Shown one piece after another: positions 1 to 64,000 of a stretch of 64,000 nucleotides of DNA. Both the position numbers and the translations under genes were made by a program. Source of the DNA: Candidatus Wolframiiraptor gerlachensis (lineage in GTDB: Archaea; Thermoproteota; Nitrososphaeria_A; Caldarchaeales; Wolframiiraptoraceae); the NCBI GenBank assembly GCA_021323375.2, contig JAJPCT020000018.1, positions 32,001 to 96,000 of the forward strand, written 5' to 3'. Positions within the stretch are counted from its first letter, which is position 1; every line of letters begins with the position of its first letter. The notes under the pieces were generated by a model. That model was not told the DNA's origin. It did not search any database and worked only from the letters and a program-made list of their open reading frames with translations.

Positions 1-432
1 TGAGTGGTCCCAGGAAACTTGAACTCGATCTCCTCAATTCTCCTAAGCAGTAGAACCGCCTCATCCGTTATAGTTGTTTTAATCTTCTTGCCGGCGAGAG
101 TTAATCCCAAGACCATGGGGTTGTGAGCATGCACAACGGCATTAACATCGGGTCTAACCTTGTAGACCGCTGCGTGCATGGGCCACTCGATGGATGGCTT
201 GAGGAACCCCTCAACAATATCGCCATCAAGGTTGAGCTTGACTAGGTCGTCAGGCTTGAGAGCACCCTTGAAGACCTGGCTCGGGGTAATCCAGAACTCT
301 GCCTGCCCCGGGGATCCTCGCGCTAATATTGCCGCCTAAGGCCGTGATCAGGGATCTATCATAAAGCGTCTTCGAGATCCTGATAATCTCCTCCTTAATC
401 TCATCCTCGGAGAAGAGTTCAAACTCACTCAT
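1..432 (-). pseudogene. fucA: Class II aldolase (L-fuculose-1-phosphate aldolase FucA-like), interrupted by a +1 frameshift and truncated by the window edge
   Basis: N-terminus GGNISARIPG. Removing one G from CCCGGGG (C-run 306-309 on + strand) continues the frame as QAEFWITPSQVFKGALKPDDLVKLNLDG...KPSIEWPMHAAVYKVRPDVNAVVHAH, giving the catalytic PSxE and Zn-binding HxH motifs. Could be a sequencing error. Confidence 0.85.
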
Positions 433-551
433 AGGATTGCTCGCCTAAAATCTACCTAGCAGATTAAAAAACTTATACTTTCATGGAGCCTTCCAATAAC
501 AGGCCTTCTAGCGGCTTCAGCGAAATATTTTAAATATAATCGAGCATAAAA

Positions 552-2081
552 ATGCTGTTGCCGGACATGATGAGTCAAAAGCAGGATCTTGTTCTAGTTT
601 ATGATTGTGGTTCTACAAATCTTCGAGTGCTGGCGATGGATTCCCGTGGAGAGGTTATTGCTCACAGGAGGGAATTGAATTCCACGAAGCCTCAGCCGGG
701 CGGCCACCCGGAATGGCGCATCTGGGATCTTGATGATATCTGGAAGAAGCTATGCATGCTTACACGTGGGGTGTTATCCGATCTTGGAGACAGGTATAGG
801 GTTGCTGGCGTGATAGTCACTACTTGGGGGGCCGATGGCGTGTTCGTTGATGAGAGGGGCAATCCAACCTATCCCGCGATATCATGGCAATGTCCCAGAA
901 CTAGGGAGGTTATGGATTATGTTCGGGAGCTGATCGACCCATGGGAGGTCTTCAGGATAACGGGCTACCAGTTTATATCATTTAACACGATTTTTAAGTG
1001 GATCTGGATTAGGAAGAATGCTCCGGATGCGATAAAGAGGGCTAAAGCATTTCTCATGATCCCCCACTACATATCATATAAGCTCACGGGAGAGTTTCAT
1101 GTTGAGCCGACTGATGCCTCGACAACCATGGCCATGGACTTGGCTAAGAGGGACTGGTCGGATGAAATGCTATCAATAGCGGGGGTTGATCGAGCATTAT
1201 TTCCGGAGTGGAGGGAGCCTGGAGACTATGCGGGCTATGTAACCGAGCAGGCAAGTAGGGAGACGGGCTTGAAAAAGGGCCTCCCAGTAATAGTCGGCGG
1301 CCATGACACGCAATTCGCTATCTTCGCGGCAGGTGCTCGGAGGGATGAGGCCGTCCTCTCGAGCGGGACGTGGGAAATACTCTCATTCAGATCTGAGGAA
1401 TACATCACGAGTAGAGACGCTTATGAACATGGCGTCGTGGTTGAGCTCGATGTTGAGAAAAATAGGTGGAACCCGCAATTCCTGATGATAGCATCAGGTG
1501 TTTTAGAGTGGCTTAGTAAGATAGCATACCACGAATGTGAAAAAAGATATGAGCTGATGGTTGAGGAGGCGTCGCGAATTTCCCCCGGATCGGAGGGCGT
1601 GTTCTTTCTCCCAAGCTTCTTCCCCGGCTCCGGCCCCACCGGGAAATACAATGTTCCAGGTGTGATCGTGGGGCTAACATTATCGATCACTAGAGCGCAT
1701 CTGTATAGGGCCGCTCTAGAGGGGCTCTCATACCAACTGAGGCTGGCATTAGAGCTTCTGGAAAGATCATTCAATCTTAGATTCTCGGCGATACGTGTGG
1801 TTGGAGGCGGATCGAGAAACGAGTTATGGAACATGATCCGGGCAAACATCACCGGGAGAAGGATAATCACGAGCAGATTCGCTGAGACAACAGCCTTGGG
1901 CGCGGCGATAGTGGCCTTTAAGGGCATAGGATTATTCAGAACCTTCGAGGAAGCAAGAGAAAACTTGGATTACGACCTAAAAGTAGTTGAGCCCGAAAAG
2001 GACCGAACCGTATACGAGGAATGCTATGAGCGATATCTCCAGTTATATCAAAACCTCTCCACACTTTTCAAAAATGATTGA
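552..2081 (+). CDS. fucK: L-fuculokinase (FGGY carbohydrate kinase, FucK-like); true start may be ATG 567/570
   Basis: LVYDCGSTNLR, TTWGADG, YPAISWQCPRT, SFNTIFK, GHDTQFA and VLSSGTWEIL closely track the E. coli FucK motifs as I recall them; divergent from fucA. Confidence 0.85.
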   Translation: MLLPDMMSQKQDLVLVYDCGSTNLRVLAMDSRGEVIAHRRELNSTKPQPGGHPEWRIWDLDDIWKKLCMLTRGVLSDLGDRYRVAGVIVTTWGADGVFVDERGNPTYPAISWQCPRTREVMDYVRELIDPWEVFRITGYQFISFNTIFKWIWIRKNAPDAIKRAKAFLMIPHYISYKLTGEFHVEPTDASTTMAMDLAKRDWSDEMLSIAGVDRALFPEWREPGDYAGYVTEQASRETGLKKGLPVIVGGHDTQFAIFAAGARRDEAVLSSGTWEILSFRSEEYITSRDAYEHGVVVELDVEKNRWNPQFLMIASGVLEWLSKIAYHECEKRYELMVEEASRISPGSEGVFFLPSFFPGSGPTGKYNVPGVIVGLTLSITRAHLYRAALEGLSYQLRLALELLERSFNLRFSAIRVVGGGSRNELWNMIRANITGRRIITSRFAETTALGAAIVAFKGIGLFRTFEEARENLDYDLKVVEPEKDRTVYEECYERYLQLYQNLSTLFKND

Positions 2082-2191
2082 GGGCGATATCTAACTGGAA
2101 GCTCGTCTGAAAATTATGCTTGAGATAGATGGTAAAGCGCGTCAAACGCCAGATTTATATCATCTTGCTTGCCTTTGTCTAGGCTGATAGG

Positions 2192-3580
2192 GTGAGTGGA
2201 GGAGTGGGGCGGGAGATTATAGAGGAGCTCAAATCAATTGTAGGGGATGAATGGGTTGTATCCGCTAGGGAGGCTATCGAGGGATACTTGTACGATGAGA
2301 CCCCAATACCTATTAGGCCTGAGGCATGCGATGATGTTGTTGTGGTTAAGCCTGGCTGCTCTGAGGAGGTGTCGAGAATACTTCAGCTCGCGAATAAGTA
2401 TCTGATTCCGGTGTTCCCTAGAGGCGGTGGGACGGGTCTTGCTGGGGCATGCATTCCAACTATGAGCGGGATAATTTTGTCGCTTGAGCGGATGAATAAG
2501 ATCATCGTTGATACTGATAATTTGATGGCTGAGGCCGAGGCTGGGGCGACGCTTAAGGACCTTATCGAGGCCGCGGATAGGGCGGGCTTATCCTTCCCGC
2601 TTCATCCAGGTGATGAGGGTGCTCAGATCGGCGGATTGATAGCGTGTAACGCTGGTGGTGCTAGGGCGATTAAAACCGGGGTAATGAGGAACTGCGTCAA
2701 GGGGATTGAGGTTGTCCTGCCGACGGGTGAGATAATTAGGCTGGGTGGAAAGGTTCTGAAGAATAATGTCGGCTATGACTTAATGCACTTGATTATCGGT
2801 AGTGAGGGGACGCTGGGAGTGATAACCAAGGCTTGGATAAGGCTTCAGCCTAGGGATATTGCCTCCGCCACGATAGTCATCCCGTTTGAGAGGAGGGAAC
2901 AGGCTCTGGGAATAGTTCCAAAGATATTCAAGGAGGGGATAGTGCCCCTGGCCGTGGAGTATGTTGAGAGGAATCTTGTCGAGATGGTTGCGAGGAGCCT
3001 TGGGCTTAAATGGCCATGCGCCTCGGCGGAATACCAGCTGATCGTCATTCTGTCTGAGACCTCCGAGGACGCGCTTCTTGGCGCCCTAGAGAGGCTTCTC
3101 AATCTCTGTGAGAAGTCTGGTGCCCTTGAGCCGGTGGTAGCTGAGACGAGGAAGGAGCAGGATGAGATCCTGAAGATTAGGAGCGAGATCTATTCCACCC
3201 TCAAGCCTAACATGGTTGATATACTGGATGCAACCGTCCCTCCCGCCAGATTGATAGACTTAATAGAGAAGGTGAATGAGCTTGAGAAGAAATATGGCGT
3301 CTACATGCCCGTTTATGGACATGCTGGGGATGGGAATCTACACGTGCATCTAATGAAGTGGGATGGATGGACTGATGAAAGATATGATGAGCTTAGGAGA
3401 GTAATTTATGCTAAGGCCCTCGAGCTCGGAGGGACGATAACCGGGGAGCATGGCATAGGATATGTTAGGAGAAAGTATGTTGAGATGGTGCTAGATAGAA
3501 AATCAGTCGAGCTCATGAGGGAGATTAAGAGGATCTTTGACCCGAATAACATATTGAATCCTGATAAAGTTCTACCATGA
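2192..3580 (+). CDS. FAD-linked 2-hydroxyacid oxidoreductase (GlcD / D-lactate dehydrogenase family)
   Basis: PRGGGTGL, IGGLIACNAGG, GYDL..LIIGSEGTLG, GHAGDGNLH, GEHGIG, FDPNNILNP. Confidence 0.9.
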   Translation: MSGGVGREIIEELKSIVGDEWVVSAREAIEGYLYDETPIPIRPEACDDVVVVKPGCSEEVSRILQLANKYLIPVFPRGGGTGLAGACIPTMSGIILSLERMNKIIVDTDNLMAEAEAGATLKDLIEAADRAGLSFPLHPGDEGAQIGGLIACNAGGARAIKTGVMRNCVKGIEVVLPTGEIIRLGGKVLKNNVGYDLMHLIIGSEGTLGVITKAWIRLQPRDIASATIVIPFERREQALGIVPKIFKEGIVPLAVEYVERNLVEMVARSLGLKWPCASAEYQLIVILSETSEDALLGALERLLNLCEKSGALEPVVAETRKEQDEILKIRSEIYSTLKPNMVDILDATVPPARLIDLIEKVNELEKKYGVYMPVYGHAGDGNLHVHLMKWDGWTDERYDELRRVIYAKALELGGTITGEHGIGYVRRKYVEMVLDRKSVELMREIKRIFDPNNILNPDKVLP

Positions 3581-3592
3581 GTAGTAAGCGCT

Positions 3593-5365
3593 TCACATGC
3601 TCGAACTTCTCTTGATGATGTTATCGAATTCTTTAAGCGCCTCCTCAAGGTATTCTCTCGAGATCCTTCCAAGCGGGGTCGGCGTCTCGATTATTCTCCT
3701 CGGTATTCTTAGACCGCTTGCCCTGAAGCCCTCCTCCCATTTCAGCCTTTGCTTCTCGAAGTATATCTCCCTACCAAGCCTCTTGAGATCTTCTGGAGAG
3801 TAATCATAGCCGAGGCTTCTCAATGCCTCAGAGACGAGGTTCTCGTCATAGACTCCCCTCGCGAAGAGGCATAATACGAGTGATGTGAGGATCTGCCTCC
3901 AAGCCTCCTCCTCAATGATCCTCTGAACCGCTTCTCGTGGGCTGGGCAGCCTCTCACCCAAGGAGAATATTTTCTGGTCTAGGGAGTATGCGCCGGAGTC
4001 TAGGTGCGAGTGTCTGAACCCTATTGCGAGGGAGATGAAGAATAATGGGCCGGTCAGATATCCGGCTGGCTCAATCCTGTTAAAGGCCATGGCGAAGTCC
4101 TCTCCACCATATCTTCTAGCCGCCTCCTCGACGCCCATCGCGAGGACCTTATAGAACTCGTTGGGTTGACTCACGATGTTCTCTATGGCCGCCATGTAGC
4201 CCCTCCAATCGCCCCACTTGAGATCCACAAGCGTCTCGGATTTCGTGATTAGGCCGCGCTCGAGGGCCTCCGTCGCCCATGCTAGGATGACTCCAGTGGA
4301 GATCGCGTCAAGACCCCAGTCCTCCACCGCTTTAAAGAGCTTGAGGAGGCCGAATCTATCCCTGACCCCGAGGTTCGTGCCGAGAGCATAGATGGGTTCA
4401 TAGTCATATGAGATGAACTCGGTCTTATACATGAACCTCTCATCCTCATATTCCTCTCTTATGGCTGCGAGGTGTATGCAGGCGACGGGGCATGCTGAGC
4501 AGGCGACCCTGCGCGCGAGCACGTTCTCAACTAAGGCCTCACCACTAATCTCCTCAGCCGCATCAAACCTGCCCGAGCTGAAGTTCTTCGTGGGCAGGGC
4601 CCCTATCGCGTTGAGAACAAGCACGTTCTCTGCTGTTCCGAGGTCATGGTATTTTTTGGTCTTCGGGCCCTTGGCGAGATCATAGATCTTCTTATAGATA
4701 TCCCGATAACGCCTCATGTCCGGGAATCTGTAGACCTTTTCCGGGGCTACGACTATGGCCTTGAGCTTCTTGGAGCCGAAGACGGCGCCGAGGCCCATCC
4801 TCCCGAAGTGGCGGAAAGTCTCAACCATGACCATAGCATATCTCACCAGCTTCTCTCCAGCCCCACCTATCCTAAGAATACTCCTCATTCCGGCTCCCGG
4901 GGTAATCTCTCTGAGAATTCTCCCGACGGTCTCGGCGCTTCTAACACCCCAGAGAGCGCTCGCATCTCTAAACCTCACTCGATCATGCTCTATCACGAGA
5001 TATACCGGCCTCTCGCTCACACCTCTTATCACGATCGCGCCATATCCCGCGAACCTTATTGCTAAAGCCGACCTCCCGCCCGCATGGGACTCCGCGAAAT
5101 AGCCGTTTAAAGGAGACTTGAAGACCGCAACAGTCTTTGACGCCATCGGAAATACTCCCGTTAATGGGCCGACGGCGAATATTATCGCGTTCTCCGGGCT
5201 CAGCGGGTCGGCGCCCCTCGGGACCTCCTCCTTATAGAGCTGGGCCGCCACACCTATTCCGCCAAGCCATCTACTGAAGAGGTCTTCACGATCCTCAACC
5301 CAATACCTCTTCCTAGCCAGGTCCACGTAAAGCACTCTTGAAAGCGTCCTCACCCAGTATGACAT
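3593..5365 (-). CDS. Tungsten-type aldehyde:ferredoxin oxidoreductase (AOR/WOR family), catalytic subunit
   Basis: KSPL, GRMGLGAVFGSKKLKAI, CxxCxxxC (CSACPVAC), pterin-binding DxxGLD (EDWGLDAIS), distal Cys in LVLCLF. Confidence 0.9.
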   Translation of the reverse strand: MSYWVRTLSRVLYVDLARKRYWVEDREDLFSRWLGGIGVAAQLYKEEVPRGADPLSPENAIIFAVGPLTGVFPMASKTVAVFKSPLNGYFAESHAGGRSALAIRFAGYGAIVIRGVSERPVYLVIEHDRVRFRDASALWGVRSAETVGRILREITPGAGMRSILRIGGAGEKLVRYAMVMVETFRHFGRMGLGAVFGSKKLKAIVVAPEKVYRFPDMRRYRDIYKKIYDLAKGPKTKKYHDLGTAENVLVLNAIGALPTKNFSSGRFDAAEEISGEALVENVLARRVACSACPVACIHLAAIREEYEDERFMYKTEFISYDYEPIYALGTNLGVRDRFGLLKLFKAVEDWGLDAISTGVILAWATEALERGLITKSETLVDLKWGDWRGYMAAIENIVSQPNEFYKVLAMGVEEAARRYGGEDFAMAFNRIEPAGYLTGPLFFISLAIGFRHSHLDSGAYSLDQKIFSLGERLPSPREAVQRIIEEEAWRQILTSLVLCLFARGVYDENLVSEALRSLGYDYSPEDLKRLGREIYFEKQRLKWEEGFRASGLRIPRRIIETPTPLGRISREYLEEALKEFDNIIKRSSSM

Positions 5366-5772
5366 ACAACCTCCACCTCTTGGAGCCTTATCACCTTATG
5401 GGGGCAGAACTGGGCACAGTATCCGCAGTATACGCAGATTATGGGCTTCCCAGTCTCTTCATCCATCCATATCGCGCCTATATCGCATGCCTCGGCGCAG
5501 TGGCCGCAACCATTACATCGCTCGGGTTTCAGGAGGACTCCTCCGCCGGGCCTCGGGATCAACGCATCCTCGGGACATACTCTGGCACATGGTGGATCCA
5601 AGCATGCCCTACAGACGATAACCGTGAAGCCCCGCTCAACACCACCAGCACTGCGAACCTTGATTGCCGACTTCTCATACCCGGCGAAGCCAAGCCTCCT
5701 AGAGCAGGCGAGCATGCAGAGCTGGCACCCAACACACCTATTCGCATCAAGAACTGCTAACCTCTTAACCAA
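5350..5772 (-). CDS. 4x[4Fe-4S] DmsB-type electron-transfer subunit of the AOR (start placed at TTG 5772)
   Basis: CVGCQLCMLAC, CRACLDPPCARVCP, CNGCGHCAEAC, CVYCGYCAQFCP; overlaps the AOR start. Confidence 0.88.
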   Translation of the reverse strand: MVKRLAVLDANRCVGCQLCMLACSRRLGFAGYEKSAIKVRSAGGVERGFTVIVCRACLDPPCARVCPEDALIPRPGGGVLLKPERCNGCGHCAEACDIGAIWMDEETGKPIICVYCGYCAQFCPHKVIRLQEVEVVCHTG

Positions 5773-6051
5773 GCAAATAACCCTCAACAACTAAATGATC
5801 CGCCAGCTTTAAACATTTCCAGATGATCACCACGATACACACTCATCGGGATAAGTCCAATAGAGATAAAACTTTACAGTTTCGGCGATAACTAGTTTCA
5901 CAACAATAGGCTTGCAGCTAAGAATCGTTTATGACGTCGCATCACCTGCTTTAACATCCACCCGAGAGTATCCCCCATCATATTCATGCCTAGGTTATCG
6001 TGGGGGTTTAGTTTAGATTAAAATGCGCCGAGGATATTTTCTATCGTAGCC

Positions 6052-8331
6052 GTGAGAGGGATGGAGTTGCTCGCGGAGGTTGCGCGGAGGCTTGAGGAGG
6101 CTGTTAGGTCGAATCATCGGGTCCTAGTATACTTGGTGAACGAGTGTGTTCAACGCGGCATCTTCAAGTCAATCTTGGATCAGTTCATCGGCGTCAGGGA
6201 TAATCCCCGGATCCTACTCGCGTATAGGGAGAGGGGGGATTTGATGACGAGGATGCTGATCAACGAGATGCAGGGGGTGAGGTTCAGCGAGGTAAATTAT
6301 GATGATGTTGAGAAGATTCTTGGGACGACATGGGACGCCGTCATAATGGATGTTAATCGGCAGATGAGGCCGAATGACCTCGGGATACTCGTCGAGGTGG
6401 TAAGGGGCGGCGGGATGGTGATGATGATCGGGCCATCAGCCCGGGAGATCGACTCATGGTTAACCGACTTCCATCTGAAGTGCGTGACGCCGCCATTCGA
6501 GGTAAAGGATCTGGTGAAGAGGTTTGAGAGGAGGATGTTCTCGAAGACGATCGGGAGGTCCGGCGTCATCTACATAGACCCTGACGGCGAGGTGGCTTTT
6601 GGCGACATCCCGTCACCCCAGCCTAGGATTATCACGGAGCCCTTCGGCACAATCTTCCCGCGAGAGATCTATGAGCTCTGCATCACGAATGATCAGATTC
6701 TTGCCTTGAAGGCTATTGAGAAGCTCCTGCCGAAGAGGAGATGGGCCCTCATCTTAAAGGCTAATCGTGGGAGGGGTAAGTCAGCGGTCCTAGGCCTCAT
6801 AGCTGCATGCCTAATAATAGGAAGGAGGAAGAGGAGGTTCAAGGATATACTCGTGACATCGCCAGAACCCGAGAATGTTCAGATGGTCTTTGAATTTGCT
6901 TGTAGGGGGCTGGATAGGATTGGCGTGGAGTATGATCTTAGGGAGCGGCAGGGCCTACCAATAGAGCTGGAGTGCAAGTTCACGAGGATGTTCTATAGAA
7001 GACCTCTATCAGCATTGAATGCGAAGGCTGGGATAGCTCTGATAGATGAGGCGGCTGGAATACCTGTCCCAATACTCCTCGGCTTCAAGAAGAGGTTCTG
7101 GAGGGCGATCTACTCCTCGACGATACATGGCTATGAGGGTGCCGGCAGGGGGTTCATGGTAAGACTTCTCACGAGGCTTAGAAAGGAGTTCCGCCAAGAC
7201 TTTATGGAGCTGGAGATGAAGGAGCCGATAAGATATAGCAATGGGGATCCGGTTGAGTCATGGCTCTACGACGTACTCCTTCTCGACTCCGAACCGGCGA
7301 TCCTAGACCCGGATGAGCTAGAACTAAGGCCCGAGGAATGCGAGTACACGGAGCTTGACAAAGATAAGCTGTTCATGGAGAATGAGCATATCCTGAGGCA
7401 GCTTATAGGTCTCTATGTCCTAACGCATTATAGGAACAGGCCGAATGATGTCGCTATGCTAGCGAACTCGCCGCATCACATGATCCGGGCGCTGCTCTCG
7501 CCGAACGGCAAGGTGCTCGCAGCCCTCCATCTCTGTCTCGAAGGCGATCTATCGGATGAGCTGCTACGAGAGATTGAGACCCTGCCAAAGGGCCACATGA
7601 TACCATCGGTGATAAGCAGATACTATCCATACATGAAGAGCTTTGGGAGGCTTAGGGGCTTAAGGGTCGTGAGGATAGCAGTCCACCCATCACTATGGGG
7701 ACGAGGCTTCGGCTCCCATATTCTCCAGAAACTCAGCGAGGAGTTCAGGCAGAAGGGCTTCGACTGGGTTGGAGCAGGATTCGGCGCGAGCCCGCAGCTA
7801 CTACGCTTCTGGTTCAAGAACGACTTCTATCCCGTGGCGATAGGGCCGCTCAGGAACAAGGTTTCCGGGGAATTCAGTGTGATAGTTGTGAAGCCGTTAA
7901 CCCCGAAGGCTGAGAGATTCGTCGAGGAGCTCGGGAGAGAGTTCAGGCTCAGGTTGATAAACGGCCTCTCGGACCCATACTTCGACATGGATCTTGAGAC
8001 TGCTTGGATACTATTATCTAAGACAGCCGGCAGCTATAGGCCAAGACCATATTTCAGGGGCTCTCAGAAGATGAGGCTTGAATCCTACCTGAAAGAATAT
8101 GTAAATTATGAGGGCGCATCCGACGCGATCAAGTGTCTCGTTGAGGCCCACTTCCTATCAACGAAGAACAAGAGGATTGGGCTCTCAGAGAAGGCCGAGA
8201 AGCTCCTGATAGCGAAGACGCTTCAGGGGAGAAGATGGGATCAGATAGGCAAGATACTTAAAGAGAAGCCGGAGGACCTAATAAGCCTGATGAGGGAGAC
8301 GGTCATCAAGCTCTCGGAACATTATCTATAG
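6052..8331 (+). CDS. tmcA: tRNA/rRNA cytidine acetyltransferase TmcA/Nat10
   Basis: Helicase-like ANRGRGKSA, IDEAAG and STIHGYEGAGRGF; HYRNRPND; GNAT RVVRIAVHP..GRGFGS. Confidence 0.93.
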   Translation: MRGMELLAEVARRLEEAVRSNHRVLVYLVNECVQRGIFKSILDQFIGVRDNPRILLAYRERGDLMTRMLINEMQGVRFSEVNYDDVEKILGTTWDAVIMDVNRQMRPNDLGILVEVVRGGGMVMMIGPSAREIDSWLTDFHLKCVTPPFEVKDLVKRFERRMFSKTIGRSGVIYIDPDGEVAFGDIPSPQPRIITEPFGTIFPREIYELCITNDQILALKAIEKLLPKRRWALILKANRGRGKSAVLGLIAACLIIGRRKRRFKDILVTSPEPENVQMVFEFACRGLDRIGVEYDLRERQGLPIELECKFTRMFYRRPLSALNAKAGIALIDEAAGIPVPILLGFKKRFWRAIYSSTIHGYEGAGRGFMVRLLTRLRKEFRQDFMELEMKEPIRYSNGDPVESWLYDVLLLDSEPAILDPDELELRPEECEYTELDKDKLFMENEHILRQLIGLYVLTHYRNRPNDVAMLANSPHHMIRALLSPNGKVLAALHLCLEGDLSDELLREIETLPKGHMIPSVISRYYPYMKSFGRLRGLRVVRIAVHPSLWGRGFGSHILQKLSEEFRQKGFDWVGAGFGASPQLLRFWFKNDFYPVAIGPLRNKVSGEFSVIVVKPLTPKAERFVEELGREFRLRLINGLSDPYFDMDLETAWILLSKTAGSYRPRPYFRGSQKMRLESYLKEYVNYEGASDAIKCLVEAHFLSTKNKRIGLSEKAEKLLIAKTLQGRRWDQIGKILKEKPEDLISLMRETVIKLSEHYL

Positions 8332-8493
8332 CCTCTTTCACCAAGAAATTCTTGGCCAAAGCCGTCCTAATGCCTTGGATGAATGATTTACGTGAATGTG
8401 CACTGGATGTGATGTACCTCAATAGTCTATGTATGAAACTATAGATTATGGAGGGATGATATTTATTGTGATAACACGAGCTCGTAATGGGCT

Positions 8494-9531
8494 TTGGATA
8501 CAGCAACAATCGCGCTAGGAATAGGCTATTTTCTTTCCTTCTTAATGGCGGTAGCTCTAGGTGGAAATGATGCCGCAACACCATGTGATACCTCTGTCGG
8601 CGCTAGGGTTATCTCGATTAAGAACGCGCTCATCCTCTTCGCGATCTTCACGAGCATTGGCGCGCTGACGCAGGGATACATGGTAATGAAGACTATCGGC
8701 AGGGGCATAGTGCCGGCAATAGACCTGCTCGGAGTCCTAATAACGGTCTCGGTAGCATTCGCATGGATAATGTTCTGTAACTTCTATGGCCTCGAGATCT
8801 CCGTCACCCACTCGATAACAGGCGCCGTCCTAGGCTACGGGATCGCGGCTTATGGCCTCGGCCGCGTCAACTGGAGCCTCATGACAAACATAGTCGTGAG
8901 CTGGATAGCATCACCCTTATTCGCGATGCTCATGGCATACTCTGTCTACAAGCTTCTAGCGCGCATGATAAGAGAGAAAAACTCGCTGGCCTCAAGGACG
9001 ATGCCCATTCTTCTCATAGCAGCCCTCTGCTACTCGGCCTACGCGTTTGGCACGAATGATATAGCTAATGCCACGGGCGTCTACGTGACGATAAGCCAGA
9101 TAGTCTTCGGGGGACTGCCGGAGCAGAACATAATGTTCATCCTCGCGGCGTTTGGGAGCATCGGCGTGGCTACTGGAGGCTTCCTCCTCGGAGCCAGGGT
9201 CATCGGGACCGTAGCCTTCAGGATAACTAGGCTCGACCCGGTTTCGGGATTCGCGGCCGAGCTAGCTAACGCCTTCATAGTACACATGTTCACAACAATA
9301 CCATACATGATCATCGGCTATGGTATACCGATCTCAACATCAATCGCCGGCGTAGGCGCCGTGATAGGAGTCGGCCTCGCCATGTACAGGTCGGCGGGCG
9401 TGAATAAGAGGACTGTTCTAAAGCTTTTCATGGCCTGGGTTGGGACCGTCACAGTCACGGCCGCCGCAAGCTACATGCTCTACACGCTCATCGCGCCGGT
9501 AACAGGTCCCATACTTGAACCAAAAACTTAA
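8494..9531 (+). CDS. pitA: Inorganic phosphate transporter, PiT family
   Basis: Two PiT signature motifs (GGNDAA and GTNDIAN); multi-pass hydrophobic protein. Confidence 0.9.
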   Translation: MDTATIALGIGYFLSFLMAVALGGNDAATPCDTSVGARVISIKNALILFAIFTSIGALTQGYMVMKTIGRGIVPAIDLLGVLITVSVAFAWIMFCNFYGLEISVTHSITGAVLGYGIAAYGLGRVNWSLMTNIVVSWIASPLFAMLMAYSVYKLLARMIREKNSLASRTMPILLIAALCYSAYAFGTNDIANATGVYVTISQIVFGGLPEQNIMFILAAFGSIGVATGGFLLGARVIGTVAFRITRLDPVSGFAAELANAFIVHMFTTIPYMIIGYGIPISTSIAGVGAVIGVGLAMYRSAGVNKRTVLKLFMAWVGTVTVTAAASYMLYTLIAPVTGPILEPKT

Positions 9532-9574
9532 TTATAATCAGAGTTAGGGAGATCATGTAAGATCCTCGGAGGTA

Positions 9575-10261
9575 ATGATTTTGGCGTTTAAGGGTCATCC
9601 GATGATCTGGCTTGGGAGGAAGCGGGAGCGGGAGATGCTAAAGCTCTCTAAGCTCCACTTCGACAAGGTCGTGGAGCTTACAAAGGCCTTCAAGGAGTAT
9701 ATTGCATTATACTCAAGTTGCAGACCGGAGGAGTATTCCAGCAAGTATCAGATGATATTCGAGCTCGAGAGAGAGGCGGATGAGGAGAAGGAGAGGATAA
9801 TCTCGGAGGTCTCGAGGGGTCCGTTCCACCCGATTGACCGCGAGGATATAATTAGCCTAGTATTGACCGTTGATGACATCGCGGCAAACCTGAAGTCTGC
9901 CACTCGAAGGCTCCTCTACACGGATTCGAGGAATGTTCCTGAGGCTGTTAGAGGTAAGCTAGTGGGGCTTGCGGATCTCATGGTTGAGATAGTCGAGAAG
10001 CTGGGAGAAGCTTTTAACGCGCTGATAGAGGGGTCAAAGGATACGCTAAAGCTCGCCGACCTAGTTGAGCGGAAGGAGGAGGAGATAGACGAATTCAGAC
10101 ATGATCTGATTAATGATGTGTTGAAGTGGGGCGATTCCTCCGGGAGGCTTAGCGACGTCTTGATGGTGAAGGAAGCTGTGGAGAATATTGAAACCGCATC
10201 GGATAAGGCCGAGGATGTCGCAGACCTCATAAGAAGGATAACTGTCACGAGGATCCCATAG
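9575..10261 (+). CDS. DUF47 / PhoU-like phosphate transport regulator
   Basis: LEREAD, PIDREDI, DDIA, KEEEID, SDKAEDVAD; directly downstream of pit. Confidence 0.88.
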   Translation: MILAFKGHPMIWLGRKREREMLKLSKLHFDKVVELTKAFKEYIALYSSCRPEEYSSKYQMIFELEREADEEKERIISEVSRGPFHPIDREDIISLVLTVDDIAANLKSATRRLLYTDSRNVPEAVRGKLVGLADLMVEIVEKLGEAFNALIEGSKDTLKLADLVERKEEEIDEFRHDLINDVLKWGDSSGRLSDVLMVKEAVENIETASDKAEDVADLIRRITVTRIP

Positions 10262-10667
10262 AATTGTTGCCAGTTGCTTCTCCTACGGCTTCCTGTGCCT
10301 CCCGGAGCTTGAGAGCATCCTCAACCGCCTTCTTAACAACACTCTCCCCGATCTCCCTGAAAGCCCTAACTCTTAGATTCGAGTAGTCCCAGATTATCCT
10401 CCCCTCGGATATAGTGTATGGAGCTTCTATCCTGACTAGATCGCCCTTTGATAATGCGAGATACTTGACGAGGGCCTCATAGAGCACAGAGTTGAGCTCA
10501 CCCGCCGCCCTCGCGACCTCCTCCTTATCTATCTCCCCGGACTTCACCTTCTGGGAGAGCTGGGCGAAAAGAACCCTCCTAACCCTATTCGCATAGGCTC
10601 CCGCGAGGACGACCCCCGTCCTCACAATCTGCTTCTCCTCGGGCCTTCCAGCCCCCTCCATAACCAA
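10245..10667 (-). CDS. DUF2258 / ThermoDBP-related single-stranded nucleic-acid-binding protein
   Basis: TGVVLAGAYANRVRRVLFA, AAGELN..LY, KGDLVRI, IIWDY match the family pattern. Confidence 0.75.
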   Translation of the reverse strand: MVMEGAGRPEEKQIVRTGVVLAGAYANRVRRVLFAQLSQKVKSGEIDKEEVARAAGELNSVLYEALVKYLALSKGDLVRIEAPYTISEGRIIWDYSNLRVRAFREIGESVVKKAVEDALKLREAQEAVGEATGNNSMGSS

Positions 10668-10752
10668 TATCTAATTATGCTATGCAGACTTATAAGTAAT
10701 CGAGACCCTCAAGGCGGAAGATTTACATTATACGTGTAAAATCACTCATCTC

Positions 10753-11400
10753 ATGGCCATTCTCGGCGAGAGGGAGAGAAGATATCTCAGGTCTAGGTTC
10801 GAGAGGGAGCTCTCCGGCAAAGTTAGGCTCATAGTCTTCACGCAGGAGTTCGAGTGTGAGTACTGCGCGGAGGTCAGGAGCCTCGCGGAGGAGATCGCGG
10901 AACTCGATGATAGGATAAGCGCCGAGGTATACGACTTCCAGTCCGATAGAGGGCTCGCGGAGAGGCTTAGGGTGGATAAGATCCCAGCCCTACTCGTCTT
11001 CGGGGAGAAGGAGTATGGCGTCAGGTTTTTCGGGATACCAAGCGGATACGAGTTCATGACGCTTGTTGACGACATTATCCAGGTCTCCAGGGGGTTCTCA
11101 AGCCTCCCAGCACACCTCAAGGAGAAGGTTAAGCAAATTGATCGCCCAGTCCATATCCAGGTCTTCGTTACGCCAACATGCCCCTACTGCCCGATAGCCG
11201 TTAGAACAGCACATCAGATGGCGATAGAGAACATGAACATAACCTCGGACATGATCGAGGTCCTCGAGTTCCCCCACCTCGCCCACAAATACCAAGTCAT
11301 GGCAGTCCCAAAAATAGTGATCAACGACAAGATAAGCTTCGAGGGAGCACTACCGGAGACACTATTCGTGGAGCATGTTCTCGCCGCTGTGAGGGATTAA
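10753..11400 (+). CDS. Protein disulfide oxidoreductase (two thioredoxin folds)
   Basis: CEYC and CPYC active sites, FFGIPSGYEF, cis-Pro AVP. Confidence 0.92.
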   Translation: MAILGERERRYLRSRFERELSGKVRLIVFTQEFECEYCAEVRSLAEEIAELDDRISAEVYDFQSDRGLAERLRVDKIPALLVFGEKEYGVRFFGIPSGYEFMTLVDDIIQVSRGFSSLPAHLKEKVKQIDRPVHIQVFVTPTCPYCPIAVRTAHQMAIENMNITSDMIEVLEFPHLAHKYQVMAVPKIVINDKISFEGALPETLFVEHVLAAVRD

Positions 11401-11435
11401 GCTTAACAAGGCCCAAGCCAAGATCTTTATGAGTA

Positions 11436-11804
11436 ATGTCCCTCGCAAGAATCCCCGTGAAGATTGAGATAGAGGGTCTTGGCGAGTTGGATGGCGAGCT
11501 GATTAGGTTTTATGCACCACTCACGGTCAGCGCTCTCGTCAAAATGCTCCCGATAGGTGGTGCTATAGCCAAATGGGATTACGCAATATACTTTCAGGTC
11601 CCGCTTGAGAGGGGGGCGGAGAAGCCCGTGAACCGCGTGAGCGCCGGCGACATCCTCTACTGGCCACCTAGAAGCTGCATAGCACTAGCGTTCGCGGACG
11701 TTACTCCGCCAGCCCAGATGATCAAGATCGGCAGATATCGAGCCGACTATGAGAGGATTAAGTTAGCCCAGGTTGGGTCGAGGATAACAATCAGGAGGAC
11801 CTAG
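11436..11804 (+). CDS. Cyclophilin-like fold protein (DUF369/TM1367-like)
   Basis: APLTV..L...LP, W...IYF, AGDILYWPP. Confidence 0.75.
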   Translation: MSLARIPVKIEIEGLGELDGELIRFYAPLTVSALVKMLPIGGAIAKWDYAIYFQVPLERGAEKPVNRVSAGDILYWPPRSCIALAFADVTPPAQMIKIGRYRADYERIKLAQVGSRITIRRT

Positions 11805-11809
11805 GCAGC

Positions 11810-12154
11810 CTACTTCTTCTTCGGCTTCTTCGCCTTAACCTCGGCTAGAGCCTCCTTGACCGGCGCGTATATCTTGAGCCTCCTATTCCCGACGACGAGC
11901 CTGACGAATCCCTTTCCAGCGAGGTCGCGGAGAACCTGTCTAGCGATCGAGATCCTCACTCCGAATTTGTCCGCCAGTAGATTCGGCGTAACATATGGTT
12001 GTTCCCTGAGAAACTCTATGACATCATCGATGGGCGGTGGGATGATGCTGGCGACAGCCTTCTCCCTCGCCTCGGAGACGGCGGCCGCTCCACCCTCCCG
12101 CGCACGCGCAGTCTTCTTCTCAAGTTGGCTCATGCTCGGCTTCTTCGGAGGCAC
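11810..12154 (-). CDS. rps25e: 30S ribosomal protein S25e (start placed at GTG 12154)
   Basis: Basic N-terminus KKPSMSQLEK; winged-helix YVTPNLLADKFGVRISIARQVLRDL. Confidence 0.88.
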   Translation of the reverse strand: MPPKKPSMSQLEKKTARAREGGAAAVSEAREKAVASIIPPPIDDVIEFLREQPYVTPNLLADKFGVRISIARQVLRDLAGKGFVRLVVGNRRLKIYAPVKEALAEVKAKKPKKK

Positions 12155-12255
12155 AGCCACACCTCCCAGCTGAAGGGGGACGATACCCCCCATAAATATT
12201 TTGTAGCGTCCGAGGCAATAGTCTAATCCAGCTGGGCGTCGTAATTATTCTCGGC

Positions 12256-13086
12256 TTGAGGCTGAAGGACTACCTTGCTCAGAATATTCAGGGTGTTCCG
12301 GCGGAGTATCTCCCATCTCATGCAAAGCTGATGGATCGTGTGGCTCTTGTCAGGCTGAGGGAGGAGGTCAAGGGCCTTAAACGCGAGATAGGGAACCTCA
12401 TCCTCAGATTCTATAACGTGCGGGCGGTATATCTTGTGCGGGGTGTCGAGGGCGTTGAGAGGCGTCCACGCCTCGAGCTCATAGCCGGGGAGCCCATCCG
12501 CGAGGTAACCCATCGAGAATATGGCTGCATCTTCAGGCTAGATATCGTGAGGCTCATGTTCTGCCTCGGCAACAGTTTCGAGAGGCTTAGGCTCGCAGGC
12601 CTCGTGTCGGATGGTGAGATCGTGGTCGACATGTTCGCCGGGATAGGGCAGTTCACGATCCCGATAACGGTCATCGCGAACCCGGAGAAGGTCTACGCGA
12701 TAGAAATAAACCCGGAGGCATATGCCTACCTCGCCGAGAACATTAGGCTGAATGGGGTTGAGGATAGGGCTCAGCCGATTCTCGGGGATTGTAGGAGGGT
12801 TGCCGAGGAGGAGCTGCGCGGCATCGCGGACCGCGTCATCATGGGCTACTTCTGGGGCACGATCGAGGCTCTCAGCCCAGCCCTAGGAGCCCTCAAGCCC
12901 GAGGGGGGAATAATACATTTCCATGACCTCGCGAGAAGAGGTGGTGAGAGGGAGTTCGTCGAGAATGTATTGGAGAGGGCGAGACGGATGGGATATAGGG
13001 TCGAGCTCCTAGGGTGGAGGCGGGTCAAGAGCTACTCGAGGACGAGAAACCACGTGGTGATAGATTTCTTCGCGACGCGTATCTGA
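12256..13086 (+). CDS. Trm5/Taw2 (Met-10+) family SAM-dependent tRNA G37/wyosine modification enzyme
   Basis: HREYGCIFRLD, MFxxGNxxERxR (Taw2-like), VVDMFAGIG, ADRVIMG. Confidence 0.85.
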   Translation: MRLKDYLAQNIQGVPAEYLPSHAKLMDRVALVRLREEVKGLKREIGNLILRFYNVRAVYLVRGVEGVERRPRLELIAGEPIREVTHREYGCIFRLDIVRLMFCLGNSFERLRLAGLVSDGEIVVDMFAGIGQFTIPITVIANPEKVYAIEINPEAYAYLAENIRLNGVEDRAQPILGDCRRVAEEELRGIADRVIMGYFWGTIEALSPALGALKPEGGIIHFHDLARRGGEREFVENVLERARRMGYRVELLGWRRVKSYSRTRNHVVIDFFATRI

Positions 13087-13133
13087 GTCTTCGGCAAAGC
13101 TTATTACCGGTGGATCTGCGGGATAGCAGTGTA

Positions 13134-14115
13134 ATGCCCGGCGGGATTTCTAGGAGGAGGTTCATGAAGCTTCTAGGCGGAGCTGCTGCCGCCATAGGCT
13201 TAGCATCACTCGGATATTCGCTGGGATGTTTTAGCGCCGGTGAGAGGGCTACCCTTGGGAGGAGCGTTAGCGGGAAATACTTCACCACCCTCGAGAGGCC
13301 GCTGGTATCGCTGGTTAAGGGCCGCGATGTTGATGCAATGGTGAGGAGGGCAATCGAGGCCATCGGAGGGGTCGAGGCGCTTGTGAGCCCGGATTCCAAG
13401 GTTCTGATAAAGTCTAATGTCGGCTTCAATAGACTGAGGCCGTAACATCGCCGGAGGTGCTGAGAGCTGTGATAGAGGTTGTCAAGGATGCCGGCCCCAG
13501 GGAGATAATAGTGGCTGAGAGCGCCGTCCGCGGCTATAATACATCTAGCAACTTCGAGGCAACCGGGGTAGCTGATGTGGTGAGGGGGCTTGGCGTGCGC
13601 TTAGTGGACTTGGATAAGAGTAGCGAGGTCGTCAAGGTTAAGACCTTGGGAAGGCTCCTTGGCGAGGTCAGCATCTTCAAGCTAGCATATGATGCTGATG
13701 TCATAATAAGTGTCCCGAAGCTTAAGAGGCACTCTCAAGCAATTGTCACGATCTCCATGAAGAATATGATGGGGATTCTGCCGGGTGATCAGAAGGGCAT
13801 GTTCCACGTGTTGGGGCTGCAGCAGTGTATAGCCGATCTGAACACCGTGTTCAGGCCGGATCTGGCGATAGTTGACGCGACCGAGGTCATGACGGTCAGC
13901 GGGCCGGGGATGGGCAGGATGGTTCCGGGAGAAGCAATTCTAGTGAGCAGGGACCCGGTAGCGCTGGACCTCATAGCAGCTGAATACCTCTTTAGGCTCG
14001 AGGGAGATGAGAACCCGCTTGAGACAGCATTAAATGTGCCGCATATCCGGCCGAGCTCGGCATAGGCATAAACGACCCATCGAGAATACGCGTGGTCGAG
14101 GAGAAGACGAGTTGA
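13134..14115 (+). pseudogene. Tat-exported DUF362 family lipoprotein with two frameshifts
   Basis: Twin-arginine SRRRFMK and lipobox SLGC. First shift ~13434-13436 (NR/EAVTSPEV); DUF362 core VPKLKRH, TISMKNMMG, DPVALD. Second shift ~14050 restores AELGIGINDPSRIRVVEEKTS* ending at 14115. Confidence 0.8.
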
Positions 14116-14723
14116 CCACACGAAGAGAATTATTCAGGATGATGCTGGGGCTCCTCTTCATCCCATTAGCCGGCGGTTTTCTCTCGATGCTACCGGGCGG
14201 AAGGGTAGTGCGGCCCCCGGGCGCCGTAGACGAGAGGCTCTTCCTAGAGCTCTGCACACGCTGTGGAATATGCGTGAAGGCATGCTCCAGTGAGGGGAGG
14301 GGCACACTCGAGCCCTGCGGGCTCCTGGATGGAGTGTCCATGATGGGCACGCCCAAGGTCAATCCTCTGAGAGCTCCCTGCGAGTCCCGATATGGGATGT
14401 GTGAGGGCAGGCTTCCATGCGTCAGGTCCTGCCCCACAGGAGCCTTGAGATGGATCGAGCCCGAGGAGATAAAGTTAGGATCTGTTAGCTGGAGCCCTGA
14501 TCGCTGCATCGCGGTTCTTGGGGGCGAGTGCCTGGTCTGCGCTGAAGTATGTCCGGCGCCCGGCGCGATAACCCCGAGAAATGGGATCCCGGTCTTCCAT
14601 AGCAATAGGTGCGTGGGGTGTGGGCGATGCGTCTACGCATGTCCAGCCGATCCAAAGGCATTAAACCTCATGCCTGAGGGAGAGAGGAGGCATCATTGGG
14701 ATCGAGCAGGTTTCTCAAGATAA
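14112..14723 (+). CDS. NapG/MauM-like polyferredoxin with twin-arginine-like N-terminus (start TTG 14112)
   Basis: TRRELF, RPPGA..E..F...CTRCGICVKAC, GTP, CVRSCPTGAL, CVGCGRCVYACP. Confidence 0.85.
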   Translation: MTTRRELFRMMLGLLFIPLAGGFLSMLPGGRVVRPPGAVDERLFLELCTRCGICVKACSSEGRGTLEPCGLLDGVSMMGTPKVNPLRAPCESRYGMCEGRLPCVRSCPTGALRWIEPEEIKLGSVSWSPDRCIAVLGGECLVCAEVCPAPGAITPRNGIPVFHSNRCVGCGRCVYACPADPKALNLMPEGERRHHWDRAGFSR

Positions 14724-15475
14724 ACCTGCTAACGGTCGCGGCGGTCATAGCCGCCTACGTGATCCTAAATTCATTCGGCGTGGCTTGGGGTGGATACTGC
14801 CTACTATCCCTCGGCAACATCCTCTTCATCTGCCCGCTGGGCTTTTTCCAGCGCCCAAGCCTTGTTGAGGCCACCACCCACACAACCCTCATAGGCCTAG
14901 CGATCACGTTGGCTCTAATCGCGCTGCATGGAAGGATCTTCTGCGGCTGGATATGTCCCATAGGGATAGGACTCCGCCTCCTGAAACACGATAAGGGTAA
15001 TGGCCGCGGGATAATCCTCGTATTCTCGATAAGCATGGCCTCGATGCTTATCACATCATGGATTCTAGGCTTCCCAATATTCTGCCTCGTATGCCCGATC
15101 GGGATCGTGAGCAGGATTATCGCCTCCGCCCTAGCTGGATCACTCGACTTATGGAGCATACTTTGGGGGATAATTATATTCGCGGTGATAACGCTAGTGC
15201 TTAGAATACGTAATTGGTGTGGTGGTGTATGCCCGCTAGGCGCTCTCCAAGCACTCCTAAGCCCCCTCAAGATACTGAGGATAAAGGTGAGCAGTAGATG
15301 CACGAGGTGCAGAATCTGCGCGAGAAGCTGTCCACTAGGCCTAGAAATACATGAGGACAGGGTGATTGATTACATGAGCTGCACGGCTTGCATGAAATGT
15401 ATTGCAGAGTGCCCCTTTAAGGCGCTAAAGCCCGCCCTGAGCAGCCCATTATCCTCCATGAGGTCGAGAGGTTAG
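14696..15475 (+). CDS. NapH/MauN-like membrane [4Fe-4S] protein
   Basis: GRIFCGWICPIG, WCGGVCPLG, C-terminal 2x[4Fe-4S] motifs, several TM helices. Confidence 0.85.
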   Translation: MGSSRFLKINLLTVAAVIAAYVILNSFGVAWGGYCLLSLGNILFICPLGFFQRPSLVEATTHTTLIGLAITLALIALHGRIFCGWICPIGIGLRLLKHDKGNGRGIILVFSISMASMLITSWILGFPIFCLVCPIGIVSRIIASALAGSLDLWSILWGIIIFAVITLVLRIRNWCGGVCPLGALQALLSPLKILRIKVSSRCTRCRICARSCPLGLEIHEDRVIDYMSCTACMKCIAECPFKALKPALSSPLSSMRSRG

Positions 15476-15517
15476 TTGCTGGATCTCAAGACAATGCTTA
15501 GATAATTATGCTTCGGC

Positions 15518-15952
15518 TTAGATAATTATGCTCGCGGCGTTGGCTATTCTGGGCCAGCGTTCAGCAGCCTCCCTGGCCACGGGCCCCTTGATCTCTGTCG
15601 CCTTGAGATCTCCCTCAGGCGTTACTAGGACCGCTGCAGTATCCTCAAACATTATCCATGTTCCATCAGGCCTACGATACGGCTTCCTCTGCCTTATTAT
15701 CACGGCATGCATCGGCTTCTTCCTAAGGTCTATCGGCCCCTTCTTCACTGTGACCGAGACTAGGTCTCCGACGGCGGCGCATGGATGCCTCCCCCTCCTA
15801 GTCTTAATGCCATGTACTTGGATTATTTTGAGGAGCTGGGCTCCCGAGTTATCGGCGCATGGGATGAGAGAGCCCACGTTAATAGTCCTTGGCAGGTCAG
15901 GCCTCCTCTCGAGAATTCCTACAGCCGCGACCGCCCTACTCCTCTTGGACAT
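15518..15952 (-). CDS. rpl14: 50S ribosomal protein L14
   Basis: CADNSGA, VGDLVSVTVKKG, IRQRKPYRR, IKGPVAREAAERWP. Confidence 0.97.
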   Translation of the reverse strand: MSKRSRAVAAVGILERRPDLPRTINVGSLIPCADNSGAQLLKIIQVHGIKTRRGRHPCAAVGDLVSVTVKKGPIDLRKKPMHAVIIRQRKPYRRPDGTWIMFEDTAAVLVTPEGDLKATEIKGPVAREAAERWPRIANAASIII

Positions 15953-15993
15953 ACTGCACCACCTCCCCTAGGATTTCCGGGGCTTTTTAAGGA

Positions 15994-16338
15994 TCACTTC
16001 TCCTCAAGCTTCTCAATAACCACGAAGTGGACGGTCTTGCTGAGAGGCCTACATTCCGCGATCCTCACCTTATCCCCCTCCTTGACATCTATGCATGGCG
16101 GGAGGTGTGCGGGTATATTGCTCCTCCTCCGCTCATATCTTTTATACTTCCTCACGTAATGGAGATACTCCCGCCTAACGATGATCGTCCTAGTCATCCT
16201 CTTCTTATAGACGACCCCAGTGAGGATTATCCCCCTAACCTTCAAGTGGCCGTGGAATGGGCATCTCGGGTCATCGCACTCCCTCTCCGGGGGCTTGACC
16301 GGTAGCCCGATGTCCTTTGCAGGCATACTCACACTCAC
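15994..16338 (-). CDS. rps17: 30S ribosomal protein S17
   Basis: [27 protein letters not shown]. Confidence 0.97.
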
Positions 16339-16405
16339 TCTCCTCCTCGAGTCGCTAGCGCTGGCACCGACTCGGAACAGCCTCTTAATAATGTTTCCAG
16401 CCCTC

Positions 16406-16693
16406 CTACCATCTCCTCAGCCTCCTCTTCAGCCTCTCCTCCGGCCTGCCGACAAGAACCCTTCCATCCACAAGGACCTTCTCGCCCGATGGGAGCTCGA
16501 AAATGAACCTGTAGGCGTTCTTCGGCAGGCTCACGATCCTGCCATCATCCATCAACATCTTGAGCATGTTCCTCGTCTCGCCCACGATCTCACCGACATG
16601 CGTGAATCCTCCCTTCAGGGGCTTAGCCCTGGCCCTCAACCCCAGAAGCTCATGCCTCGCCAAATTTCTCGGCGTAAGCGTCCTAGACCTCAT
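16406..16693 (-). CDS. rnp1: Ribonuclease P protein component 1 (Rpp29/Pop4); start placed at ATG 16693
   Basis: [38 protein letters not shown]; conserved position upstream of rps17. Confidence 0.92.
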
Positions 16694-16719
16694 CACGAGG
16701 AAACTGGGATTCAAGCAGC

Positions 16720-17442
16720 TTAAATCTCGATCGGAAGATCACTATTCAAGAGGATTATTGAGGAGCCCGTCGGCTCATATACCATCTGGATAGCTTTGAT
16801 CTCGAGCCCAGCTTCATGAGCCCTCGTGATAAGCCCGCATAATGCTGGATCCGCCTCATGGTTTAGCTTAAAGCCCTTGACATGGGGGAGGGCTGCGATG
16901 AATAGGATGACCGCCCGGCCGCCGCGCTCGACGTGCTCAAGCATCCCCTTCACCTGTCTCACAGCCCTACTTGATGGGCAGTCGGGGTAGGAGGCATAAT
17001 TGCCGAGCCTTAGAACAGCGCTCTTAAGCTCCAAGAGCATATCACCCAGCTCACAGGACACGAGATAGTCTATCCTAGTCCCAGCTAGAGGGATGTCCCT
17101 TCTCAATATCCGGCAGCCCCTGAGCCATGGTACGAGGCCTTGTTTAACGGCCTCCTCGAAAGCCCTTGACTGGAGATGCGTGTCAACGATGGCGGCGAGA
17201 TCATCCTCTAGGATCGCGAAAAGCCTTCTCGAGAGCTTTCCAGGCCTCTTAACCGGGATGCAGAAGCCCCTCCTCCCGCGCGTCATGTATTCTAGAAGCC
17301 TCCCAGTATTCTGGAGAAATGCGAGGCTCTCTCGGCCCTCAGCCTCAACCCTAACAGTGAACCTGTTCAGCCTCTCCAGTATCAAGCACTCCTCAACGCC
17401 CTGTAAAGCCAGTAGCTTAGGATATTCCCGGATCGTGGTCAA
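16720..17442 (-). CDS. sfsA: SfsA family DNA-binding / PD-(D/E)xK nuclease-like protein
   Basis: RLNRF, NTGRL, RIDY, ELKS, YPDCPSSRA. Confidence 0.88.
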   Translation of the reverse strand: MTTIREYPKLLALQGVEECLILERLNRFTVRVEAEGRESLAFLQNTGRLLEYMTRGRRGFCIPVKRPGKLSRRLFAILEDDLAAIVDTHLQSRAFEEAVKQGLVPWLRGCRILRRDIPLAGTRIDYLVSCELGDMLLELKSAVLRLGNYASYPDCPSSRAVRQVKGMLEHVERGGRAVILFIAALPHVKGFKLNHEADPALCGLITRAHEAGLEIKAIQMVYEPTGSSIILLNSDLPIEI

Positions 17443-17448
17443 AGCCTT

Positions 17449-18657
17449 TCAAGATTGCTCGAGAAGCTTTCTAACACCATCCCTAATTCTTCGGGCATCC
17501 TCCTCACTTGGAGAGCCCTTGAACTCGACCGCCCCGACGATCTTGAAGCCGGCGGCCGCCAATTTTTCCGAGAGCCTCCTAGCAACGGCGCCAGCCCATC
17601 CATATGATCCCAAGATGAGCACGGGCTTTGGCGGAATCTTCTTGACAATTAGATCCACAAGATTGTCGATTAACGGGTAGACCCCTGCCTCATATGTGGG
17701 CGCGGCTAGTATGATGGCCCTCGAGTCAATAGCATCTCCTATAATCTCCGAGAATGGCGGCTGCTCCAAGTCGTTGAACCAGTAGGATGCGGCTCTTCCC
17801 CCGAGCCTCTCAACCTCCTCCACCGCGATTCTCGCAGCCTCCCCCATCAACCCGTACATGGAGCCGGAGACAACCAAGATCTTATTGCCATCGGGGTGTC
17901 CTTCGGCCAAGCTCCTGTAATAATCTATGATCAGCTGCGGATTCCTCCTCCAGACAAGCCCATGAGCCGGGGCCACAATACTGATATCCAGCTGAAGCCC
18001 CTGGAGCTTCTCGATATTCCGGATTATGTGCTGCCTGTAGAATCCTATCACGGTTGCGACATACTTCCTAACACTTGGCAGATACTCCCGGACAACCTCA
18101 TCATTATCATCGAATATCGTTCTCGGGATCGAGTATCCGCCGAAGGCATCGCATGGTATCAGTATCTTATGGCCCACTAGATAGCTCATCATGGTCTCGG
18201 GCCAATGCAGCCACGGCGTGTGGATAAGCCTAATCCTCTCACCAGCTGCCGAGATCTCCTCTCCATCCCTCACCAGCCTGAACTTCGGAGATATCTTGTA
18301 GAAGGACCCGATCATGGGCTTAGCGATGGGATGGGCAACTACCTCAGCTCTAAATCCATTCGCCTCAAGAACCTTGGGCAGCGAGCCCGAGTGATCTGGC
18401 TCAACATGATGAACAATCACATGCGTAAGATCGCGGGGGCTCATAATCCCCCCAATCACCTCGATAAGATCATCGGCGTAAACAGTCTTCCATCCATCGA
18501 ATAAAACAGCCCCATCATCCCCGACGAGGAGATACGCGTTATAAGTCACCCTCTCGGGAATGCTCCAGATGCCCTCAAAGTAATTAACCCTCTCATCATC
18601 AACCCTCAGCAGATAGAAGCCGCGCTCAATCTCCTGACATAGGATCCTAAGGCTCAT
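17449..18657 (-). CDS. fprA: Flavodiiron protein FprA (O2/NO reductase)
   Basis: TYNAYL, HxEPDH, LHWPET, CDAFG, PAHG; flavodoxin domain SMYG, APTY, GSYGW. Confidence 0.95.
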   Translation of the reverse strand: MSLRILCQEIERGFYLLRVDDERVNYFEGIWSIPERVTYNAYLLVGDDGAVLFDGWKTVYADDLIEVIGGIMSPRDLTHVIVHHVEPDHSGSLPKVLEANGFRAEVVAHPIAKPMIGSFYKISPKFRLVRDGEEISAAGERIRLIHTPWLHWPETMMSYLVGHKILIPCDAFGGYSIPRTIFDDNDEVVREYLPSVRKYVATVIGFYRQHIIRNIEKLQGLQLDISIVAPAHGLVWRRNPQLIIDYYRSLAEGHPDGNKILVVSGSMYGLMGEAARIAVEEVERLGGRAASYWFNDLEQPPFSEIIGDAIDSRAIILAAPTYEAGVYPLIDNLVDLIVKKIPPKPVLILGSYGWAGAVARRLSEKLAAAGFKIVGAVEFKGSPSEEDARRIRDGVRKLLEQS

Positions 18658-18714
18658 ACCGCATTGACAGCCTCCTATAAGGGAAAGGTCAAATTACTAT
18701 GTAATAAAAATTGC

Positions 18715-18732
18715 GAGAGAAAAAGAAGGGAG
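18715..18732 (-). terminator. Candidate oligo-T terminator after dfx
   Basis: Minus strand CTCCCTTCTTTTTCTC immediately after the dfx stop, followed by TATA-like TTTTATTA upstream of fprA. Confidence 0.45.
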
Positions 18733-19110
18733 TTACTTGGTCTTCCAGAGTCCGTGGATGTTGCAGTATTCTCTGGCTGAGAGCTTCTCAGCCTTGACTG
18801 GGAAATCCGCCTCCGGAGCGTCGCCCGGCTTCAGGAACTTTATGTAGATCCTGTCGTCAGCGGTTAGCTCGATCCACTCGATGTAATGCTTCATCTCCAT
18901 GGGGTGGGGTATTGAGCCGACCCTCACCTTTACCCCGGTCTCGGTCTTCTCTATCACGGGGACATGCTTCTCCATCCCAACATCCTCGGTCTTCTCCTCT
19001 AGCAGCTGCATTGGCTGGCCGCAGCATACGAGCGTGCCGACGCTTGGATGCATTACCATAACGATGTTACCGCAGACATTGCACCTGTATACCTGGAGCC
19101 TCTGAGTCAT
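18733..19110 (-). CDS. dfx: Desulfoferrodoxin (class I superoxide reductase)
   Basis: Desulforedoxin CNVCGN...CCGQPM; [22 protein letters not shown]. Confidence 0.96.
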
Positions 19111-19122
19111 GTTATCCCACCA

Positions 19123-19542
19123 CTAGATCTCCTCTAGGAGGCTTGTGAAGAAATCGTGATGTCCCTCCTCATCGGCGAGGATTTTCTCGAAGAGTGTTGC
19201 TGTTGTTATGTCTCCCAGCTCCCGCGCCTTCTGGATAATCTGCTTGTACAGCTTTATCGCATATTCCTCATCGCGGGCATCCTGCTCGATCATCTCCTTG
19301 AGTGTTTCTCCGACCTTTATTGGATCTGGCTGGGTTGTTGGGATCCCGCCGAGATAGTATAGCCTCTCCGCGATCATCTCAGCATGCTTCATCTCTGTTA
19401 TCGCGATCTTCTTCAGCTCATCACTAACAGCGAATGCCTTGACGCCCCTCCATTGGACATGCTGCCACATGTATTGGATCGAGACTTGAAGCTCCCTAGC
19501 GATCGCCTTGTTAAGTAGGTCAAGGAGCTCCTTGGATGGCAT
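19123..19542 (-). CDS. Bacterioferritin-like ferritin-family protein (start ATG 19542)
   Basis: Ferroxidase ligands EL..QY, EMKHAE..AER, DE..AI..Y, DEEGH. Confidence 0.88.
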   Translation of the reverse strand: MPSKELLDLLNKAIARELQVSIQYMWQHVQWRGVKAFAVSDELKKIAITEMKHAEMIAERLYYLGGIPTTQPDPIKVGETLKEMIEQDARDEEYAIKLYKQIIQKARELGDITTATLFEKILADEEGHHDFFTSLLEEI

Positions 19543-19570
19543 GATGCCCACTACCTGCGTTTCATAGGAT

Positions 19571-20230
19571 TTAAGGCTTCTTGTAGCAGAACCACCAGTC
19601 GTAGCACTCGATCTCCTTCGCTTTCGCCCTCTCCAGCCTCTCCTTGGCGGTCTTCTCATCACGCGGCGGTGGTATTATCACCTTGTCCCCAATCAGCTCG
19701 TTATTTGGCCAGTTTGCCGGCAGCGCCACCTTCTTCTCATCCGAGACTTGGAGGGCTTTAACGAGCCTTAGGATCTCATCCATGTTTCTGCCGACCTCTT
19801 GCGGGTAGTAGAGGATCGCCCTGATAACGCCCTCGGGGTCAATTATAAAGACTGCTCTAACGGTGTTCGTCCCCTTGCCGGGATGAATCATGCCTAGCAT
19901 GCATGCTATCTTCCCCTGGTCATCGGCGATTATCGGGAACTGTATCTCGACGCCGAGCTTCTCCTTGATCCACTCCACCCATTTTATGTGGCTGAATACT
20001 TGGTCTATGCTGAGGCCTATGAGCTCGCAGTCCAGCTTCTTGAACTCCTCATATCTCTTCTGGAATGCTACGAACTCCGTTGTGCAGACGGGCGTGAAGT
20101 CGGCTGGATGCGAGAATAGCACGACCCACTTTCCCTTATAGTCATCTGGAAACTTAATCACGCCATGCGTTGTCTGGGCTTCAAATCTCGGAACCTTTTC
20201 TCCCAATAACGGAATACGAACTTGCTCCAT
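19571..20230 (-). CDS. Peroxiredoxin (Prx6 / archaeal TdxH type; start ATG 20230)
   Basis: [25 protein letters not shown]-terminal CYDWWFC. Confidence 0.95.
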
Positions 20231-20261
20231 TTCCACCACCTCACTTCGCATTACGTATATA

Positions 20262-20304
20262 TTATGGTCGAAACCATAAATTTTATGGTTCGAATATCGA
20301 ACCA
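20262..20304. promoter_or_regulatory. Two palindromic candidate Lrp operators at the prx/lrp divergent promoter
   Basis: TTATGGT-CGAA-ACCATAA (20262-20279) and TGGTTCGA-ATA-TCGAACCA (20286-20304), adjacent to TATA-like TATATATTAT (20256-20265). Confidence 0.6.
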
Positions 20305-20707
20305 AGACCTCATAAGGCTACTCATGGAAAACGCCCGGGCATCTTACGTCGAGATAGCCGAGAAGCTCGGCGTCTCGGAGGCCGCAGTGAGGAAGAGGAT
20401 CAAGCGCCTCGAGGATCTCGGCGTGATCAGGAGATACACGATTGATTTAGATCCTAGGAGGCTGGGCTATGAGGTGCTGGCGATAATAGGGCTGGACGCG
20501 GAACCCGAGCATCTACTCAAGGTTATGGAGGGGCTGAAGACCAGGGAGGAGGTTGTGAGACTCTACTTGACAAGCGGCGACCACATGCTCATAGTAGAAT
20601 GCTGGTTCGAGAACTCGCAGGAATTCTCAAGCTTCATCAAGGGCCTTGAGTCGAGGGAGGGTATTAGAAGAGTCTGCCCAGCAATAGTCCTAGAAAGACT
20701 CAAGTAA
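20285..20707 (+). CDS. Lrp/AsnC family transcriptional regulator (LrpA-like; start ATG 20285)
   Basis: [36 protein letters not shown]; RAM domain TSGDHML; VCPAI. Confidence 0.93.
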
Positions 20708-20740
20708 ATAGTTGGGGATATCTTTCCAGGTGCGGGGCGG

Positions 20741-20944
20741 CTAAAGCTTAATCCCTCTTTCCCTAAGTATCGTGAGAATTCTCGCGATTCTTCTCCTAAT
20801 GTTTCTTATCTGGGCAGTCTTTTCCAACCCTCCACCCGCGACAGTCTTACTTCTGATTAACACGAGCTCCGCCCGGAGCCTGTCGAGCTCGCTTATCAGC
20901 TCCTCGCTACTCTTCTCCCTCAGCTCCTTCACTTCCCTCACCAA
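20741..20944 (-). CDS. rpl29: 50S ribosomal protein L29
   Basis: KELREKSSEEL...L..L..EL, IRNIRRRIARILT; follows rps3. Confidence 0.93.
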   Translation of the reverse strand: MVREVKELREKSSEELISELDRLRAELVLIRSKTVAGGGLEKTAQIRNIRRRIARILTILRERGIKL

Positions 20945-21566
20945 CCTCAACCACCTCCATCTTACCCGGCTCCGGAGCAACCACCTTTATCTCCTCCGGC
21001 ATCGGTGCGTCGGGCGGGTAGATCTTCACCTTTACCCCATATACACCCGGCTTTAACAGTATGGAGGCCTTCCCAACCTTGACATACTTCAGCGCCGGGT
21101 CGCCGGACTTCGGCATAATCCCAGCCGTATATTTCTCGGTCCTATGCCTCGCGGAGGTAAGCTTACCACTTATCTCTATCTCGACCCCACGGGCTCCAGC
21201 CTCCATAATTCTTCTCAAAGCCCAGAAGGCAACCCTCCTATGCCTAACACCCCTCTCCAAGGCCTGCGCGATCCTATAGGCCATAACTTGTGGGTTGAGC
21301 TCCGGGACCTCTATCTCGGCAACCGTGACATTCGGGTTCTCGACACCAAACCTTTTCTCAAGCTCCTCCGTTATCTCCTTGATCGTCCTCCCCCTCGGGC
21401 CTATAACCCTGCCGGGCCTCATAGCATAGATAGTAACTCTAGTACCCATGGGCGTAAACGTTATATCAACTCCCCCGAAGCCGGCATCCTTAAGCTTCTC
21501 TGCAAGATACTCGTAGATCTCAGCCTTCTTTATCTTGCTGGATAGAATGTTCTTGATCGCCGACAT
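20907..21566 (-). CDS. rps3: 30S ribosomal protein S3
   Basis: KH domain RPGRVIG, PELNP, GARGVEIEISGKL, KPGVYGVKV. Confidence 0.97.
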   Translation of the reverse strand: MSAIKNILSSKIKKAEIYEYLAEKLKDAGFGGVDITFTPMGTRVTIYAMRPGRVIGPRGRTIKEITEELEKRFGVENPNVTVAEIEVPELNPQVMAYRIAQALERGVRHRRVAFWALRRIMEAGARGVEIEISGKLTSARHRTEKYTAGIMPKSGDPALKYVKVGKASILLKPGVYGVKVKIYPPDAPMPEEIKVVAPEPGKMEVVEVGEGSEGAEGEE

Positions 21567-21567
21567 C

Positions 21568-22035
21568 TCAGCGCCTCACCTCCCCTACAACCTCAATATG
21601 AACTAGCTGTTTGTCATAGGGCGTGGCCCTCCCAAAAGCCCTAGGCATGAACTTCCTAATCCTCCTAGCCTTATGAGCGGCTGCATGGACTATGACTACC
21701 TCATCCGGGTCTAGTCCCTTGAAATCCGCGTTAGCCTCCAAGCTCTCCAAGAGCTTGAGCATGTGCTTGGCGACCTTAACCGGGTAGCCTCCAGCACCCT
21801 TAGTCTCGGCATGATGCGCCCTATTCTTCTTATATCTGCGATAGGGTATCATCCTCCTCATAGCTATAACATCCTCCATGAGCTTCTTCGCCTCCGGTAT
21901 CGTCAGCCCTATAATCGCCTTACAAACCTCTCTAGACCATTTCGGAGATACATCAATCTCCCTCAAGCTCGCCTTGACAGTTCTCGTCTCATCCAGCTCC
22001 TTAACCGAGTAAGACCAGTGAGGCATGCGAAGCAC
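21568..22035 (-). CDS. rpl22: 50S ribosomal protein L22
   Basis: SPK..REVC, GGYPVK, ANADFKGLD, PRAFGRA, HIEV. Confidence 0.96.
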   Translation of the reverse strand: MLRMPHWSYSVKELDETRTVKASLREIDVSPKWSREVCKAIIGLTIPEAKKLMEDVIAMRRMIPYRRYKKNRAHHAETKGAGGYPVKVAKHMLKLLESLEANADFKGLDPDEVVIVHAAAHKARRIRKFMPRAFGRATPYDKQLVHIEVVGEVRR

Positions 22036-22178
22036 CCTTTAAGCCTCTTCCCGCAAGCCCCTTTCAAGACCTCTATTTAATCTTTGAACAGGCCTCACAA
22101 AAGTTCCTCGTAAAGCTTTATGCATAACGCGATTTTATAAGAAAGCTTTAAGCCGGGCCCCTCAGACAAAATCAAGCC

Positions 22179-23771
22179 GTGAAAGTCGCGGAGCTACTAT
22201 TTCCCCAAGGACCGTTGTCATCTCTGGAGTTCCGCGATAAGGTTCTGGAGGTCTTCCGGAAGGCCGGTCTATCGAGCGATCTAGAACTGGGCCTAATCAC
22301 GAGAGAGCATCTCGAGGCTCTTGCATTTTTCTCACTTGAGGAGCTTGAGCCAGAGGAGCGGCGGAGATTCTTCACACTCCTAGCAGGGCTTCTAGAAGAG
22401 GAGGGTAATGAGCTCTACAAGATCTTCGAGCCCAAAATAATCATAAGGAAATCCAGCGATCGGAGGAACTTCCAAGAAGTCGTGTCCGGCGTGGACTTGA
22501 GGAGCGCAGAGCTTGAGGCTGATAGATGCCTCAGGTGCAGGGTTCCTAAATGCGTTAACGTGTGCCCGGTGAAGTTCCCCGTGCCAGCCTTCCTAAAGGC
22601 TGTCGCGAGTGGAAGGCATGAAGCAGCGTACAAAATCTCCCTAGCTATATATCCGACGCTTGGAATATGTGGGAGAATATGCGATGGATTTTGTGAGCAA
22701 GCATGTACTCTTGGACAAATATGCGGCAACTCGCTCAAGATTAGAGCTATGAAGAGGGCGGTCGCCGATAACATGCAGAAAGTTTCTGGATTAATTGATC
22801 TACCGAAGCCTAAGTCGGGATCAGGGTTTAGAGTCGCTGTGATAGGATCTGGCCCAGCTGGGCTCACAGCGGCATATCATCTGAGGCTTATGGGCCATGA
22901 TGTCACCATCTTTGACGCGGGGGAGAGGCCTGGGGGGAGGCTTGCCGATTCGATACCCGAGTTCAGGCTACCCTTACAAGTTGTTGAGAGGGAAGTTGGA
23001 ATATTGAGGATGCTTGGCGTGGAGTTTAGAATGGGGGTTGAATTCGGCCGCGACCTAACGATCGATGATCTCTTCAAGCAGGGCTATAGAGCGGTCTTCA
23101 TAGCGACGGGCGCTGGCAGGTCAAACATCCCTCAAATGAAGGGGGTCGAGTTGGAGAGCGTTCACGCCGCGCTGGAGTTTCTGAAGCTGGTCAAGGAGGG
23201 GAGGCTTAGATCCATGTCGGGTAAGGTCTGGGTTATAGGCGGGGGCAACACGGCGATAGATGCTGCTCGAACAGCCCTTAGGCTAGGAGCAGAATCTGTC
23301 AGGATAATGTATCGGAGGAGTATGGAGGAGATGCCTGCTAGGAGGGAGGAGATTGAGGAGGCCCTCGATGAAGGAGTAGAGATAATGTTCCTCACTCAGC
23401 CGATAGAGCTGATAGGTGAGGATGGCAGGCTCCGAAAAATAAGATGTATCAAGATGATGCTCGGGGAGCGGGGGCCTGATGGGAGGAGAAAGCCCGTGCC
23501 ACTAGAGGGTTCTGAATTCGAGGTCGAGGCCGATCACGTGATATTTGCGACCGGTGAGCGCCCCTCAACCGAGTGGCTCTCGGAACGGGATGGCATAGAG
23601 CTAATGGAGGATGGGAGGATAAAAGTGAATGAGAGGCTTGAGACCAGCAGGCGCGGCGTCTTCGCTGGGGGAGACGTTGTTAGAGGACCATCGCTCTATA
23701 GCGTGGCCTCGGCTGATGGGATGAGAGCTGCCAAGGAGATTGACCGTTACCTGAGAAGCCTATCTTCCTAG
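22179..23771 (+). CDS. GltD/SudA(NfnB)-like NADPH-dependent FAD/[4Fe-4S] oxidoreductase with N-terminal extension
   Basis: EADRCLRC...C...CP, CGRIC...CEQAC, IGSGPAGL, IPEFRLP, GGGNTAIDAAR, YRRS, FAGGD. Confidence 0.88.
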   Translation: MKVAELLFPQGPLSSLEFRDKVLEVFRKAGLSSDLELGLITREHLEALAFFSLEELEPEERRRFFTLLAGLLEEEGNELYKIFEPKIIIRKSSDRRNFQEVVSGVDLRSAELEADRCLRCRVPKCVNVCPVKFPVPAFLKAVASGRHEAAYKISLAIYPTLGICGRICDGFCEQACTLGQICGNSLKIRAMKRAVADNMQKVSGLIDLPKPKSGSGFRVAVIGSGPAGLTAAYHLRLMGHDVTIFDAGERPGGRLADSIPEFRLPLQVVEREVGILRMLGVEFRMGVEFGRDLTIDDLFKQGYRAVFIATGAGRSNIPQMKGVELESVHAALEFLKLVKEGRLRSMSGKVWVIGGGNTAIDAARTALRLGAESVRIMYRRSMEEMPARREEIEEALDEGVEIMFLTQPIELIGEDGRLRKIRCIKMMLGERGPDGRRKPVPLEGSEFEVEADHVIFATGERPSTEWLSERDGIELMEDGRIKVNERLETSRRGVFAGGDVVRGPSLYSVASADGMRAAKEIDRYLRSLSS

Positions 23772-24457
23772 CGATACTCGAGGACGACCATGACATGATC
23801 GCGCTCATATGGCTCGAGTGATATGACCTCGATCGGCTTAAACCCATTCTTCTCGAGGATCTCAACCTCCCTCCTATAGATTATCTCGGGCTCTTGGACG
23901 CTGTCGATGCTCCTTGCCTTGACGGCTAGGTATCCATGCCCCCCGCTCTTAAGCATGAGCCTAGCATTGTCCGAGAATAGCTTCGCCTGCTCTGGCTGGG
24001 CCACGTCGCAGTAGATCACGTCAACCTCGCCAACGATGGGCGCATAGGTCTCCGGCTTCCTAGCATCGCCAAAAATCGGAACCACGTTCATCCTCCTATC
24101 CGAGACATTACGCTTGAACTGTATCATGACCCTGGCCGCGAACTCGACCCCATATAGCACGCCCCGCTCCCCTATTATATCGGAGACATGGCTTGAGGTG
24201 GTTCCAGTCGCGGTTCCGAGATAGAGGACTCTCGAGCCAGGCTTTATGAACATGTTATCCATACCCTTTATTATTGCCGCGGCCAGCTTGCTCCGATAAG
24301 GTATCCAGCTACGATACTCCTCGCCCCTAACCCTGTAAAGCTTCTCACCATAAACTTGGACGCCTGGAACTAGATTCTTGGTCGCCAGCACCTTCTCCCC
24401 CTCATCCCTTATCCAGTAAACCCCCTCGAATCTCTCATGTGGAGTTAGCTCCACCAT
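23768..24457 (-). CDS. flpA: Fibrillarin-like rRNA/tRNA 2'-O-methyltransferase
   Basis: VYGEK, W.PYRSKLAAAI, VLYLG...GTT.SHVSD, DVAQPEQ, LEPYERDH. Confidence 0.96.
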   Translation of the reverse strand: MVELTPHERFEGVYWIRDEGEKVLATKNLVPGVQVYGEKLYRVRGEEYRSWIPYRSKLAAAIIKGMDNMFIKPGSRVLYLGTATGTTSSHVSDIIGERGVLYGVEFAARVMIQFKRNVSDRRMNVVPIFGDARKPETYAPIVGEVDVIYCDVAQPEQAKLFSDNARLMLKSGGHGYLAVKARSIDSVQEPEIIYRREVEILEKNGFKPIEVISLEPYERDHVMVVLEYR

Positions 24458-24508
24458 GCTCCCTTACCACTCTACATCGTATACGGCTTCATAATTATCT
24501 TTCTCCCG

Positions 24509-26329
24509 TTAGAGGACCGTCACGCTCTTGGCGAGGTTTCTCGGCTTATCTGGATCCAGCCCCCTCTCCAGCGCCAGGTAGTATGCTAGGAACTGGAATG
24601 GGATGACGTAGATTATCGGGCTCAGGATCTCGTGAACCTTTGGAAGGCCGAGCCACCAGTCCACATTCTCCCTAAGCTCGTTATCGCCCTCGGTTCCAAC
24701 ACAGTATATCTTGGCACCTCGAGCCTTCATCTCCATAATATTCCCCAGTATATGCTTCCGAGTAGAGTCTGATGGGGCTATGAAGAATACGGGATACCCA
24801 TCCTCGATGACGCTTATCGGCCCATGCTTGCTCTCTCCAGCAGGGTATGCTATGCAGGGGATATAGCTGAGCTCCATCACCTTAAGCCTCGCCTCTAAGG
24901 CGGTTGCATAGCTTATCCCCCTCCCGAGGAAGAAGATGCTCCGCGCGTTCGCGAGCTCCTTTGCGAGATCTCGCATAGGCTTATCCGAGATCGCGAGGGT
25001 CTTCTCGACGAGCTCCGGGAGCTTCCTAAGCTCCTCCTCGAGCTCATCTATCTCGTATTGTGCGAGCTTTCCCCTCTTCCTTGCTAGGCGGAGGGCTAGC
25101 TGGGCGAGGACTGTGAGCTGGGCCGTGAAGGTTTTGGTCGCGGCGACCCCAATCTCCGGCCCGGAGTTCTGGAGGACGTATGCCCTCGACACCCTCGTCA
25201 GGGTTGAGCCCACGACATTTGTGACCGCGAGTATCGTCGCGGCCGTCATCCTAGCATGATCAACCGCCGCTAGGACATCAGCGGTCTCCCCCGACTGGCT
25301 CACAGCCAATATGATCGAGTCTATGCCTATGGATCTACCATAGTTCTCTATGAACTCCGAGGCTATCACGGGGATCGTGGTCAGTCTAGCGATCTTCGAG
25401 AACATGTATGATGCGGCTATGCATGCGTTATGGGATGTTCCAGCCGCGAGGAGAAACACATCCCTACCACGGTCCAAGAACTCGGTTAAGAGGTCGAGAT
25501 ATTTCTCCTGCGCCTTGAGGGCCTCCCTAACCGTTTGAGGCTGCTCATATATCTCCTTCAACGTGAAATGTGGATAGCCAGATCTCTCCGCCTCCTCAAT
25601 AGTCCACGTCAACTCTATTATCCTCTTATTGATCTCAACCCCGGAGTCGACCTTGAAGACCCTGACCTCTGAAGGTGTTATGTATCCCACCTCACCATTA
25701 TCGATGAATATTGCTCTACGCGTATGCTCAATGAATGCGGCCACATCGCTCGCGATGAAGTTCACGCCATCCCCAAGCCCGATTATGAGCGGAGACTCAT
25801 TTCTCGCGAAGACAATTTTATCCGGCTCCCTAGGCGATATAATGGCGAGCGCGTAGCTCCCCTTAAGCCTCTTGACCGCGGCGATTGTTGACTCTAGAAG
25901 GCTCTTCCCAGCCTCCAGCCCCTCCTCTATCAGATGGGCGATAACCTCAGTATCTGTCCTAGATCTAAAGAAATGCCTCCTATCAATGAGCTCTTCCTTT
26001 AGCTCGAGGAAGTTCTCTATCACGCCATTATGAACTACGGCCACAAGCCCATCACAGTCAATATGTGGGTGAGCATTAACTTGGCTTGGTGCGCCATGGG
26101 TGGCCCATCTAGTATGAGCTATTCCTATGGATCCCGGAAGATCATCCAAGTTCAGCCTAGCATGTATCTCATCTATCTTCCCCGAGTCCTTTTTCAGATG
26201 TATCTTTCCATCATGTATTGTCGCGACTCCGGCTGAGTCATATCCCCTATACTCAAGCCTCATGAGGCCTTTACGGAGTATGGGCGCTGCGCTTCCATTC
26301 TTTAAGGCGCATCCTATGATCCCGCACAT
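24509..26329 (-). CDS. glmS: Glutamine-fructose-6-phosphate aminotransferase (start ATG 26329)
   Basis: MCGIIG, LEYRGYDSAG, HTRWATHG, SQSGETAD, KHGP, PRNLAKSVT. Confidence 0.97.
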   Translation of the reverse strand: MCGIIGCALKNGSAAPILRKGLMRLEYRGYDSAGVATIHDGKIHLKKDSGKIDEIHARLNLDDLPGSIGIAHTRWATHGAPSQVNAHPHIDCDGLVAVVHNGVIENFLELKEELIDRRHFFRSRTDTEVIAHLIEEGLEAGKSLLESTIAAVKRLKGSYALAIISPREPDKIVFARNESPLIIGLGDGVNFIASDVAAFIEHTRRAIFIDNGEVGYITPSEVRVFKVDSGVEINKRIIELTWTIEEAERSGYPHFTLKEIYEQPQTVREALKAQEKYLDLLTEFLDRGRDVFLLAAGTSHNACIAASYMFSKIARLTTIPVIASEFIENYGRSIGIDSIILAVSQSGETADVLAAVDHARMTAATILAVTNVVGSTLTRVSRAYVLQNSGPEIGVAATKTFTAQLTVLAQLALRLARKRGKLAQYEIDELEEELRKLPELVEKTLAISDKPMRDLAKELANARSIFFLGRGISYATALEARLKVMELSYIPCIAYPAGESKHGPISVIEDGYPVFFIAPSDSTRKHILGNIMEMKARGAKIYCVGTEGDNELRENVDWWLGLPKVHEILSPIIYVIPFQFLAYYLALERGLDPDKPRNLAKSVTVL

Positions 26330-26430
26330 CGCTCTCAATGACCCAAGAAGCTTATTTCTTCTCTTAAAATCTTATCATGTTAGAAAATCTAGAACTTTGG
26401 TGAAGAAGCGATAATGGATGGGATGGGGTG

Positions 26431-26566
26431 GGCTGGCTGACGTATTCTCGCAGCCATAAAGGCCGCAGAGAAAAGCCTTAAAACCATCCATGGATTCATT
26501 AATCCTCCATGGTGGGATAACCATCCTAACCTTACCGACCCTTATGGCTCTTACTACCAGCCAGCC
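26431..26566 (-). ncRNA. Candidate structured non-coding RNA (nested rod-like hairpin), family unknown
   Basis: Nested inverted repeats: GGCUGGCUGGU/GUCAGCCAGCC, 14-bp AGCCAUAAGGGUCG/CGGCCUUUAUGGCU, apical CCAUGGA/UCCAUGG. Mismatches within these helices are G-U only on the minus strand. Confidence 0.45.
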
Positions 26567-27020
26567 ATCAAATTTGTTATCACTAGCTATGTCAAAACGT
26601 TTTCAGCACCTTGTAAGAATTAATTAAATAATTCTAATTTGGGTATTGCCTGCCTCTTTGGCAAATAGAGGCCTTCTCACGAAAAACTACAGACATTACT
26701 TCTATCCTATTGAGTTTGGATAACAGGAAGATAGTCAGGCCAGGTGTAGTAAAGATCAAGAGGGGGCTAGACTTCAAAATGTTTAAAATGTTTACTCTAC
26801 TAATCCTAGAGATCCGGGAGAGATCATTATATCGAGAGGACATCTACCTTATAGATCCATAGGTAGAAGTGTAATCCTAGAAACCTAAGCGGAAAATAAA
26901 AGACTTTTTTGAAACGGTTAGGGTAAAGAAGAAGTTATCAAAAACTTTTCCCTTTCCAACCGAATTTTGTTTTTATCATTCTAGAGCTTCCTAGGTTAAG
27001 CTCTCCAAGGAGTAGAATCA

Positions 27021-29333
27021 CTAATCCGCTCCCAAGTATCCGGCGAAATAAACCTGTCCTACAGCTGCTCCACCATCCCCAGGCGGGATCATCCTATTTA
27101 CGTGAATCCTGAACCCTGAGGCTCTTTCTATGGCTGAGAGGATTACATGGTTGACAGCGGCACCTCCTGAGACGTATATAGCCTTGACTCCAAGCTCGCG
27201 GGCCTTCTCAGCGGCGACGGCCCCAAGACAACTCCCCAAGATATACTGCGCCGTGTAAGCTATATCATGTCTAGAGTTGTTGTCGAGGCTCTCCACTATG
27301 GCCCTCATGATCTCGCCAGTCATTATTGTGATCGCATCGCCCTTCTTGGAGACGAAGTCATCCGATGGATTACTGATTATCAGCCTCCCGCCATAAGACG
27401 CCTCCTCAAGCATTATCGCCGGCTCGCCCTCATATGTCCTCTCGAGGCAGAGTGTTAGGAGGGCTGAGACGCTATCAAGAAATCTTCCAGTACTTGATGT
27501 CATAGGCCCTCTTCCCCGCCTTATTTGGGCTAGGACCGCCTCAAGCTCTCTAGACCCATGCTTGAACCCTCTCAGGAGGCCGCGCCTCCGGATGAAGGAC
27601 CCGACCTCATCAAGATCCATGAACTTGGATAGTATTGAGGCGAGCATTCTGACGGGCCTATAGGCTGCTAGGTCGCCGCCCGGCATGAGCGAGTAGTCTA
27701 AGAATCCGGCGCGCTCGAATACTCCATCAGCCCATGCTAGGATCTCGCCTCCCCAGATCGCTCCATCGAGCCCATAGCCGGCTCCATCAATCATTATTCC
27801 CACGGCGGGCTCATCCAGGTCATGGCCTACCTCAGCCATAACCGATGCGAAGTGGGCGATGTGATGCTGAACAAGCTTAAGCTCGAGCCCCTTACCGGAT
27901 GCGTATTTCTCCGCAGCCCTCCTTGAATAATAAGCTGGATGGAGATCCGCCGCGACGACTGGCCTTCTCTCAATTAAGCCATAGCATTCTGAGAGGAATT
28001 CGAGGTTGCCGACATGCTCCTCGAGCACCCTCGGATTATCCATGTCGCCCGAGTAGGGTGCCAAGATTATCTTATCATCAAACCCTATTGCGCCATTAGT
28101 CTCGAGATCGCCCCCAAAGGCTATCACGGGCCTCTTAAGGGGATGCTTGAGCTTCATGATCCTCGGGGCATATCCCCTCCCATATCTCAGGATCACCGGA
28201 CCGCCATGAGTCGGCCTAACAACCGAGTCATCAACCCTATGAACTATTTTCCTATTATGCGTCAGGATATAGTCTACTATGCTCGTGAGCTCTTTTAGCC
28301 TCGAGTCATCGCTTATCATGGGGTCTCCATGCACGTTCCCGCTCGTCATTACTAGGAACTTGTCCCTTGTCTCCATAAGTAGAAGGTAGTGGAGGGGCGT
28401 ATATGCGAGCATGAGCCCGAGGCTTCGAAGGGATGGGGCCACATAGTCGGAGACCGGGCAGTCCTCCCTCCTCAGCAGGATTATTATCGGCTTGATGAAC
28501 CCCGTGAACAGGTCGATTAGGTCCTCGGGGATCTCGACAAGCTTCTCCGCGACCTCTAGGTTGAGCGCCATTATTGCGAAGGGCTTTCTAGGCCTCCTCT
28601 TCCTCCTCCTAAGCTCCAAGACAACCTCATCATCGCTCGCGAGGCATGCTATATGATAGCCGCCAATCCCCTTTACCGCGACAATCATCCCCTCGTCAAT
28701 CAGCCTCGCAGCCTGCTTCACGGGATCATCGGCTTCAACTCTCTCAAAACTCCTATCTAGAAGGGATATTCTGGGGCCACATCTAGGGCAGCTTATCCCT
28801 TGAGCATGATACCTCCTCTCATTCCAGAGATCATTATACTCGCTCAAGCACTCATCACATAACGGGAAATCCCTCATCGCCGTATTCTCCCTATCATAGG
28901 GCGGCTTGTAGATCATTGAATACCTGGGCCCGCACCAGGCGCAGCTATTAAACGGGTACCTATACCATCTGCTCGCGGGATTCACCACCTCTCCGAGGCA
29001 GTGCTCGCAGGCGGCAAGATCCTGAGGAATCTCGGATGCTATGATCCTCTCAATGCCGCTCTCAAGTATGATGAAGTCTTGGAGGCTGGAGGGCTTCACC
29101 TCTTCAACCTTTACAATCTCGAGCTTGGCTGGTGGGGGACGTCTCTCCATGAGTAGCCTGAGAAACTCGCCTACACGACCCTCCTCCTCCGACTCGACAA
29201 ATATCTCAACCTCCCCGCCGCCGAGGTTCCTCACATAGCCTCTCACGCCGGTGATCTTGGCTATCCTCCTGACGAATGGCCTGAAGCCGACACCCTGAAC
29301 CATTCCAGTGACATATATTCTCAGAGCCTTCAT
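27021..29333 (-). CDS. hypF: Carbamoyltransferase HypF
   Basis: Acylphosphatase G.VQGVGFRPF, two Zn fingers, KGIGGYH, DLHP.Y, QHH.AH, PGDG. Confidence 0.96.
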   Translation of the reverse strand: MKALRIYVTGMVQGVGFRPFVRRIAKITGVRGYVRNLGGGEVEIFVESEEEGRVGEFLRLLMERRPPPAKLEIVKVEEVKPSSLQDFIILESGIERIIASEIPQDLAACEHCLGEVVNPASRWYRYPFNSCAWCGPRYSMIYKPPYDRENTAMRDFPLCDECLSEYNDLWNERRYHAQGISCPRCGPRISLLDRSFERVEADDPVKQAARLIDEGMIVAVKGIGGYHIACLASDDEVVLELRRRKRRPRKPFAIMALNLEVAEKLVEIPEDLIDLFTGFIKPIIILLRREDCPVSDYVAPSLRSLGLMLAYTPLHYLLLMETRDKFLVMTSGNVHGDPMISDDSRLKELTSIVDYILTHNRKIVHRVDDSVVRPTHGGPVILRYGRGYAPRIMKLKHPLKRPVIAFGGDLETNGAIGFDDKIILAPYSGDMDNPRVLEEHVGNLEFLSECYGLIERRPVVAADLHPAYYSRRAAEKYASGKGLELKLVQHHIAHFASVMAEVGHDLDEPAVGIMIDGAGYGLDGAIWGGEILAWADGVFERAGFLDYSLMPGGDLAAYRPVRMLASILSKFMDLDEVGSFIRRRGLLRGFKHGSRELEAVLAQIRRGRGPMTSSTGRFLDSVSALLTLCLERTYEGEPAIMLEEASYGGRLIISNPSDDFVSKKGDAITIMTGEIMRAIVESLDNNSRHDIAYTAQYILGSCLGAVAAEKARELGVKAIYVSGGAAVNHVILSAIERASGFRIHVNRMIPPGDGGAAVGQVYFAGYLGAD

Positions 29334-29386
29334 GGAGGCGCCAGAAAGATGAAGGGGTTCGGAGAATAAAAACTAGATCGCGCCAC

Positions 29387-30685
29387 TTACTCCCTGACTA
29401 TCCTCAGCTTGATGGCGTGAACAGAGCATGAGATACATGGATCATAGTTTCTTATCGTAGTCTCTACTATGTGTTGCGCCTTTTCCGGGGGCCCACTCAA
29501 GATAAGATCCCCGACCTTGAATATGTCCTCCTCCATCGCGGCATAGTTCTGGGTTGTTGGCGGGACTATGTTCGCGTAGAGTATCCTACCCCTCTCATCT
29601 ATCCTATAGCGGTGGTATAGCATCCCCCTCGGGGCCTCGACTATCGCAGCCGCCTCACCAGCCCTGACAACCGCCTCAATATATGGAGCATGAGGTTCTG
29701 AATATTCCTCGATGAGCCTCCCTATCTCGATTATCGAGTGGAGGTTCTCGGCAGCCCTTGCCACGATGCTCTGATAAGTATTCTTGAGGGGGGCTTTGTA
29801 TCCAGCCTTTTCTAGGATATCTTTAACCTCCGGCGCTAGGAGGTCGTAGTTTAGGTTGAACCTTGCGATGGGCCCGGTGATATATGACCTGCCATTCCTC
29901 AACCTGTAATGCAGGCCTGTGGAATACTTCTTCTGCTCAACAATGATGTTATCCTCGAAGGAGTCTTCCGGGAATTCCCAGCCCAAGTTGTTAGCAACCA
30001 CGCCCTCGAGTATCGGGTACTCCTTCTTCCCCTTGAGGGACATAATGACCATGTCATACTCGATGTCCGGCAGATCTAGGTTTAGGATGAACTCGAGGAG
30101 CTTCTCGCCCTTCTTCCTAATCTCATCATAGTCGCGGGCCAGAGGTTCGAGCTCCTCTCTTCTTATGATCCTGTATAGACCTCCAACCCTGAAGCCTATC
30201 GGGTGGATTGCGCGGCCCCCAATTATCTCTATTGCCCTATTACCCCAGCTCCTCACGGCGATGGCGTCCCTGACAAAGTCCGGGTAATCCCTCGCCATCT
30301 CGAGAGCGGAATGATATCCTAGGAAGTCCGGCGCATGGAGGAATGCGAAGTGCAGAACATGGCTCTCGATCCACTCGCCGTAGAAGGCTATCTTTCTAAG
30401 GATCTTTATCTCCTCTGGGATATCTATTCCGAGGATCTTCTCCATGGCCCTGCAGGCCGCAAAGATATAGGCGAGAGGACATATGCCGCAGATCCTCGCT
30501 GTTATATCAGGCGCCTCAAGATAAGGTCTTCCGCGGAGAAATGCCTCAAAGAACCTCGGAGGCTCGAATATGTTGACCTCGACATAGTCTAACTTGCCAT
30601 TCTTCACTCTTACCCAGACTCCTCCCTCACCCTCGACCCTCGCCAGCTGGCTGACCTTTATCTCGAAACTCTTACTCTCGCTCAT
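29387..30685 (-). CDS. hydA: Group 3b [NiFe] sulfhydrogenase large (alpha) subunit
   Basis: RVEGEG, EPPRFFE, L1 RICGIC, EAPRG, L2 DPCISCSVH plus short cleavable tail. Confidence 0.94.
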   Translation of the reverse strand: MSESKSFEIKVSQLARVEGEGGVWVRVKNGKLDYVEVNIFEPPRFFEAFLRGRPYLEAPDITARICGICPLAYIFAACRAMEKILGIDIPEEIKILRKIAFYGEWIESHVLHFAFLHAPDFLGYHSALEMARDYPDFVRDAIAVRSWGNRAIEIIGGRAIHPIGFRVGGLYRIIRREELEPLARDYDEIRKKGEKLLEFILNLDLPDIEYDMVIMSLKGKKEYPILEGVVANNLGWEFPEDSFEDNIIVEQKKYSTGLHYRLRNGRSYITGPIARFNLNYDLLAPEVKDILEKAGYKAPLKNTYQSIVARAAENLHSIIEIGRLIEEYSEPHAPYIEAVVRAGEAAAIVEAPRGMLYHRYRIDERGRILYANIVPPTTQNYAAMEEDIFKVGDLILSGPPEKAQHIVETTIRNYDPCISCSVHAIKLRIVRE

Positions 30686-31457
30686 ACCTCTCCAGGAACC
30701 TCCTAATAGGATCAGACCAACCTGTAAAGCCTCTCAACCTAAGAATAACCTCCTCCTTTGGAAGGCCTATCTCCTCAAGCCTCCTAGCAAGCGCGTCGGG
30801 CTTCGGATCTATCATGGGGCCAAAGCATCCATAACATCCGCGGCCATAACTTGGGCAGAGGGCGCCGCATCCTTCAACCATTATCGGTCCAAGGCATGGA
30901 ATCCCCCGGGAAACCATCACGCAGACATTCCCCCCTCTCTTACACTCTTGGCACAAGCTCTCAAGCCTATGATAAGGCCTCCTACCAGTCAGCACCTGCT
31001 TCAAGACGCTGAAGAGCTGAAGCTCATTCACGGGGCATCCACTAACCTGATAATCCACCCTTATGTGGTCGGATACTGGCGTGGACTTCTCGAGGCTATT
31101 AATCCACTCCGGCTTCGGGTAAACCTGCTTGACAACATCCTGATAATTCATCCAGTTTCTCAACGACTGGATGCCGCCATAGACAGCGCAAGTGCCTATC
31201 GCAATCACGATCCTCGAATTTTTCCTAATCTCCTTGACCAGCTCAACCTCATGCGGCGTTGAGACTGATCCCTCGATTAACGCGACGTCATATGGCCCCG
31301 GATCGATTCTGCTACTGGCCTCGAGGAAATACGCTATCTCGACCTTCTCAATTAGCGAGAGTAGGTTTTCTCCCAGATCTATCAGCTTATCTTGGCACCC
31401 ACTACATGACGAGAACTTGAAAACCGCTAACTTTGCTTTCTTATTATTCCCGCTCAT
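30672..31457 (-). CDS. hydD: Group 3b hydrogenase small (delta) subunit
   Basis: SCSGC, EGSV, GTCA, GCP, CQECK, CLGP, GCGALCP, CYGCFGP. Confidence 0.93.
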   Translation of the reverse strand: MSGNNKKAKLAVFKFSSCSGCQDKLIDLGENLLSLIEKVEIAYFLEASSRIDPGPYDVALIEGSVSTPHEVELVKEIRKNSRIVIAIGTCAVYGGIQSLRNWMNYQDVVKQVYPKPEWINSLEKSTPVSDHIRVDYQVSGCPVNELQLFSVLKQVLTGRRPYHRLESLCQECKRGGNVCVMVSRGIPCLGPIMVEGCGALCPSYGRGCYGCFGPMIDPKPDALARRLEEIGLPKEEVILRLRGFTGWSDPIRRFLERYERE

Positions 31458-32284
31458 ATCTCATCCACCCAGAAATACTTCTTAATTAGCCAGTATGGGA
31501 ATACGGGGCCATGTCTGCAGACGAAGTAGGGGCCCACTTGGCAGTGGCCGCAAAGCCCGATCCCGCACTTCATCCTCCTCTCTAGGGAGAAGTAGATCTG
31601 ATTCTCCTTAAACCCGATCTGCTCAAGAGCCTTAACGGTGAACCTCATCATTATCTCGGGGCCGCAGACGAGGGCTATAGTCCTCTCGACATCTATCCTC
31701 GCCATCGGTATAAGCTCTGTAACAACGCCGACATGATACCTCCAAGTCTCATCAGGGTGATCGACGGTAAGGAGGAACTCCGTATTCGGTATCTCCCTAT
31801 ACCGGTCGAACTCATAGCGGTAGAGTAGGAGGCTGGGAGTTCTCGCTCCATAAAGTATCGTTAGCTTCCCATACTTCCCCCTATTCCTTTCAACCTCTAG
31901 GATGACTCCCCGGAGTGGCGCTAGCCCAATACCGCCAGCCACGATGAGCACATCCTTTCCAGCGAGCTTCTCGATTGGCCAGCCCTTACCATAGGGCCCC
32001 CTTATGCCAACCAAGTCGCCCTCACGCATCTTAAACAGGTAATCGGTCAATGCTCCAACAGATCTTACAGTCTGAACTAGGATCCCATCCTCCAACCCGC
32101 ATATTGAGACGGGGGCCTCACCCACGCCTGGAACGTATACCTCGGTGAATTGCCCCGGCTTAGGCGCCTCAACGAGGCCCCCCTGTACTCTGAAGTAGAA
32201 TGTCTTGGTATCTGGGGTCTCGGGGACTATCTTGACGATCTCGGCCCTAACCGGCACCATCGGAGTCCTGACTACCTCCTGCAC
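31454..32284 (-). CDS. hydG: Group 3b hydrogenase gamma subunit (FAD/NAD(P), [2Fe-2S])
   Basis: PGQF, RGPYG.GW, AGGIGLAPLR, CGPEIMM, LERRMKCGIGLCGHC. Confidence 0.93.
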   Translation of the reverse strand: MQEVVRTPMVPVRAEIVKIVPETPDTKTFYFRVQGGLVEAPKPGQFTEVYVPGVGEAPVSICGLEDGILVQTVRSVGALTDYLFKMREGDLVGIRGPYGKGWPIEKLAGKDVLIVAGGIGLAPLRGVILEVERNRGKYGKLTILYGARTPSLLLYRYEFDRYREIPNTEFLLTVDHPDETWRYHVGVVTELIPMARIDVERTIALVCGPEIMMRFTVKALEQIGFKENQIYFSLERRMKCGIGLCGHCQVGPYFVCRHGPVFPYWLIKKYFWVDEI

Positions 32285-33387
32285 CTCGTCTCCACCTCCT
32301 TCACCACATCTCTCACAACTTGCCTAAGATCTATTCCTGCGGGACACCAGGTTATGCACCTGCCGCATCCCACACATCCAAATGTCCCGAACTGCCTGAT
32401 CCAATACACGAACTTGTGGAGAACCCAGTGCCTATACCTAGCGTAGAGGCTTTTCCTGAAGTGCCCCCCAGCGACCTGAGCATAGCTATAGCTATGGCAT
32501 CCATCCCAGATCCTAATCCTCTTCGCGGATCCATCAAGCTCTGGCTCATCAATAACATCAAAGCAGAAGCATGTAGGGCATACCATATTACAATTAGCAC
32601 AGCCGAAACATCTCTCAGCAATCTTCCTATAAACCTCCGAGTCTAATCCCATCTCGAGGGTCTCAGGAAGATTTTCCAGAGTGAACTCCGCTCGAGCCTT
32701 CTTAGACGCATCCAGCATGAGGTTTCTGAGGAAGTCAACCTGTTCATCCTCGGCAGGCCTGAGACTGAGCTCGCTGAGTATATCCACCCCGAGATCGCTC
32801 CCCGGCTGGAAGATTACAACGCCGCTGCCAACCCTAGTATAGGCCACATCGAATCCCTTGAAAGCAAACGGGCCCGTGCCCATGGTCGCGCAGAAGCATG
32901 TATCTCCAGGCTCCACGCAGTTCTCGACGATGAGAAGAAGGTTCTCCCTAACCTTCCGATAATACTCGTCTCCCAGCTCGCCCTGAACACCATCCATGAC
33001 ATTTATCGCAGCAAGATCACAAGGCTTTATACCGAAAAAGGCCGTCTTGTAGAACTCGAACCTCGGATATTCCACGCTCAGATCAGGCCTAATGATAAAT
33101 AGGAGTAGCTCTGGGGGGTATAGGAACCTCTTTGGCGAGTCCGGGCCATGCCTGAACCTGCCGCCATTATTGACAACGCGATAATATCCAGGAGCCTGCT
33201 TATCCCCATAGCCATATGGGATCTCATTGAAATCATTTAATTGCTCAAGCCTTATGACGGAATTCACGAGCTTGGGCCCTATGACCCTATAACCTCTAGA
33301 AACCGCCACATTGAACAGCGACTTAAGGTCATCTTCCACACCGGAGTAGACCGACCCCCGGAACAACACTTGATCTGCGAAGATCAT
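32272..33387 (-). CDS. hydB: Group 3b hydrogenase beta subunit (AsrA-like [4Fe-4S])
   Basis: FGIKPCD, CFC, CFGCANCNMVCPTCFCF, R.WDGC, CVGCGRCITWCPAGID. Confidence 0.92.
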   Translation of the reverse strand: MIFADQVLFRGSVYSGVEDDLKSLFNVAVSRGYRVIGPKLVNSVIRLEQLNDFNEIPYGYGDKQAPGYYRVVNNGGRFRHGPDSPKRFLYPPELLLFIIRPDLSVEYPRFEFYKTAFFGIKPCDLAAINVMDGVQGELGDEYYRKVRENLLLIVENCVEPGDTCFCATMGTGPFAFKGFDVAYTRVGSGVVIFQPGSDLGVDILSELSLRPAEDEQVDFLRNLMLDASKKARAEFTLENLPETLEMGLDSEVYRKIAERCFGCANCNMVCPTCFCFDVIDEPELDGSAKRIRIWDGCHSYSYAQVAGGHFRKSLYARYRHWVLHKFVYWIRQFGTFGCVGCGRCITWCPAGIDLRQVVRDVVKEVETRCRR

Positions 33388-33510
33388 AAAATCGTTATAA
33401 TTTTAACCTTTCTAAAGAAAGCATTAGCCTCATTATGGAGAACCAGCTCTAGTTAAGTTTTGAGGTTGGAGGGGCTTTCGCGCGTTTTACCTGTTGAAGT
33501 TCTCCCGAAT

Positions 33511-34605
33511 TCAGGTTGCTGTCAATTTTCCAAGTTTATTCAAGCTAACGCTTCCCACATTGACGAGGCTTGGATTCAGCTTAACACTCATGTCTATTAT
33601 GATCTCTGCAATCTCGGCTGAAAGCTCGGCCTGCCTCTTCATACTCCATATAAATTGCGTGAAGTTGGGTCAAAGCACGCTCACATCGCATTTAACCGAT
33701 CTATACCTTAACCTATCGATAATTTCATTTTCGCCGAGTTCTATATCCTCGAGATATCTTCTTATCGCCTCGTTGGCCAGCCTAATATCCTTTGAAAATA
33801 TGGCTCTTATGGCCTTTTCACGAATATTCCGGCAACGTTCATAATATTCCGTAAGTTTTTGAAGTGTCTCCTTATCAAGTTCCACCTCGCAGGTCAGTAT
33901 TTTTAGAACGCTCTTGGCGCCGAGCTTGGATAAATCGGCCATTCTTTCAAGGCAGTAGCCCATTATCGCGAGGAAAGATATCTCCAATGGTTGTGTTATC
34001 CCTAGATTCTCGGCAAAATTCCTCTTCTTATGAGCGGTTGAGAGGGCTCTGGAGAATAGATAGTAGAGCTTATTTACCTCCTCATCCCTCAATATCACCA
34101 TCTTAGCTAGTTCGCGATTCCCCTCAATAAACGCCCTGAAATACTCCTCCTGCATGGATGAGACCAAGTTACAGATCCTCTCTAGAATTGAATAGATTGA
34201 GGACTTAAGGACATCTACTATACATTGTAGCACGACGTGCTGCTCAGTCTCATCCATTACAGAGACCCCTGTCAGCAATTTTAACGCCTCCCGGATCTCC
34301 TTGATATGCCTATAGCTTAAGCGAGTTTTTGAGATAATCTCGATCATGTCGACACCGGCAATATAGCTCGCAACAATCAGCCTGTTTAGAAGCCCGGGCT
34401 GATCGCATAGATCCGCATTTATCCTGCAGGCTTCAAGGGTATGGTCTGCGTCCGATTTAGCGGGCCACAATCTTAACGAACCATCATTATATTCTTCGAT
34501 AACTATGGCGTCCCCCTGCTTAAGACCATGCTCCCTAACCCACCAGTAGGGTAAGGAGATTGTTAAAGTGCCCTTACCAACACGCTGTATCTTACGCTGC
34601 TCCAT
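33511..34605 (-). pseudogene. AbrB-PhoU domain transcriptional regulator with a premature in-frame TGA at 33670-33672
   Basis: AbrB N-terminus RKIQRVG..T..ISLP..WV and PhoU repeats. The frame stays open 52 codons past the TGA (PNFTQFIWSMKRQAELSAEIAEIIIDM...), supplying the last PhoU helix. Confidence 0.75.
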
Positions 34606-34736
34606 GAAATCCCCCAGTAAAATAGCATAATTTTCGCTAGATAAGATTTATTGTCCGAGGCCTAGGAGAAATTTAGGGTAAATACCTTATATACTGGAAT
34701 ATTTTTTCTATTTCTCTAGGTATATATCAAGCTGGT

Positions 34737-35234
34737 TTGGTAAATGCTTGGGGTAAAATGAGTGGGAAGATATGTTCCGGCAATCTGATCGAATCTCTCC
34801 AAAGAATTCAAGAAAAGCAAGGATTCTTGCCGAGAGACTCATTAATAAAGCTTTCCCGGGATACGCGGAGCCCTCTAAGCAGGATATTCGGTGTAGCGAC
34901 ATTTTACCACCAGTTCAGGCTGGAACCGCCTGGAAAAGTAACGATTGCTGTTTGCATGGGGACTGCATGCCATCTTAGGGGGAATGCTGAGAACTATGAA
35001 TTTCTAAGGAGATTCTTGGGTATACGGCCCGACAGATCGACGAGCGATGATGGCCTATTCTCCTTGGAGAAGGCTAGATGCTTTGGCTGCTGTAGCCTAG
35101 CCCCAGTGGTGAAGATCGGTGATATGCTCGTCGGCAAGGCCACGCCTAGGGAGCTTCAAAAGGCGATCTCCCGCGTTAGGGAGTCGATTCTGAGGGAGGA
35201 GGCTGCTCGCGGGGCTGGGGGTGGTAAGACATGA
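34737..35234 (+). CDS. HydC/NuoE-like [2Fe-2S] diaphorase subunit (start may be ATG 34758)
   Basis: GVATFY..F, VCMGTACH, RCFGCCSLAP. Confidence 0.92.
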   Translation: MVNAWGKMSGKICSGNLIESLQRIQEKQGFLPRDSLIKLSRDTRSPLSRIFGVATFYHQFRLEPPGKVTIAVCMGTACHLRGNAENYEFLRRFLGIRPDRSTSDDGLFSLEKARCFGCCSLAPVVKIGDMLVGKATPRELQKAISRVRESILREEAARGAGGGKT

Positions 35235-37204
35235 TGAGGCAGGAGTACTGGACATTAATGGATCCATGTTGCGATTATTGTCTTCATTCTCGGGACAATC
35301 CTTGCGCGAAGTATGTTGTCTGCAGAATGCGCGGGCCATTCTGTCACAGGAGTGTGGAGTGTAGGGAGAAGAGGCAGCGGAGGATCAGGGAGGTGCTTTA
35401 CGGCTCGCAGGGCGTTAGAATTAATATCGGTGCATCGAGCTGCGGCTTGGCTGCTGGCGCCGAACGGGTCCTCGAGGCCGTGAAAGATGGTCTCAGATCA
35501 ATGGGCGTGGAGGCGGAGGTTTCCGCGGTGGGCTGTCTGGGATTATGCTTCATGGAGCCCTTCATCGAGATTCAGAGCGAGGATGGTCCATCTCCGATCT
35601 ATGGCTATGTATCGCCCGAGAATGTTGGCGATATTCTTGCCAGGTATTTTGAGGAGGGGAGCGTGGATGGCGCATTCGCGATCAGGAAGCGCACGGGCAG
35701 ATTCAAGGACGAGGATAAGGTCCCCCTCTTGGATGAGCTTGATGTCTGGAGGAAGCAGGTGAAATGGGTTTCTAGAAACTGTGGTGTGATTAACCCGGAG
35801 TCGATCGAGGAGTATATTGTTACAGGCGGTTATGAGGGGCTTTCAAGAGCGCTGACGATGAGGCCTGAGGAGGTTATCGAGGAGATTAGGCTGGCGGGGC
35901 TTAGGGGTAGAGGTGGAGCCGGGTTCCCAACATGGCTCAAGTGGAAGATATGCCGCGAGCAGCCATCAGAGGAGAAGTATGTCATCTGTAATGCTGATGA
36001 GGGTGATCCGGGGGCTTTCATGAATAGGCTCTTGGCGGAGTCTGATCCACACAGGGTGCTGGAGGGCATCATAATAGCTGGATACGCGATAGGCGCTTCT
36101 CAGGGCGTGATTTTTGTCAGGGCGGAGAAGCCCCTGATGGCTGCCAGGCTTGAGAAGGCCGTGGAGGATGCTCGCCGATGGGGGCTTCTGGGCGAGAATA
36201 TCCTCGGATCGGGATTCAGCTTCGATGTGAGGGTGATGAGGAGTGCTGGGGCATTTGTATGCGGGGAGGAGACGGCTATGATAGCGGCTATCGAGGGGAG
36301 GCGTGCGATGCCGCGGCAGCGGCCACCATACCCAGCCTCTAAGGGCCTTTGGGATAAGCCAACGGTGGTCAATAACGTCGAGACGCTGGCGCATGTCGCG
36401 ACGATAATGGCGCATGGATGGCGGGAGTTCGCGAAATATGGGACTGAGCGGAGCAAGGGGACGAAGATGTTCTGCGTAACCGGCGGCGTTAAGAGGACAG
36501 GCGCATTCGAGGTTCCAATAGGCACCACGATCAGGACCCTCGTGTATGATATAGCTGGGGGGCCGCATGAAGGCAGAAGGATAAAGGCGGTTCAGATAGG
36601 AGGACCCTCAGGCGGGTGCCTCCCAGAGAGGCTATTCGACCTACCTATCGATTATGAGAGCCTTCAGGAGGCTGGCGCGATAATGGGCTCCGGGGGCCTA
36701 GTGGTCATAGATGACACTAACTGCATGGTTGATGTGGCGAGATACTTCACTTCATTCACCTTAGCCGAGTCTTGTGGTAAGTGTATACCATGCAGGGTTG
36801 GCACGAAGGCGTTGTATGACCGCTTATCCGCGATAGTTGAGGGTATGAGTAGCCAAGAGGACCTACAATTGCTCGAGGAGATTGGGATTATGATGAAGGA
36901 GGCGGCTCTATGCGCCTTAGGCGGGACCGCGCCAAATCCGATCCTATCATCACTCAGGTACTTTAGAGATGAATATGAGGCCCATATATTGGAGAAGAGA
37001 TGCCCGGCGAAAGTTTGTAGAAAGCTTGTCTCATATGCTATAAACCGGGAGCTTTGCGTCAAATGTGGATTATGTGCCAAGTCATGTCCTGTGGGCGCGA
37101 TAGCAAAAACAGCTGATGGTTACTTCATGATAGATGAGTCTAGGTGCATCAGATGTGGCACGTGCGTTATCACGTGTCCGAGAGGTGCTGTTGAGAAGAG
37201 GTGA
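35231..37204 (+). CDS. HydB/NuoF-like FMN/NAD diaphorase subunit, bifurcating-type architecture
   Basis: GRGGAGFPT, NADEGDPGAFM, GAFVCGEETA, GGPSGG, ESCGKCIPCR, CPAKVC, C-terminal 2x[4Fe-4S]. Confidence 0.93.
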   Translation: MMRQEYWTLMDPCCDYCLHSRDNPCAKYVVCRMRGPFCHRSVECREKRQRRIREVLYGSQGVRINIGASSCGLAAGAERVLEAVKDGLRSMGVEAEVSAVGCLGLCFMEPFIEIQSEDGPSPIYGYVSPENVGDILARYFEEGSVDGAFAIRKRTGRFKDEDKVPLLDELDVWRKQVKWVSRNCGVINPESIEEYIVTGGYEGLSRALTMRPEEVIEEIRLAGLRGRGGAGFPTWLKWKICREQPSEEKYVICNADEGDPGAFMNRLLAESDPHRVLEGIIIAGYAIGASQGVIFVRAEKPLMAARLEKAVEDARRWGLLGENILGSGFSFDVRVMRSAGAFVCGEETAMIAAIEGRRAMPRQRPPYPASKGLWDKPTVVNNVETLAHVATIMAHGWREFAKYGTERSKGTKMFCVTGGVKRTGAFEVPIGTTIRTLVYDIAGGPHEGRRIKAVQIGGPSGGCLPERLFDLPIDYESLQEAGAIMGSGGLVVIDDTNCMVDVARYFTSFTLAESCGKCIPCRVGTKALYDRLSAIVEGMSSQEDLQLLEEIGIMMKEAALCALGGTAPNPILSSLRYFRDEYEAHILEKRCPAKVCRKLVSYAINRELCVKCGLCAKSCPVGAIAKTADGYFMIDESRCIRCGTCVITCPRGAVEKR

Positions 37205-37869
37205 TGGTGATGAAGGTTAGGATAAATGGTTTGGAGGTGGAGGCAAGGGAGGGCGAGAGGATACTCGATGTCGCCAATCGCCTGGGCATTAGGATACCAA
37301 CCCTCTGCTATCTCAAAAATGTGTATGAGGGCGCCTCCTGCAGAATCTGCGTCGTCGAGCTAGGTAATGGAAAGTTGATACCAGCCTGCGCCTATGAGGT
37401 GTCCGATGGCCTCACTATCAGCACCGATACTCCGAGGATTAGGGAGAGCAGGAGGGTGACGCTGGAGCTGCTGCTCTCTGCTCATAGGATTACGTGCCAG
37501 AATTGTCCCAAGAAGGGTGAGTGCACCCTAGTGGAGCTATGCTCCGAGTACGGTGTTGAGGGGATACCAGTATGCGCCGAGTGCCCTCTCCACGGAGAGG
37601 ACTGCTTCATCGCGAGGAGCGAGATCTGCCTAGGCCCGATCACGGCTAGCGGATGCAAAGCTGAGTGTATTCGCGATGGGAGGACTTGCGAGGGCTGCAG
37701 GGGTCCAGTCACGAGGAGAGACGTGATAGAGTGGGCTAGAGGGATTTACATCGAGCATGGCATATCGTTGGAGGCGGTTCTTGAGAAGCTCAAGACATAT
37801 TGTGCTTCATCACGCGAATTCGACCTAATTCGCGAGTATCTTGTGGTGAAGGAGGTGGTTGAGGGATGA
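37201..37869 (+). CDS. Fusion of a HydA/NuoG N-terminal [2Fe-2S] + His-[4Fe-4S] module to the C-terminal half of a group 3 [NiFe] small subunit
   Basis: IPTLC..SCRICVV..PAC and HxxxCxxCxxxxxC (HRITCQNCPKKGEC), then VCAECP..C..CLGPITASGC.A.C...CEGCRGP. Confidence 0.85.
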   Translation: MMVMKVRINGLEVEAREGERILDVANRLGIRIPTLCYLKNVYEGASCRICVVELGNGKLIPACAYEVSDGLTISTDTPRIRESRRVTLELLLSAHRITCQNCPKKGECTLVELCSEYGVEGIPVCAECPLHGEDCFIARSEICLGPITASGCKAECIRDGRTCEGCRGPVTRRDVIEWARGIYIEHGISLEAVLEKLKTYCASSREFDLIREYLVVKEVVEG

Positions 37870-39155
37870 TGAGTGTTCCTGGTATTGATAGGATAGTGGG
37901 CCACGCGACCCTGGACATAGATATGGAGAGAGGGGCGCTGGATGCGCGTTTCAAGGTCTTGAATGATCCACGCTTCATAGAGGCCATAGTGCTAGGGAAG
38001 AAGTATTATGAGGTTCCATCAATTGTCTCTAGGATATGTGGGCCATGTAGCATAAGCCATACGATAACCGCTACGATGGCCATAGAGAAGGCTCTTGGAG
38101 TGAGCGTCCCGGAGCCGGTGAGAATTCTCAGGAGGATAGCTGTGCTTGGGGAAGTGGTTGAGAACCATCTCCTACATCTCACGCTGGTGTGCTTGCCGGA
38201 ATACTTTGGATATGCCGATCTTATTGAGGTCGCCAAGTATAAGCCAGAGCTCCTCAAGAGCATACTGCTCATCAGGTCACAGCTTTCCAAGATCATGGAA
38301 ATGATCTCTGGGAGGCTCGTCCACCCGAACACGCTGATGATAGGTGGGTTCTCCAAGACCCTTGGGAAGACGAAGCTCGAGGAGGCGAGGAACATGTTAA
38401 GGGAGATCAGGGGCAAGATCATCGATATCGCGGAAATATTTCTCGAGATCGAGTTCCCCGAGTTCGAGGTGATAATGGAAGCATGCGCATCCCTGAGGGA
38501 CGACTACCTCTACATCGGGGATGAGATAATCACCTCGGATGAACGGAGGGTTAGAGCGGAGGATTATAGGAAGGTGTTCATAGAGGATGTGCAGCCATAT
38601 ACGACTTCGAAGAGGGTGACGCTTGAGGGGCTGCCCGTATACGTTGGGGCTAGGGCGAGGGTGAACTTGAAGGCCGACATGCTCTCAGAGAGGGCTAAAT
38701 CCTATCTCAAGGCGAGGAGATTCCCGCTGAGAAACCCGTTCGATAATCTAAGGGCGCAGGCCATAGAACTGATTCACTGCATGGATGCCATGGAAATGTT
38801 AATTGAGGAGGTTCTCAATATCCTCGAAGCCAAGTCAATTCATGTAGGATCAGGGATCATGATTAGGGAGGGTGCTGGTGTTGGGGTGTCTGAGGCCCCC
38901 CGCGGCATACTAATCCACCATTATGAGGTTAATTGCTGGGGCAACGTGGTCTATGCCAACGTGATAACGCCAACGACAATAAATTGTAGGCACGTGGAGG
39001 TCGCGGCCCTGGAGCTTATCAGGCACTATTTCTACGAGGATGCACCGGCCACTGAGATAGAACGCTACCTGAGAAAGCTCGTGCAGGCATATGACCCATG
39101 TCTCGGCTGCGCAACCCACTCGGTCAAGATAAACATTAGGGGGTTGAAAGCATGA
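37866..39155 (+). CDS. Group 3-like [NiFe] hydrogenase large subunit of the hybrid complex
   Basis: L1 RICGPC, EAPRG, PTT, L2 DPCLGCATH plus tail; N-terminal RIVGH in place of RxEG. Confidence 0.9.
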   Translation: MMSVPGIDRIVGHATLDIDMERGALDARFKVLNDPRFIEAIVLGKKYYEVPSIVSRICGPCSISHTITATMAIEKALGVSVPEPVRILRRIAVLGEVVENHLLHLTLVCLPEYFGYADLIEVAKYKPELLKSILLIRSQLSKIMEMISGRLVHPNTLMIGGFSKTLGKTKLEEARNMLREIRGKIIDIAEIFLEIEFPEFEVIMEACASLRDDYLYIGDEIITSDERRVRAEDYRKVFIEDVQPYTTSKRVTLEGLPVYVGARARVNLKADMLSERAKSYLKARRFPLRNPFDNLRAQAIELIHCMDAMEMLIEEVLNILEAKSIHVGSGIMIREGAGVGVSEAPRGILIHHYEVNCWGNVVYANVITPTTINCRHVEVAALELIRHYFYEDAPATEIERYLRKLVQAYDPCLGCATHSVKINIRGLKA

Positions 39156-40540
39156 GGATCGGCATATACTCATTCGGCGGATGCGAGGGCTGCAGATACT
39201 GGCTAATAGACTCGATGCTGAGAGTATGCGAGGAACTTGGCGCCGAGATAGTCTATGAGCCCCTCATCGGGCTTTCCAAGGAGAACCCCGAATACGATTT
39301 GGTAATCATCGAGGGGGCTGTCTGCACCGACGAGGACTCCGAGAAGCTCCAGAGACTGAGATCTCGAGCGAAGTATCTCGTCGCCCTAGGCTCCTGTGCC
39401 CTGCTCAGCGGTGTGCCAGGCCTTAAGAGGTTCACGGATCCACGCGCGGCCGAGATGGTCTACTTTGGCAAGCCGTTGCCGAAGAAGCCGGTTGACGTGA
39501 AGCCGATAACTGCCTATATTCATGTAGATTATTGGATCAGGGGATGCCCGCCGGATCGAGAGAACTTCGAGAGGCTCTTTAGGGCCATAATCTCCGGCAT
39601 CGCCTCCGGGAGGCCTTTCAAGCTCCATGAGAGGAGACTGGAATTCTGCAGGGAGGAATTCACGAGCATCGAGGGAAGCGTGCTAAGGCTCGACGGCGAC
39701 AAGTGCATGGTCTGCGGTAGATGTGTCGGCGCCTGCGAGAGGATGGGAGTCTACGCGATAGACTATGCGTACAGGAGCATAAGCACAGTCGTGACAACGC
39801 CCTTCTCAATACCCTTCGATGAGAGCACATGTGTGCTATGCGGCCAGTGTACGCTCGTCTGCCCGGTCGGCGCGATCCGCGAGAGGAGTGACCTAGAAAA
39901 GGTTCAAAGAATTCTATCAAGGCCCACGGCGCTAAGAGCTTACATAGAGCCTGAGAGCCTAGCAGCTATGTCCAGCTACTTCAACCGCGAGGTCGAGGTA
40001 ATCATTGGAGCGCTTATCGCCAGAGGCTTTGAGAGCGTTGCAATATATGTGCCCGAGTATCACGCCGATGTCGAGAGACCGCTGATCCCCGCGAGCGAGG
40101 CCGAAAGGAGATTTATCAACATATTCTATCCACAGCTAGCTGAACTATTGTCGGAGCCGCCGGCTCCGCCGGGAGGATCATCAGTCCTGATAACGCCGTG
40201 CTTAGCTAAGAAGGCGCAGGCCCGTGAGGGATTAGTATTAACAACTCGCGAGGCGATCAAGCTAATCTCCAACATCGACTTGGACGAGGTCGAGGGGACC
40301 CTCCCCATAATGCCCTCCAGAAAAAGCATCACCTTCAGGGAGGTTCATGGGCCGGATAACGTGATTAGGTTCCTAGAGGAATATACGAGGGGGGTGCGCG
40401 TCAAGGAGCCGATGATACTTAAGATGTGCCCAGGCGGATGCCTTGGAGGCGGAGGACAACCATACTATAACGAGGACCTCTATCGGAGGATGAATGAGGC
40501 GCTTGCGAGGATATCTTCCACGCTCCTAGTCATTGATTGA
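39152..40540 (+). CDS. Fusion of a [NiFe] small-subunit N-terminal domain, 2x[4Fe-4S] and a degenerate [FeFe]-hydrogenase H-domain
   Basis: GCEGC, EGAV, GSCA, GCPP; KCMVCGRC...C and CVLCGQC..VCPVGA; L2-like TPCLAKK; L3-like MCPGGCLGGGGQP; L1 region PASEAE has no Cys. Confidence 0.87.
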   Translation: MRIGIYSFGGCEGCRYWLIDSMLRVCEELGAEIVYEPLIGLSKENPEYDLVIIEGAVCTDEDSEKLQRLRSRAKYLVALGSCALLSGVPGLKRFTDPRAAEMVYFGKPLPKKPVDVKPITAYIHVDYWIRGCPPDRENFERLFRAIISGIASGRPFKLHERRLEFCREEFTSIEGSVLRLDGDKCMVCGRCVGACERMGVYAIDYAYRSISTVVTTPFSIPFDESTCVLCGQCTLVCPVGAIRERSDLEKVQRILSRPTALRAYIEPESLAAMSSYFNREVEVIIGALIARGFESVAIYVPEYHADVERPLIPASEAERRFINIFYPQLAELLSEPPAPPGGSSVLITPCLAKKAQAREGLVLTTREAIKLISNIDLDEVEGTLPIMPSRKSITFREVHGPDNVIRFLEEYTRGVRVKEPMILKMCPGGCLGGGGQPYYNEDLYRRMNEALARISSTLLVID

Positions 40541-41008
40541 ATCCAGCTCGAGCAGGCGGGATATACTCTCCAATATTTTCGGGATCGCTTTCTCCACCTC
40601 CTCACTCAATCCTATTCCCGGACTTATCTCCTTGGCTCCCACGCCGACTAAGAGGATCCTGCGGGGCATTTTATCCCTGAAGAGCTCGTATCCCAGCCTG
40701 ATAGCTGAGACCACGTCAATATCATGCAGCGATTGAATTTCACCGACATGCTCCTGAGACAGCCCACCCAGATCCACCACGACCACCTCGCCCGGAGATA
40801 ATCCGGATTTGACGACATCGACTATTATCAAGCCGTCAAATCCTGTGATCTCGTCCAGGAGCGTGAAGACGTCTAAGCCTGTTTCAAAGATCTTTACCTC
40901 GGCTGGTAGATCGCGCTTGAGAAGGATCTCGCCCACGACTAGGCCGAGAGCATCATCTTTCATGAGCCTGCTGCCAACACATAGTATCAGGATTTTTCGG
41001 GCCCTCAT
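40526..41008 (-). CDS. Hydrogenase maturation endopeptidase (HycI/HybD family)
   Basis: GS.LM.DD.LG, IIVD, SLHD, GLSEEV. Confidence 0.9.
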   Translation of the reverse strand: MRARKILILCVGSRLMKDDALGLVVGEILLKRDLPAEVKIFETGLDVFTLLDEITGFDGLIIVDVVKSGLSPGEVVVVDLGGLSQEHVGEIQSLHDIDVVSAIRLGYELFRDKMPRRILLVGVGAKEISPGIGLSEEVEKAIPKILESISRLLELDSIND

Positions 41009-41061
41009 CCCGGGGTGGCCAAGACCTATTGAGCGATATAGCTATTCTAGAATCTTGGATG

Positions 41062-42129
41062 CTAGCAGATCCTGGGAACCGGGTCTCCAAGGGGCATCGG
41101 CAGATATCTTAGCCCACCTATCTCGGTCTCAACGACGACCCCCTCAAGCTCATCGGAGAACCATCCTATTATCTCGGCCTCGCGGCCTAGTGGATGAGAG
41201 CGGAGGGCTTCCAAGACCTCCTCCGCGAACCTCTCGGAGACCGCTAGGACAACTCTTCCCTCGCATGCCAGTTCAAGCGGATCTATCCCCAGTATCTCGC
41301 AGCCGATTCTCACCTCATCGCGGACCGGTATAAGGGCTTCTTTCACGAGTATGCCGAGGCCCGTGGCCTCGCTCCACTCATTTAGAAGAGCCGCCAACCC
41401 CCCTCTAGTTGGATCCTTCGCCGCCACAACCCCTCCCACCTCGAGAGCCCTCTTCATGAGATGATTCAATGGCGCGGTATCCGATTTTAGGCCCGGCGCC
41501 TCGAAGCCAAGCTCACCCCTAGCAGCTATAATTGTCATCGCATGGTCGCCGATGGGCCCCGAGACTATCAGCCTATCTCCCGGCCTCACATTCCGGGGAT
41601 CAAGCCATCTCGATCTCAGGGATCTCCCATCAGATGCCACCCTCTCCAAGTTCTTATCCAAGTATGGGCTCCTCCCACCGATGCCAGCCGTGTTGATTAT
41701 CATCTCATCGAGCTTGCCCCTTTCCACGACCTTTGTGTCGCCTGTCACGATCTCGACGCCAGCCTCCTCAGCCGTCTCCTCCATGCTCGATAGAATCCTA
41801 TCCAGCTTCTCTATCTCGAAGCCCTCCTCGATCACTAAAGCGCATGAGATTGCTATGGGCTCGCTTCCCACCACTGAGAGATCGTTCACGGTCCCGGAGA
41901 CGCTGAGCCTCCCTATATCGCCTCCAGGGAAGAAGAGGGGCTTAACGGTATAGGAGTCTGTCGTGAACGCTATCCCATCGACAACAGCCGAGTCGGCGAG
42001 GAGGGGGAGAGGGATCTCAATAACCCTCCTCTGCTTAAACCTTGGAAGAATATGCTCCCTGATAAGCTTATGCATGTAGAGGCCGCCAGCACCATGTGCT
42101 ATGCTTATCCTATTATCCACGCCCACCAA
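41062..42129 (-). CDS. hypE: Hydrogenase maturation protein HypE
   Basis: HGAGG, TTDSY.V.PLFFPGGDIG, GDTKVV, DPTRGG, C-terminal PRIC. Confidence 0.96.
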   Translation of the reverse strand: MVGVDNRISIAHGAGGLYMHKLIREHILPRFKQRRVIEIPLPLLADSAVVDGIAFTTDSYTVKPLFFPGGDIGRLSVSGTVNDLSVVGSEPIAISCALVIEEGFEIEKLDRILSSMEETAEEAGVEIVTGDTKVVERGKLDEMIINTAGIGGRSPYLDKNLERVASDGRSLRSRWLDPRNVRPGDRLIVSGPIGDHAMTIIAARGELGFEAPGLKSDTAPLNHLMKRALEVGGVVAAKDPTRGGLAALLNEWSEATGLGILVKEALIPVRDEVRIGCEILGIDPLELACEGRVVLAVSERFAEEVLEALRSHPLGREAEIIGWFSDELEGVVVETEIGGLRYLPMPLGDPVPRIC

Positions 42130-42154
42130 AAATCACCCCACACTCACGATCTCC

Positions 42155-43330
42155 TCAGGGGCCTCGCCTCACGATTAATCCACAGACCCCGCTCATACAT
42201 CTGATATCCTTAACCAATATCCTGTTCTGAGCCCATATCCTGCATGTTCCCTCAATCCCAACCATCGCCGGGCCCACCGGAGTCGATGGGGTACACTTCT
42301 TCATGTATAGGGGGCAGTCCGGTGGATCAATAATCCCCTTTATTATCTCGGCGCATCTAGCCTCCGACGGGAAGCAGTCTCCTCCTCCATGCTCTAGGCC
42401 ATAAGTCCTTCTAGCATCAACTTGGGAGAACATTTCCTTAAAGTTCATGGCACTTTCAGGTATTATCGCGACACCTCTCCAATAGCCATCCTCGAAATCG
42501 AAGACCTCTTGGAGAGCCTTCTGCGCCTTCAGGTTCCCCTCCCACGTCACAGATCTCACATACTCGTTCTCCATCCTCGGGGCGCGATCCCTTAGCTGCT
42601 TGAGAACCATGTAGATCGCCATCAAGACGTCTATGGGCTCGAAGCCCGCGAAGACCATCGGCTTGCCACACTTATCGAAATACGGCTTATACGCCTTCAT
42701 ACCGCTCACGGTCGAGGCGTGGCCCGGATTTATGAAAGCATCTATCTCGAGATCCTCGGATTCCGCTAGAAGCCCGACAGCCGGCGGGACATACCTGTGG
42801 GCGGAGAGGACCTTAAGGTTTCTCGGAAGCCCCTTCAGGACGAAATAGGCCACGGTTGGCGCCGTGGTCTCAAAGCCTGCTCCAAGGAATACATACTCCT
42901 TATCCGGGTTACTGCTAGCGATCTTGACAGCATCCATGAAGCTATACACAACCCCAACCCTCCCACCCTCAGCAGCACAATCCTCCAGCGAGATCATCCT
43001 AGAACCCTTAGCCCTAGACACATCACCATAGGTAAGCACATGGATCCCATCAAGCGCGAGCCCGACGGCCACATCTATATCAGATGCAGGGGTTATGCAG
43101 ACTGGGCAGCCGGGTCCAGCCCTAACCTCAACATTATCCGGCAGAAGAGCCCTAATACCCCAATGAGTTATGGTCCACTCATGAGTCCCACACACATGCA
43201 TTATCCTAACCCTCGGAAGATCCCTAGCAACCTCCCAGATCTTCTCAACTAGCCTCCTAGCAAGAGCTGGATCCCTATATCTCGAAAGAATCACCCTCAC
43301 ACGATCCAAGGACCCCATACCATCTATCAC
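42155..43330 (-). CDS. hypD: Hydrogenase maturation protein HypD
   Basis: MHVCGTHE, GPGCPVC, GFETTAP, PGHAS, GFEP. Confidence 0.96.
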   Translation of the reverse strand: MIDGMGSLDRVRVILSRYRDPALARRLVEKIWEVARDLPRVRIMHVCGTHEWTITHWGIRALLPDNVEVRAGPGCPVCITPASDIDVAVGLALDGIHVLTYGDVSRAKGSRMISLEDCAAEGGRVGVVYSFMDAVKIASSNPDKEYVFLGAGFETTAPTVAYFVLKGLPRNLKVLSAHRYVPPAVGLLAESEDLEIDAFINPGHASTVSGMKAYKPYFDKCGKPMVFAGFEPIDVLMAIYMVLKQLRDRAPRMENEYVRSVTWEGNLKAQKALQEVFDFEDGYWRGVAIIPESAMNFKEMFSQVDARRTYGLEHGGGDCFPSEARCAEIIKGIIDPPDCPLYMKKCTPSTPVGPAMVGIEGTCRIWAQNRILVKDIRCMSGVCGLIVRRGP

Positions 43331-43436
43331 GCAGTCATATAAAACCCAGCGCCACGATAATAAAGATTTAACCCTGTAAAATTGGCAGCAGACTTAACTA
43401 AAATAACGAGGTTTAGCGGAATGGGGCATCGGTTTT

Positions 43437-44411
43437 TCAGTCATAAAGATGGCAGGCTACTAAGTGCCCCGGTTGATACTGCCTGAGCTCAGGAATCACC
43501 TGCTTGCATACGTCCATTACATATGGGCATCTCGGGTGAAATCTACATCCCGCCGGGGGGTTAGATAAGTCGGGTGGCTCACCTTTAATCACCTCCCTGA
43601 TCTTAAATCTGTTTGAGGGATCCGGGTCGGGAATAGCATCTATCAGTGCCTTAGTATATGGGTGTAACGGATTCTTCAACAGTGTAGAGGAGGGCCCCAA
43701 TTCTATTATCTTTCCAGCATACATCACCGCGATTCTCTCGGAGAAGTATTTTGACGTGGCGATATCATGTGTTATGTAAAGGTATGATAGATTATGCTTC
43801 CTCTGAAGTTCCCTCAACAATAAAAGTATCTCCACCCTGACAGAAGCATCTAGCATAGAGACTGGCTCGTCAGCCACTATGAAGTCCGGCCTAAGAACCA
43901 GCGCCCTAGCGATAGCCACCCTCTGCCTTTGGCCGCCGCTGAGCATGTGTGGGTATTTTCTCGCGAACTCCTCGGGAGGTATAAGCCTCACCTCCTCTAG
44001 GGCCCTCATAACAAGCTCAGCCCGCTCCTCCCTCGTCCCAATACTATGTATCTCTAGAGGCTCCTCTATCACCTTAAAAACACTGTAACTGGGGTCGATG
44101 CTCGCATATGGATCTTGGAAGATCATTGCCATGTGTCTCCTGAGCTTCTTCATCTCGTTATAATTTGTGTTTGTGATCTCTTGACCCTTGAAGAAGATCT
44201 TGCCAGCAGTCGGCTCAATTATTCTCAATAATGTCTTTCCAAGAGTTGTTTTACCGCAGCCGCTTTCACCCACCAATGCCAGTGTTTCACCGGGATAAAT
44301 CTCGAGGCTAACTCCATCAACTGCCCTAACATAACCAGCTATCCTGAACAAGCCTTTTCTAACAGGGAAATAGGTTTTAAGATCTATCGCCCTTATGACA
44401 GGATCACTCAT
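43437..44411 (-). CDS. Opp/Dpp ABC transporter ATP-binding protein (OppF/DppF)
   Basis: GESGCGKTT, LSGGQRQR, DEPVS.LD, HPYT, GCRFHPRCP. Confidence 0.93.
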   Translation of the reverse strand: MSDPVIRAIDLKTYFPVRKGLFRIAGYVRAVDGVSLEIYPGETLALVGESGCGKTTLGKTLLRIIEPTAGKIFFKGQEITNTNYNEMKKLRRHMAMIFQDPYASIDPSYSVFKVIEEPLEIHSIGTREERAELVMRALEEVRLIPPEEFARKYPHMLSGGQRQRVAIARALVLRPDFIVADEPVSMLDASVRVEILLLLRELQRKHNLSYLYITHDIATSKYFSERIAVMYAGKIIELGPSSTLLKNPLHPYTKALIDAIPDPDPSNRFKIREVIKGEPPDLSNPPAGCRFHPRCPYVMDVCKQVIPELRQYQPGHLVACHLYD

Positions 44412-45385
44412 GCACCTTCACCTCCATACAGCCAACAAACAACATAATGCCCTCCTCCGATATCGAACTCAGGAGGCTCCTCAACATCACACTTGCCTTT
44501 TATCATGTAGGGGCATCTTGGATGGAATCTACATCCTGAAGGTGGATTTCTTAAGTCGGGCGGCGCGCCCGGTATGAATGATGGTGGGATATCCTGTCTT
44601 AACCTCGGGATACTATTGAGTAGCAGTTTCATATATGGATGGGCGGGGGAAAGATAAACGTCATCAGCTGGCCCGCGTTCGACAATCTTTCCAGCATACA
44701 TAACTGCGACAGAGTCTGCCAGCTCACTGCTCAACGCGAGGTCATGTGTTATGAAAATATAGGATAAGCCTCGTTCCTGCTTCAGCTGCTTTAAGAGATT
44801 GATTATGTTGGCCTGGGTTATTATGTCGAGTGCCGACGTTGGCTCATCGAGGATAACTATCTTCGGCCTAGTCACTAGGGCCATTGCGATACAGACTCTT
44901 TGCTTCATCCCACCGCTGAGCTCGTGAGGATATCTTTCAGAAACTCCTTTAGGCAGTCCAACCTCCTCTAGAGCCTCCTCAGCTATCGCTAGCGCGTCTT
45001 TCTTATTAAGACCAAAATTATGAATTAGGGGCTCAGCCACCTGAAATCCGACCTTCAGCACCGGGTTTAGGGCGTTCATAGCTCCCTGAAATACTATAGA
45101 TATGATCCTCCACCTTACATTTCTTCTGAACTCCTCCTCAGGGAGCTTCATGACATCTAATCCATTCATGTAAATCTCGCCTTCGTATCTTGCGGTATTT
45201 GGTGGAAGCAGGCGCATCAATGCCATGGCTGTGGAGCTCTTCCCGCACCCGCTCTCCCCAACTAAAGCTATAGCACGTCTACTCTGAAGCTCAAAGAATA
45301 TTCCGTCAACTGCTCTTACAATAGATCTTCCGGACCTATAATGCAGAAAAAGCTTTTTAACACTTAATACCTGCGGCTCGCTCAT
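44408..45385 (-). CDS. Opp/Dpp ABC transporter ATP-binding protein (OppD/DppD)
   Basis: GESGCGKS, LSGGMKQR, DEPTSALD, GCRFHPRCP. Confidence 0.93.
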   Translation of the reverse strand: MSEPQVLSVKKLFLHYRSGRSIVRAVDGIFFELQSRRAIALVGESGCGKSSTAMALMRLLPPNTARYEGEIYMNGLDVMKLPEEEFRRNVRWRIISIVFQGAMNALNPVLKVGFQVAEPLIHNFGLNKKDALAIAEEALEEVGLPKGVSERYPHELSGGMKQRVCIAMALVTRPKIVILDEPTSALDIITQANIINLLKQLKQERGLSYIFITHDLALSSELADSVAVMYAGKIVERGPADDVYLSPAHPYMKLLLNSIPRLRQDIPPSFIPGAPPDLRNPPSGCRFHPRCPYMIKGKCDVEEPPEFDIGGGHYVVCWLYGGEGA

Positions 45386-45399
45386 CTCATTTCACCATA

Positions 45400-46830
45400 C
45401 TAGCCGGTTCTGAGTCTAGGATTAACAACAGGTTCCATTCCAAGTGCTATAAGTACGAATGTAAAGGCTGTTAAAACGATCATGACCCCCGGCGGGATTA
45501 TCCACCACCATAATCCCAGATATATCGCGCCATTCCTGAATCCAAGCTCCAGCATCTGCCCCCATGTTGGAAGTGATGGATCTCCAAGCCCGAGGAAGCT
45601 GAGCGCGGCTTCAAGCAGGATAAACGTCGGTACATAGAATATCATTTGAGCCACGATAAATGGCATCACTTGGGGTAGCATATGCCTGAAGATTATTCTC
45701 CAAGGTGAACTGCCGAAGGATTTTGCAGCCTCAATATATTGCGCCTCCTTTAATTGCAGCGTTATTGATCTTGTAACTATTGTCAGTCCTGGCCAACCGA
45801 ACACTATTAAGAGGAGAACGATGTTCCAAATACTCGAGCCCATCAGGAAGATGAGAAATATTGTTAGCGGGAGAAGAGGAAGATTATAAACTATGTCGGA
45901 TGTTCTCTGGGTAATCTCATCTATCTTGCCGCCGAAGTATCCGCCTATAATACCTAGGAGACATCCAATTAAAGTCACTATTACGGAGGTTATAATTCCT
46001 ATGAAGAGCGATGTCGGGAAGCCCAATAAGACGCCAATCGCAATATCTCGCCCAATTACATCGGTGCCGAGTAGCCCGTAAACGCTTCCGCCAAGAATTA
46101 GGGAGATATCGTCTACTGAGTCCCTCTCATTATATGCCGTCACAGCAACCTCGAACCTATATCTCCCCTTTAATGGGGAGGAGAAATTGCCTTCGATGGG
46201 GGATCCAAAGATAAATCGCTCTGGGTTCCTACCAATCTCGGATGGACTAAAGCTTAATCCATAGCTCTCTTTCAGGAATAATGAGACGCTTCTCCAGACA
46301 TTTACATCAGAATCTATCTTCAAGATAAATGGCTCTTCTCCATAACGCAAGTAGGGAGGCTTCTCCCCCTCTCTTGGAGATGGCACTATGAATGACGTCA
46401 GCTCAACAGCCTTTCCATCGGGTCTCAGGAGTTTAAGCGCGATAATTGGTGGAGATTTCCAGTATCTCACGTCTCTCACCAACATTGAGAAGAACTTTGG
46501 AAATTCGTCTGAGTCATAATCTAGGTCAAAGTAATAGAGTTTCTTGATTGTTCCATCCGGCACCCTAAATACTACTGGTTCACGGGCCTCCAGTATTTTG
46601 TGCTCGAAGAGCTTGGATTGTGTGAAAAAGTTCACCCATGAAGGTGGGGCAGATTTCGGGTAATTCTCCCAGGCTTTTGGATTGTTCCAGACAAGTTTCC
46701 CATAGTCCGGCGGAAATGCCACTAATGCATAGATTGAGAATGCCAGCAGGATTATCAGGAGCACTACTCCCAGCTTTGAGACCGAGCTCGAAAAGAATAC
46801 TTGGAGCATCTCTTTCCTCGATGAGATCAT
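45400..46830 (-). CDS. Opp/Dpp ABC permease (OppC/DppC) with a large extracellular insertion
   Basis: LLGTD..GRD, EAA loop YIEAAKSFG, EAALSFLGLG, WWW. Confidence 0.92.
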   Translation of the reverse strand: MISSRKEMLQVFFSSSVSKLGVVLLIILLAFSIYALVAFPPDYGKLVWNNPKAWENYPKSAPPSWVNFFTQSKLFEHKILEAREPVVFRVPDGTIKKLYYFDLDYDSDEFPKFFSMLVRDVRYWKSPPIIALKLLRPDGKAVELTSFIVPSPREGEKPPYLRYGEEPFILKIDSDVNVWRSVSLFLKESYGLSFSPSEIGRNPERFIFGSPIEGNFSSPLKGRYRFEVAVTAYNERDSVDDISLILGGSVYGLLGTDVIGRDIAIGVLLGFPTSLFIGIITSVIVTLIGCLLGIIGGYFGGKIDEITQRTSDIVYNLPLLPLTIFLIFLMGSSIWNIVLLLIVFGWPGLTIVTRSITLQLKEAQYIEAAKSFGSSPWRIIFRHMLPQVMPFIVAQMIFYVPTFILLEAALSFLGLGDPSLPTWGQMLELGFRNGAIYLGLWWWIIPPGVMIVLTAFTFVLIALGMEPVVNPRLRTG

Positions 46831-47873
46831 ATTCTCACCCTAGGATCAAGCATGACATAAAAGATCTCGAGCACAAACCTAGCTATGACATAGACAAGTG
46901 TGAAGACATAGACTAAACCTAGGATCAGGGCTTCATCACCCGAGACTATTGCTTGGTAGAAGAGCAGGCCCATACCAGGCCATCCGAAAACCGTCTCCGT
47001 CAAGATGGCGCCACCTATGGATCCGGCCAAACCCAGTATTAGCTGGGTTAAGATTGGTGGTGCTGCAACTCTCGCGATATATCTCCATCTGACTATGCGC
47101 TCTGGTAGCCCTTTAGCCCTAGCTGCTAGTACGAAATCCTCCTGAGCTATATTCATGACCACAGTTCTAGTAACGTAAATGTTGGAGCCGACTGTAGCTA
47201 GAACTAGGACTATGATCGGGAGTGTTGCATGCCAGAGGAGGTCGAGAAACCTTGCTAATACATCATCGGGCGGGGGGATGCTATACATCCCTCCCGGCGG
47301 GAAGATCCTAAGATAGAAGTAGAATATGAGTATGAAGATTATCCCAGTCCACCATGTTGGTAGAGCATATGAAATTGCGGAGAAGTATGTAAGTGCTCTA
47401 TCGAGCTTTGAGCCTATGGCTGTCGCTAATTTAACCCCCACTAAGAGACCAATTATGAAGGATAATACGGTTGCGGTTGTAACGAGGAGAATCGTGTTAG
47501 GTAGTCTCTCCATTATTAGATCCACAACCTTATTGCTACCAGAGAATGTTTGGAGTGACTTGGAGACTCCTAAGTCGAGGAATATTATCCTCCTAAACAT
47601 ATCTCCGATTCTGGTGTACCATGGTTTATCAAGCCCATAGGCCTTTATCAGCTCCTGCCGGTAGGTCTCAACGGCTTTCTCCAGGGCCTCGGGATCGGTT
47701 ATCGTTCTAGAGATTGCTTGTCTGTAGGTGCTTACCTCTTGCCTGACTATAGACATCAATATCTTGTCGGAGGTTCCAGTTGCACCTATTATTACGACAA
47801 CTAGAAAGAGTACTAAAAGGAGGACGAGTAGAAGGTTTACGGCCCGGATGGCCAGTGTCTTTGCCAGCCCCAT
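46827..47873 (-). CDS. Opp/Dpp ABC permease (OppB/DppB)
   Basis: YGLDKP, RLPNT, DFVLAARAKGL, ETVFGWPGMG, LDPRVR. Confidence 0.92.
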   Translation of the reverse strand: MGLAKTLAIRAVNLLLVLLLVLFLVVVIIGATGTSDKILMSIVRQEVSTYRQAISRTITDPEALEKAVETYRQELIKAYGLDKPWYTRIGDMFRRIIFLDLGVSKSLQTFSGSNKVVDLIMERLPNTILLVTTATVLSFIIGLLVGVKLATAIGSKLDRALTYFSAISYALPTWWTGIIFILIFYFYLRIFPPGGMYSIPPPDDVLARFLDLLWHATLPIIVLVLATVGSNIYVTRTVVMNIAQEDFVLAARAKGLPERIVRWRYIARVAAPPILTQLILGLAGSIGGAILTETVFGWPGMGLLFYQAIVSGDEALILGLVYVFTLVYVIARFVLEIFYVMLDPRVRI

Positions 47874-47882
47874 TATTTTCGT

Positions 47883-47900
47883 TAAAAAAATAAAGGGGTA
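47883..47900 (-). terminator. Candidate oligo-T terminator between the binding-protein gene and oppB
   Basis: Minus strand TACCCCTTTATTTTTTTA after the binding-protein stop. Confidence 0.4.
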
Positions 47901-47920
47901 AAGTAATAAACCTTGCAGCG

Positions 47921-50710
47921 CTAGGACATCCTTCGCTGCCTTATAATGGCGACTGCGGACAATGCGACAGCAATTATCGAGATCACCAGCACGATAGTTG
48001 CTATTATTAATAGGTTCTGGACAGCATCTCTTAGATCAGAGGTCTCTTTATGTAACACCGCGACATTGGCGCCCAGTTCTGATAGTGACTTGCTGATATC
48101 GCTCATTGTTGCGGTCGTCCTGCTCTCGAGATTTTAAACCGCCGTATTCACCGTGGTAACGCTTTCCACAGTCTTTCCAATTGCGCTTTCAACGCCCTTA
48201 AGAGCATCCGCAAGGTCTTTTGATAATTCTTCAATTCTTCGGGCGACATCCTCTGATACAACCTTAACCGACTCCTCGACGCCCCTCTTTAGCGGCTCTA
48301 TGTTTAGGACGTCAACGAATTCCTTAACCGCGGCCACGAAAGCAACTTCATCACTATATGCGGCAATGGTGAACTCGTAGAGCCCTCCAGGCCTCAGCTT
48401 AGCGGTGAAGTCCGGATCTAGTTTAATAGCAAACCTTGTTGGCGTGACCCTATCTCCCTCGCCAACTTTTACTACGCTGCCCGTCAGCGGATCCTTAACG
48501 AGATACTTCACGTGGAGTGCTCCAGGTCCTTTAACATCAACTATTAGTGTTGATTCGCCACCTGGGACTATTGTGGATTTTCCAACGCTTACTATCTCAA
48601 CAGGCTCTGGCAGGCCCCAGTAATTATCTCCGGGCTTGAATGGATAATTCTCATCCCTATATGCGGTGAACTCAGCATACTGCGCCGCCGGATCGAATTT
48701 TGTTAACATGAATGGGCCGTTGCCTATCCACATCAGGCCATAGGCCTCATACCACTTTAATGCAGCATCATATCTCGCCATCGCGTTATCCGCGGTTTCA
48801 TAGGTTTTGCCATTTATGGTGAACCAGCTCTCTGGGAAGAATGCAGCCGACTTCATCTCCTTAATCACATCGGCAACCGCGGCCGCATGATCTTTAAGCA
48901 CTAGGCTCAGCCATGGTATTCCAAGCTTTGTTGCGGCAGTGTCACTATATGCGTAGGTCTTCTTCTCGAAGACGAGCTTATCCATGGCGGCCCACACCTC
49001 CCAGGGCACGGTCATGCAGGGAGCAGAGGCCGGCCAGATAATAGCAGCTTGATCGGCTATGTAAGCTGGCTCAAAGTGCCAATAGTCAATGTAAACCTCC
49101 ACCCTCTCGTCAGGTAGTATTCTTATCCCCCTTATCAGCTCGAAGGCTGGAGCAATTCTAGAAGCTATAGCAGGTTCTATTGCGCTTTTCTCCGGGTCCA
49201 TGGCTAGATCCCATAATGCCGCTAAGTTATGTATCATGTCGGCGAGTGATATCTGAATTCCATGATGCCACTTGGCCTTGAATAGCTTGGAGAAGTCAAA
49301 AGTCACCTTACTGGTTGCCTTTGTCCCCGCTGGAACATTAATCCACCTATCATTCACCGCGTCCCAGACGACAGCATCAGAAGGAACGTTAAGTTTTCCA
49401 TCGGGCCCAGCGGTCTCAACATCATAGGAAGCTCGAATGGCAATCGGCAATCCATTAAAGGGATGACGGGCCATTACTGGATCACACGTGGAGGCAGCAA
49501 GGTCTACAGAGTATACATCTTCGAACCCCCCAACAGGGTTCCATGTCGTTCTCTCCGTCCAAATCCATAGATGTCCAACTACCAGTGTATCCTTTCCCGG
49601 GATGTAGGCGTTTCTAACAACATGCCAAGCTCTAATCCCGGCTCCGATATCATTAGTTATGCCCGTGACTTCCGCCCTCGTCGGATACGCCTCCATTCTC
49701 GTGATTCCCCAAATCCTTATCGACTCCTGTATCGACATCTCGGACATCCTTCGATATAATTCATCTCTCTCTGTCTTGCTCTTGAACTGGCCTTGATAGA
49801 TTCTCAGCCCTAGATCATCTATAGTAGAGTTCTCATATTGCCAGTAGCCCGCCTCCTGTCATCCGGGCATAAAGCCGAACCATGGTGCATTGAATTGGTT
49901 TATTGTCCCAATATCATATTTCTCAGGAGCTGTCTTGCCCCAGCCCTCCGTGTATAGGTGCCACTCGAAGTCCTTTGGATCCGTGCCATACACCTTCTCA
50001 ATCGCTACTCCAAACGGCGCATAAATCCTCTCAATAGTAAATCCAAGCCTCTCAAGCTCTGTTGCAAACGTGTCGCCGATCTCTCTCCTCTCATCCTCGA
50101 TCCTTATTATGAACTTTAAGGTAACAGGCTTGCCATTGTAATACCATTTTCCGCCGATTTTCTCAGCACCCATTCTCGTCATTTCCTCATCAACTATTTG
50201 AGCAGCTAGAGCTGGATCATACTTGAAATCATACTTCGCGATTATGTCGAATATTGTCGTGTAGTCTGGGTCATACGTTGATAGGAATGTTACCATCGGC
50301 GCGGCGAACCCCTCGTAGATATTGGTCACGATGAACTCCCTGTTGAATGCGTACTGGAGGGCTAGCCTAATCCTCTTATTGGCCAATGGATTTAATTCTC
50401 CTGCGGGAGCTGGCGCCGGGTTCAAAATGATGTCAACAAGGCCGGCTGGAGCCATGTAAAGCCTTACATTGGGATCGCCCATCAATGCCTTAGCTTGAGC
50501 AGGTCTCAGGGCAAACTGATACATATCGATATCGCCGGCTTGAATAGCCTTTGGTGCCAGATCGACAGGAACCCGCTTATAGATCACCTTCTCAACGGCT
50601 GGCCCCGGCATTGTATGAGGAGCTCTATACTGAGCAAGCGCCGGCGAGATCATCAGAGACACCGCCAAGATCACTAGCAGGGACAAGAGGAATATTTTCC
50701 TAGAATTCAT
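47921..50710 (-). pseudogene. Family 5 (Opp/Dpp) solute-binding protein, ~929 codons, with in-frame TGA (49859-49861) and TAA (48134-48136)
   Basis: ORFs 49859-50710, 48134-49747 and 47921-48106 share one frame: GFMPG*QEAGYWQYEN and VNTAV*NLESRTTATMSDIS. Signal peptide at the N-terminus; coiled coil and TM anchor at the C-terminus. Confidence 0.85.
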
Positions 50711-52195
50711 CGTTATTACTCTTATCAGCTTGTTTATTAGTATTTTTATACTTTCTCACGGACTTACTTCTTTTCTGAGAAATCATTCTCATCACTGAGA
50801 ATGGTATTCCTGCTAGCATTATTGTTGCTTGGGTTTGGAAGGCCTCTGCGATGGCGTTGGTAAGGTTGCTTGCCGCGATATTTTCCCCAATGTTTGCTGT
50901 TCTCTCCATTATTATTAGCTGTGTGGCGGCTTCGTATGAAGTTGCTTGGACGAGTGATATTACTGCTATGTTTAGGCTTATCAGGAATCCTATGTTGAAG
51001 GAGAGGGTTCTTATGGCTGAGGCGACCCCCCTCCTTTCTGGTGGAACGGATGTCATTATTGAGCTGGTGTTGGGCGAGATGAAGAGGCCCCCGCCAATGC
51101 CGAGGATTATCGTCGCGGTTATCACATGGGCTAGGCTTGTCGCGGCGCTTATCTTGGATAGCATGAGCAGGCTCGCTCCCGCGAGTAGTAGCCCTGTTGT
51201 GGTCGGCATCTCGAACCCCTTCTTATCAGATATTCGGCCGCCCACGACCCCGAAGACTAGGAATGAGAGTTCGAAGGGTGTTATCAGTAGTCCTGTTAAG
51301 GATGCTGAGTAATTTTCCAAGACTTCGAGAAAGATTACTATTAGGGTTAATGATGCACCGAAGCCCATGGAGTAGAGGAGCTGGGCTATTATCCCTCCCG
51401 TGAATTGAAGATTCCTGAATATTGATAGGTCGAGTGCCCTGCATCTGCCACGTCGCTCATGAGCTATGAAGAGCGCGAATAGTATTGTTGCGAGGATCAT
51501 GGAGAGTATTGCCTCGCTGAGCCACTGGGCGGCATTCATCATCATCGTCAAGCCCATGGCCATGGAGAATAGGAATGATGTGAATAGCAGGAATCCGGGA
51601 ATGTCGAGGCAAGTCTTCTGCGGGGGCTTATATGTTTCTCTCAGGGTTCTCATGCTCCATATGAAGGCGGCGAATCCCATGGGGACGTAGAATAGGTAGA
51701 TCCATCTCCATCCCAGCATGTCTATTATAATTCCGCTTAGCGTCAGCCCTAGGAGCGCTCCTACTCTCCAAGCGATCTGGTTTACGCCGAGCCATGTCCC
51801 CAAGACGCTGCGGGGGAGATTATCCGTCAGGATTGTTACGCTAAGAGTCATTAGGAATGCAGAGCCCACCCCCTGCAGGATCCTTGATGCTATCAGCATT
51901 TGTGGGCTTAATGCTAGTCCTGATGCCAGGCCGCCGAGCGTGAAGATCAGCAAGCCCGCGTTAAAGAGCCTCACTCTGCCGAATAGGTCGGCGAGATCCC
52001 CGACAACCAGCTGTATGATTGTGGATCCTATTAGGAAGCCCTGAATTATCCATAATGCCTCATCAAATCCTGCTCCGAGTTCATGTGCGATGATTGGGAA
52101 TCCGACGAGGGCGAGTCTAACATTTAAGCCAGTTAGAAATGATGCTAGAGTTGTAACGGATAAGACCGTTAATACCCTCCCGCGCTCAGGCCCAT
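50700..52195 (-). pseudogene. MFS transporter (DHA2/EmrB-like) with a disrupted start
   Basis: The frame is open 77 codons upstream of 51974 (GRVLTVLSVTTLASFL...GDLADLFGRVR, motif A) with no in-frame start. ATG 52195 is one base out of frame (ATGGG-CCT). The C-terminus runs into the start of the next gene. Confidence 0.7.
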
Positions 52196-52321
52196 CCGTC
52201 CCTACTCACCTTATGCTTGCCAGTTAGGAATCGCGGTTACATCTTATACTATAAGCCTTGCCGAGATCAATAGCAACCCTCCTAACATCATTTTTCAGAA
52301 ATGCGGCTCAGAGGCTACGGG

Positions 52322-52627
52322 TTATTGCCCGGCGTCTTTCTTCCTTTTCCTAGCATGATACTCGATGGATGCTATCTCCTTCTCCGTCTCCTCTATGATT
52401 CTGCTAGGCCTGCTTGCCAGGTAATGAAAGGCTAGGCCGATGCCCCATCCCGCGAGGATGAAGGGGAACCATAAGGAGCCAGGGCTTGTCCAAAGGTTGA
52501 TGAAGATGAGGAAGGCATTCACGATTACGTATGCTGCGAGATGGCTGACGAAACCTCTTCTAGCCTCGGTCACCCGAAGCTCCTTTAAGGCCTCCTTGAA
52601 ATTCTCGAGAGATATCTCTTCACCCAT
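52322..52627 (-). CDS. 2TM domain membrane protein (start ATG 52627)
   Basis: GF..HL..Y..VN..L..IN, W...P...WGIGLAFH. Confidence 0.85.
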   Translation of the reverse strand: MGEEISLENFKEALKELRVTEARRGFVSHLAAYVIVNAFLIFINLWTSPGSLWFPFILAGWGIGLAFHYLASRPSRIIEETEKEIASIEYHARKRKKDAGQ

Positions 52628-52640
52628 CTTCTTGCGAGCG

Positions 52641-53011
52641 TTAATCATGGATCATGGTATATAAGCTTTCACGAGCATCAGTCTTGCTCCGCTCGACCTC
52701 GACGGCTGTTCCATATGATGAGACTAGAACTACGGTCTGGAACACTTCCGTGGTCCCGAAGTCTATTCCCACGACGGCGTTCGCGCCGAGCTTTCTAGCC
52801 TCTTCAACAATCCTTCTTAAAACCTCCTCCTGGCCTTCTGCATCTCCTTGGTGATTGCTGAGACCTCTCAGCCAAAGGCCGTCTGTATGCTGGCTATAAA
52901 CCCGCCACCAACACCGCGAGTCCTCGCTGTCATCCCATGAACCACCCCGAGAATCCTCTTAACCCTATAACCCAGAATACTCGGCGTCATAACGAGAATC
53001 ACTTCGCTCAT
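52641..53011 (-). pseudogene. YbjQ / UPF0145 family protein, decayed
   Basis: MSEVILVMTPSILGYRVKRILGVV...FG*EVSA (TGA 52868-52870 at the conserved GGE), a frameshift after KAR, then EEARKLGANAVVGIDF...YGTAV. Confidence 0.85.
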
Positions 53012-53104
53012 GATCCTTCACAGCTCATGGATGATGATCGGATATAGCCTTTTTTCCATGATTAGGAAAAATCTAAACTCGGGGCTATGCCTTAGTCACA
53101 TGGA

Positions 53105-54349
53105 ATGAGCAGGGTTCTCCTAATTCCTGTCGCATCTCCACTACATGATCCAGCGGCCGTGAGAAGGATCCTTGAGGAGTATCGCAACTGTTTGCAGGGG
53201 GAGGTTGATGAGATTCTCCCACTGATTACCGAGAAGAAGCAGTTGGATGGACTCAAGTCCATTAGGGACAGCCTGGCCGTGGTCGTCCCGCTGACGGGCG
53301 GCACAGAACACGTGATTCAAGCGATCTTTGAGCTTGTTGGCGAGCAGGGCTTCCTCCTCCTATCCCCCAGCCCCATGATGAATAGCCTTCCAGCAGCCTT
53401 AGAGGCATTCTCAGCCCTGAGAAGCTCTGGGAGAGCATGGATTGTCGCCGAGTGGCCTCCCGGCGCGAGAATACGGAGATTCATGAAGGCCTGGAGGGCG
53501 ATTCAAGGAATTAGGAGCATGAAGATCGGGCTTATCGGGGAACCATCTCCATGGCTCATATACAGCTCCGGGCCCCCCGTCAAGGAGGGCTTAATGAGTA
53601 TGTTTGAGAGCTTAAGGCTCATCAGGCTCGGCCTCGAGGAGCTCTACAGCGAGATGGATAAGCCTCTTGATGATTACTTGGTTGATGAGGTGGCGGGGAG
53701 GGCGCTCTCCCTCAGGGTTCCCCGAGGAGATGTTGAGAGGGCCATGAGAGTATATTTGGCGTTGAGGAGGCTTTTCGAGGAGTATCGACTGGATGCTGTC
53801 TCGATCAGATGCTTCGACTTAATCGGGCGCGTTGATACGACGGCATGCCTCGCCGCATCACTTCTCAATAGCGAGCTGAGGATTGTCGGGTGCGAGGGGG
53901 ATCTGCCGGCGCTCATAACCATGCTGCTTTTCTCCAAGCTCACGGGCTCATCCTCCTTCATGGGAAACATTACGTGGATCGAGGATAATATCATCACAAT
54001 CGCCCACTGCTCAGCCCCCATATCCATGCTCAGAGGATTCGAACTCGACACGCATTACGAGTCCGGGAGAGGTGTGGGGGTAAAGGGATGGTTTGATGAG
54101 GGTCATCCAGTTACTTTGGGGAGGCTCGACCCCCTAACAAGAACCCTTAGATACATGGTTGGCGTGGTGCTGGAGACTGCTCCCAGCGAAGGTGCGTGTA
54201 GGACTCAGCTCAGGGTGAGGGTTTCGGGGAGTACCCGCGTAATCATCGAGGAGGCAATCGGCAACCACTATGTGATCGTGCTGGCCGACCTATCCGAGGA
54301 GCTGAGATACGTGGCGCGAATATTAAACGTAAAGTTGGATGGGACATAA
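53105..54349 (+). CDS. L-fucose/L-arabinose isomerase-related protein
   Basis: TGGTE, NSLPAALE, RCFDL, TTACLA, GCEGD, AHC..P..M, CRTQ, GNHY. Confidence 0.7.
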   Translation: MSRVLLIPVASPLHDPAAVRRILEEYRNCLQGEVDEILPLITEKKQLDGLKSIRDSLAVVVPLTGGTEHVIQAIFELVGEQGFLLLSPSPMMNSLPAALEAFSALRSSGRAWIVAEWPPGARIRRFMKAWRAIQGIRSMKIGLIGEPSPWLIYSSGPPVKEGLMSMFESLRLIRLGLEELYSEMDKPLDDYLVDEVAGRALSLRVPRGDVERAMRVYLALRRLFEEYRLDAVSIRCFDLIGRVDTTACLAASLLNSELRIVGCEGDLPALITMLLFSKLTGSSSFMGNITWIEDNIITIAHCSAPISMLRGFELDTHYESGRGVGVKGWFDEGHPVTLGRLDPLTRTLRYMVGVVLETAPSEGACRTQLRVRVSGSTRVIIEEAIGNHYVIVLADLSEELRYVARILNVKLDGT

Positions 54350-54419
54350 GAGTGGGGATATGCCAATAAGATCTTCTGCGTAGAGCTTGAAAAGTTACCA
54401 CATTATTCTTCACATCCTT

Positions 54420-55349
54420 CTAGGATTTCTCGAATCTTCTTCTTAGCTCCATAATTAGCTCCTCTAGGCTTGTGTACGTATCTTTTCTTAGCTGTTTTAG
54501 TATGACGCTTGCCGGGACCCGTGTCTTAGGATCTATGTCTATCAGCTTCCACCCATGCATTTTGATGAGCTCCTGCTTTGTCGCCGGGAATCTTGCGCCC
54601 CTCAGGACCTCCTCAAGCGAGTCTATTCCGAACTTTGATGTGACGGGTGGAAGCTCGCCCCTCTTCAGGAACTTCTCCATTCTCGCTGCATCGAGATACA
54701 TCGCTATCCCATGGAAGCTCAGGTATACCTTCTTGGATTTCCTCCTCTCAGCCCTCTCCCTGATCTCCTTTAAGTCCTCATCCGTGAGCTGGTATATGTT
54801 ATGCTCACCCTTCCCAAATATCCTGCTATAAGCTATCTCCTCATCATCATATGGTGGATCCTCCCTCGAGTAGTCCGCGACAGGTATAATGTTCATGCTC
54901 TTTAGGGCTTCTATGGTTTCAGTTGAGCCCGCCGCCCACCCGCATCTGGGCTCGAGGACGAGCCTGACATCCCCCAGATCCACATGATCGAGGATCCTTG
55001 AGAGGTTTATCTCGATCTCCTTGAGATTCATGCTTCTCGGGACCTCCAGCACTATTATCCTCGATCCCAGTATCCTGCATAGTTCTAGGTGCTTCTCCAG
55101 CAGCTCTATAAGTTGACTTGATGGTGTAAGCCTCCACTTATGGGTGATGAGCCTATTGGCCTTTATCGAGAACTCGAAGCTGCTTGGAACCCTCCTTCTC
55201 CATGAGGCGACGATCTCGATCTTCGGGAGGCTGTAGAACGTGGAATTCACCTCGACGAATCTAAATGCTAGAGAGTAGAGTTTCAATGGATCCTCGCCCA
55301 GCGCCTGGAAATAGCTCCAACCACCACATCCAATGATTATCTCTGCCAT
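54420..55349 (-). CDS. DUF72 (YecE-like TIM-barrel) protein with a C-terminal DUF2795-like domain
   Basis: IGCGGWSY, FVEVNSTFY, F.F.IKA...ITH; C-terminal LRGARFPATKQELI. Confidence 0.8.
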   Translation of the reverse strand: MAEIIIGCGGWSYFQALGEDPLKLYSLAFRFVEVNSTFYSLPKIEIVASWRRRVPSSFEFSIKANRLITHKWRLTPSSQLIELLEKHLELCRILGSRIIVLEVPRSMNLKEIEINLSRILDHVDLGDVRLVLEPRCGWAAGSTETIEALKSMNIIPVADYSREDPPYDDEEIAYSRIFGKGEHNIYQLTDEDLKEIRERAERRKSKKVYLSFHGIAMYLDAARMEKFLKRGELPPVTSKFGIDSLEEVLRGARFPATKQELIKMHGWKLIDIDPKTRVPASVILKQLRKDTYTSLEELIMELRRRFEKS

Positions 55350-55441
55350 ACCCGGCGCATCCCGCCGGCTCTATCTAGTCAAATAAGCCTTCGGAGATTT
55401 ATATTCATAGGGCTCAAGCTTCATGATGGGGCTCCCGAGGG

Positions 55442-56617
55442 TTGATTAGGATAGGGACGAGTGGGTGGAGTTATAAGGATTGGGAGGGTGTCTTCTATGA
55501 ACCGGGCGAGAGCAAGCTCCAGAAGTATTGCAGGGTTTTCGACACCGTTGAGATAGACTCGACCTTCTACTCGTATCCCAGTCCGGATGTCGTGGAGAGG
55601 CTGGCCCGCCATACTCCAAGGAACTTCATATTCGCGGCCAAGATACCGTTGGTGATAACCCATGATAAGAAGCTCGATCCAAGTAAGGGTGCTCTGAAGG
55701 ATTTAAGCAGGTTCTTGGAGCTTTTGAGACCTCTTAGGGACTCGAGGAAGCTCGGCCCCCTGCTCATCCAGCTGCCGCCGAAGTTCGAGTATGAGAAGCA
55801 TGCCGAGGTCCTCGAAAGGTTTCTAGCGGAGCTGCCGGGCGAATACATGTTCGCGGTCGAGTTTCGGGATGAATCATGGCTGAGGGATGATGTGATGAGG
55901 ATATTATCGAGGTATAATGTTGCATACACGATCGTTGATGAGCCTCTCCTCCCGCCGGAGACGCATGTAACCGCGGACTTCGCCTACATAAGATGGCATG
56001 GTAGGGGGAGGAGCCCATGGTACTATTATCATTATAGCAGGGAGGAGCTGGAGGCGTGGAAGCCCAAGATAATCGAGGTATCAGGGAGGGTGAAGAGCGT
56101 CTACGGGTACTTTAACAACCACTTCAAGGGGTATGCTGTTCATAACGCATTACAAGTGCTTGAGATCCTTGGCGTGATAACCCCGGCTCAGAGGAGGGTT
56201 CTCGAGGAGGTGGAGAGGAATCTGAGGCATGGTGTTATGGAGCAGCCCAAGCTATCACAGATCCTCCCGCCGGAGAAGATCCCGGATAACGTTGAGGACA
56301 TGTTGAAGCTCCTGACGAATCAGGCTAGGCTCAGGAGGGCTAAGGAGATAGGCGGCGGGGAGATAGAGGTTCTTGAGAGGACGGAGAGCACGTTGTCGGC
56401 GAGGGTTAAAGAATATAGAGTTTTCATAGACCTGGAGAGGAGGATGATCATCCATGATTGCGCTGACTGGGCGAGGGTCAAGGATGTGCTGAGCTTCTGT
56501 AAGCATCTAGCAGCCCTAATGCTCAGGCTCGAGCCAGATTACTCGAAGAGGATCCTGAGGGAGATACTGATGGATAGGGCTTCATGGACTTTCGCCGATT
56601 ATCTAGATTCCTCCTAA
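55442..56617 (+). CDS. DUF72 protein with a C-terminal SWIM-type zinc finger
   Basis: IGTSGWSY.DW, VEIDSTFY, LIQLPP, AVEFR, YIRWHGR, YFNNH; then HDCADW...FCKHLAA. Confidence 0.85.
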   Translation: MIRIGTSGWSYKDWEGVFYEPGESKLQKYCRVFDTVEIDSTFYSYPSPDVVERLARHTPRNFIFAAKIPLVITHDKKLDPSKGALKDLSRFLELLRPLRDSRKLGPLLIQLPPKFEYEKHAEVLERFLAELPGEYMFAVEFRDESWLRDDVMRILSRYNVAYTIVDEPLLPPETHVTADFAYIRWHGRGRSPWYYYHYSREELEAWKPKIIEVSGRVKSVYGYFNNHFKGYAVHNALQVLEILGVITPAQRRVLEEVERNLRHGVMEQPKLSQILPPEKIPDNVEDMLKLLTNQARLRRAKEIGGGEIEVLERTESTLSARVKEYRVFIDLERRMIIHDCADWARVKDVLSFCKHLAALMLRLEPDYSKRILREILMDRASWTFADYLDSS

Positions 56618-56665
56618 GCCCTAAATGCTTAATGAGGACTAGAGTGATATCTATGGTGTGGGAGC

Positions 56666-57061
56666 TTGAGCGAGGATGTTGAGCAGGCTCTAAGAGATCT
56701 TCTAAGGTCGGTTGATAAGGGAATCATCGAGAGAACCGCAGCTGATATCCTGAAGGCTCTTCTCCTCCTCTATGGCTCTGCTTGGGAGGGCGACTTGATG
56801 GATACATTGGCCGGTTTATGGAGTGTTAGGGGGATGGGGTTGAAGGAAATGGGAGAGGCCGAGGCGGCTGTACCCGAGGCTGAGAAGCTCCTTGTGGAGA
56901 AAGGGCTGATAAGGGTTGAGAAGAGGTATAGGGCTGATCTCGGCGAGAGCGGCCCCATATTGGAAAAATTCATCTCGACAGATCACCTACTCCTATTGAT
57001 GAGGGTGTTTAGCGGGGATATCGAGCTGGATAGATACAGGTATCAGATGATGCAGGGCTAG
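56666..57061 (+). CDS. Hypothetical protein, possibly winged-helix
   Basis: Coding-like composition; L..L.EKGLI.VE resembles the segment before a wing. Confidence 0.6.
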   Translation: MSEDVEQALRDLLRSVDKGIIERTAADILKALLLLYGSAWEGDLMDTLAGLWSVRGMGLKEMGEAEAAVPEAEKLLVEKGLIRVEKRYRADLGESGPILEKFISTDHLLLLMRVFSGDIELDRYRYQMMQG

Positions 57062-57114
57062 AGTACTGGTGGTAAGGCTTATTCGATTCTCGAGCATCTC
57101 TTATTTTTCGGGAT

Positions 57115-57585
57115 ATGAGACTCTATCTCGTCCAGCATGGTGAGGCGAGGCGCGAGGAAGAGGACCCATCTAGGCCGCTGACGGAGGGTGGGAGGATCGA
57201 GGTTGAACGTGTCGCGGAGTTCCTAGCGAGGGCTGGCGTGAAGGTTGATAGAATTCTTCATAGCGGGAGGCTTAGAGCGGCTCAGACGGCGGAGATACTC
57301 GCGAGACATTTAAGGCCATCTAAGGGTGTGGAGGGCGCTGAGGGGCTTGACCCACTCGCGGATCCAAGTATATGGGCTGGGAGGCTTAGAGAGGTGGATG
57401 AGGACTTGATGATAGTCGGCCACCTGCCACATCTCGCCAAGCTCGCAAGCCTGCTCACATTTGGAAACCCTGAACCCCAGATCATCGAATTCAGATATGG
57501 AGGGGTCGTATGCCTTGAGAGGAAGGCCAGCGGCTCATGGAGCATCCTGTGGATAATCAGGCCCGATATAATCCCGAGCAGGTAA
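57115..57585 (+). CDS. sixA: Phosphohistidine phosphatase SixA
   Basis: LVQHGEA, RPLT..G, HS..LRA.QTA, IVGHLP. Confidence 0.88.
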   Translation: MRLYLVQHGEARREEEDPSRPLTEGGRIEVERVAEFLARAGVKVDRILHSGRLRAAQTAEILARHLRPSKGVEGAEGLDPLADPSIWAGRLREVDEDLMIVGHLPHLAKLASLLTFGNPEPQIIEFRYGGVVCLERKASGSWSILWIIRPDIIPSR

Positions 57586-57627
57586 GCCGCAAATAATTTA
57601 AAGGTGGGGGCGGGGAACCTATGCGGG

Positions 57628-58020
57628 ATGGACAGGATTGAGAATATGAGGCAGCGGCTGGCGAAGATACATCTCACACTAAAGGCTCCGCCAGAGCGCA
57701 TTGAGAAGATCTTGACTGAGGTTCTGGAGGCAGGGAGATCGGTTGGTCTAAGTCCCGAGAGGAGGGCTGAGGGCTATGCCCTCATACCATCACGCGAGGC
57801 AGCAGTCATAGGTCTCCCGCATCTAAGAGTTGCTATCATAAGTGATCTTCTAACAGTATGGGTTAGAGCACCGTATTCATTGGATGAGGAGAGATGTGTA
57901 ATCGCGGGGATAAATGCTGGAGAGCTATACGAAATGATCCTAGCTGGAGCGATGAGGATAGCCGAAGTCATGAGAAAGCATTCTACCAGTGGAGAATTCC
58001 TCCAAATATCTTTGCCATAG
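57628..58020 (+). CDS. Hypothetical protein (start ATG 57628)
   Basis: Open frame with a TATA-like TTTAAA (~57597-57602) upstream; no family recognised. Confidence 0.6.
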   Translation: MDRIENMRQRLAKIHLTLKAPPERIEKILTEVLEAGRSVGLSPERRAEGYALIPSREAAVIGLPHLRVAIISDLLTVWVRAPYSLDEERCVIAGINAGELYEMILAGAMRIAEVMRKHSTSGEFLQISLP

Positions 58021-58144
58021 GCTTGGATCACTAGTCATGGCAATTGGCCGGGGAGGCTATCCAGATTCCCCGGGCTCGGGCACAAAATTCTCCAGGAAAC
58101 ATTTACCACATCGCAATCTCACGGATCTACAGTATTCCTTCCTG

Positions 58145-58237
58145 CTCAAGCAAGATCGTTCAAAGCGGATCCTGAAGGAGATACTGGTAGATAGGTCTTC
58201 ATGGACCTTTGCTGACTACTCCTCGGATATCTCCTAA
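58145..58237 (+). repeat. Diverged second copy of the 3' end of the DUF72-SWIM gene (first copy 56528-56617)
   Basis: LKQDRSKRILKEILVDRSSWTFADYSSDIS* versus LEPDYSKRILREILMDRASWTFADYLDSS*; both end CTCCTAA. Confidence 0.85.
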
Positions 58238-58379
58238 AAACCAGCCTTGTAGCTCAGGATAATCAAGCTCGGACATGGGAAGGTTGCATGCCTTGATAAA
58301 ATGCAAACAATCCTTTTGTGATTAGAAGTCTGGCAGGCATTATCCTTGATTCTCCCCTCTCTAGGTCTGGAGTTTTTGA

Positions 58380-58491
58380 TGGCGCCGGGGGCGGGATTTG
58401 AACCCGCGCGGCCCCGAGGGGCCACGGGCTATCTCTCATGAAAATGTTTTAGCTCAAGGCCCGCGCCTTATCCTGGCTTGGCTACCCCGGC
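58380..58491 (-). tRNA. tRNA-Ser(TGA) with a 22-nt intron at position 37/38 (58431-58452) and encoded CCA
   Basis: GCCGGGG acceptor, anticodon stem CGGGC-CT-TGA-G/A-GCCCG, long variable arm GGCCCCTCGGGGCC, T-loop GGTTCAAATCC, discriminator G followed by CCA. Confidence 0.92.
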
Positions 58492-58532
58492 TCGGCCTAT
58501 GCTGAATCGGCCCTAGCTTTAATCATTTCCGG

Positions 58533-59855
58533 CTATTTCGAGCCTGGTTCCCAGCTTCTCAGGTAGTTGATCTGCTCTGGGGTGAGCTCCTCGACCTCGG
58601 CTCCCATGGATTCTAGCTTGAGTTTTGCGACGAGTTCATCGAGCTCCCTCGGCACGTTTAGGACGTCTATCGGGAGTTTTCCCCGGTTTCTCGCGAGGTA
58701 TTCCGCTGATAGGGCTTGTAGGCTGAAAGACATATCCATCACATCGCTTGGATGGCCCTCTGCACAGACGAGATTCACGAGCCTGCCCTCGCCCAGTAGA
58801 TAGAGCCTCCTACCATCCTCAAGAACATACATATCTATGCATGGCAGTATCCTCTCCCTTTTAATGCTCATGGCCTCGAGATCCCTCTTGTCTATCTCGA
58901 CATCAAAGTGGCCGGCGTTCGCTAGGATCGCGCCATCCCTCATGAGTTTGAAATGTTCTCTCCTTATCACCGAGATGTTGCCGGTCGCGGTTATGAAGAG
59001 CTCGCCGTGCGCCGCCGCCTTCTTCATGCTCTCGACCGCGAATCCTTCCATGAGCGCTCTCAGTGCTCTTATCGGGTTTGCCTCGACCACGGTTACCCTC
59101 GCGCCCATCCCCCTGAGCCTCTGAGCTATCCCGGAGCCAACATTCCCGTAACCGACCACGACGACATCCCTCCCTGCGAGGAGCATCCCCGTCGCCCTGA
59201 TAACGCCGTCAAGAGCAGACTGGCCCGTGCCGATCGGGTTATCAAAGAGCTTCTTCGACTCCGCGTCATTCACCGCGATCACAGGGTAGAGGAGCTTCCC
59301 ATCCCTCGCGAGAGCCCTCAGTCTGAGGACGCCTGTCGTCGTCTCCTCGCATCCACCAATCATCCGGCCTAAAAGCTCCCTAACATCGAGATCCCCGATT
59401 ATGGGCCTCACATACTTGAGCTCCTCGGACTCGATACCATAATAGAGCTTATGGATCGTGGAGATAAGATCGGCGCCATCATCTATCGTTATCTGAGGCT
59501 CGTCGGCGAGGACATGGCCTATACACTCGTAGTATTCCCGGGTGGTCTGGCCCCTGAAGGCGTAGACCCTAGTCCCGCGAGCGGCGAGCGCCGCCGCGAC
59601 ATCATCCTGCGTGCTCATGGGGTTCGAGGCGCAGATGCTCACCTCGGCCCCACCCTCCTCAAGAACCTCGACAAGAATCGCGGTCTCAGTCGTGACATGG
59701 AGGCAGGCTCCAATCCTCACACCGTTTAGCGGCTTCTCCCTCCTAAACCTCTCAAGGATCCTCATGAGAACCGGAGTGAAATTCTTCGTCCACTCAATCC
59801 TCCTCTCACCAACCTCGGCCAGGCTCGGATCCCTAATCCAGCTCGTTCCCCTCAT
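58533..59855 (-). CDS. ahcY: S-adenosylhomocysteine hydrolase
   Basis: CLHVT.ETA, SNPMSTQDD, DDGAD, EETTTG, K.LFDN, GHFDVEI, GRLVNL..AEGHP. Confidence 0.96.
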   Translation of the reverse strand: MRGTSWIRDPSLAEVGERRIEWTKNFTPVLMRILERFRREKPLNGVRIGACLHVTTETAILVEVLEEGGAEVSICASNPMSTQDDVAAALAARGTRVYAFRGQTTREYYECIGHVLADEPQITIDDGADLISTIHKLYYGIESEELKYVRPIIGDLDVRELLGRMIGGCEETTTGVLRLRALARDGKLLYPVIAVNDAESKKLFDNPIGTGQSALDGVIRATGMLLAGRDVVVVGYGNVGSGIAQRLRGMGARVTVVEANPIRALRALMEGFAVESMKKAAAHGELFITATGNISVIRREHFKLMRDGAILANAGHFDVEIDKRDLEAMSIKRERILPCIDMYVLEDGRRLYLLGEGRLVNLVCAEGHPSDVMDMSFSLQALSAEYLARNRGKLPIDVLNVPRELDELVAKLKLESMGAEVEELTPEQINYLRSWEPGSK

Positions 59856-59984
59856 CGGCGCTATACAGCAATTCTCGGGGAATTAAGCCTTAGATCTAAA
59901 AGCCCGCCAGCGGCCGAGAATAACTAGTGGATAGCAAAGTGCTGGTTTATTAGCTGCCGAGCCTCAGGTAGGCTCGCTGAGAGG

Positions 59985-60422
59985 TTGAGCTGGGAGGAGC
60001 TTATCAGGACGAAGGAAGGTTATCTTAGGATTCTAGATGAGGTTTTCTCGGCCCTCCCGAGATCTGCTAAGGGGGCCGGTGATAGGGTGATAGTCCTCAA
60101 CCCGGAGATACTTCATGAGAGTAGGAGGACTATTGTGACGAATTTCAAGGATTTAGCGGACAAGCTTAACAGGGATCCATCGCATATCGCGAAGTTCATA
60201 GCGAGGGAGTCGGGTAGGCCGAGCTCCATAGAGGGCGAGAGGCTAATAATCCAGGGCAGGCTCTCGATGGAGGAGCTGAGAAAGCTCCTAGAACTATATG
60301 TCAGGGAGTTCGTGAAATGTCCGATCTGCGGAGGCCTCGATACGAAGATAGTGTCTGAGAGAAGGTTAAGGTTCTTGGTATGTGAGATCTGCGGCGCTAA
60401 GAACCCGGTTCGAAAGCTCTAG
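59985..60422 (+). CDS. eif2b: Translation initiation factor 2 beta subunit
   Basis: RTIVTNF, LNRDP.H, Zn ribbon CPICG..DT...CEICGA. Confidence 0.93.
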   Translation: MSWEELIRTKEGYLRILDEVFSALPRSAKGAGDRVIVLNPEILHESRRTIVTNFKDLADKLNRDPSHIAKFIARESGRPSSIEGERLIIQGRLSMEELRKLLELYVREFVKCPICGGLDTKIVSERRLRFLVCEICGAKNPVRKL

Positions 60423-60471
60423 CAATTGGAGAATTTTTAAGAAGAGGGCTTCCGGCGCTTATCATGGGAGG

Positions 60472-61182
60472 ATGCCGAAAAGCAGGCCGCCGCTGGCCAT
60501 AGAGGTCCTAGATCTTCTGAATCTAGCACGGCTTACGATGGGTATGACAGAGATCCAGCCGCTTTTCTGGCTCTTCGAGCATGGAGATAGGCTGATCCTC
60601 GGAAGCCTCCTCTCAATACCATATTGGCGTGGAGGCTTGCCAATATTCGCATATACACGGGTCTCGGAGGAGGTGCGGAGCGCGTGCTACTTGGCATATA
60701 CTAGCATAGAGCGTGAGGAGGTGTTTTTCACGCGAAGCACCGATAGCAGCCGATACGCCTATGGCCCCATAATAGATGTGGAGAATCCACCCAAGCCCTT
60801 TATCGAGGCCCTCTCCACGAGGCAGCCCCTAAAGCCCAAGCCCATACCGACTAGAGCAAGGAGTCTCTCATCGCTTTTAAGGGCTCTTACGACGCTGAGC
60901 GATGAGGTTGCCTCACCCCCGATATGGCATTATGAGGCTGGGGCGAGGAGGCATATACTCGGCCTACTGACTCTCCTCTACGATTATTATGACGCCGACG
61001 CCCTCCCAATATTCCTATATGTCGAGGTTGAGGAGAGGCCGGGCCCATTCATAAGATACCTAGCACTGGATGGCGAGGAGATAATAGAATACTCCTCGAG
61101 CATGTCCACGCCAAAATACCTGTATGGTAGGGTGGTGACGGTTAAGCAGATGCCCTTCCTAAAATCCTCGGCCAACCGATAG
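60472..61182 (+). CDS. Hypothetical protein made of two tandem copies of one ~110-aa domain (start ATG 60472)
   Basis: Repeated blocks ILG.L...LPIF.Y..V...Y...EE...Y.YG in both halves. Confidence 0.7.
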   Translation: MPKSRPPLAIEVLDLLNLARLTMGMTEIQPLFWLFEHGDRLILGSLLSIPYWRGGLPIFAYTRVSEEVRSACYLAYTSIEREEVFFTRSTDSSRYAYGPIIDVENPPKPFIEALSTRQPLKPKPIPTRARSLSSLLRALTTLSDEVASPPIWHYEAGARRHILGLLTLLYDYYDADALPIFLYVEVEERPGPFIRYLALDGEEIIEYSSSMSTPKYLYGRVVTVKQMPFLKSSANR

Positions 61183-61187
61183 TCTAT

Positions 61188-61331
61188 CTATTGTTTCCAG
61201 AGCTCTTTTTTCAATAAATCTCTGACGGCGGTGCGCATTACAGCGCTTCTACTAGGATAGGCCCCCCTCCTCACGAGCTCGTCCATCCCCTCAATTAATG
61301 CCTCAGGCATCTTAACCGAGATGAGCTTCAT
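61188..61331 (-). CDS. 47-aa ribbon-helix-helix regulator (CopG/CdrS-like), below the ORF-track size cutoff
   Basis: MKLISVKMPEALIEGMDELVRRGAYPSRSAVMRTAVRDLLKKELWKQ; GAGGTG Shine-Dalgarno upstream. Confidence 0.85.
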   Translation of the reverse strand: MKLISVKMPEALIEGMDELVRRGAYPSRSAVMRTAVRDLLKKELWKQ

Positions 61332-61546
61332 ATGCGGATCACCTCGCGTCCCCTAGTATTATCCCGGTCTCTCATAAAACTTTCCAGGGAGCATACGCTC
61401 ACAGCCCTCAGCATACGGTAATACGTGATCGCCGCATCATCAAAAGCTATCAGAAAACGAGAATTTCCTAGAGAATTCCTAATCGCTTGAAACAGCCACG
61501 ATATTAGCCCTTCGCTCTCGGCTCTTAAATCTCGCGCTATCTTAGG

Positions 61547-61554
61547 TTTATAAA
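61547..61554 (+). promoter_or_regulatory. TATA box of the thermosome gene
   Basis: TTTATAAA ~55 nt upstream of the start; GGAGGTG SD before GTG/ATG. Confidence 0.55.
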
Positions 61555-61605
61555 TAACCCCTGCCCACATCATCCCCGGAGATATAGATTGTGTGGAGGT
61601 GAAGA

Positions 61606-63255
61606 GTGAATATGGCGGCGGAAATTCCCGTAATAATTCTCCGTGAAGGGACTAAGAGGGCAAGCGGGAGAGAGGCTCAGCTTAACAATATAATGGTTGC
61701 GAAGGTGATTGCTGAGGCGATGCGCTCCTCCCTGGGGCCAAGGGGCATGGATAAGATGCTTGTTGACAGCTTCGGCGATGTGACGATAACGAGCGACGGC
61801 GCCACGATACTGAAGGAGATGGAGGTTGAGCACCCGGTCGCGAAGATGCTTGTTGAGGTGGCCAAGGCGCAGGACGCTGAGGTTGGAGATGGAACAACAA
61901 CCGTTGTAGTCCTTGCAGGAGAGCTGCTGGCAAAGGCCGAGGAGCTCCTCGAGAAGGAGGTCCACCCATCAATAATAATAGATGGGTACAAGAAGGCGGC
62001 TGTAAAGGCTCTCGAGGTTTATGATCAGATAGCTATCCCGGTCTCGATAGAGGATAGAGAGACTCTTAAGAAGATTGCGAAGACGGCGATGTCGGCTAAG
62101 GTCGTCTCGGAAGACGCGGACTACCTAGCTGGGATAGTTGTTGACGCGGTTCTAAGGGTTGCTGAGCAGGTTAATGGGAAATGGACCGTCGACTTGGATA
62201 ACATAAAGCTGGAGAAGAAGGAGGGCCAGTCGATAAGGGATACATCAATAATTGATGGGATAGTGTTGGATAAGGAGGTCGTCCACCCAGGAATGCCTAA
62301 GATAGTGCATGATGCGAGGATAGCTGTGCTCGACTGCCCGCTTGAGATAGAGAAGACTGAGTTCGATGCCAAGCTCCATATAGAGACGCCGGAGCAAATG
62401 AAGGCCTTCATGGAGCAGGAGGAGCAGATGCTCAAGGAGATGGTGGATAAGATTGCCGCGGCGGGCGCGAACGTGGTTATATGCCAGAAGGGCATAGATG
62501 ATGTGGCACAGCACTTCCTGGCTAGAAGGGGAATATTGGCCGTGAGGAGGGTGAAGAGATCTGATATCGAGAAGGTCGCTAAAGCCACCGGGGCGAGGAT
62601 AATCACAAGAATAGAGGAGATCTCGGAGAAGGATCTCGGAAGGGCGAAGCTCGTTGAGGAGAGGAGGGTTGGCGAGGACAAGATGGTCTTCATAGAGGGA
62701 TGCGAGAACCCGAAGGCGATAACTATCCTAATCAGAGGTGGGACGAAGAGGCTCGTGGATGAGGCTGAGAGGTCGATAAAGGATGCGCTGAATGTGGTGA
62801 AGGACGTGATCGTCGAGCCCAAGATAGTGGCTGGTGGAGGAGCGCCGGAGATAGAGGTTTCTCTAGCGCTGAGGGACCATGCGAAGACATTGCCCGGCAA
62901 GGAGCAACTGGCTGTTGAGAAGTTCGCTGAGGCCGTGGAGATAGTTCCGGCGCAGCTAGCGGAGAACGCAGGCCTGGATCCGATCGAGGCGCTCGTGAAC
63001 CTGAGGGCGAAGCATAAGGAGGGCCAGAGATGGGCTGGGATAAACGTCTTCGAGGGCAAGATCGATGACATGTATAAGCTCAATGTCTTGGAGCCGGTGC
63101 TGGTCAAGAAGCAGGCGATAAAGTCCGCGGTAGAGGCTGCCGCAATGATACTCAGGATTGATGACATAATAGCGGCATCGAGGCTGGAGGAGAAGAAGGG
63201 CGGCAAGGGTAAAGAGGAGAAGGAAGAGGAAGAGACGTCGACATCCACGGACTGA
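61606..63255 (+). CDS. ths: Thermosome subunit (group II chaperonin)
   Basis: [44 protein letters not shown]. Confidence 0.97.
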
Positions 63256-63265
63256 GGATAAGAAA

Positions 63266-63523
63266 ATGAGCGAGGACCCCTATAGAACACGTCCCCTCAC
63301 TAGATATGAGAAGGCTAGGATAATTGCTGGAAGAGCCCTGCAGCTGGCGCTCGGGGCATTCCCGCTCGTTCCAGTAAAGCCCGACGACACGCCGATAGAG
63401 ATAGCCAAGAGGGAGTTTGAAGCAGGAGTCCTTCCGATCATAATCAGGAGGAGAAGGCCTGACGGAAGCTATGTCGACATACCGCTGAAGGATTTGCTGA
63501 AGCCCATCGAGGAGGTCGCATGA
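63266..63523 (+). CDS. rpoK: DNA-directed RNA polymerase subunit K (Rpo6)
   Basis: LTRYEKARII..RALQLALGA, IA.RE...LPIIIRR..PDG. Confidence 0.95.
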   Translation: MSEDPYRTRPLTRYEKARIIAGRALQLALGAFPLVPVKPDDTPIEIAKREFEAGVLPIIIRRRRPDGSYVDIPLKDLLKPIEEVA

Positions 63524-63527
63524 GAAA

Positions 63528-63547
63528 CTTCTCATTTTTCTTTTTTC
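63528..63547 (+). terminator. Oligo-T terminator after ths-rpoK
   Basis: CTTCTCATTTTTCTTTTTTC directly after the rpoK stop. Confidence 0.55.
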
Positions 63548-63652
63548 AAGCCTTTGTGAGAATTTTTCTTCCTCGGGTGTTACCCGGGTATCTATACGGG
63601 GATCCTTTCATACGCATAGTTTAATTCCCGGAGGTGCGTGGTTAGGCCATAG

Positions 63653-64000
63653 ATGTATCGTGCGGGGTTAAGGGAGCTCAAGCTCATCTACTCCTCGAAG
63701 CCTAGATGGTATTTCAGGCAGGCTGAGAGGGTTCTGACAGCGATACTCGAATCGTATCTCTCGATCTTCGAGCCTAGAAAGTTTCTGAGGGCTCTCGCCT
63801 CACCGACATTTTTCGATGGGCTAGTCGCCTCCGCCTCCTTAGATGAGCTGGGAGGCGGGGCCACAACCATAGTCGCGGCGACTCTTAAGAACTTCGTAAG
63901 GCCGGACTCGGGCCTCGCTGTTGTTGGAGGAAAGAAGCCTCATGGCTATAGGGTTCCGGAGGAGCTGGATGAGCTCGCGAGCATCTTCGGGTTCGATGAG
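63653..64000 (+). CDS. Divergent DUF763-like protein, truncated by the window edge
   Basis: MYRAG..L.L....PRW.F, FLR.L..P.FF, TT.V...LK, GLAVVGGK, PEEL follow the DUF763 N-terminal pattern. Confidence 0.6.
   Translation, partial: MYRAGLRELKLIYSSKPRWYFRQAERVLTAILESYLSIFEPRKFLRALASPTFFDGLVASASLDELGGGATTIVAATLKNFVRPDSGLAVVGGKKPHGYRVPEELDELASIFGFDE

Follow-up and report, generated by a model that had tools for sequence, protein, structure and literature searches.

How can a single archaeal operon combine the parts of a [NiFe] and of an [FeFe] hydrogenase, and at which of the two would it handle H2? The question is raised by positions 34737-40540 (+ strand) of the window, the whole stretch of 64,000 nucleotides analysed here, for which an earlier note had described five tightly overlapping hydrogenase genes. 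ORF calls place them at 34737-35234, 35231-37204, 37201-37869, 37866-39155 and 39152-40540, a sequence check has found a 4-nt overlap at all four junctions (ATGA, GTGA, ATGA and ATGA in gene order), and the Pfam and NCBIfam domains confirm the description. Judged by sequence, the products are HydC, HydB, a four-cluster protein here called "HydD", the large subunit of a [NiFe] hydrogenase, and a protein that joins the N-domain of a [NiFe] small subunit to 2x[4Fe-4S] and [FeFe] H-domains. The reading favoured here, to which we give a probability of roughly two in three, is that the five genes encode one cytoplasmic electron-bifurcating/confurcating [NiFe] hydrogenase of the Bfu type (HydBC core), in which the H-domain is a noncatalytic relic that binds a plain Fe-S cluster at most.

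The first two genes encode the HydBC part. HydC (P0001; 34737..35234, +) is a NuoE/HoxE-like thioredoxin-fold [2Fe-2S] subunit (BfuC) with a Pfam 2Fe-2S_thioredx match of E 2.7e-37; the HoxE and NuoE models of NCBIfam both match below their cut-offs, and translation may start either from TTG at 34737 or from ATG at 34758. The flavoprotein HydB (P0002; 35231..37204, +) is HydB/NuoF-like, with Complex1_51K, SLBB, NADH_4Fe-4S and C-terminal 2x[4Fe-4S] matches in Pfam and NCBIfam, and runs from a Cys-rich CCxxC prefix over a [2Fe-2S]-like domain, the FMN/NAD(H) domain, SLBB and a [4Fe-4S] domain to a C-terminal 2x[4Fe-4S] ferredoxin domain. Its top PDB sequence matches are all Bfu B subunits (NfnB, 9n5u_B, 1.3e-209; NiFe-HydB of Acetomicrobium mobile, 7t2r_B, 6.2e-201), and residues 71-656 align with 16-596 of the 597 residues of 7t2r_B; by these comparisons HydB is a canonical full-length Bfu-type subunit. 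One might instead suppose an ordinary NAD(P)-linked [NiFe] hydrogenase that does not bifurcate and resembles HoxEFUYH, or two separate enzymes made of HydBC and of the [NiFe] parts, and the HoxE and HoxU models of NCBIfam do match HydC and HydD, albeit under their cut-offs. However, HoxF (5xf9_A) matches HydB far more weakly than the Bfu B subunits (7.3e-76), and HydB carries both the N-terminal [2Fe-2S] and the C-terminal 2x[4Fe-4S] domains, which excerpts of the A. mobile report describe as unique to bifurcating enzymes (PMC8880783). The overlap at every junction and a gene order conserved across distant lineages also speak against this alternative, which we consider quite improbable; of the 14 loci L008-L021, 10 show the identical five-gene order, as do L135, L144, L145 and L165.

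The proposed site of H2 chemistry in the Bfu-type enzyme is encoded by hyhL (37866..39155, +), a [NiFe] large subunit gene identified by NiFeSe_Hases (Pfam), Cys motifs and PDB matches. Both Cys motifs are intact (RICGPCSISH at 38031-38060, DPCLGCATH at 39093-39119), and the second is followed by an 11-residue C-terminal extension, SVKINIRGLKA, of the type cleaved off by a maturation protease. HyhL is closest to archaeal group 3b (5yxy_A, 2.3e-62; P. furiosus SHI alpha, 7.9e-62), whereas A. mobile HydL is matched at 2.6e-33. The site would be assembled by the products of flanking genes, namely a HycI-type [NiFe] hydrogenase maturation endopeptidase (40526..41008, -; Pfam HycI E 2.2e-18), convergent with the operon, the cofactor maturases of a hypE-like gene (41062-42129, -; AIRS and AIRS_C domains) and hypD (42155-43330, -; HypD E 7.5e-124), and the carbamoyltransferase HypF, the source of the CN ligands at the [NiFe] site (27021..29333, -; Acylphosphatase, zf-HYPF, Sua5 and HypF_C). 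HypC and HypA are encoded elsewhere in the genome. No hydEFG genes had been seen in the window, and the genome search agrees: neither HydE nor HydG turned up in the 1.28 Mb of the whole genome, which is 89% complete, or in any of the 19 other genomes carrying the fusion family, and for HydF this genome gave nothing but generic GTPase matches, none above 55.6 bits where the cut-off is 325.55. As Greening et al. argue that archaea without HydEFG may still mature H-clusters by an alternative route (Cell 2024, PMC11216029), the absence of HydE and HydG is weak evidence.

The third and fifth genes appear to be reciprocal chimeras, each with one half of HydA and one of a [NiFe] small subunit. The N-terminal half of HydD (37201..37560, +; Fer2_4 and NADH-G_4Fe-4S_3 in Pfam) corresponds to the HydA/NuoG N-terminus with its [2Fe-2S] and His-ligated [4Fe-4S] sites; residues 6-127 of P0003 align with 6-128 of A. 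woodii HydA1 (E 5e-26), and across 13 sequences C36, C47, C50, C63, H95, C99 and C108 never vary and C102 hardly does. The C-terminal half (37561..37869, +) corresponds to that of a group-3 [NiFe] small subunit, with medial and distal clusters: residues 122-204 align with P. furiosus SHI delta 161-245 (E 5.5e-13), this half matches positions 157-238 of 240 of NCBIfam ShyD, and eight Cys (125, 128, 135, 143, 152, 156, 163, 166) are invariant in 13 sequences. The fusion protein begins with the small-subunit N-terminal half and its proximal cluster (39152..39622, +; Oxidored_q6 at residues 11-144; C11, C14, C82 and C132 conserved), continues with a HydA-type 2x[4Fe-4S] ferredoxin domain (39674..39901, +; Fer4 families at residues 180-243), whose Cys 185, 188, 191, 195, 227, 230, 233 and 237 occur in all 43 family sequences, and ends in the shortened H-domain relic (39917..40540, +), recognised by Fe_hyd_lg_C, motifs and fold. 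Positions 1-153 of the fusion-family profile A1 align with SHI delta 3-156 (E 1.1e-34), and positions 157-446 with 120-517 of T. kivui HydA1 (TkHydA1).

The two chimeras are predicted to interlock, with an ipSAE of 0.84 against 0.00 for the best of three controls, a value attained by 58 of 80 solved complexes and by 2 of 110 mismatched pairs in a benchmark that is only approximate, as own alignments were used here. Contacts agree between runs to at least 85%, partner pLDDT is at least 86, and the predicted contacts of HydD 95-96 with fusion 183-185 and of HydD 166-168 with fusion 130 fall at the junctions that HydA and a small subunit would lead one to expect. The prediction may reflect likeness to the solved whole forms and not actual binding. 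Of the idea that all five subunits join in one complex, the part concerning this pair has gained support, and nothing found contradicts the whole.

The motifs quoted in the earlier note are all found in the relic: PASEAE (40088-40105) stands in place of the L1 motif TSCCP, L2 is kept as TPCLAKK (40193-40213) and L3 as CPGGCLGGGGQP (40427-40462), and EPE is found at 39947-39955, where group A HydA has APS/APA. The domain is indeed much shortened, as the Fd-plus-H stretch takes 290 profile positions where TkHydA1 has 398 residues, a difference of about 108, and the L1-L2 and L2-L3 segments, which in CpI contribute residues to the pocket, are a good deal shorter than those of group A HydA and the long family. 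The relic has retained its fold and is under purifying selection. Residues 344-434 of P0005 match positions 124-245 of 245 of Fe_hyd_lg_C (24.7 bits, cut-off 22.1), the model (pLDDT 85-97) aligns in VIA with CpI (4xdc_A) at Z 26.2 and an rmsd of 3.2 A over 298 residues and with 7p8n_a at Z 25.4, and dN/dS is 0.13 for the relic versus 0.11 for the small-subunit domain. Two independent alignments, the HMM profile against T. kivui HydA1 and MAFFT, place Ser315 on the ligand Cys of TSCCP. Ser occupies this CpI-C300 position in 42 of 43 fusion-family sequences, the CpI-C299 position is variable (Cys in 4 of 43), the three remaining ligand Cys (C350, C426, C430) are found in all 43, and E318 in 41. 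The change from TSCCP to PASEAE is a family trait, not decay, and the relic has very probably lost the H2-making site. The bridging Cys C430, CPGGC, the GGGQP loop and Lys/Arg at the CpI-K358 position (K/R353) are conserved in the family; C430, the loop and this Lys/Arg are not obviously needed by a plain cluster, which speaks against the plain-cluster reading.

The same conserved residues, the retained HydA fold and conserved acidic E266, E268 and E318 along the former pocket region could be expected of a true two-headed hybrid, in which the relic activates H2 at an H-cluster-like or unusual cofactor on Cys430, supplied by an unknown archaeal pathway. Greening et al. indeed found that the group F fusion protein Th1 evolves H2 once loaded with [2Fe]adt, and they proposed that archaea have an alternative maturation route (PMC11216029). 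Yet the group F proteins tested belong to the long branch, with ligand Cys and full H-domain, whereas the relic has Ser for the ligand Cys, a variable proton-relay position and the shortened segments between its motifs, and HydE and HydG are missing from 20 of 20 genomes searched, which leaves a second H2-active head very improbable. A relic without metal cluster, serving purely as a scaffold that positions the 2x[4Fe-4S] domain and HydD, would be in line with the loss of one of four ligands in 42 of 43 sequences and with the contacts of relic residues 366, 370, 373-374 and 438-439 to HydD in the predicted complex. We regard it as unlikely, since the joint conservation of three Cys, Ser315 and Glu318 is typical of a metal site and unneeded for mere packing. 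In the bifurcating [NiFe] enzyme favoured here, the relic would most likely bind a plain [4Fe-4S] (or [3Fe-4S]) cluster through Cys350, Cys426, Cys430 and the invariant Ser315 (or Glu318), lack the [2Fe] subcluster and make no H2; how Ser315/Glu318 would lie towards the three Cys, and how far apart the clusters would be, we infer from the alignment to CpI. HydA-fold proteins that bind Fe-S without a [2Fe] subcluster are known as Nar1/NARF of the eukaryotic CIA pathway, but these stand alone and keep all four cluster-site Cys. Catalytic group A HydA (CpI; T. maritima and T. kivui HydABC) shares the ferredoxin and H-domain fold, L2 and L3 with the relic, and its N-terminal part is also present in the window, but in HydD; unlike it, the window's system lacks L1, the ligand Cys, about 108 residues and HydE/HydG, and has a small-subunit domain fused ahead.

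A similar arrangement has been solved for the A. mobile NiFe-HydABCSL (Feng et al., Sci Adv 2022, PMC8880783; PDB 7T2R/7T30). According to excerpts of that report, it joins a Bfu HydBC core to a [NiFe] module, its HydA-like subunit has a simple side-branch Fe-S cluster, A5, in place of the H-cluster, and its small subunit carries the proximal cluster only. Besides HydB, HydS is matched from the window (6.8e-22). In A. mobile, however, HydA and HydS are separate unsplit proteins, whereas in the window the two have exchanged halves to give two chimeric genes, and HydD still has the medial and distal clusters. The relic alone has 42 PDB sequence matches at E<=10, all of them true [FeFe] hydrogenases and A. 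mobile HydA not among them, so that the two H-cluster losses look independent.

The fusion architecture has already been published as that of the group F [FeFe]/group 3f [NiFe] archaeal hybrid hydrogenases, with Thermoplasmatota UBA147 as the modelled example (Greening et al., Cell 2024, PMC11216029). That such hybrids are reported from archaea, as the earlier note held, is thus correct; a degenerate type of unknown function was not found in the main text of Greening et al., which never uses the word "degenerate" and describes the Cys ligands as conserved. The window operon is a distinct short branch of this architecture, with which it shares the small-subunit N-domain fused to a HydA C-terminus and the same five partners, including HydC, HydB, four-cluster HydD and HyhL. 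In the tree, all fused proteins fall on one side of a single branch with a support of only 50; within it, proteins of about 570 aa from the UBA147 contig (L094) and its relatives group apart in one clade (SH-aLRT 99), and those of the window's clade measure 427-501 aa (SH-aLRT 98). The UBA147-type fusion keeps the ligand Cys (SWCPSA) where the window's has Ser, and matches Fe_hyd_lg_C over positions 7-245 with 77.2 bits, compared with 124-245 and 24.7 bits. Its HydB has 1049 aa, with Fer4_20 and Pyr_redox_2 replacing the C-terminal ferredoxin domain, and the fusion gene is usually first in the operon instead of last. The class list for the 21 group F genomes of Greening et al., which includes Thermoproteia, Bathyarchaeia and Brockarchaeia (PMC11216029), suggests that short-clade members are among them.

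The earlier view of the HydA remnant as a scaffold or relay in an H2:NAD+/ferredoxin [NiFe] enzyme is supported by the full-length Bfu-type HydB, the intact large subunit and the flanking Hyp and HycI genes, by a relic whose fold is kept while one ligand of the cluster, the Cys of the proton relay and about 108 residues are gone, and by the absence of HydE/HydG here and in the other 19 family genomes. HydD, which adds the medial and distal clusters to a HydA N-terminus ([2Fe-2S] and His-[4Fe-4S]), would bind the fusion, in which the proximal cluster is followed by the remainder of HydA, and the pair would so rebuild the small subunit as well as a HydA-like, Y-shaped cluster wire. Electrons would pass from the [NiFe] site over the proximal, medial and distal clusters to the His-cluster, and from there over the central [4Fe-4S], the [2Fe-2S] and the HydB [4Fe-4S] to FMN, where the HydB/HydC clusters would divide them between NAD+ and ferredoxin. 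The relic would sit on a side branch, where the solved bacterial NiFe-HydABCSL has its clusters A4/A5. The term hybrid is valid for the gene architecture and probably not for the chemistry. In this Wolframiiraptor-like hot-spring archaeon, the complex would couple H2 with NAD(H) and ferredoxin.

The stretch at 34737-40540 is occupied by five ORFs on the + strand, which overlap by 4 nt at every gene junction (ATGA, GTGA, ATGA, ATGA), the usual sign of translational coupling. Based on Pfam and NCBIfam matches, they encode a NuoE-type [2Fe-2S] protein (HydC), a HydB of 657 aa (FMN/NAD(H) domain, SLBB, [4Fe-4S] domain and C-terminal 2x[4Fe-4S] domain), a four-cluster Fe-S protein of 222 aa (HydD), a [NiFe] large subunit of 429 aa (HyhL) and, at 39152-40540, a fusion protein of 462 aa, which joins a [NiFe] small-subunit domain to a 2x[4Fe-4S] ferredoxin domain and a shortened [FeFe] H-domain, hereafter the relic; the five subunits total 1935 residues. 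The same gene order has been found in 10 of 14 homologous database loci (L008-L021) as well as in L135, L144, L145 and L165, with record titles naming Desulfurococcales, Thermofilaceae/Thermofilum, Pyrobaculum, Zestosphaera and Sulfolobales MAGs. In three Bathyarchaeia loci hyhL is missing from the row: these MAG contigs (L011, L014, L021) carry HydC-HydB-HydD-fusion with no large-subunit gene between, and the sole large subunit of L011, 25% identical, lies downstream on the opposite strand. Here the gene of the [NiFe] partner may lie at another place, or the module may function with no such partner.

In PDB sequences HydB matches best to B subunits from bifurcating enzymes of solved structure (9n5u_B, 1.3e-209; A. 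mobile 7t2r_B, 6.2e-201), and its collinear alignment with 7t2r_B takes in residues 16-596 of 597. Assigned at the domain level, the core domains of the Bfu type are present, i.e., the BfuB FMN domain, the N-terminal [2Fe-2S] domain (a weak thioredoxin-like match), the C-terminal 2x[4Fe-4S] domain and the BfuC [2Fe-2S] domain. The N- and C-terminal cluster domains of HydB have been described as unique to bifurcating hydrogenases (Feng et al., PMC8880783). HydB further begins with a Cys-rich prefix (residues 1-60, 35231-35410, seven Cys) that matches NCBIfam NF040902, the 'CCxxC motif-containing NuoF prefix domain', at 63.5 bits (cut-off 45) and has no counterpart in the solved A. mobile HydB, with which the alignment begins at residue 71. 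As tblastn matches of HydB in L018, L019, L135, L144, L145 and L165 do not start before query residues 40-52, some lineages seem to have no such prefix.

Regarding the [NiFe] site, three features of a group 3 hydrogenase are present: both CxxC pairs in the large subunit (RICGPCSISH and DPCLGCATH, the latter followed by an 11-residue tail), the proximal-cluster Cys in the small-subunit domain, and the Hyp maturases. Among PDB sequences, HyhL is nearest to archaeal group 3b (2.3e-62, compared with 2.6e-33 for A. mobile HydL). On either side of the operon lie hypF and a HycI-type protease gene, hypE and hypD, with hypC and hypA elsewhere in the genome. The HyhL orthologs in L015, L016, L017 and L020 stop exactly at the last His of DPCxxCxxH and have no C-terminal extension; unlike these, HyhL of the window possesses both the tail and the neighbouring protease gene, so that, judging from the gene ends, some lineages may skip proteolytic maturation. 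Three [NiFe] large subunits are encoded in the genome, namely HyhL, that of a four-gene set resembling group 3b sulfhydrogenase, likewise in the window, and a group-4 type on another contig. The four-gene set, a conventional cytoplasmic [NiFe] hydrogenase, lies directly upstream of the operon in divergent orientation (29387-33387, - strand) and comprises alpha (432 aa), an unsplit delta small subunit (261 aa), gamma (276 aa, NAD_binding_1 and DHODB Fe-S) and beta (371 aa, Fer4_22). Between both sets, divergent from hydC, a 311-aa protein with an N-terminal MazE/AbrB-like and a PhoU domain (33670-34605, - strand) is a possible regulator. Among the sequencing runs matched, no RNA run holds the operon stretch; all or part of it is contained in 16 DNA runs, of which most stem from hot springs, two carry the label sediment metagenome and two may be the source.

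HydD and the fusion protein appear, from their alignments, as complementary halves of HydA and of the small subunit that are joined crosswise. Against sequences of solved structures, HydD 6-127 aligns with A. woodii HydA1 6-128 (E 5e-26) and HydD 122-204 with 161-245 of the P. furiosus sulfhydrogenase I small subunit, SHI delta (E 5.5e-13), while the profile of the fusion family aligns at 1-153 with SHI delta 3-156 (E 1.1e-34) and at 157-446 with T. kivui HydA1 (TkHydA1) 120-517 (E 9.9e-47 for the whole sequence). These boundaries place the cut near residue 125 in HydA and near residue 158 in the small subunit. Pfam likewise finds Oxidored_q6 at residues 11-144 and Fe_hyd_lg_C at 344-434 of the fusion protein, the model of which is matched by VIA to group A HydA (CpI, 4xdc_A; Z 26.2) and to SHI delta (Z 16.1). 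In 13 HydD sequences the ligands for four clusters are kept, with four Cys for the [2Fe-2S] and His plus three Cys for the [4Fe-4S] cluster, of which C102 is near-invariant, and a further eight Cys are conserved. Complex prediction, which covered these two of the five subunits, has given an ipSAE of 0.84, compared with 0.00 for the best of three controls, with at least 85% contact agreement between runs and a partner pLDDT of at least 86; 58 of 80 solved complexes attain this mark, as do 2 of 110 mismatched pairs, counts that are only roughly valid here, as our own alignments were used. The lowest-error contacts fall at the expected seams (HydD 95-96 with fusion 183-185; HydD 166-168 with fusion 130), and in the predicted complex the reciprocal swap rebuilds both proteins. 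Since the two are halves of proteins that have been solved whole, this result demonstrates likeness to solved structures and is no proof of binding.

An earlier note had staked its reading on the C-terminal domain adopting the Fe_hyd_lg_C fold, and the comparisons agree that it does. Built with 21 family sequences, the AlphaFold2 model reaches a mean pLDDT of 78, rising to 85-97 over fusion residues 250-460, and its best PDB matches in Foldseek are all HydA (8a6t_A, E 9.2e-17). VIA-align superimposes 298 residues on CpI with an rmsd of 3.2 Å and 27% identity, and model residues 174-441 on chain residues 24-393 of the D. desulfuricans large subunit (Z about 22). The relic alone (207 aa) retrieves 42 PDB sequences at E<=10, all of them [FeFe] hydrogenases, with T. 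maritima HydA as the best (1.3e-5). As a source of the relic, A. mobile HydA has been rejected: it has no detectable sequence similarity to the relic, being absent from these 42 matches and also from the best 50 Foldseek or VIA entries; the folds may still be alike.

H-cluster motifs of HydA follow the consensus TSCCPxW (L1), MPCxxK (L2) and CxxGCxxGGGQP (L3). The full set is not found here: L2 (TPCLAKK) and L3 (CPGGCLGGGGQP) are present and L1 reads PASEAE, all three exactly where they had been reported. The stretch of ferredoxin and H-domain is shortened to 290 profile positions, compared with 398 residues in TkHydA1, and only positions 124-245 of the 245 in Pfam Fe_hyd_lg_C are matched (24.7 bits). 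HMM alignment and MAFFT agree in placing Ser315 on the second Cys of TSCCP, a ligand of the cubane, and Ala314 on the first, the proton relay, positions that we take to be C300 and C299 of CpI.

The relic is a conserved family trait and not decay. A word-indexed search has found the same architecture in 23 clusters, and an exhaustive profile search yields end-to-end alignments for 12 representatives (50% identity level) of 427-501 aa, followed by groups of 563-580 aa and then 476-520 aa. The alignment of the short family holds 43 distinct sequences (31 database proteins and 12 locus ORFs, several being close relatives; the truncated L020 is excluded), of which 42 have Ser at position 315 and one has Cys; Glu318 is kept in 41, and Cys350, Cys426 and Cys430 in all 43, with position 314 being variable (Cys in four). 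Compared with the ortholog of Candidatus Wolframiiraptor allenii (L008), the closest named relative with 87-88% identity in the fusion protein, dN/dS amounts to 0.13 for the relic, 0.11 for the small-subunit domain, 0.04 for the ferredoxin domain and 0.08 for HyhL. The branch occurs in Caldarchaeales, Bathyarchaeia, Brockarchaeota and Njord- and Odin-type Asgard archaea, and in records labelled Desulfurococcales, Thermofilum, Pyrobaculum and Sulfolobales.

A quick maximum-likelihood tree of ferredoxin and H-domain (56 rows) separates the short family by one branch (SH-aLRT 98) and the long and intermediate, UBA147-type proteins by another (SH-aLRT 99), with a support of only 50 for a branch that unites all fused proteins. 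Within the short clade, the first two branches are formed by a protein from Brockarchaeota, which has Cys-Cys at 314-315, and by one that has Cys-Ser, and the remaining 25 rows are a clade with a support of 98. With the root of this unrooted tree assumed to lie outside the short clade, the serine would be the derived state and thus a degeneration rather than a primitive form. The two early-branching proteins (P0131 and P0132, respectively; 487 and 501 aa) are longer than other short-clade members and, from their sequences, seem to be intermediate stages on the way to losing the H-cluster site.

The architecture as such is already known from 2024, when group F was described as a fusion of small subunit and HydA accompanied by HydB, HydC, HydD and HyhL (Greening et al., Cell 2024, PMC11216029). 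The operon of the window agrees with this description, as small-subunit N-domain and H-domain are united in one protein whose gene is contiguous with those of HyhL, HydB, HydC and a four-cluster HydD, and departs from it in several respects. The Cys ligands of the H-cluster are stated to be conserved in the group F model (PMC11216029), and here Ser315 takes the place of one of them, in contrast to SWCPSA in UBA147; the glutamate-synthase-like domain ascribed to group F HydB (PMC11216029) is absent from a HydB ending in 2x[4Fe-4S], whereas that of the long-type locus L089 contains Fer4_20 and Pyr_redox_2. A scan with the 563-580 aa group has recovered the UBA147 contig itself (L094), from the genome modelled in that study. 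Unlike the window, this long type shows SWCPSA at L1, a full Fe_hyd_lg_C match (7-245, 77-84 bits) and a HydB of 1049 aa with Fer4_20 and Pyr_redox_2, and the fusion gene, last in the window, comes first in 6 of the 7 long or intermediate loci examined. Contigs binned as bacteria and originating from soda-lake sediments (L097, L100, L101, L103-L105, L108 and L116, labelled Balneolales, Cyclonatronaceae and the like) encode fusion proteins matched over query 1-547 to 1-549, and two contigs with similar matches (L098, L112) are binned as Thermoplasmata-type archaea; the bacterial binning could be mis-binning or transfer. The published pipeline retained any match with CxxxC and at least 15.9 bits, and lists 21 group F genomes, with Thermoproteia, Bathyarchaeia and Brockarchaeia among the classes (PMC11216029), so that short-clade members are probably among the 21. 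The main-text portions of that paper do not mention ligand loss, and 'degenerate' occurs in them 0 times. Relative to this text, the distinct, widespread and conserved branch with a ligand-site serine, a shortened H-domain and a HydB of canonical Bfu type is new, as is the reciprocal swap of HydA and small subunit. In the wider literature, the operon is not discussed in the relevant passages of the Wolframiiraptor paper, which treat only the membrane-bound Mbh hydrogenase (PMC9246946), nor in those of PMC10547907, and PMC12542729 and PMC11697101 do not bear on the degenerate type.

Trimmed H-domain, ligand serine, Bfu-type HydB and intact [NiFe] site together support the earlier proposal that the HydA remnant is a scaffold or relay in an H2:NAD+/ferredoxin [NiFe] enzyme. 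In A. mobile NiFe-HydABCSL, the HydA fold is kept, the H-cluster site holds a simple cluster (A5) that belongs to a side branch, A4/A5, and electrons pass from [NiFe] via the single HydS cluster and a Y-shaped HydA wire to FMN (PMC8880783). The archaeal operon probably represents an independent version of this enzyme, in which the relic would most likely hold a [4Fe-4S] cluster on Cys3-Ser (or Cys3-Glu), or a [3Fe-4S] cluster, on a side branch; that the relic binds a cluster, that the enzyme bifurcates and how the clusters are ordered are inferences.

The absence of hydEFG, previously noticed in the window, extends to the genome (1.28 Mb, 27 contigs, 89% complete, a single Fe_hyd_lg_C match), in which we have found neither HydE nor HydG, nor a HydF above cut-off; HydG or HydE above cut-off occurs in 0 of 19 other genomes carrying a short-family protein. 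As most archaea with HydA likewise have no HydE, HydF or HydG (PMC11216029), the missing maturases are weak evidence against a catalytic HydA, and one of two Thermoplasmata fusion proteins has made H2 after loading with [2Fe]adt (PMC11216029). Rather improbable, in our estimate, is a further-reaching alternative, by which the relic is neither dead wiring nor an H-cluster but a repurposed site and, relatedly, the majority of the 'archaeal [FeFe] hydrogenases' assigned to group F, except for those of Thermoplasmatota and Hadarchaeota, are non-catalytic in the same way. The invariant S-x-A-E and E-P-E and the bridging Cys430 beside the three-Cys cubane would then form a site for a cluster plus a metal or substrate, or else a port dedicated to the docking of a fourth redox partner. 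The enzyme would thereby become a four-way electron junction, and [FeFe] hydrogenases would be less widespread in archaea than has been claimed.

Native purification is conceivable, as Wolframiiraptor gerlachensis, a relative, has been cultivated (PMC9246946). The 2024 report on hybrid [FeFe]/[NiFe] hydrogenases has been taken to show two active H2 sites per archaeal complex in many orders, and the window belongs to a well-separated, widespread branch in which the [FeFe] half is trimmed and a serine, strictly conserved, has taken the place of one cluster ligand. An inactive relic would mean that the hydrogenase of these organisms is a bifurcating [NiFe] and not an [FeFe] enzyme and that the bacterial enzyme of A. 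mobile has an independent counterpart in archaea; the full H-domain, the basal members with Cys-Cys or Cys-Ser and the Ser form would then constitute a natural series for what an H-domain needs to hold the [2Fe] subcluster.
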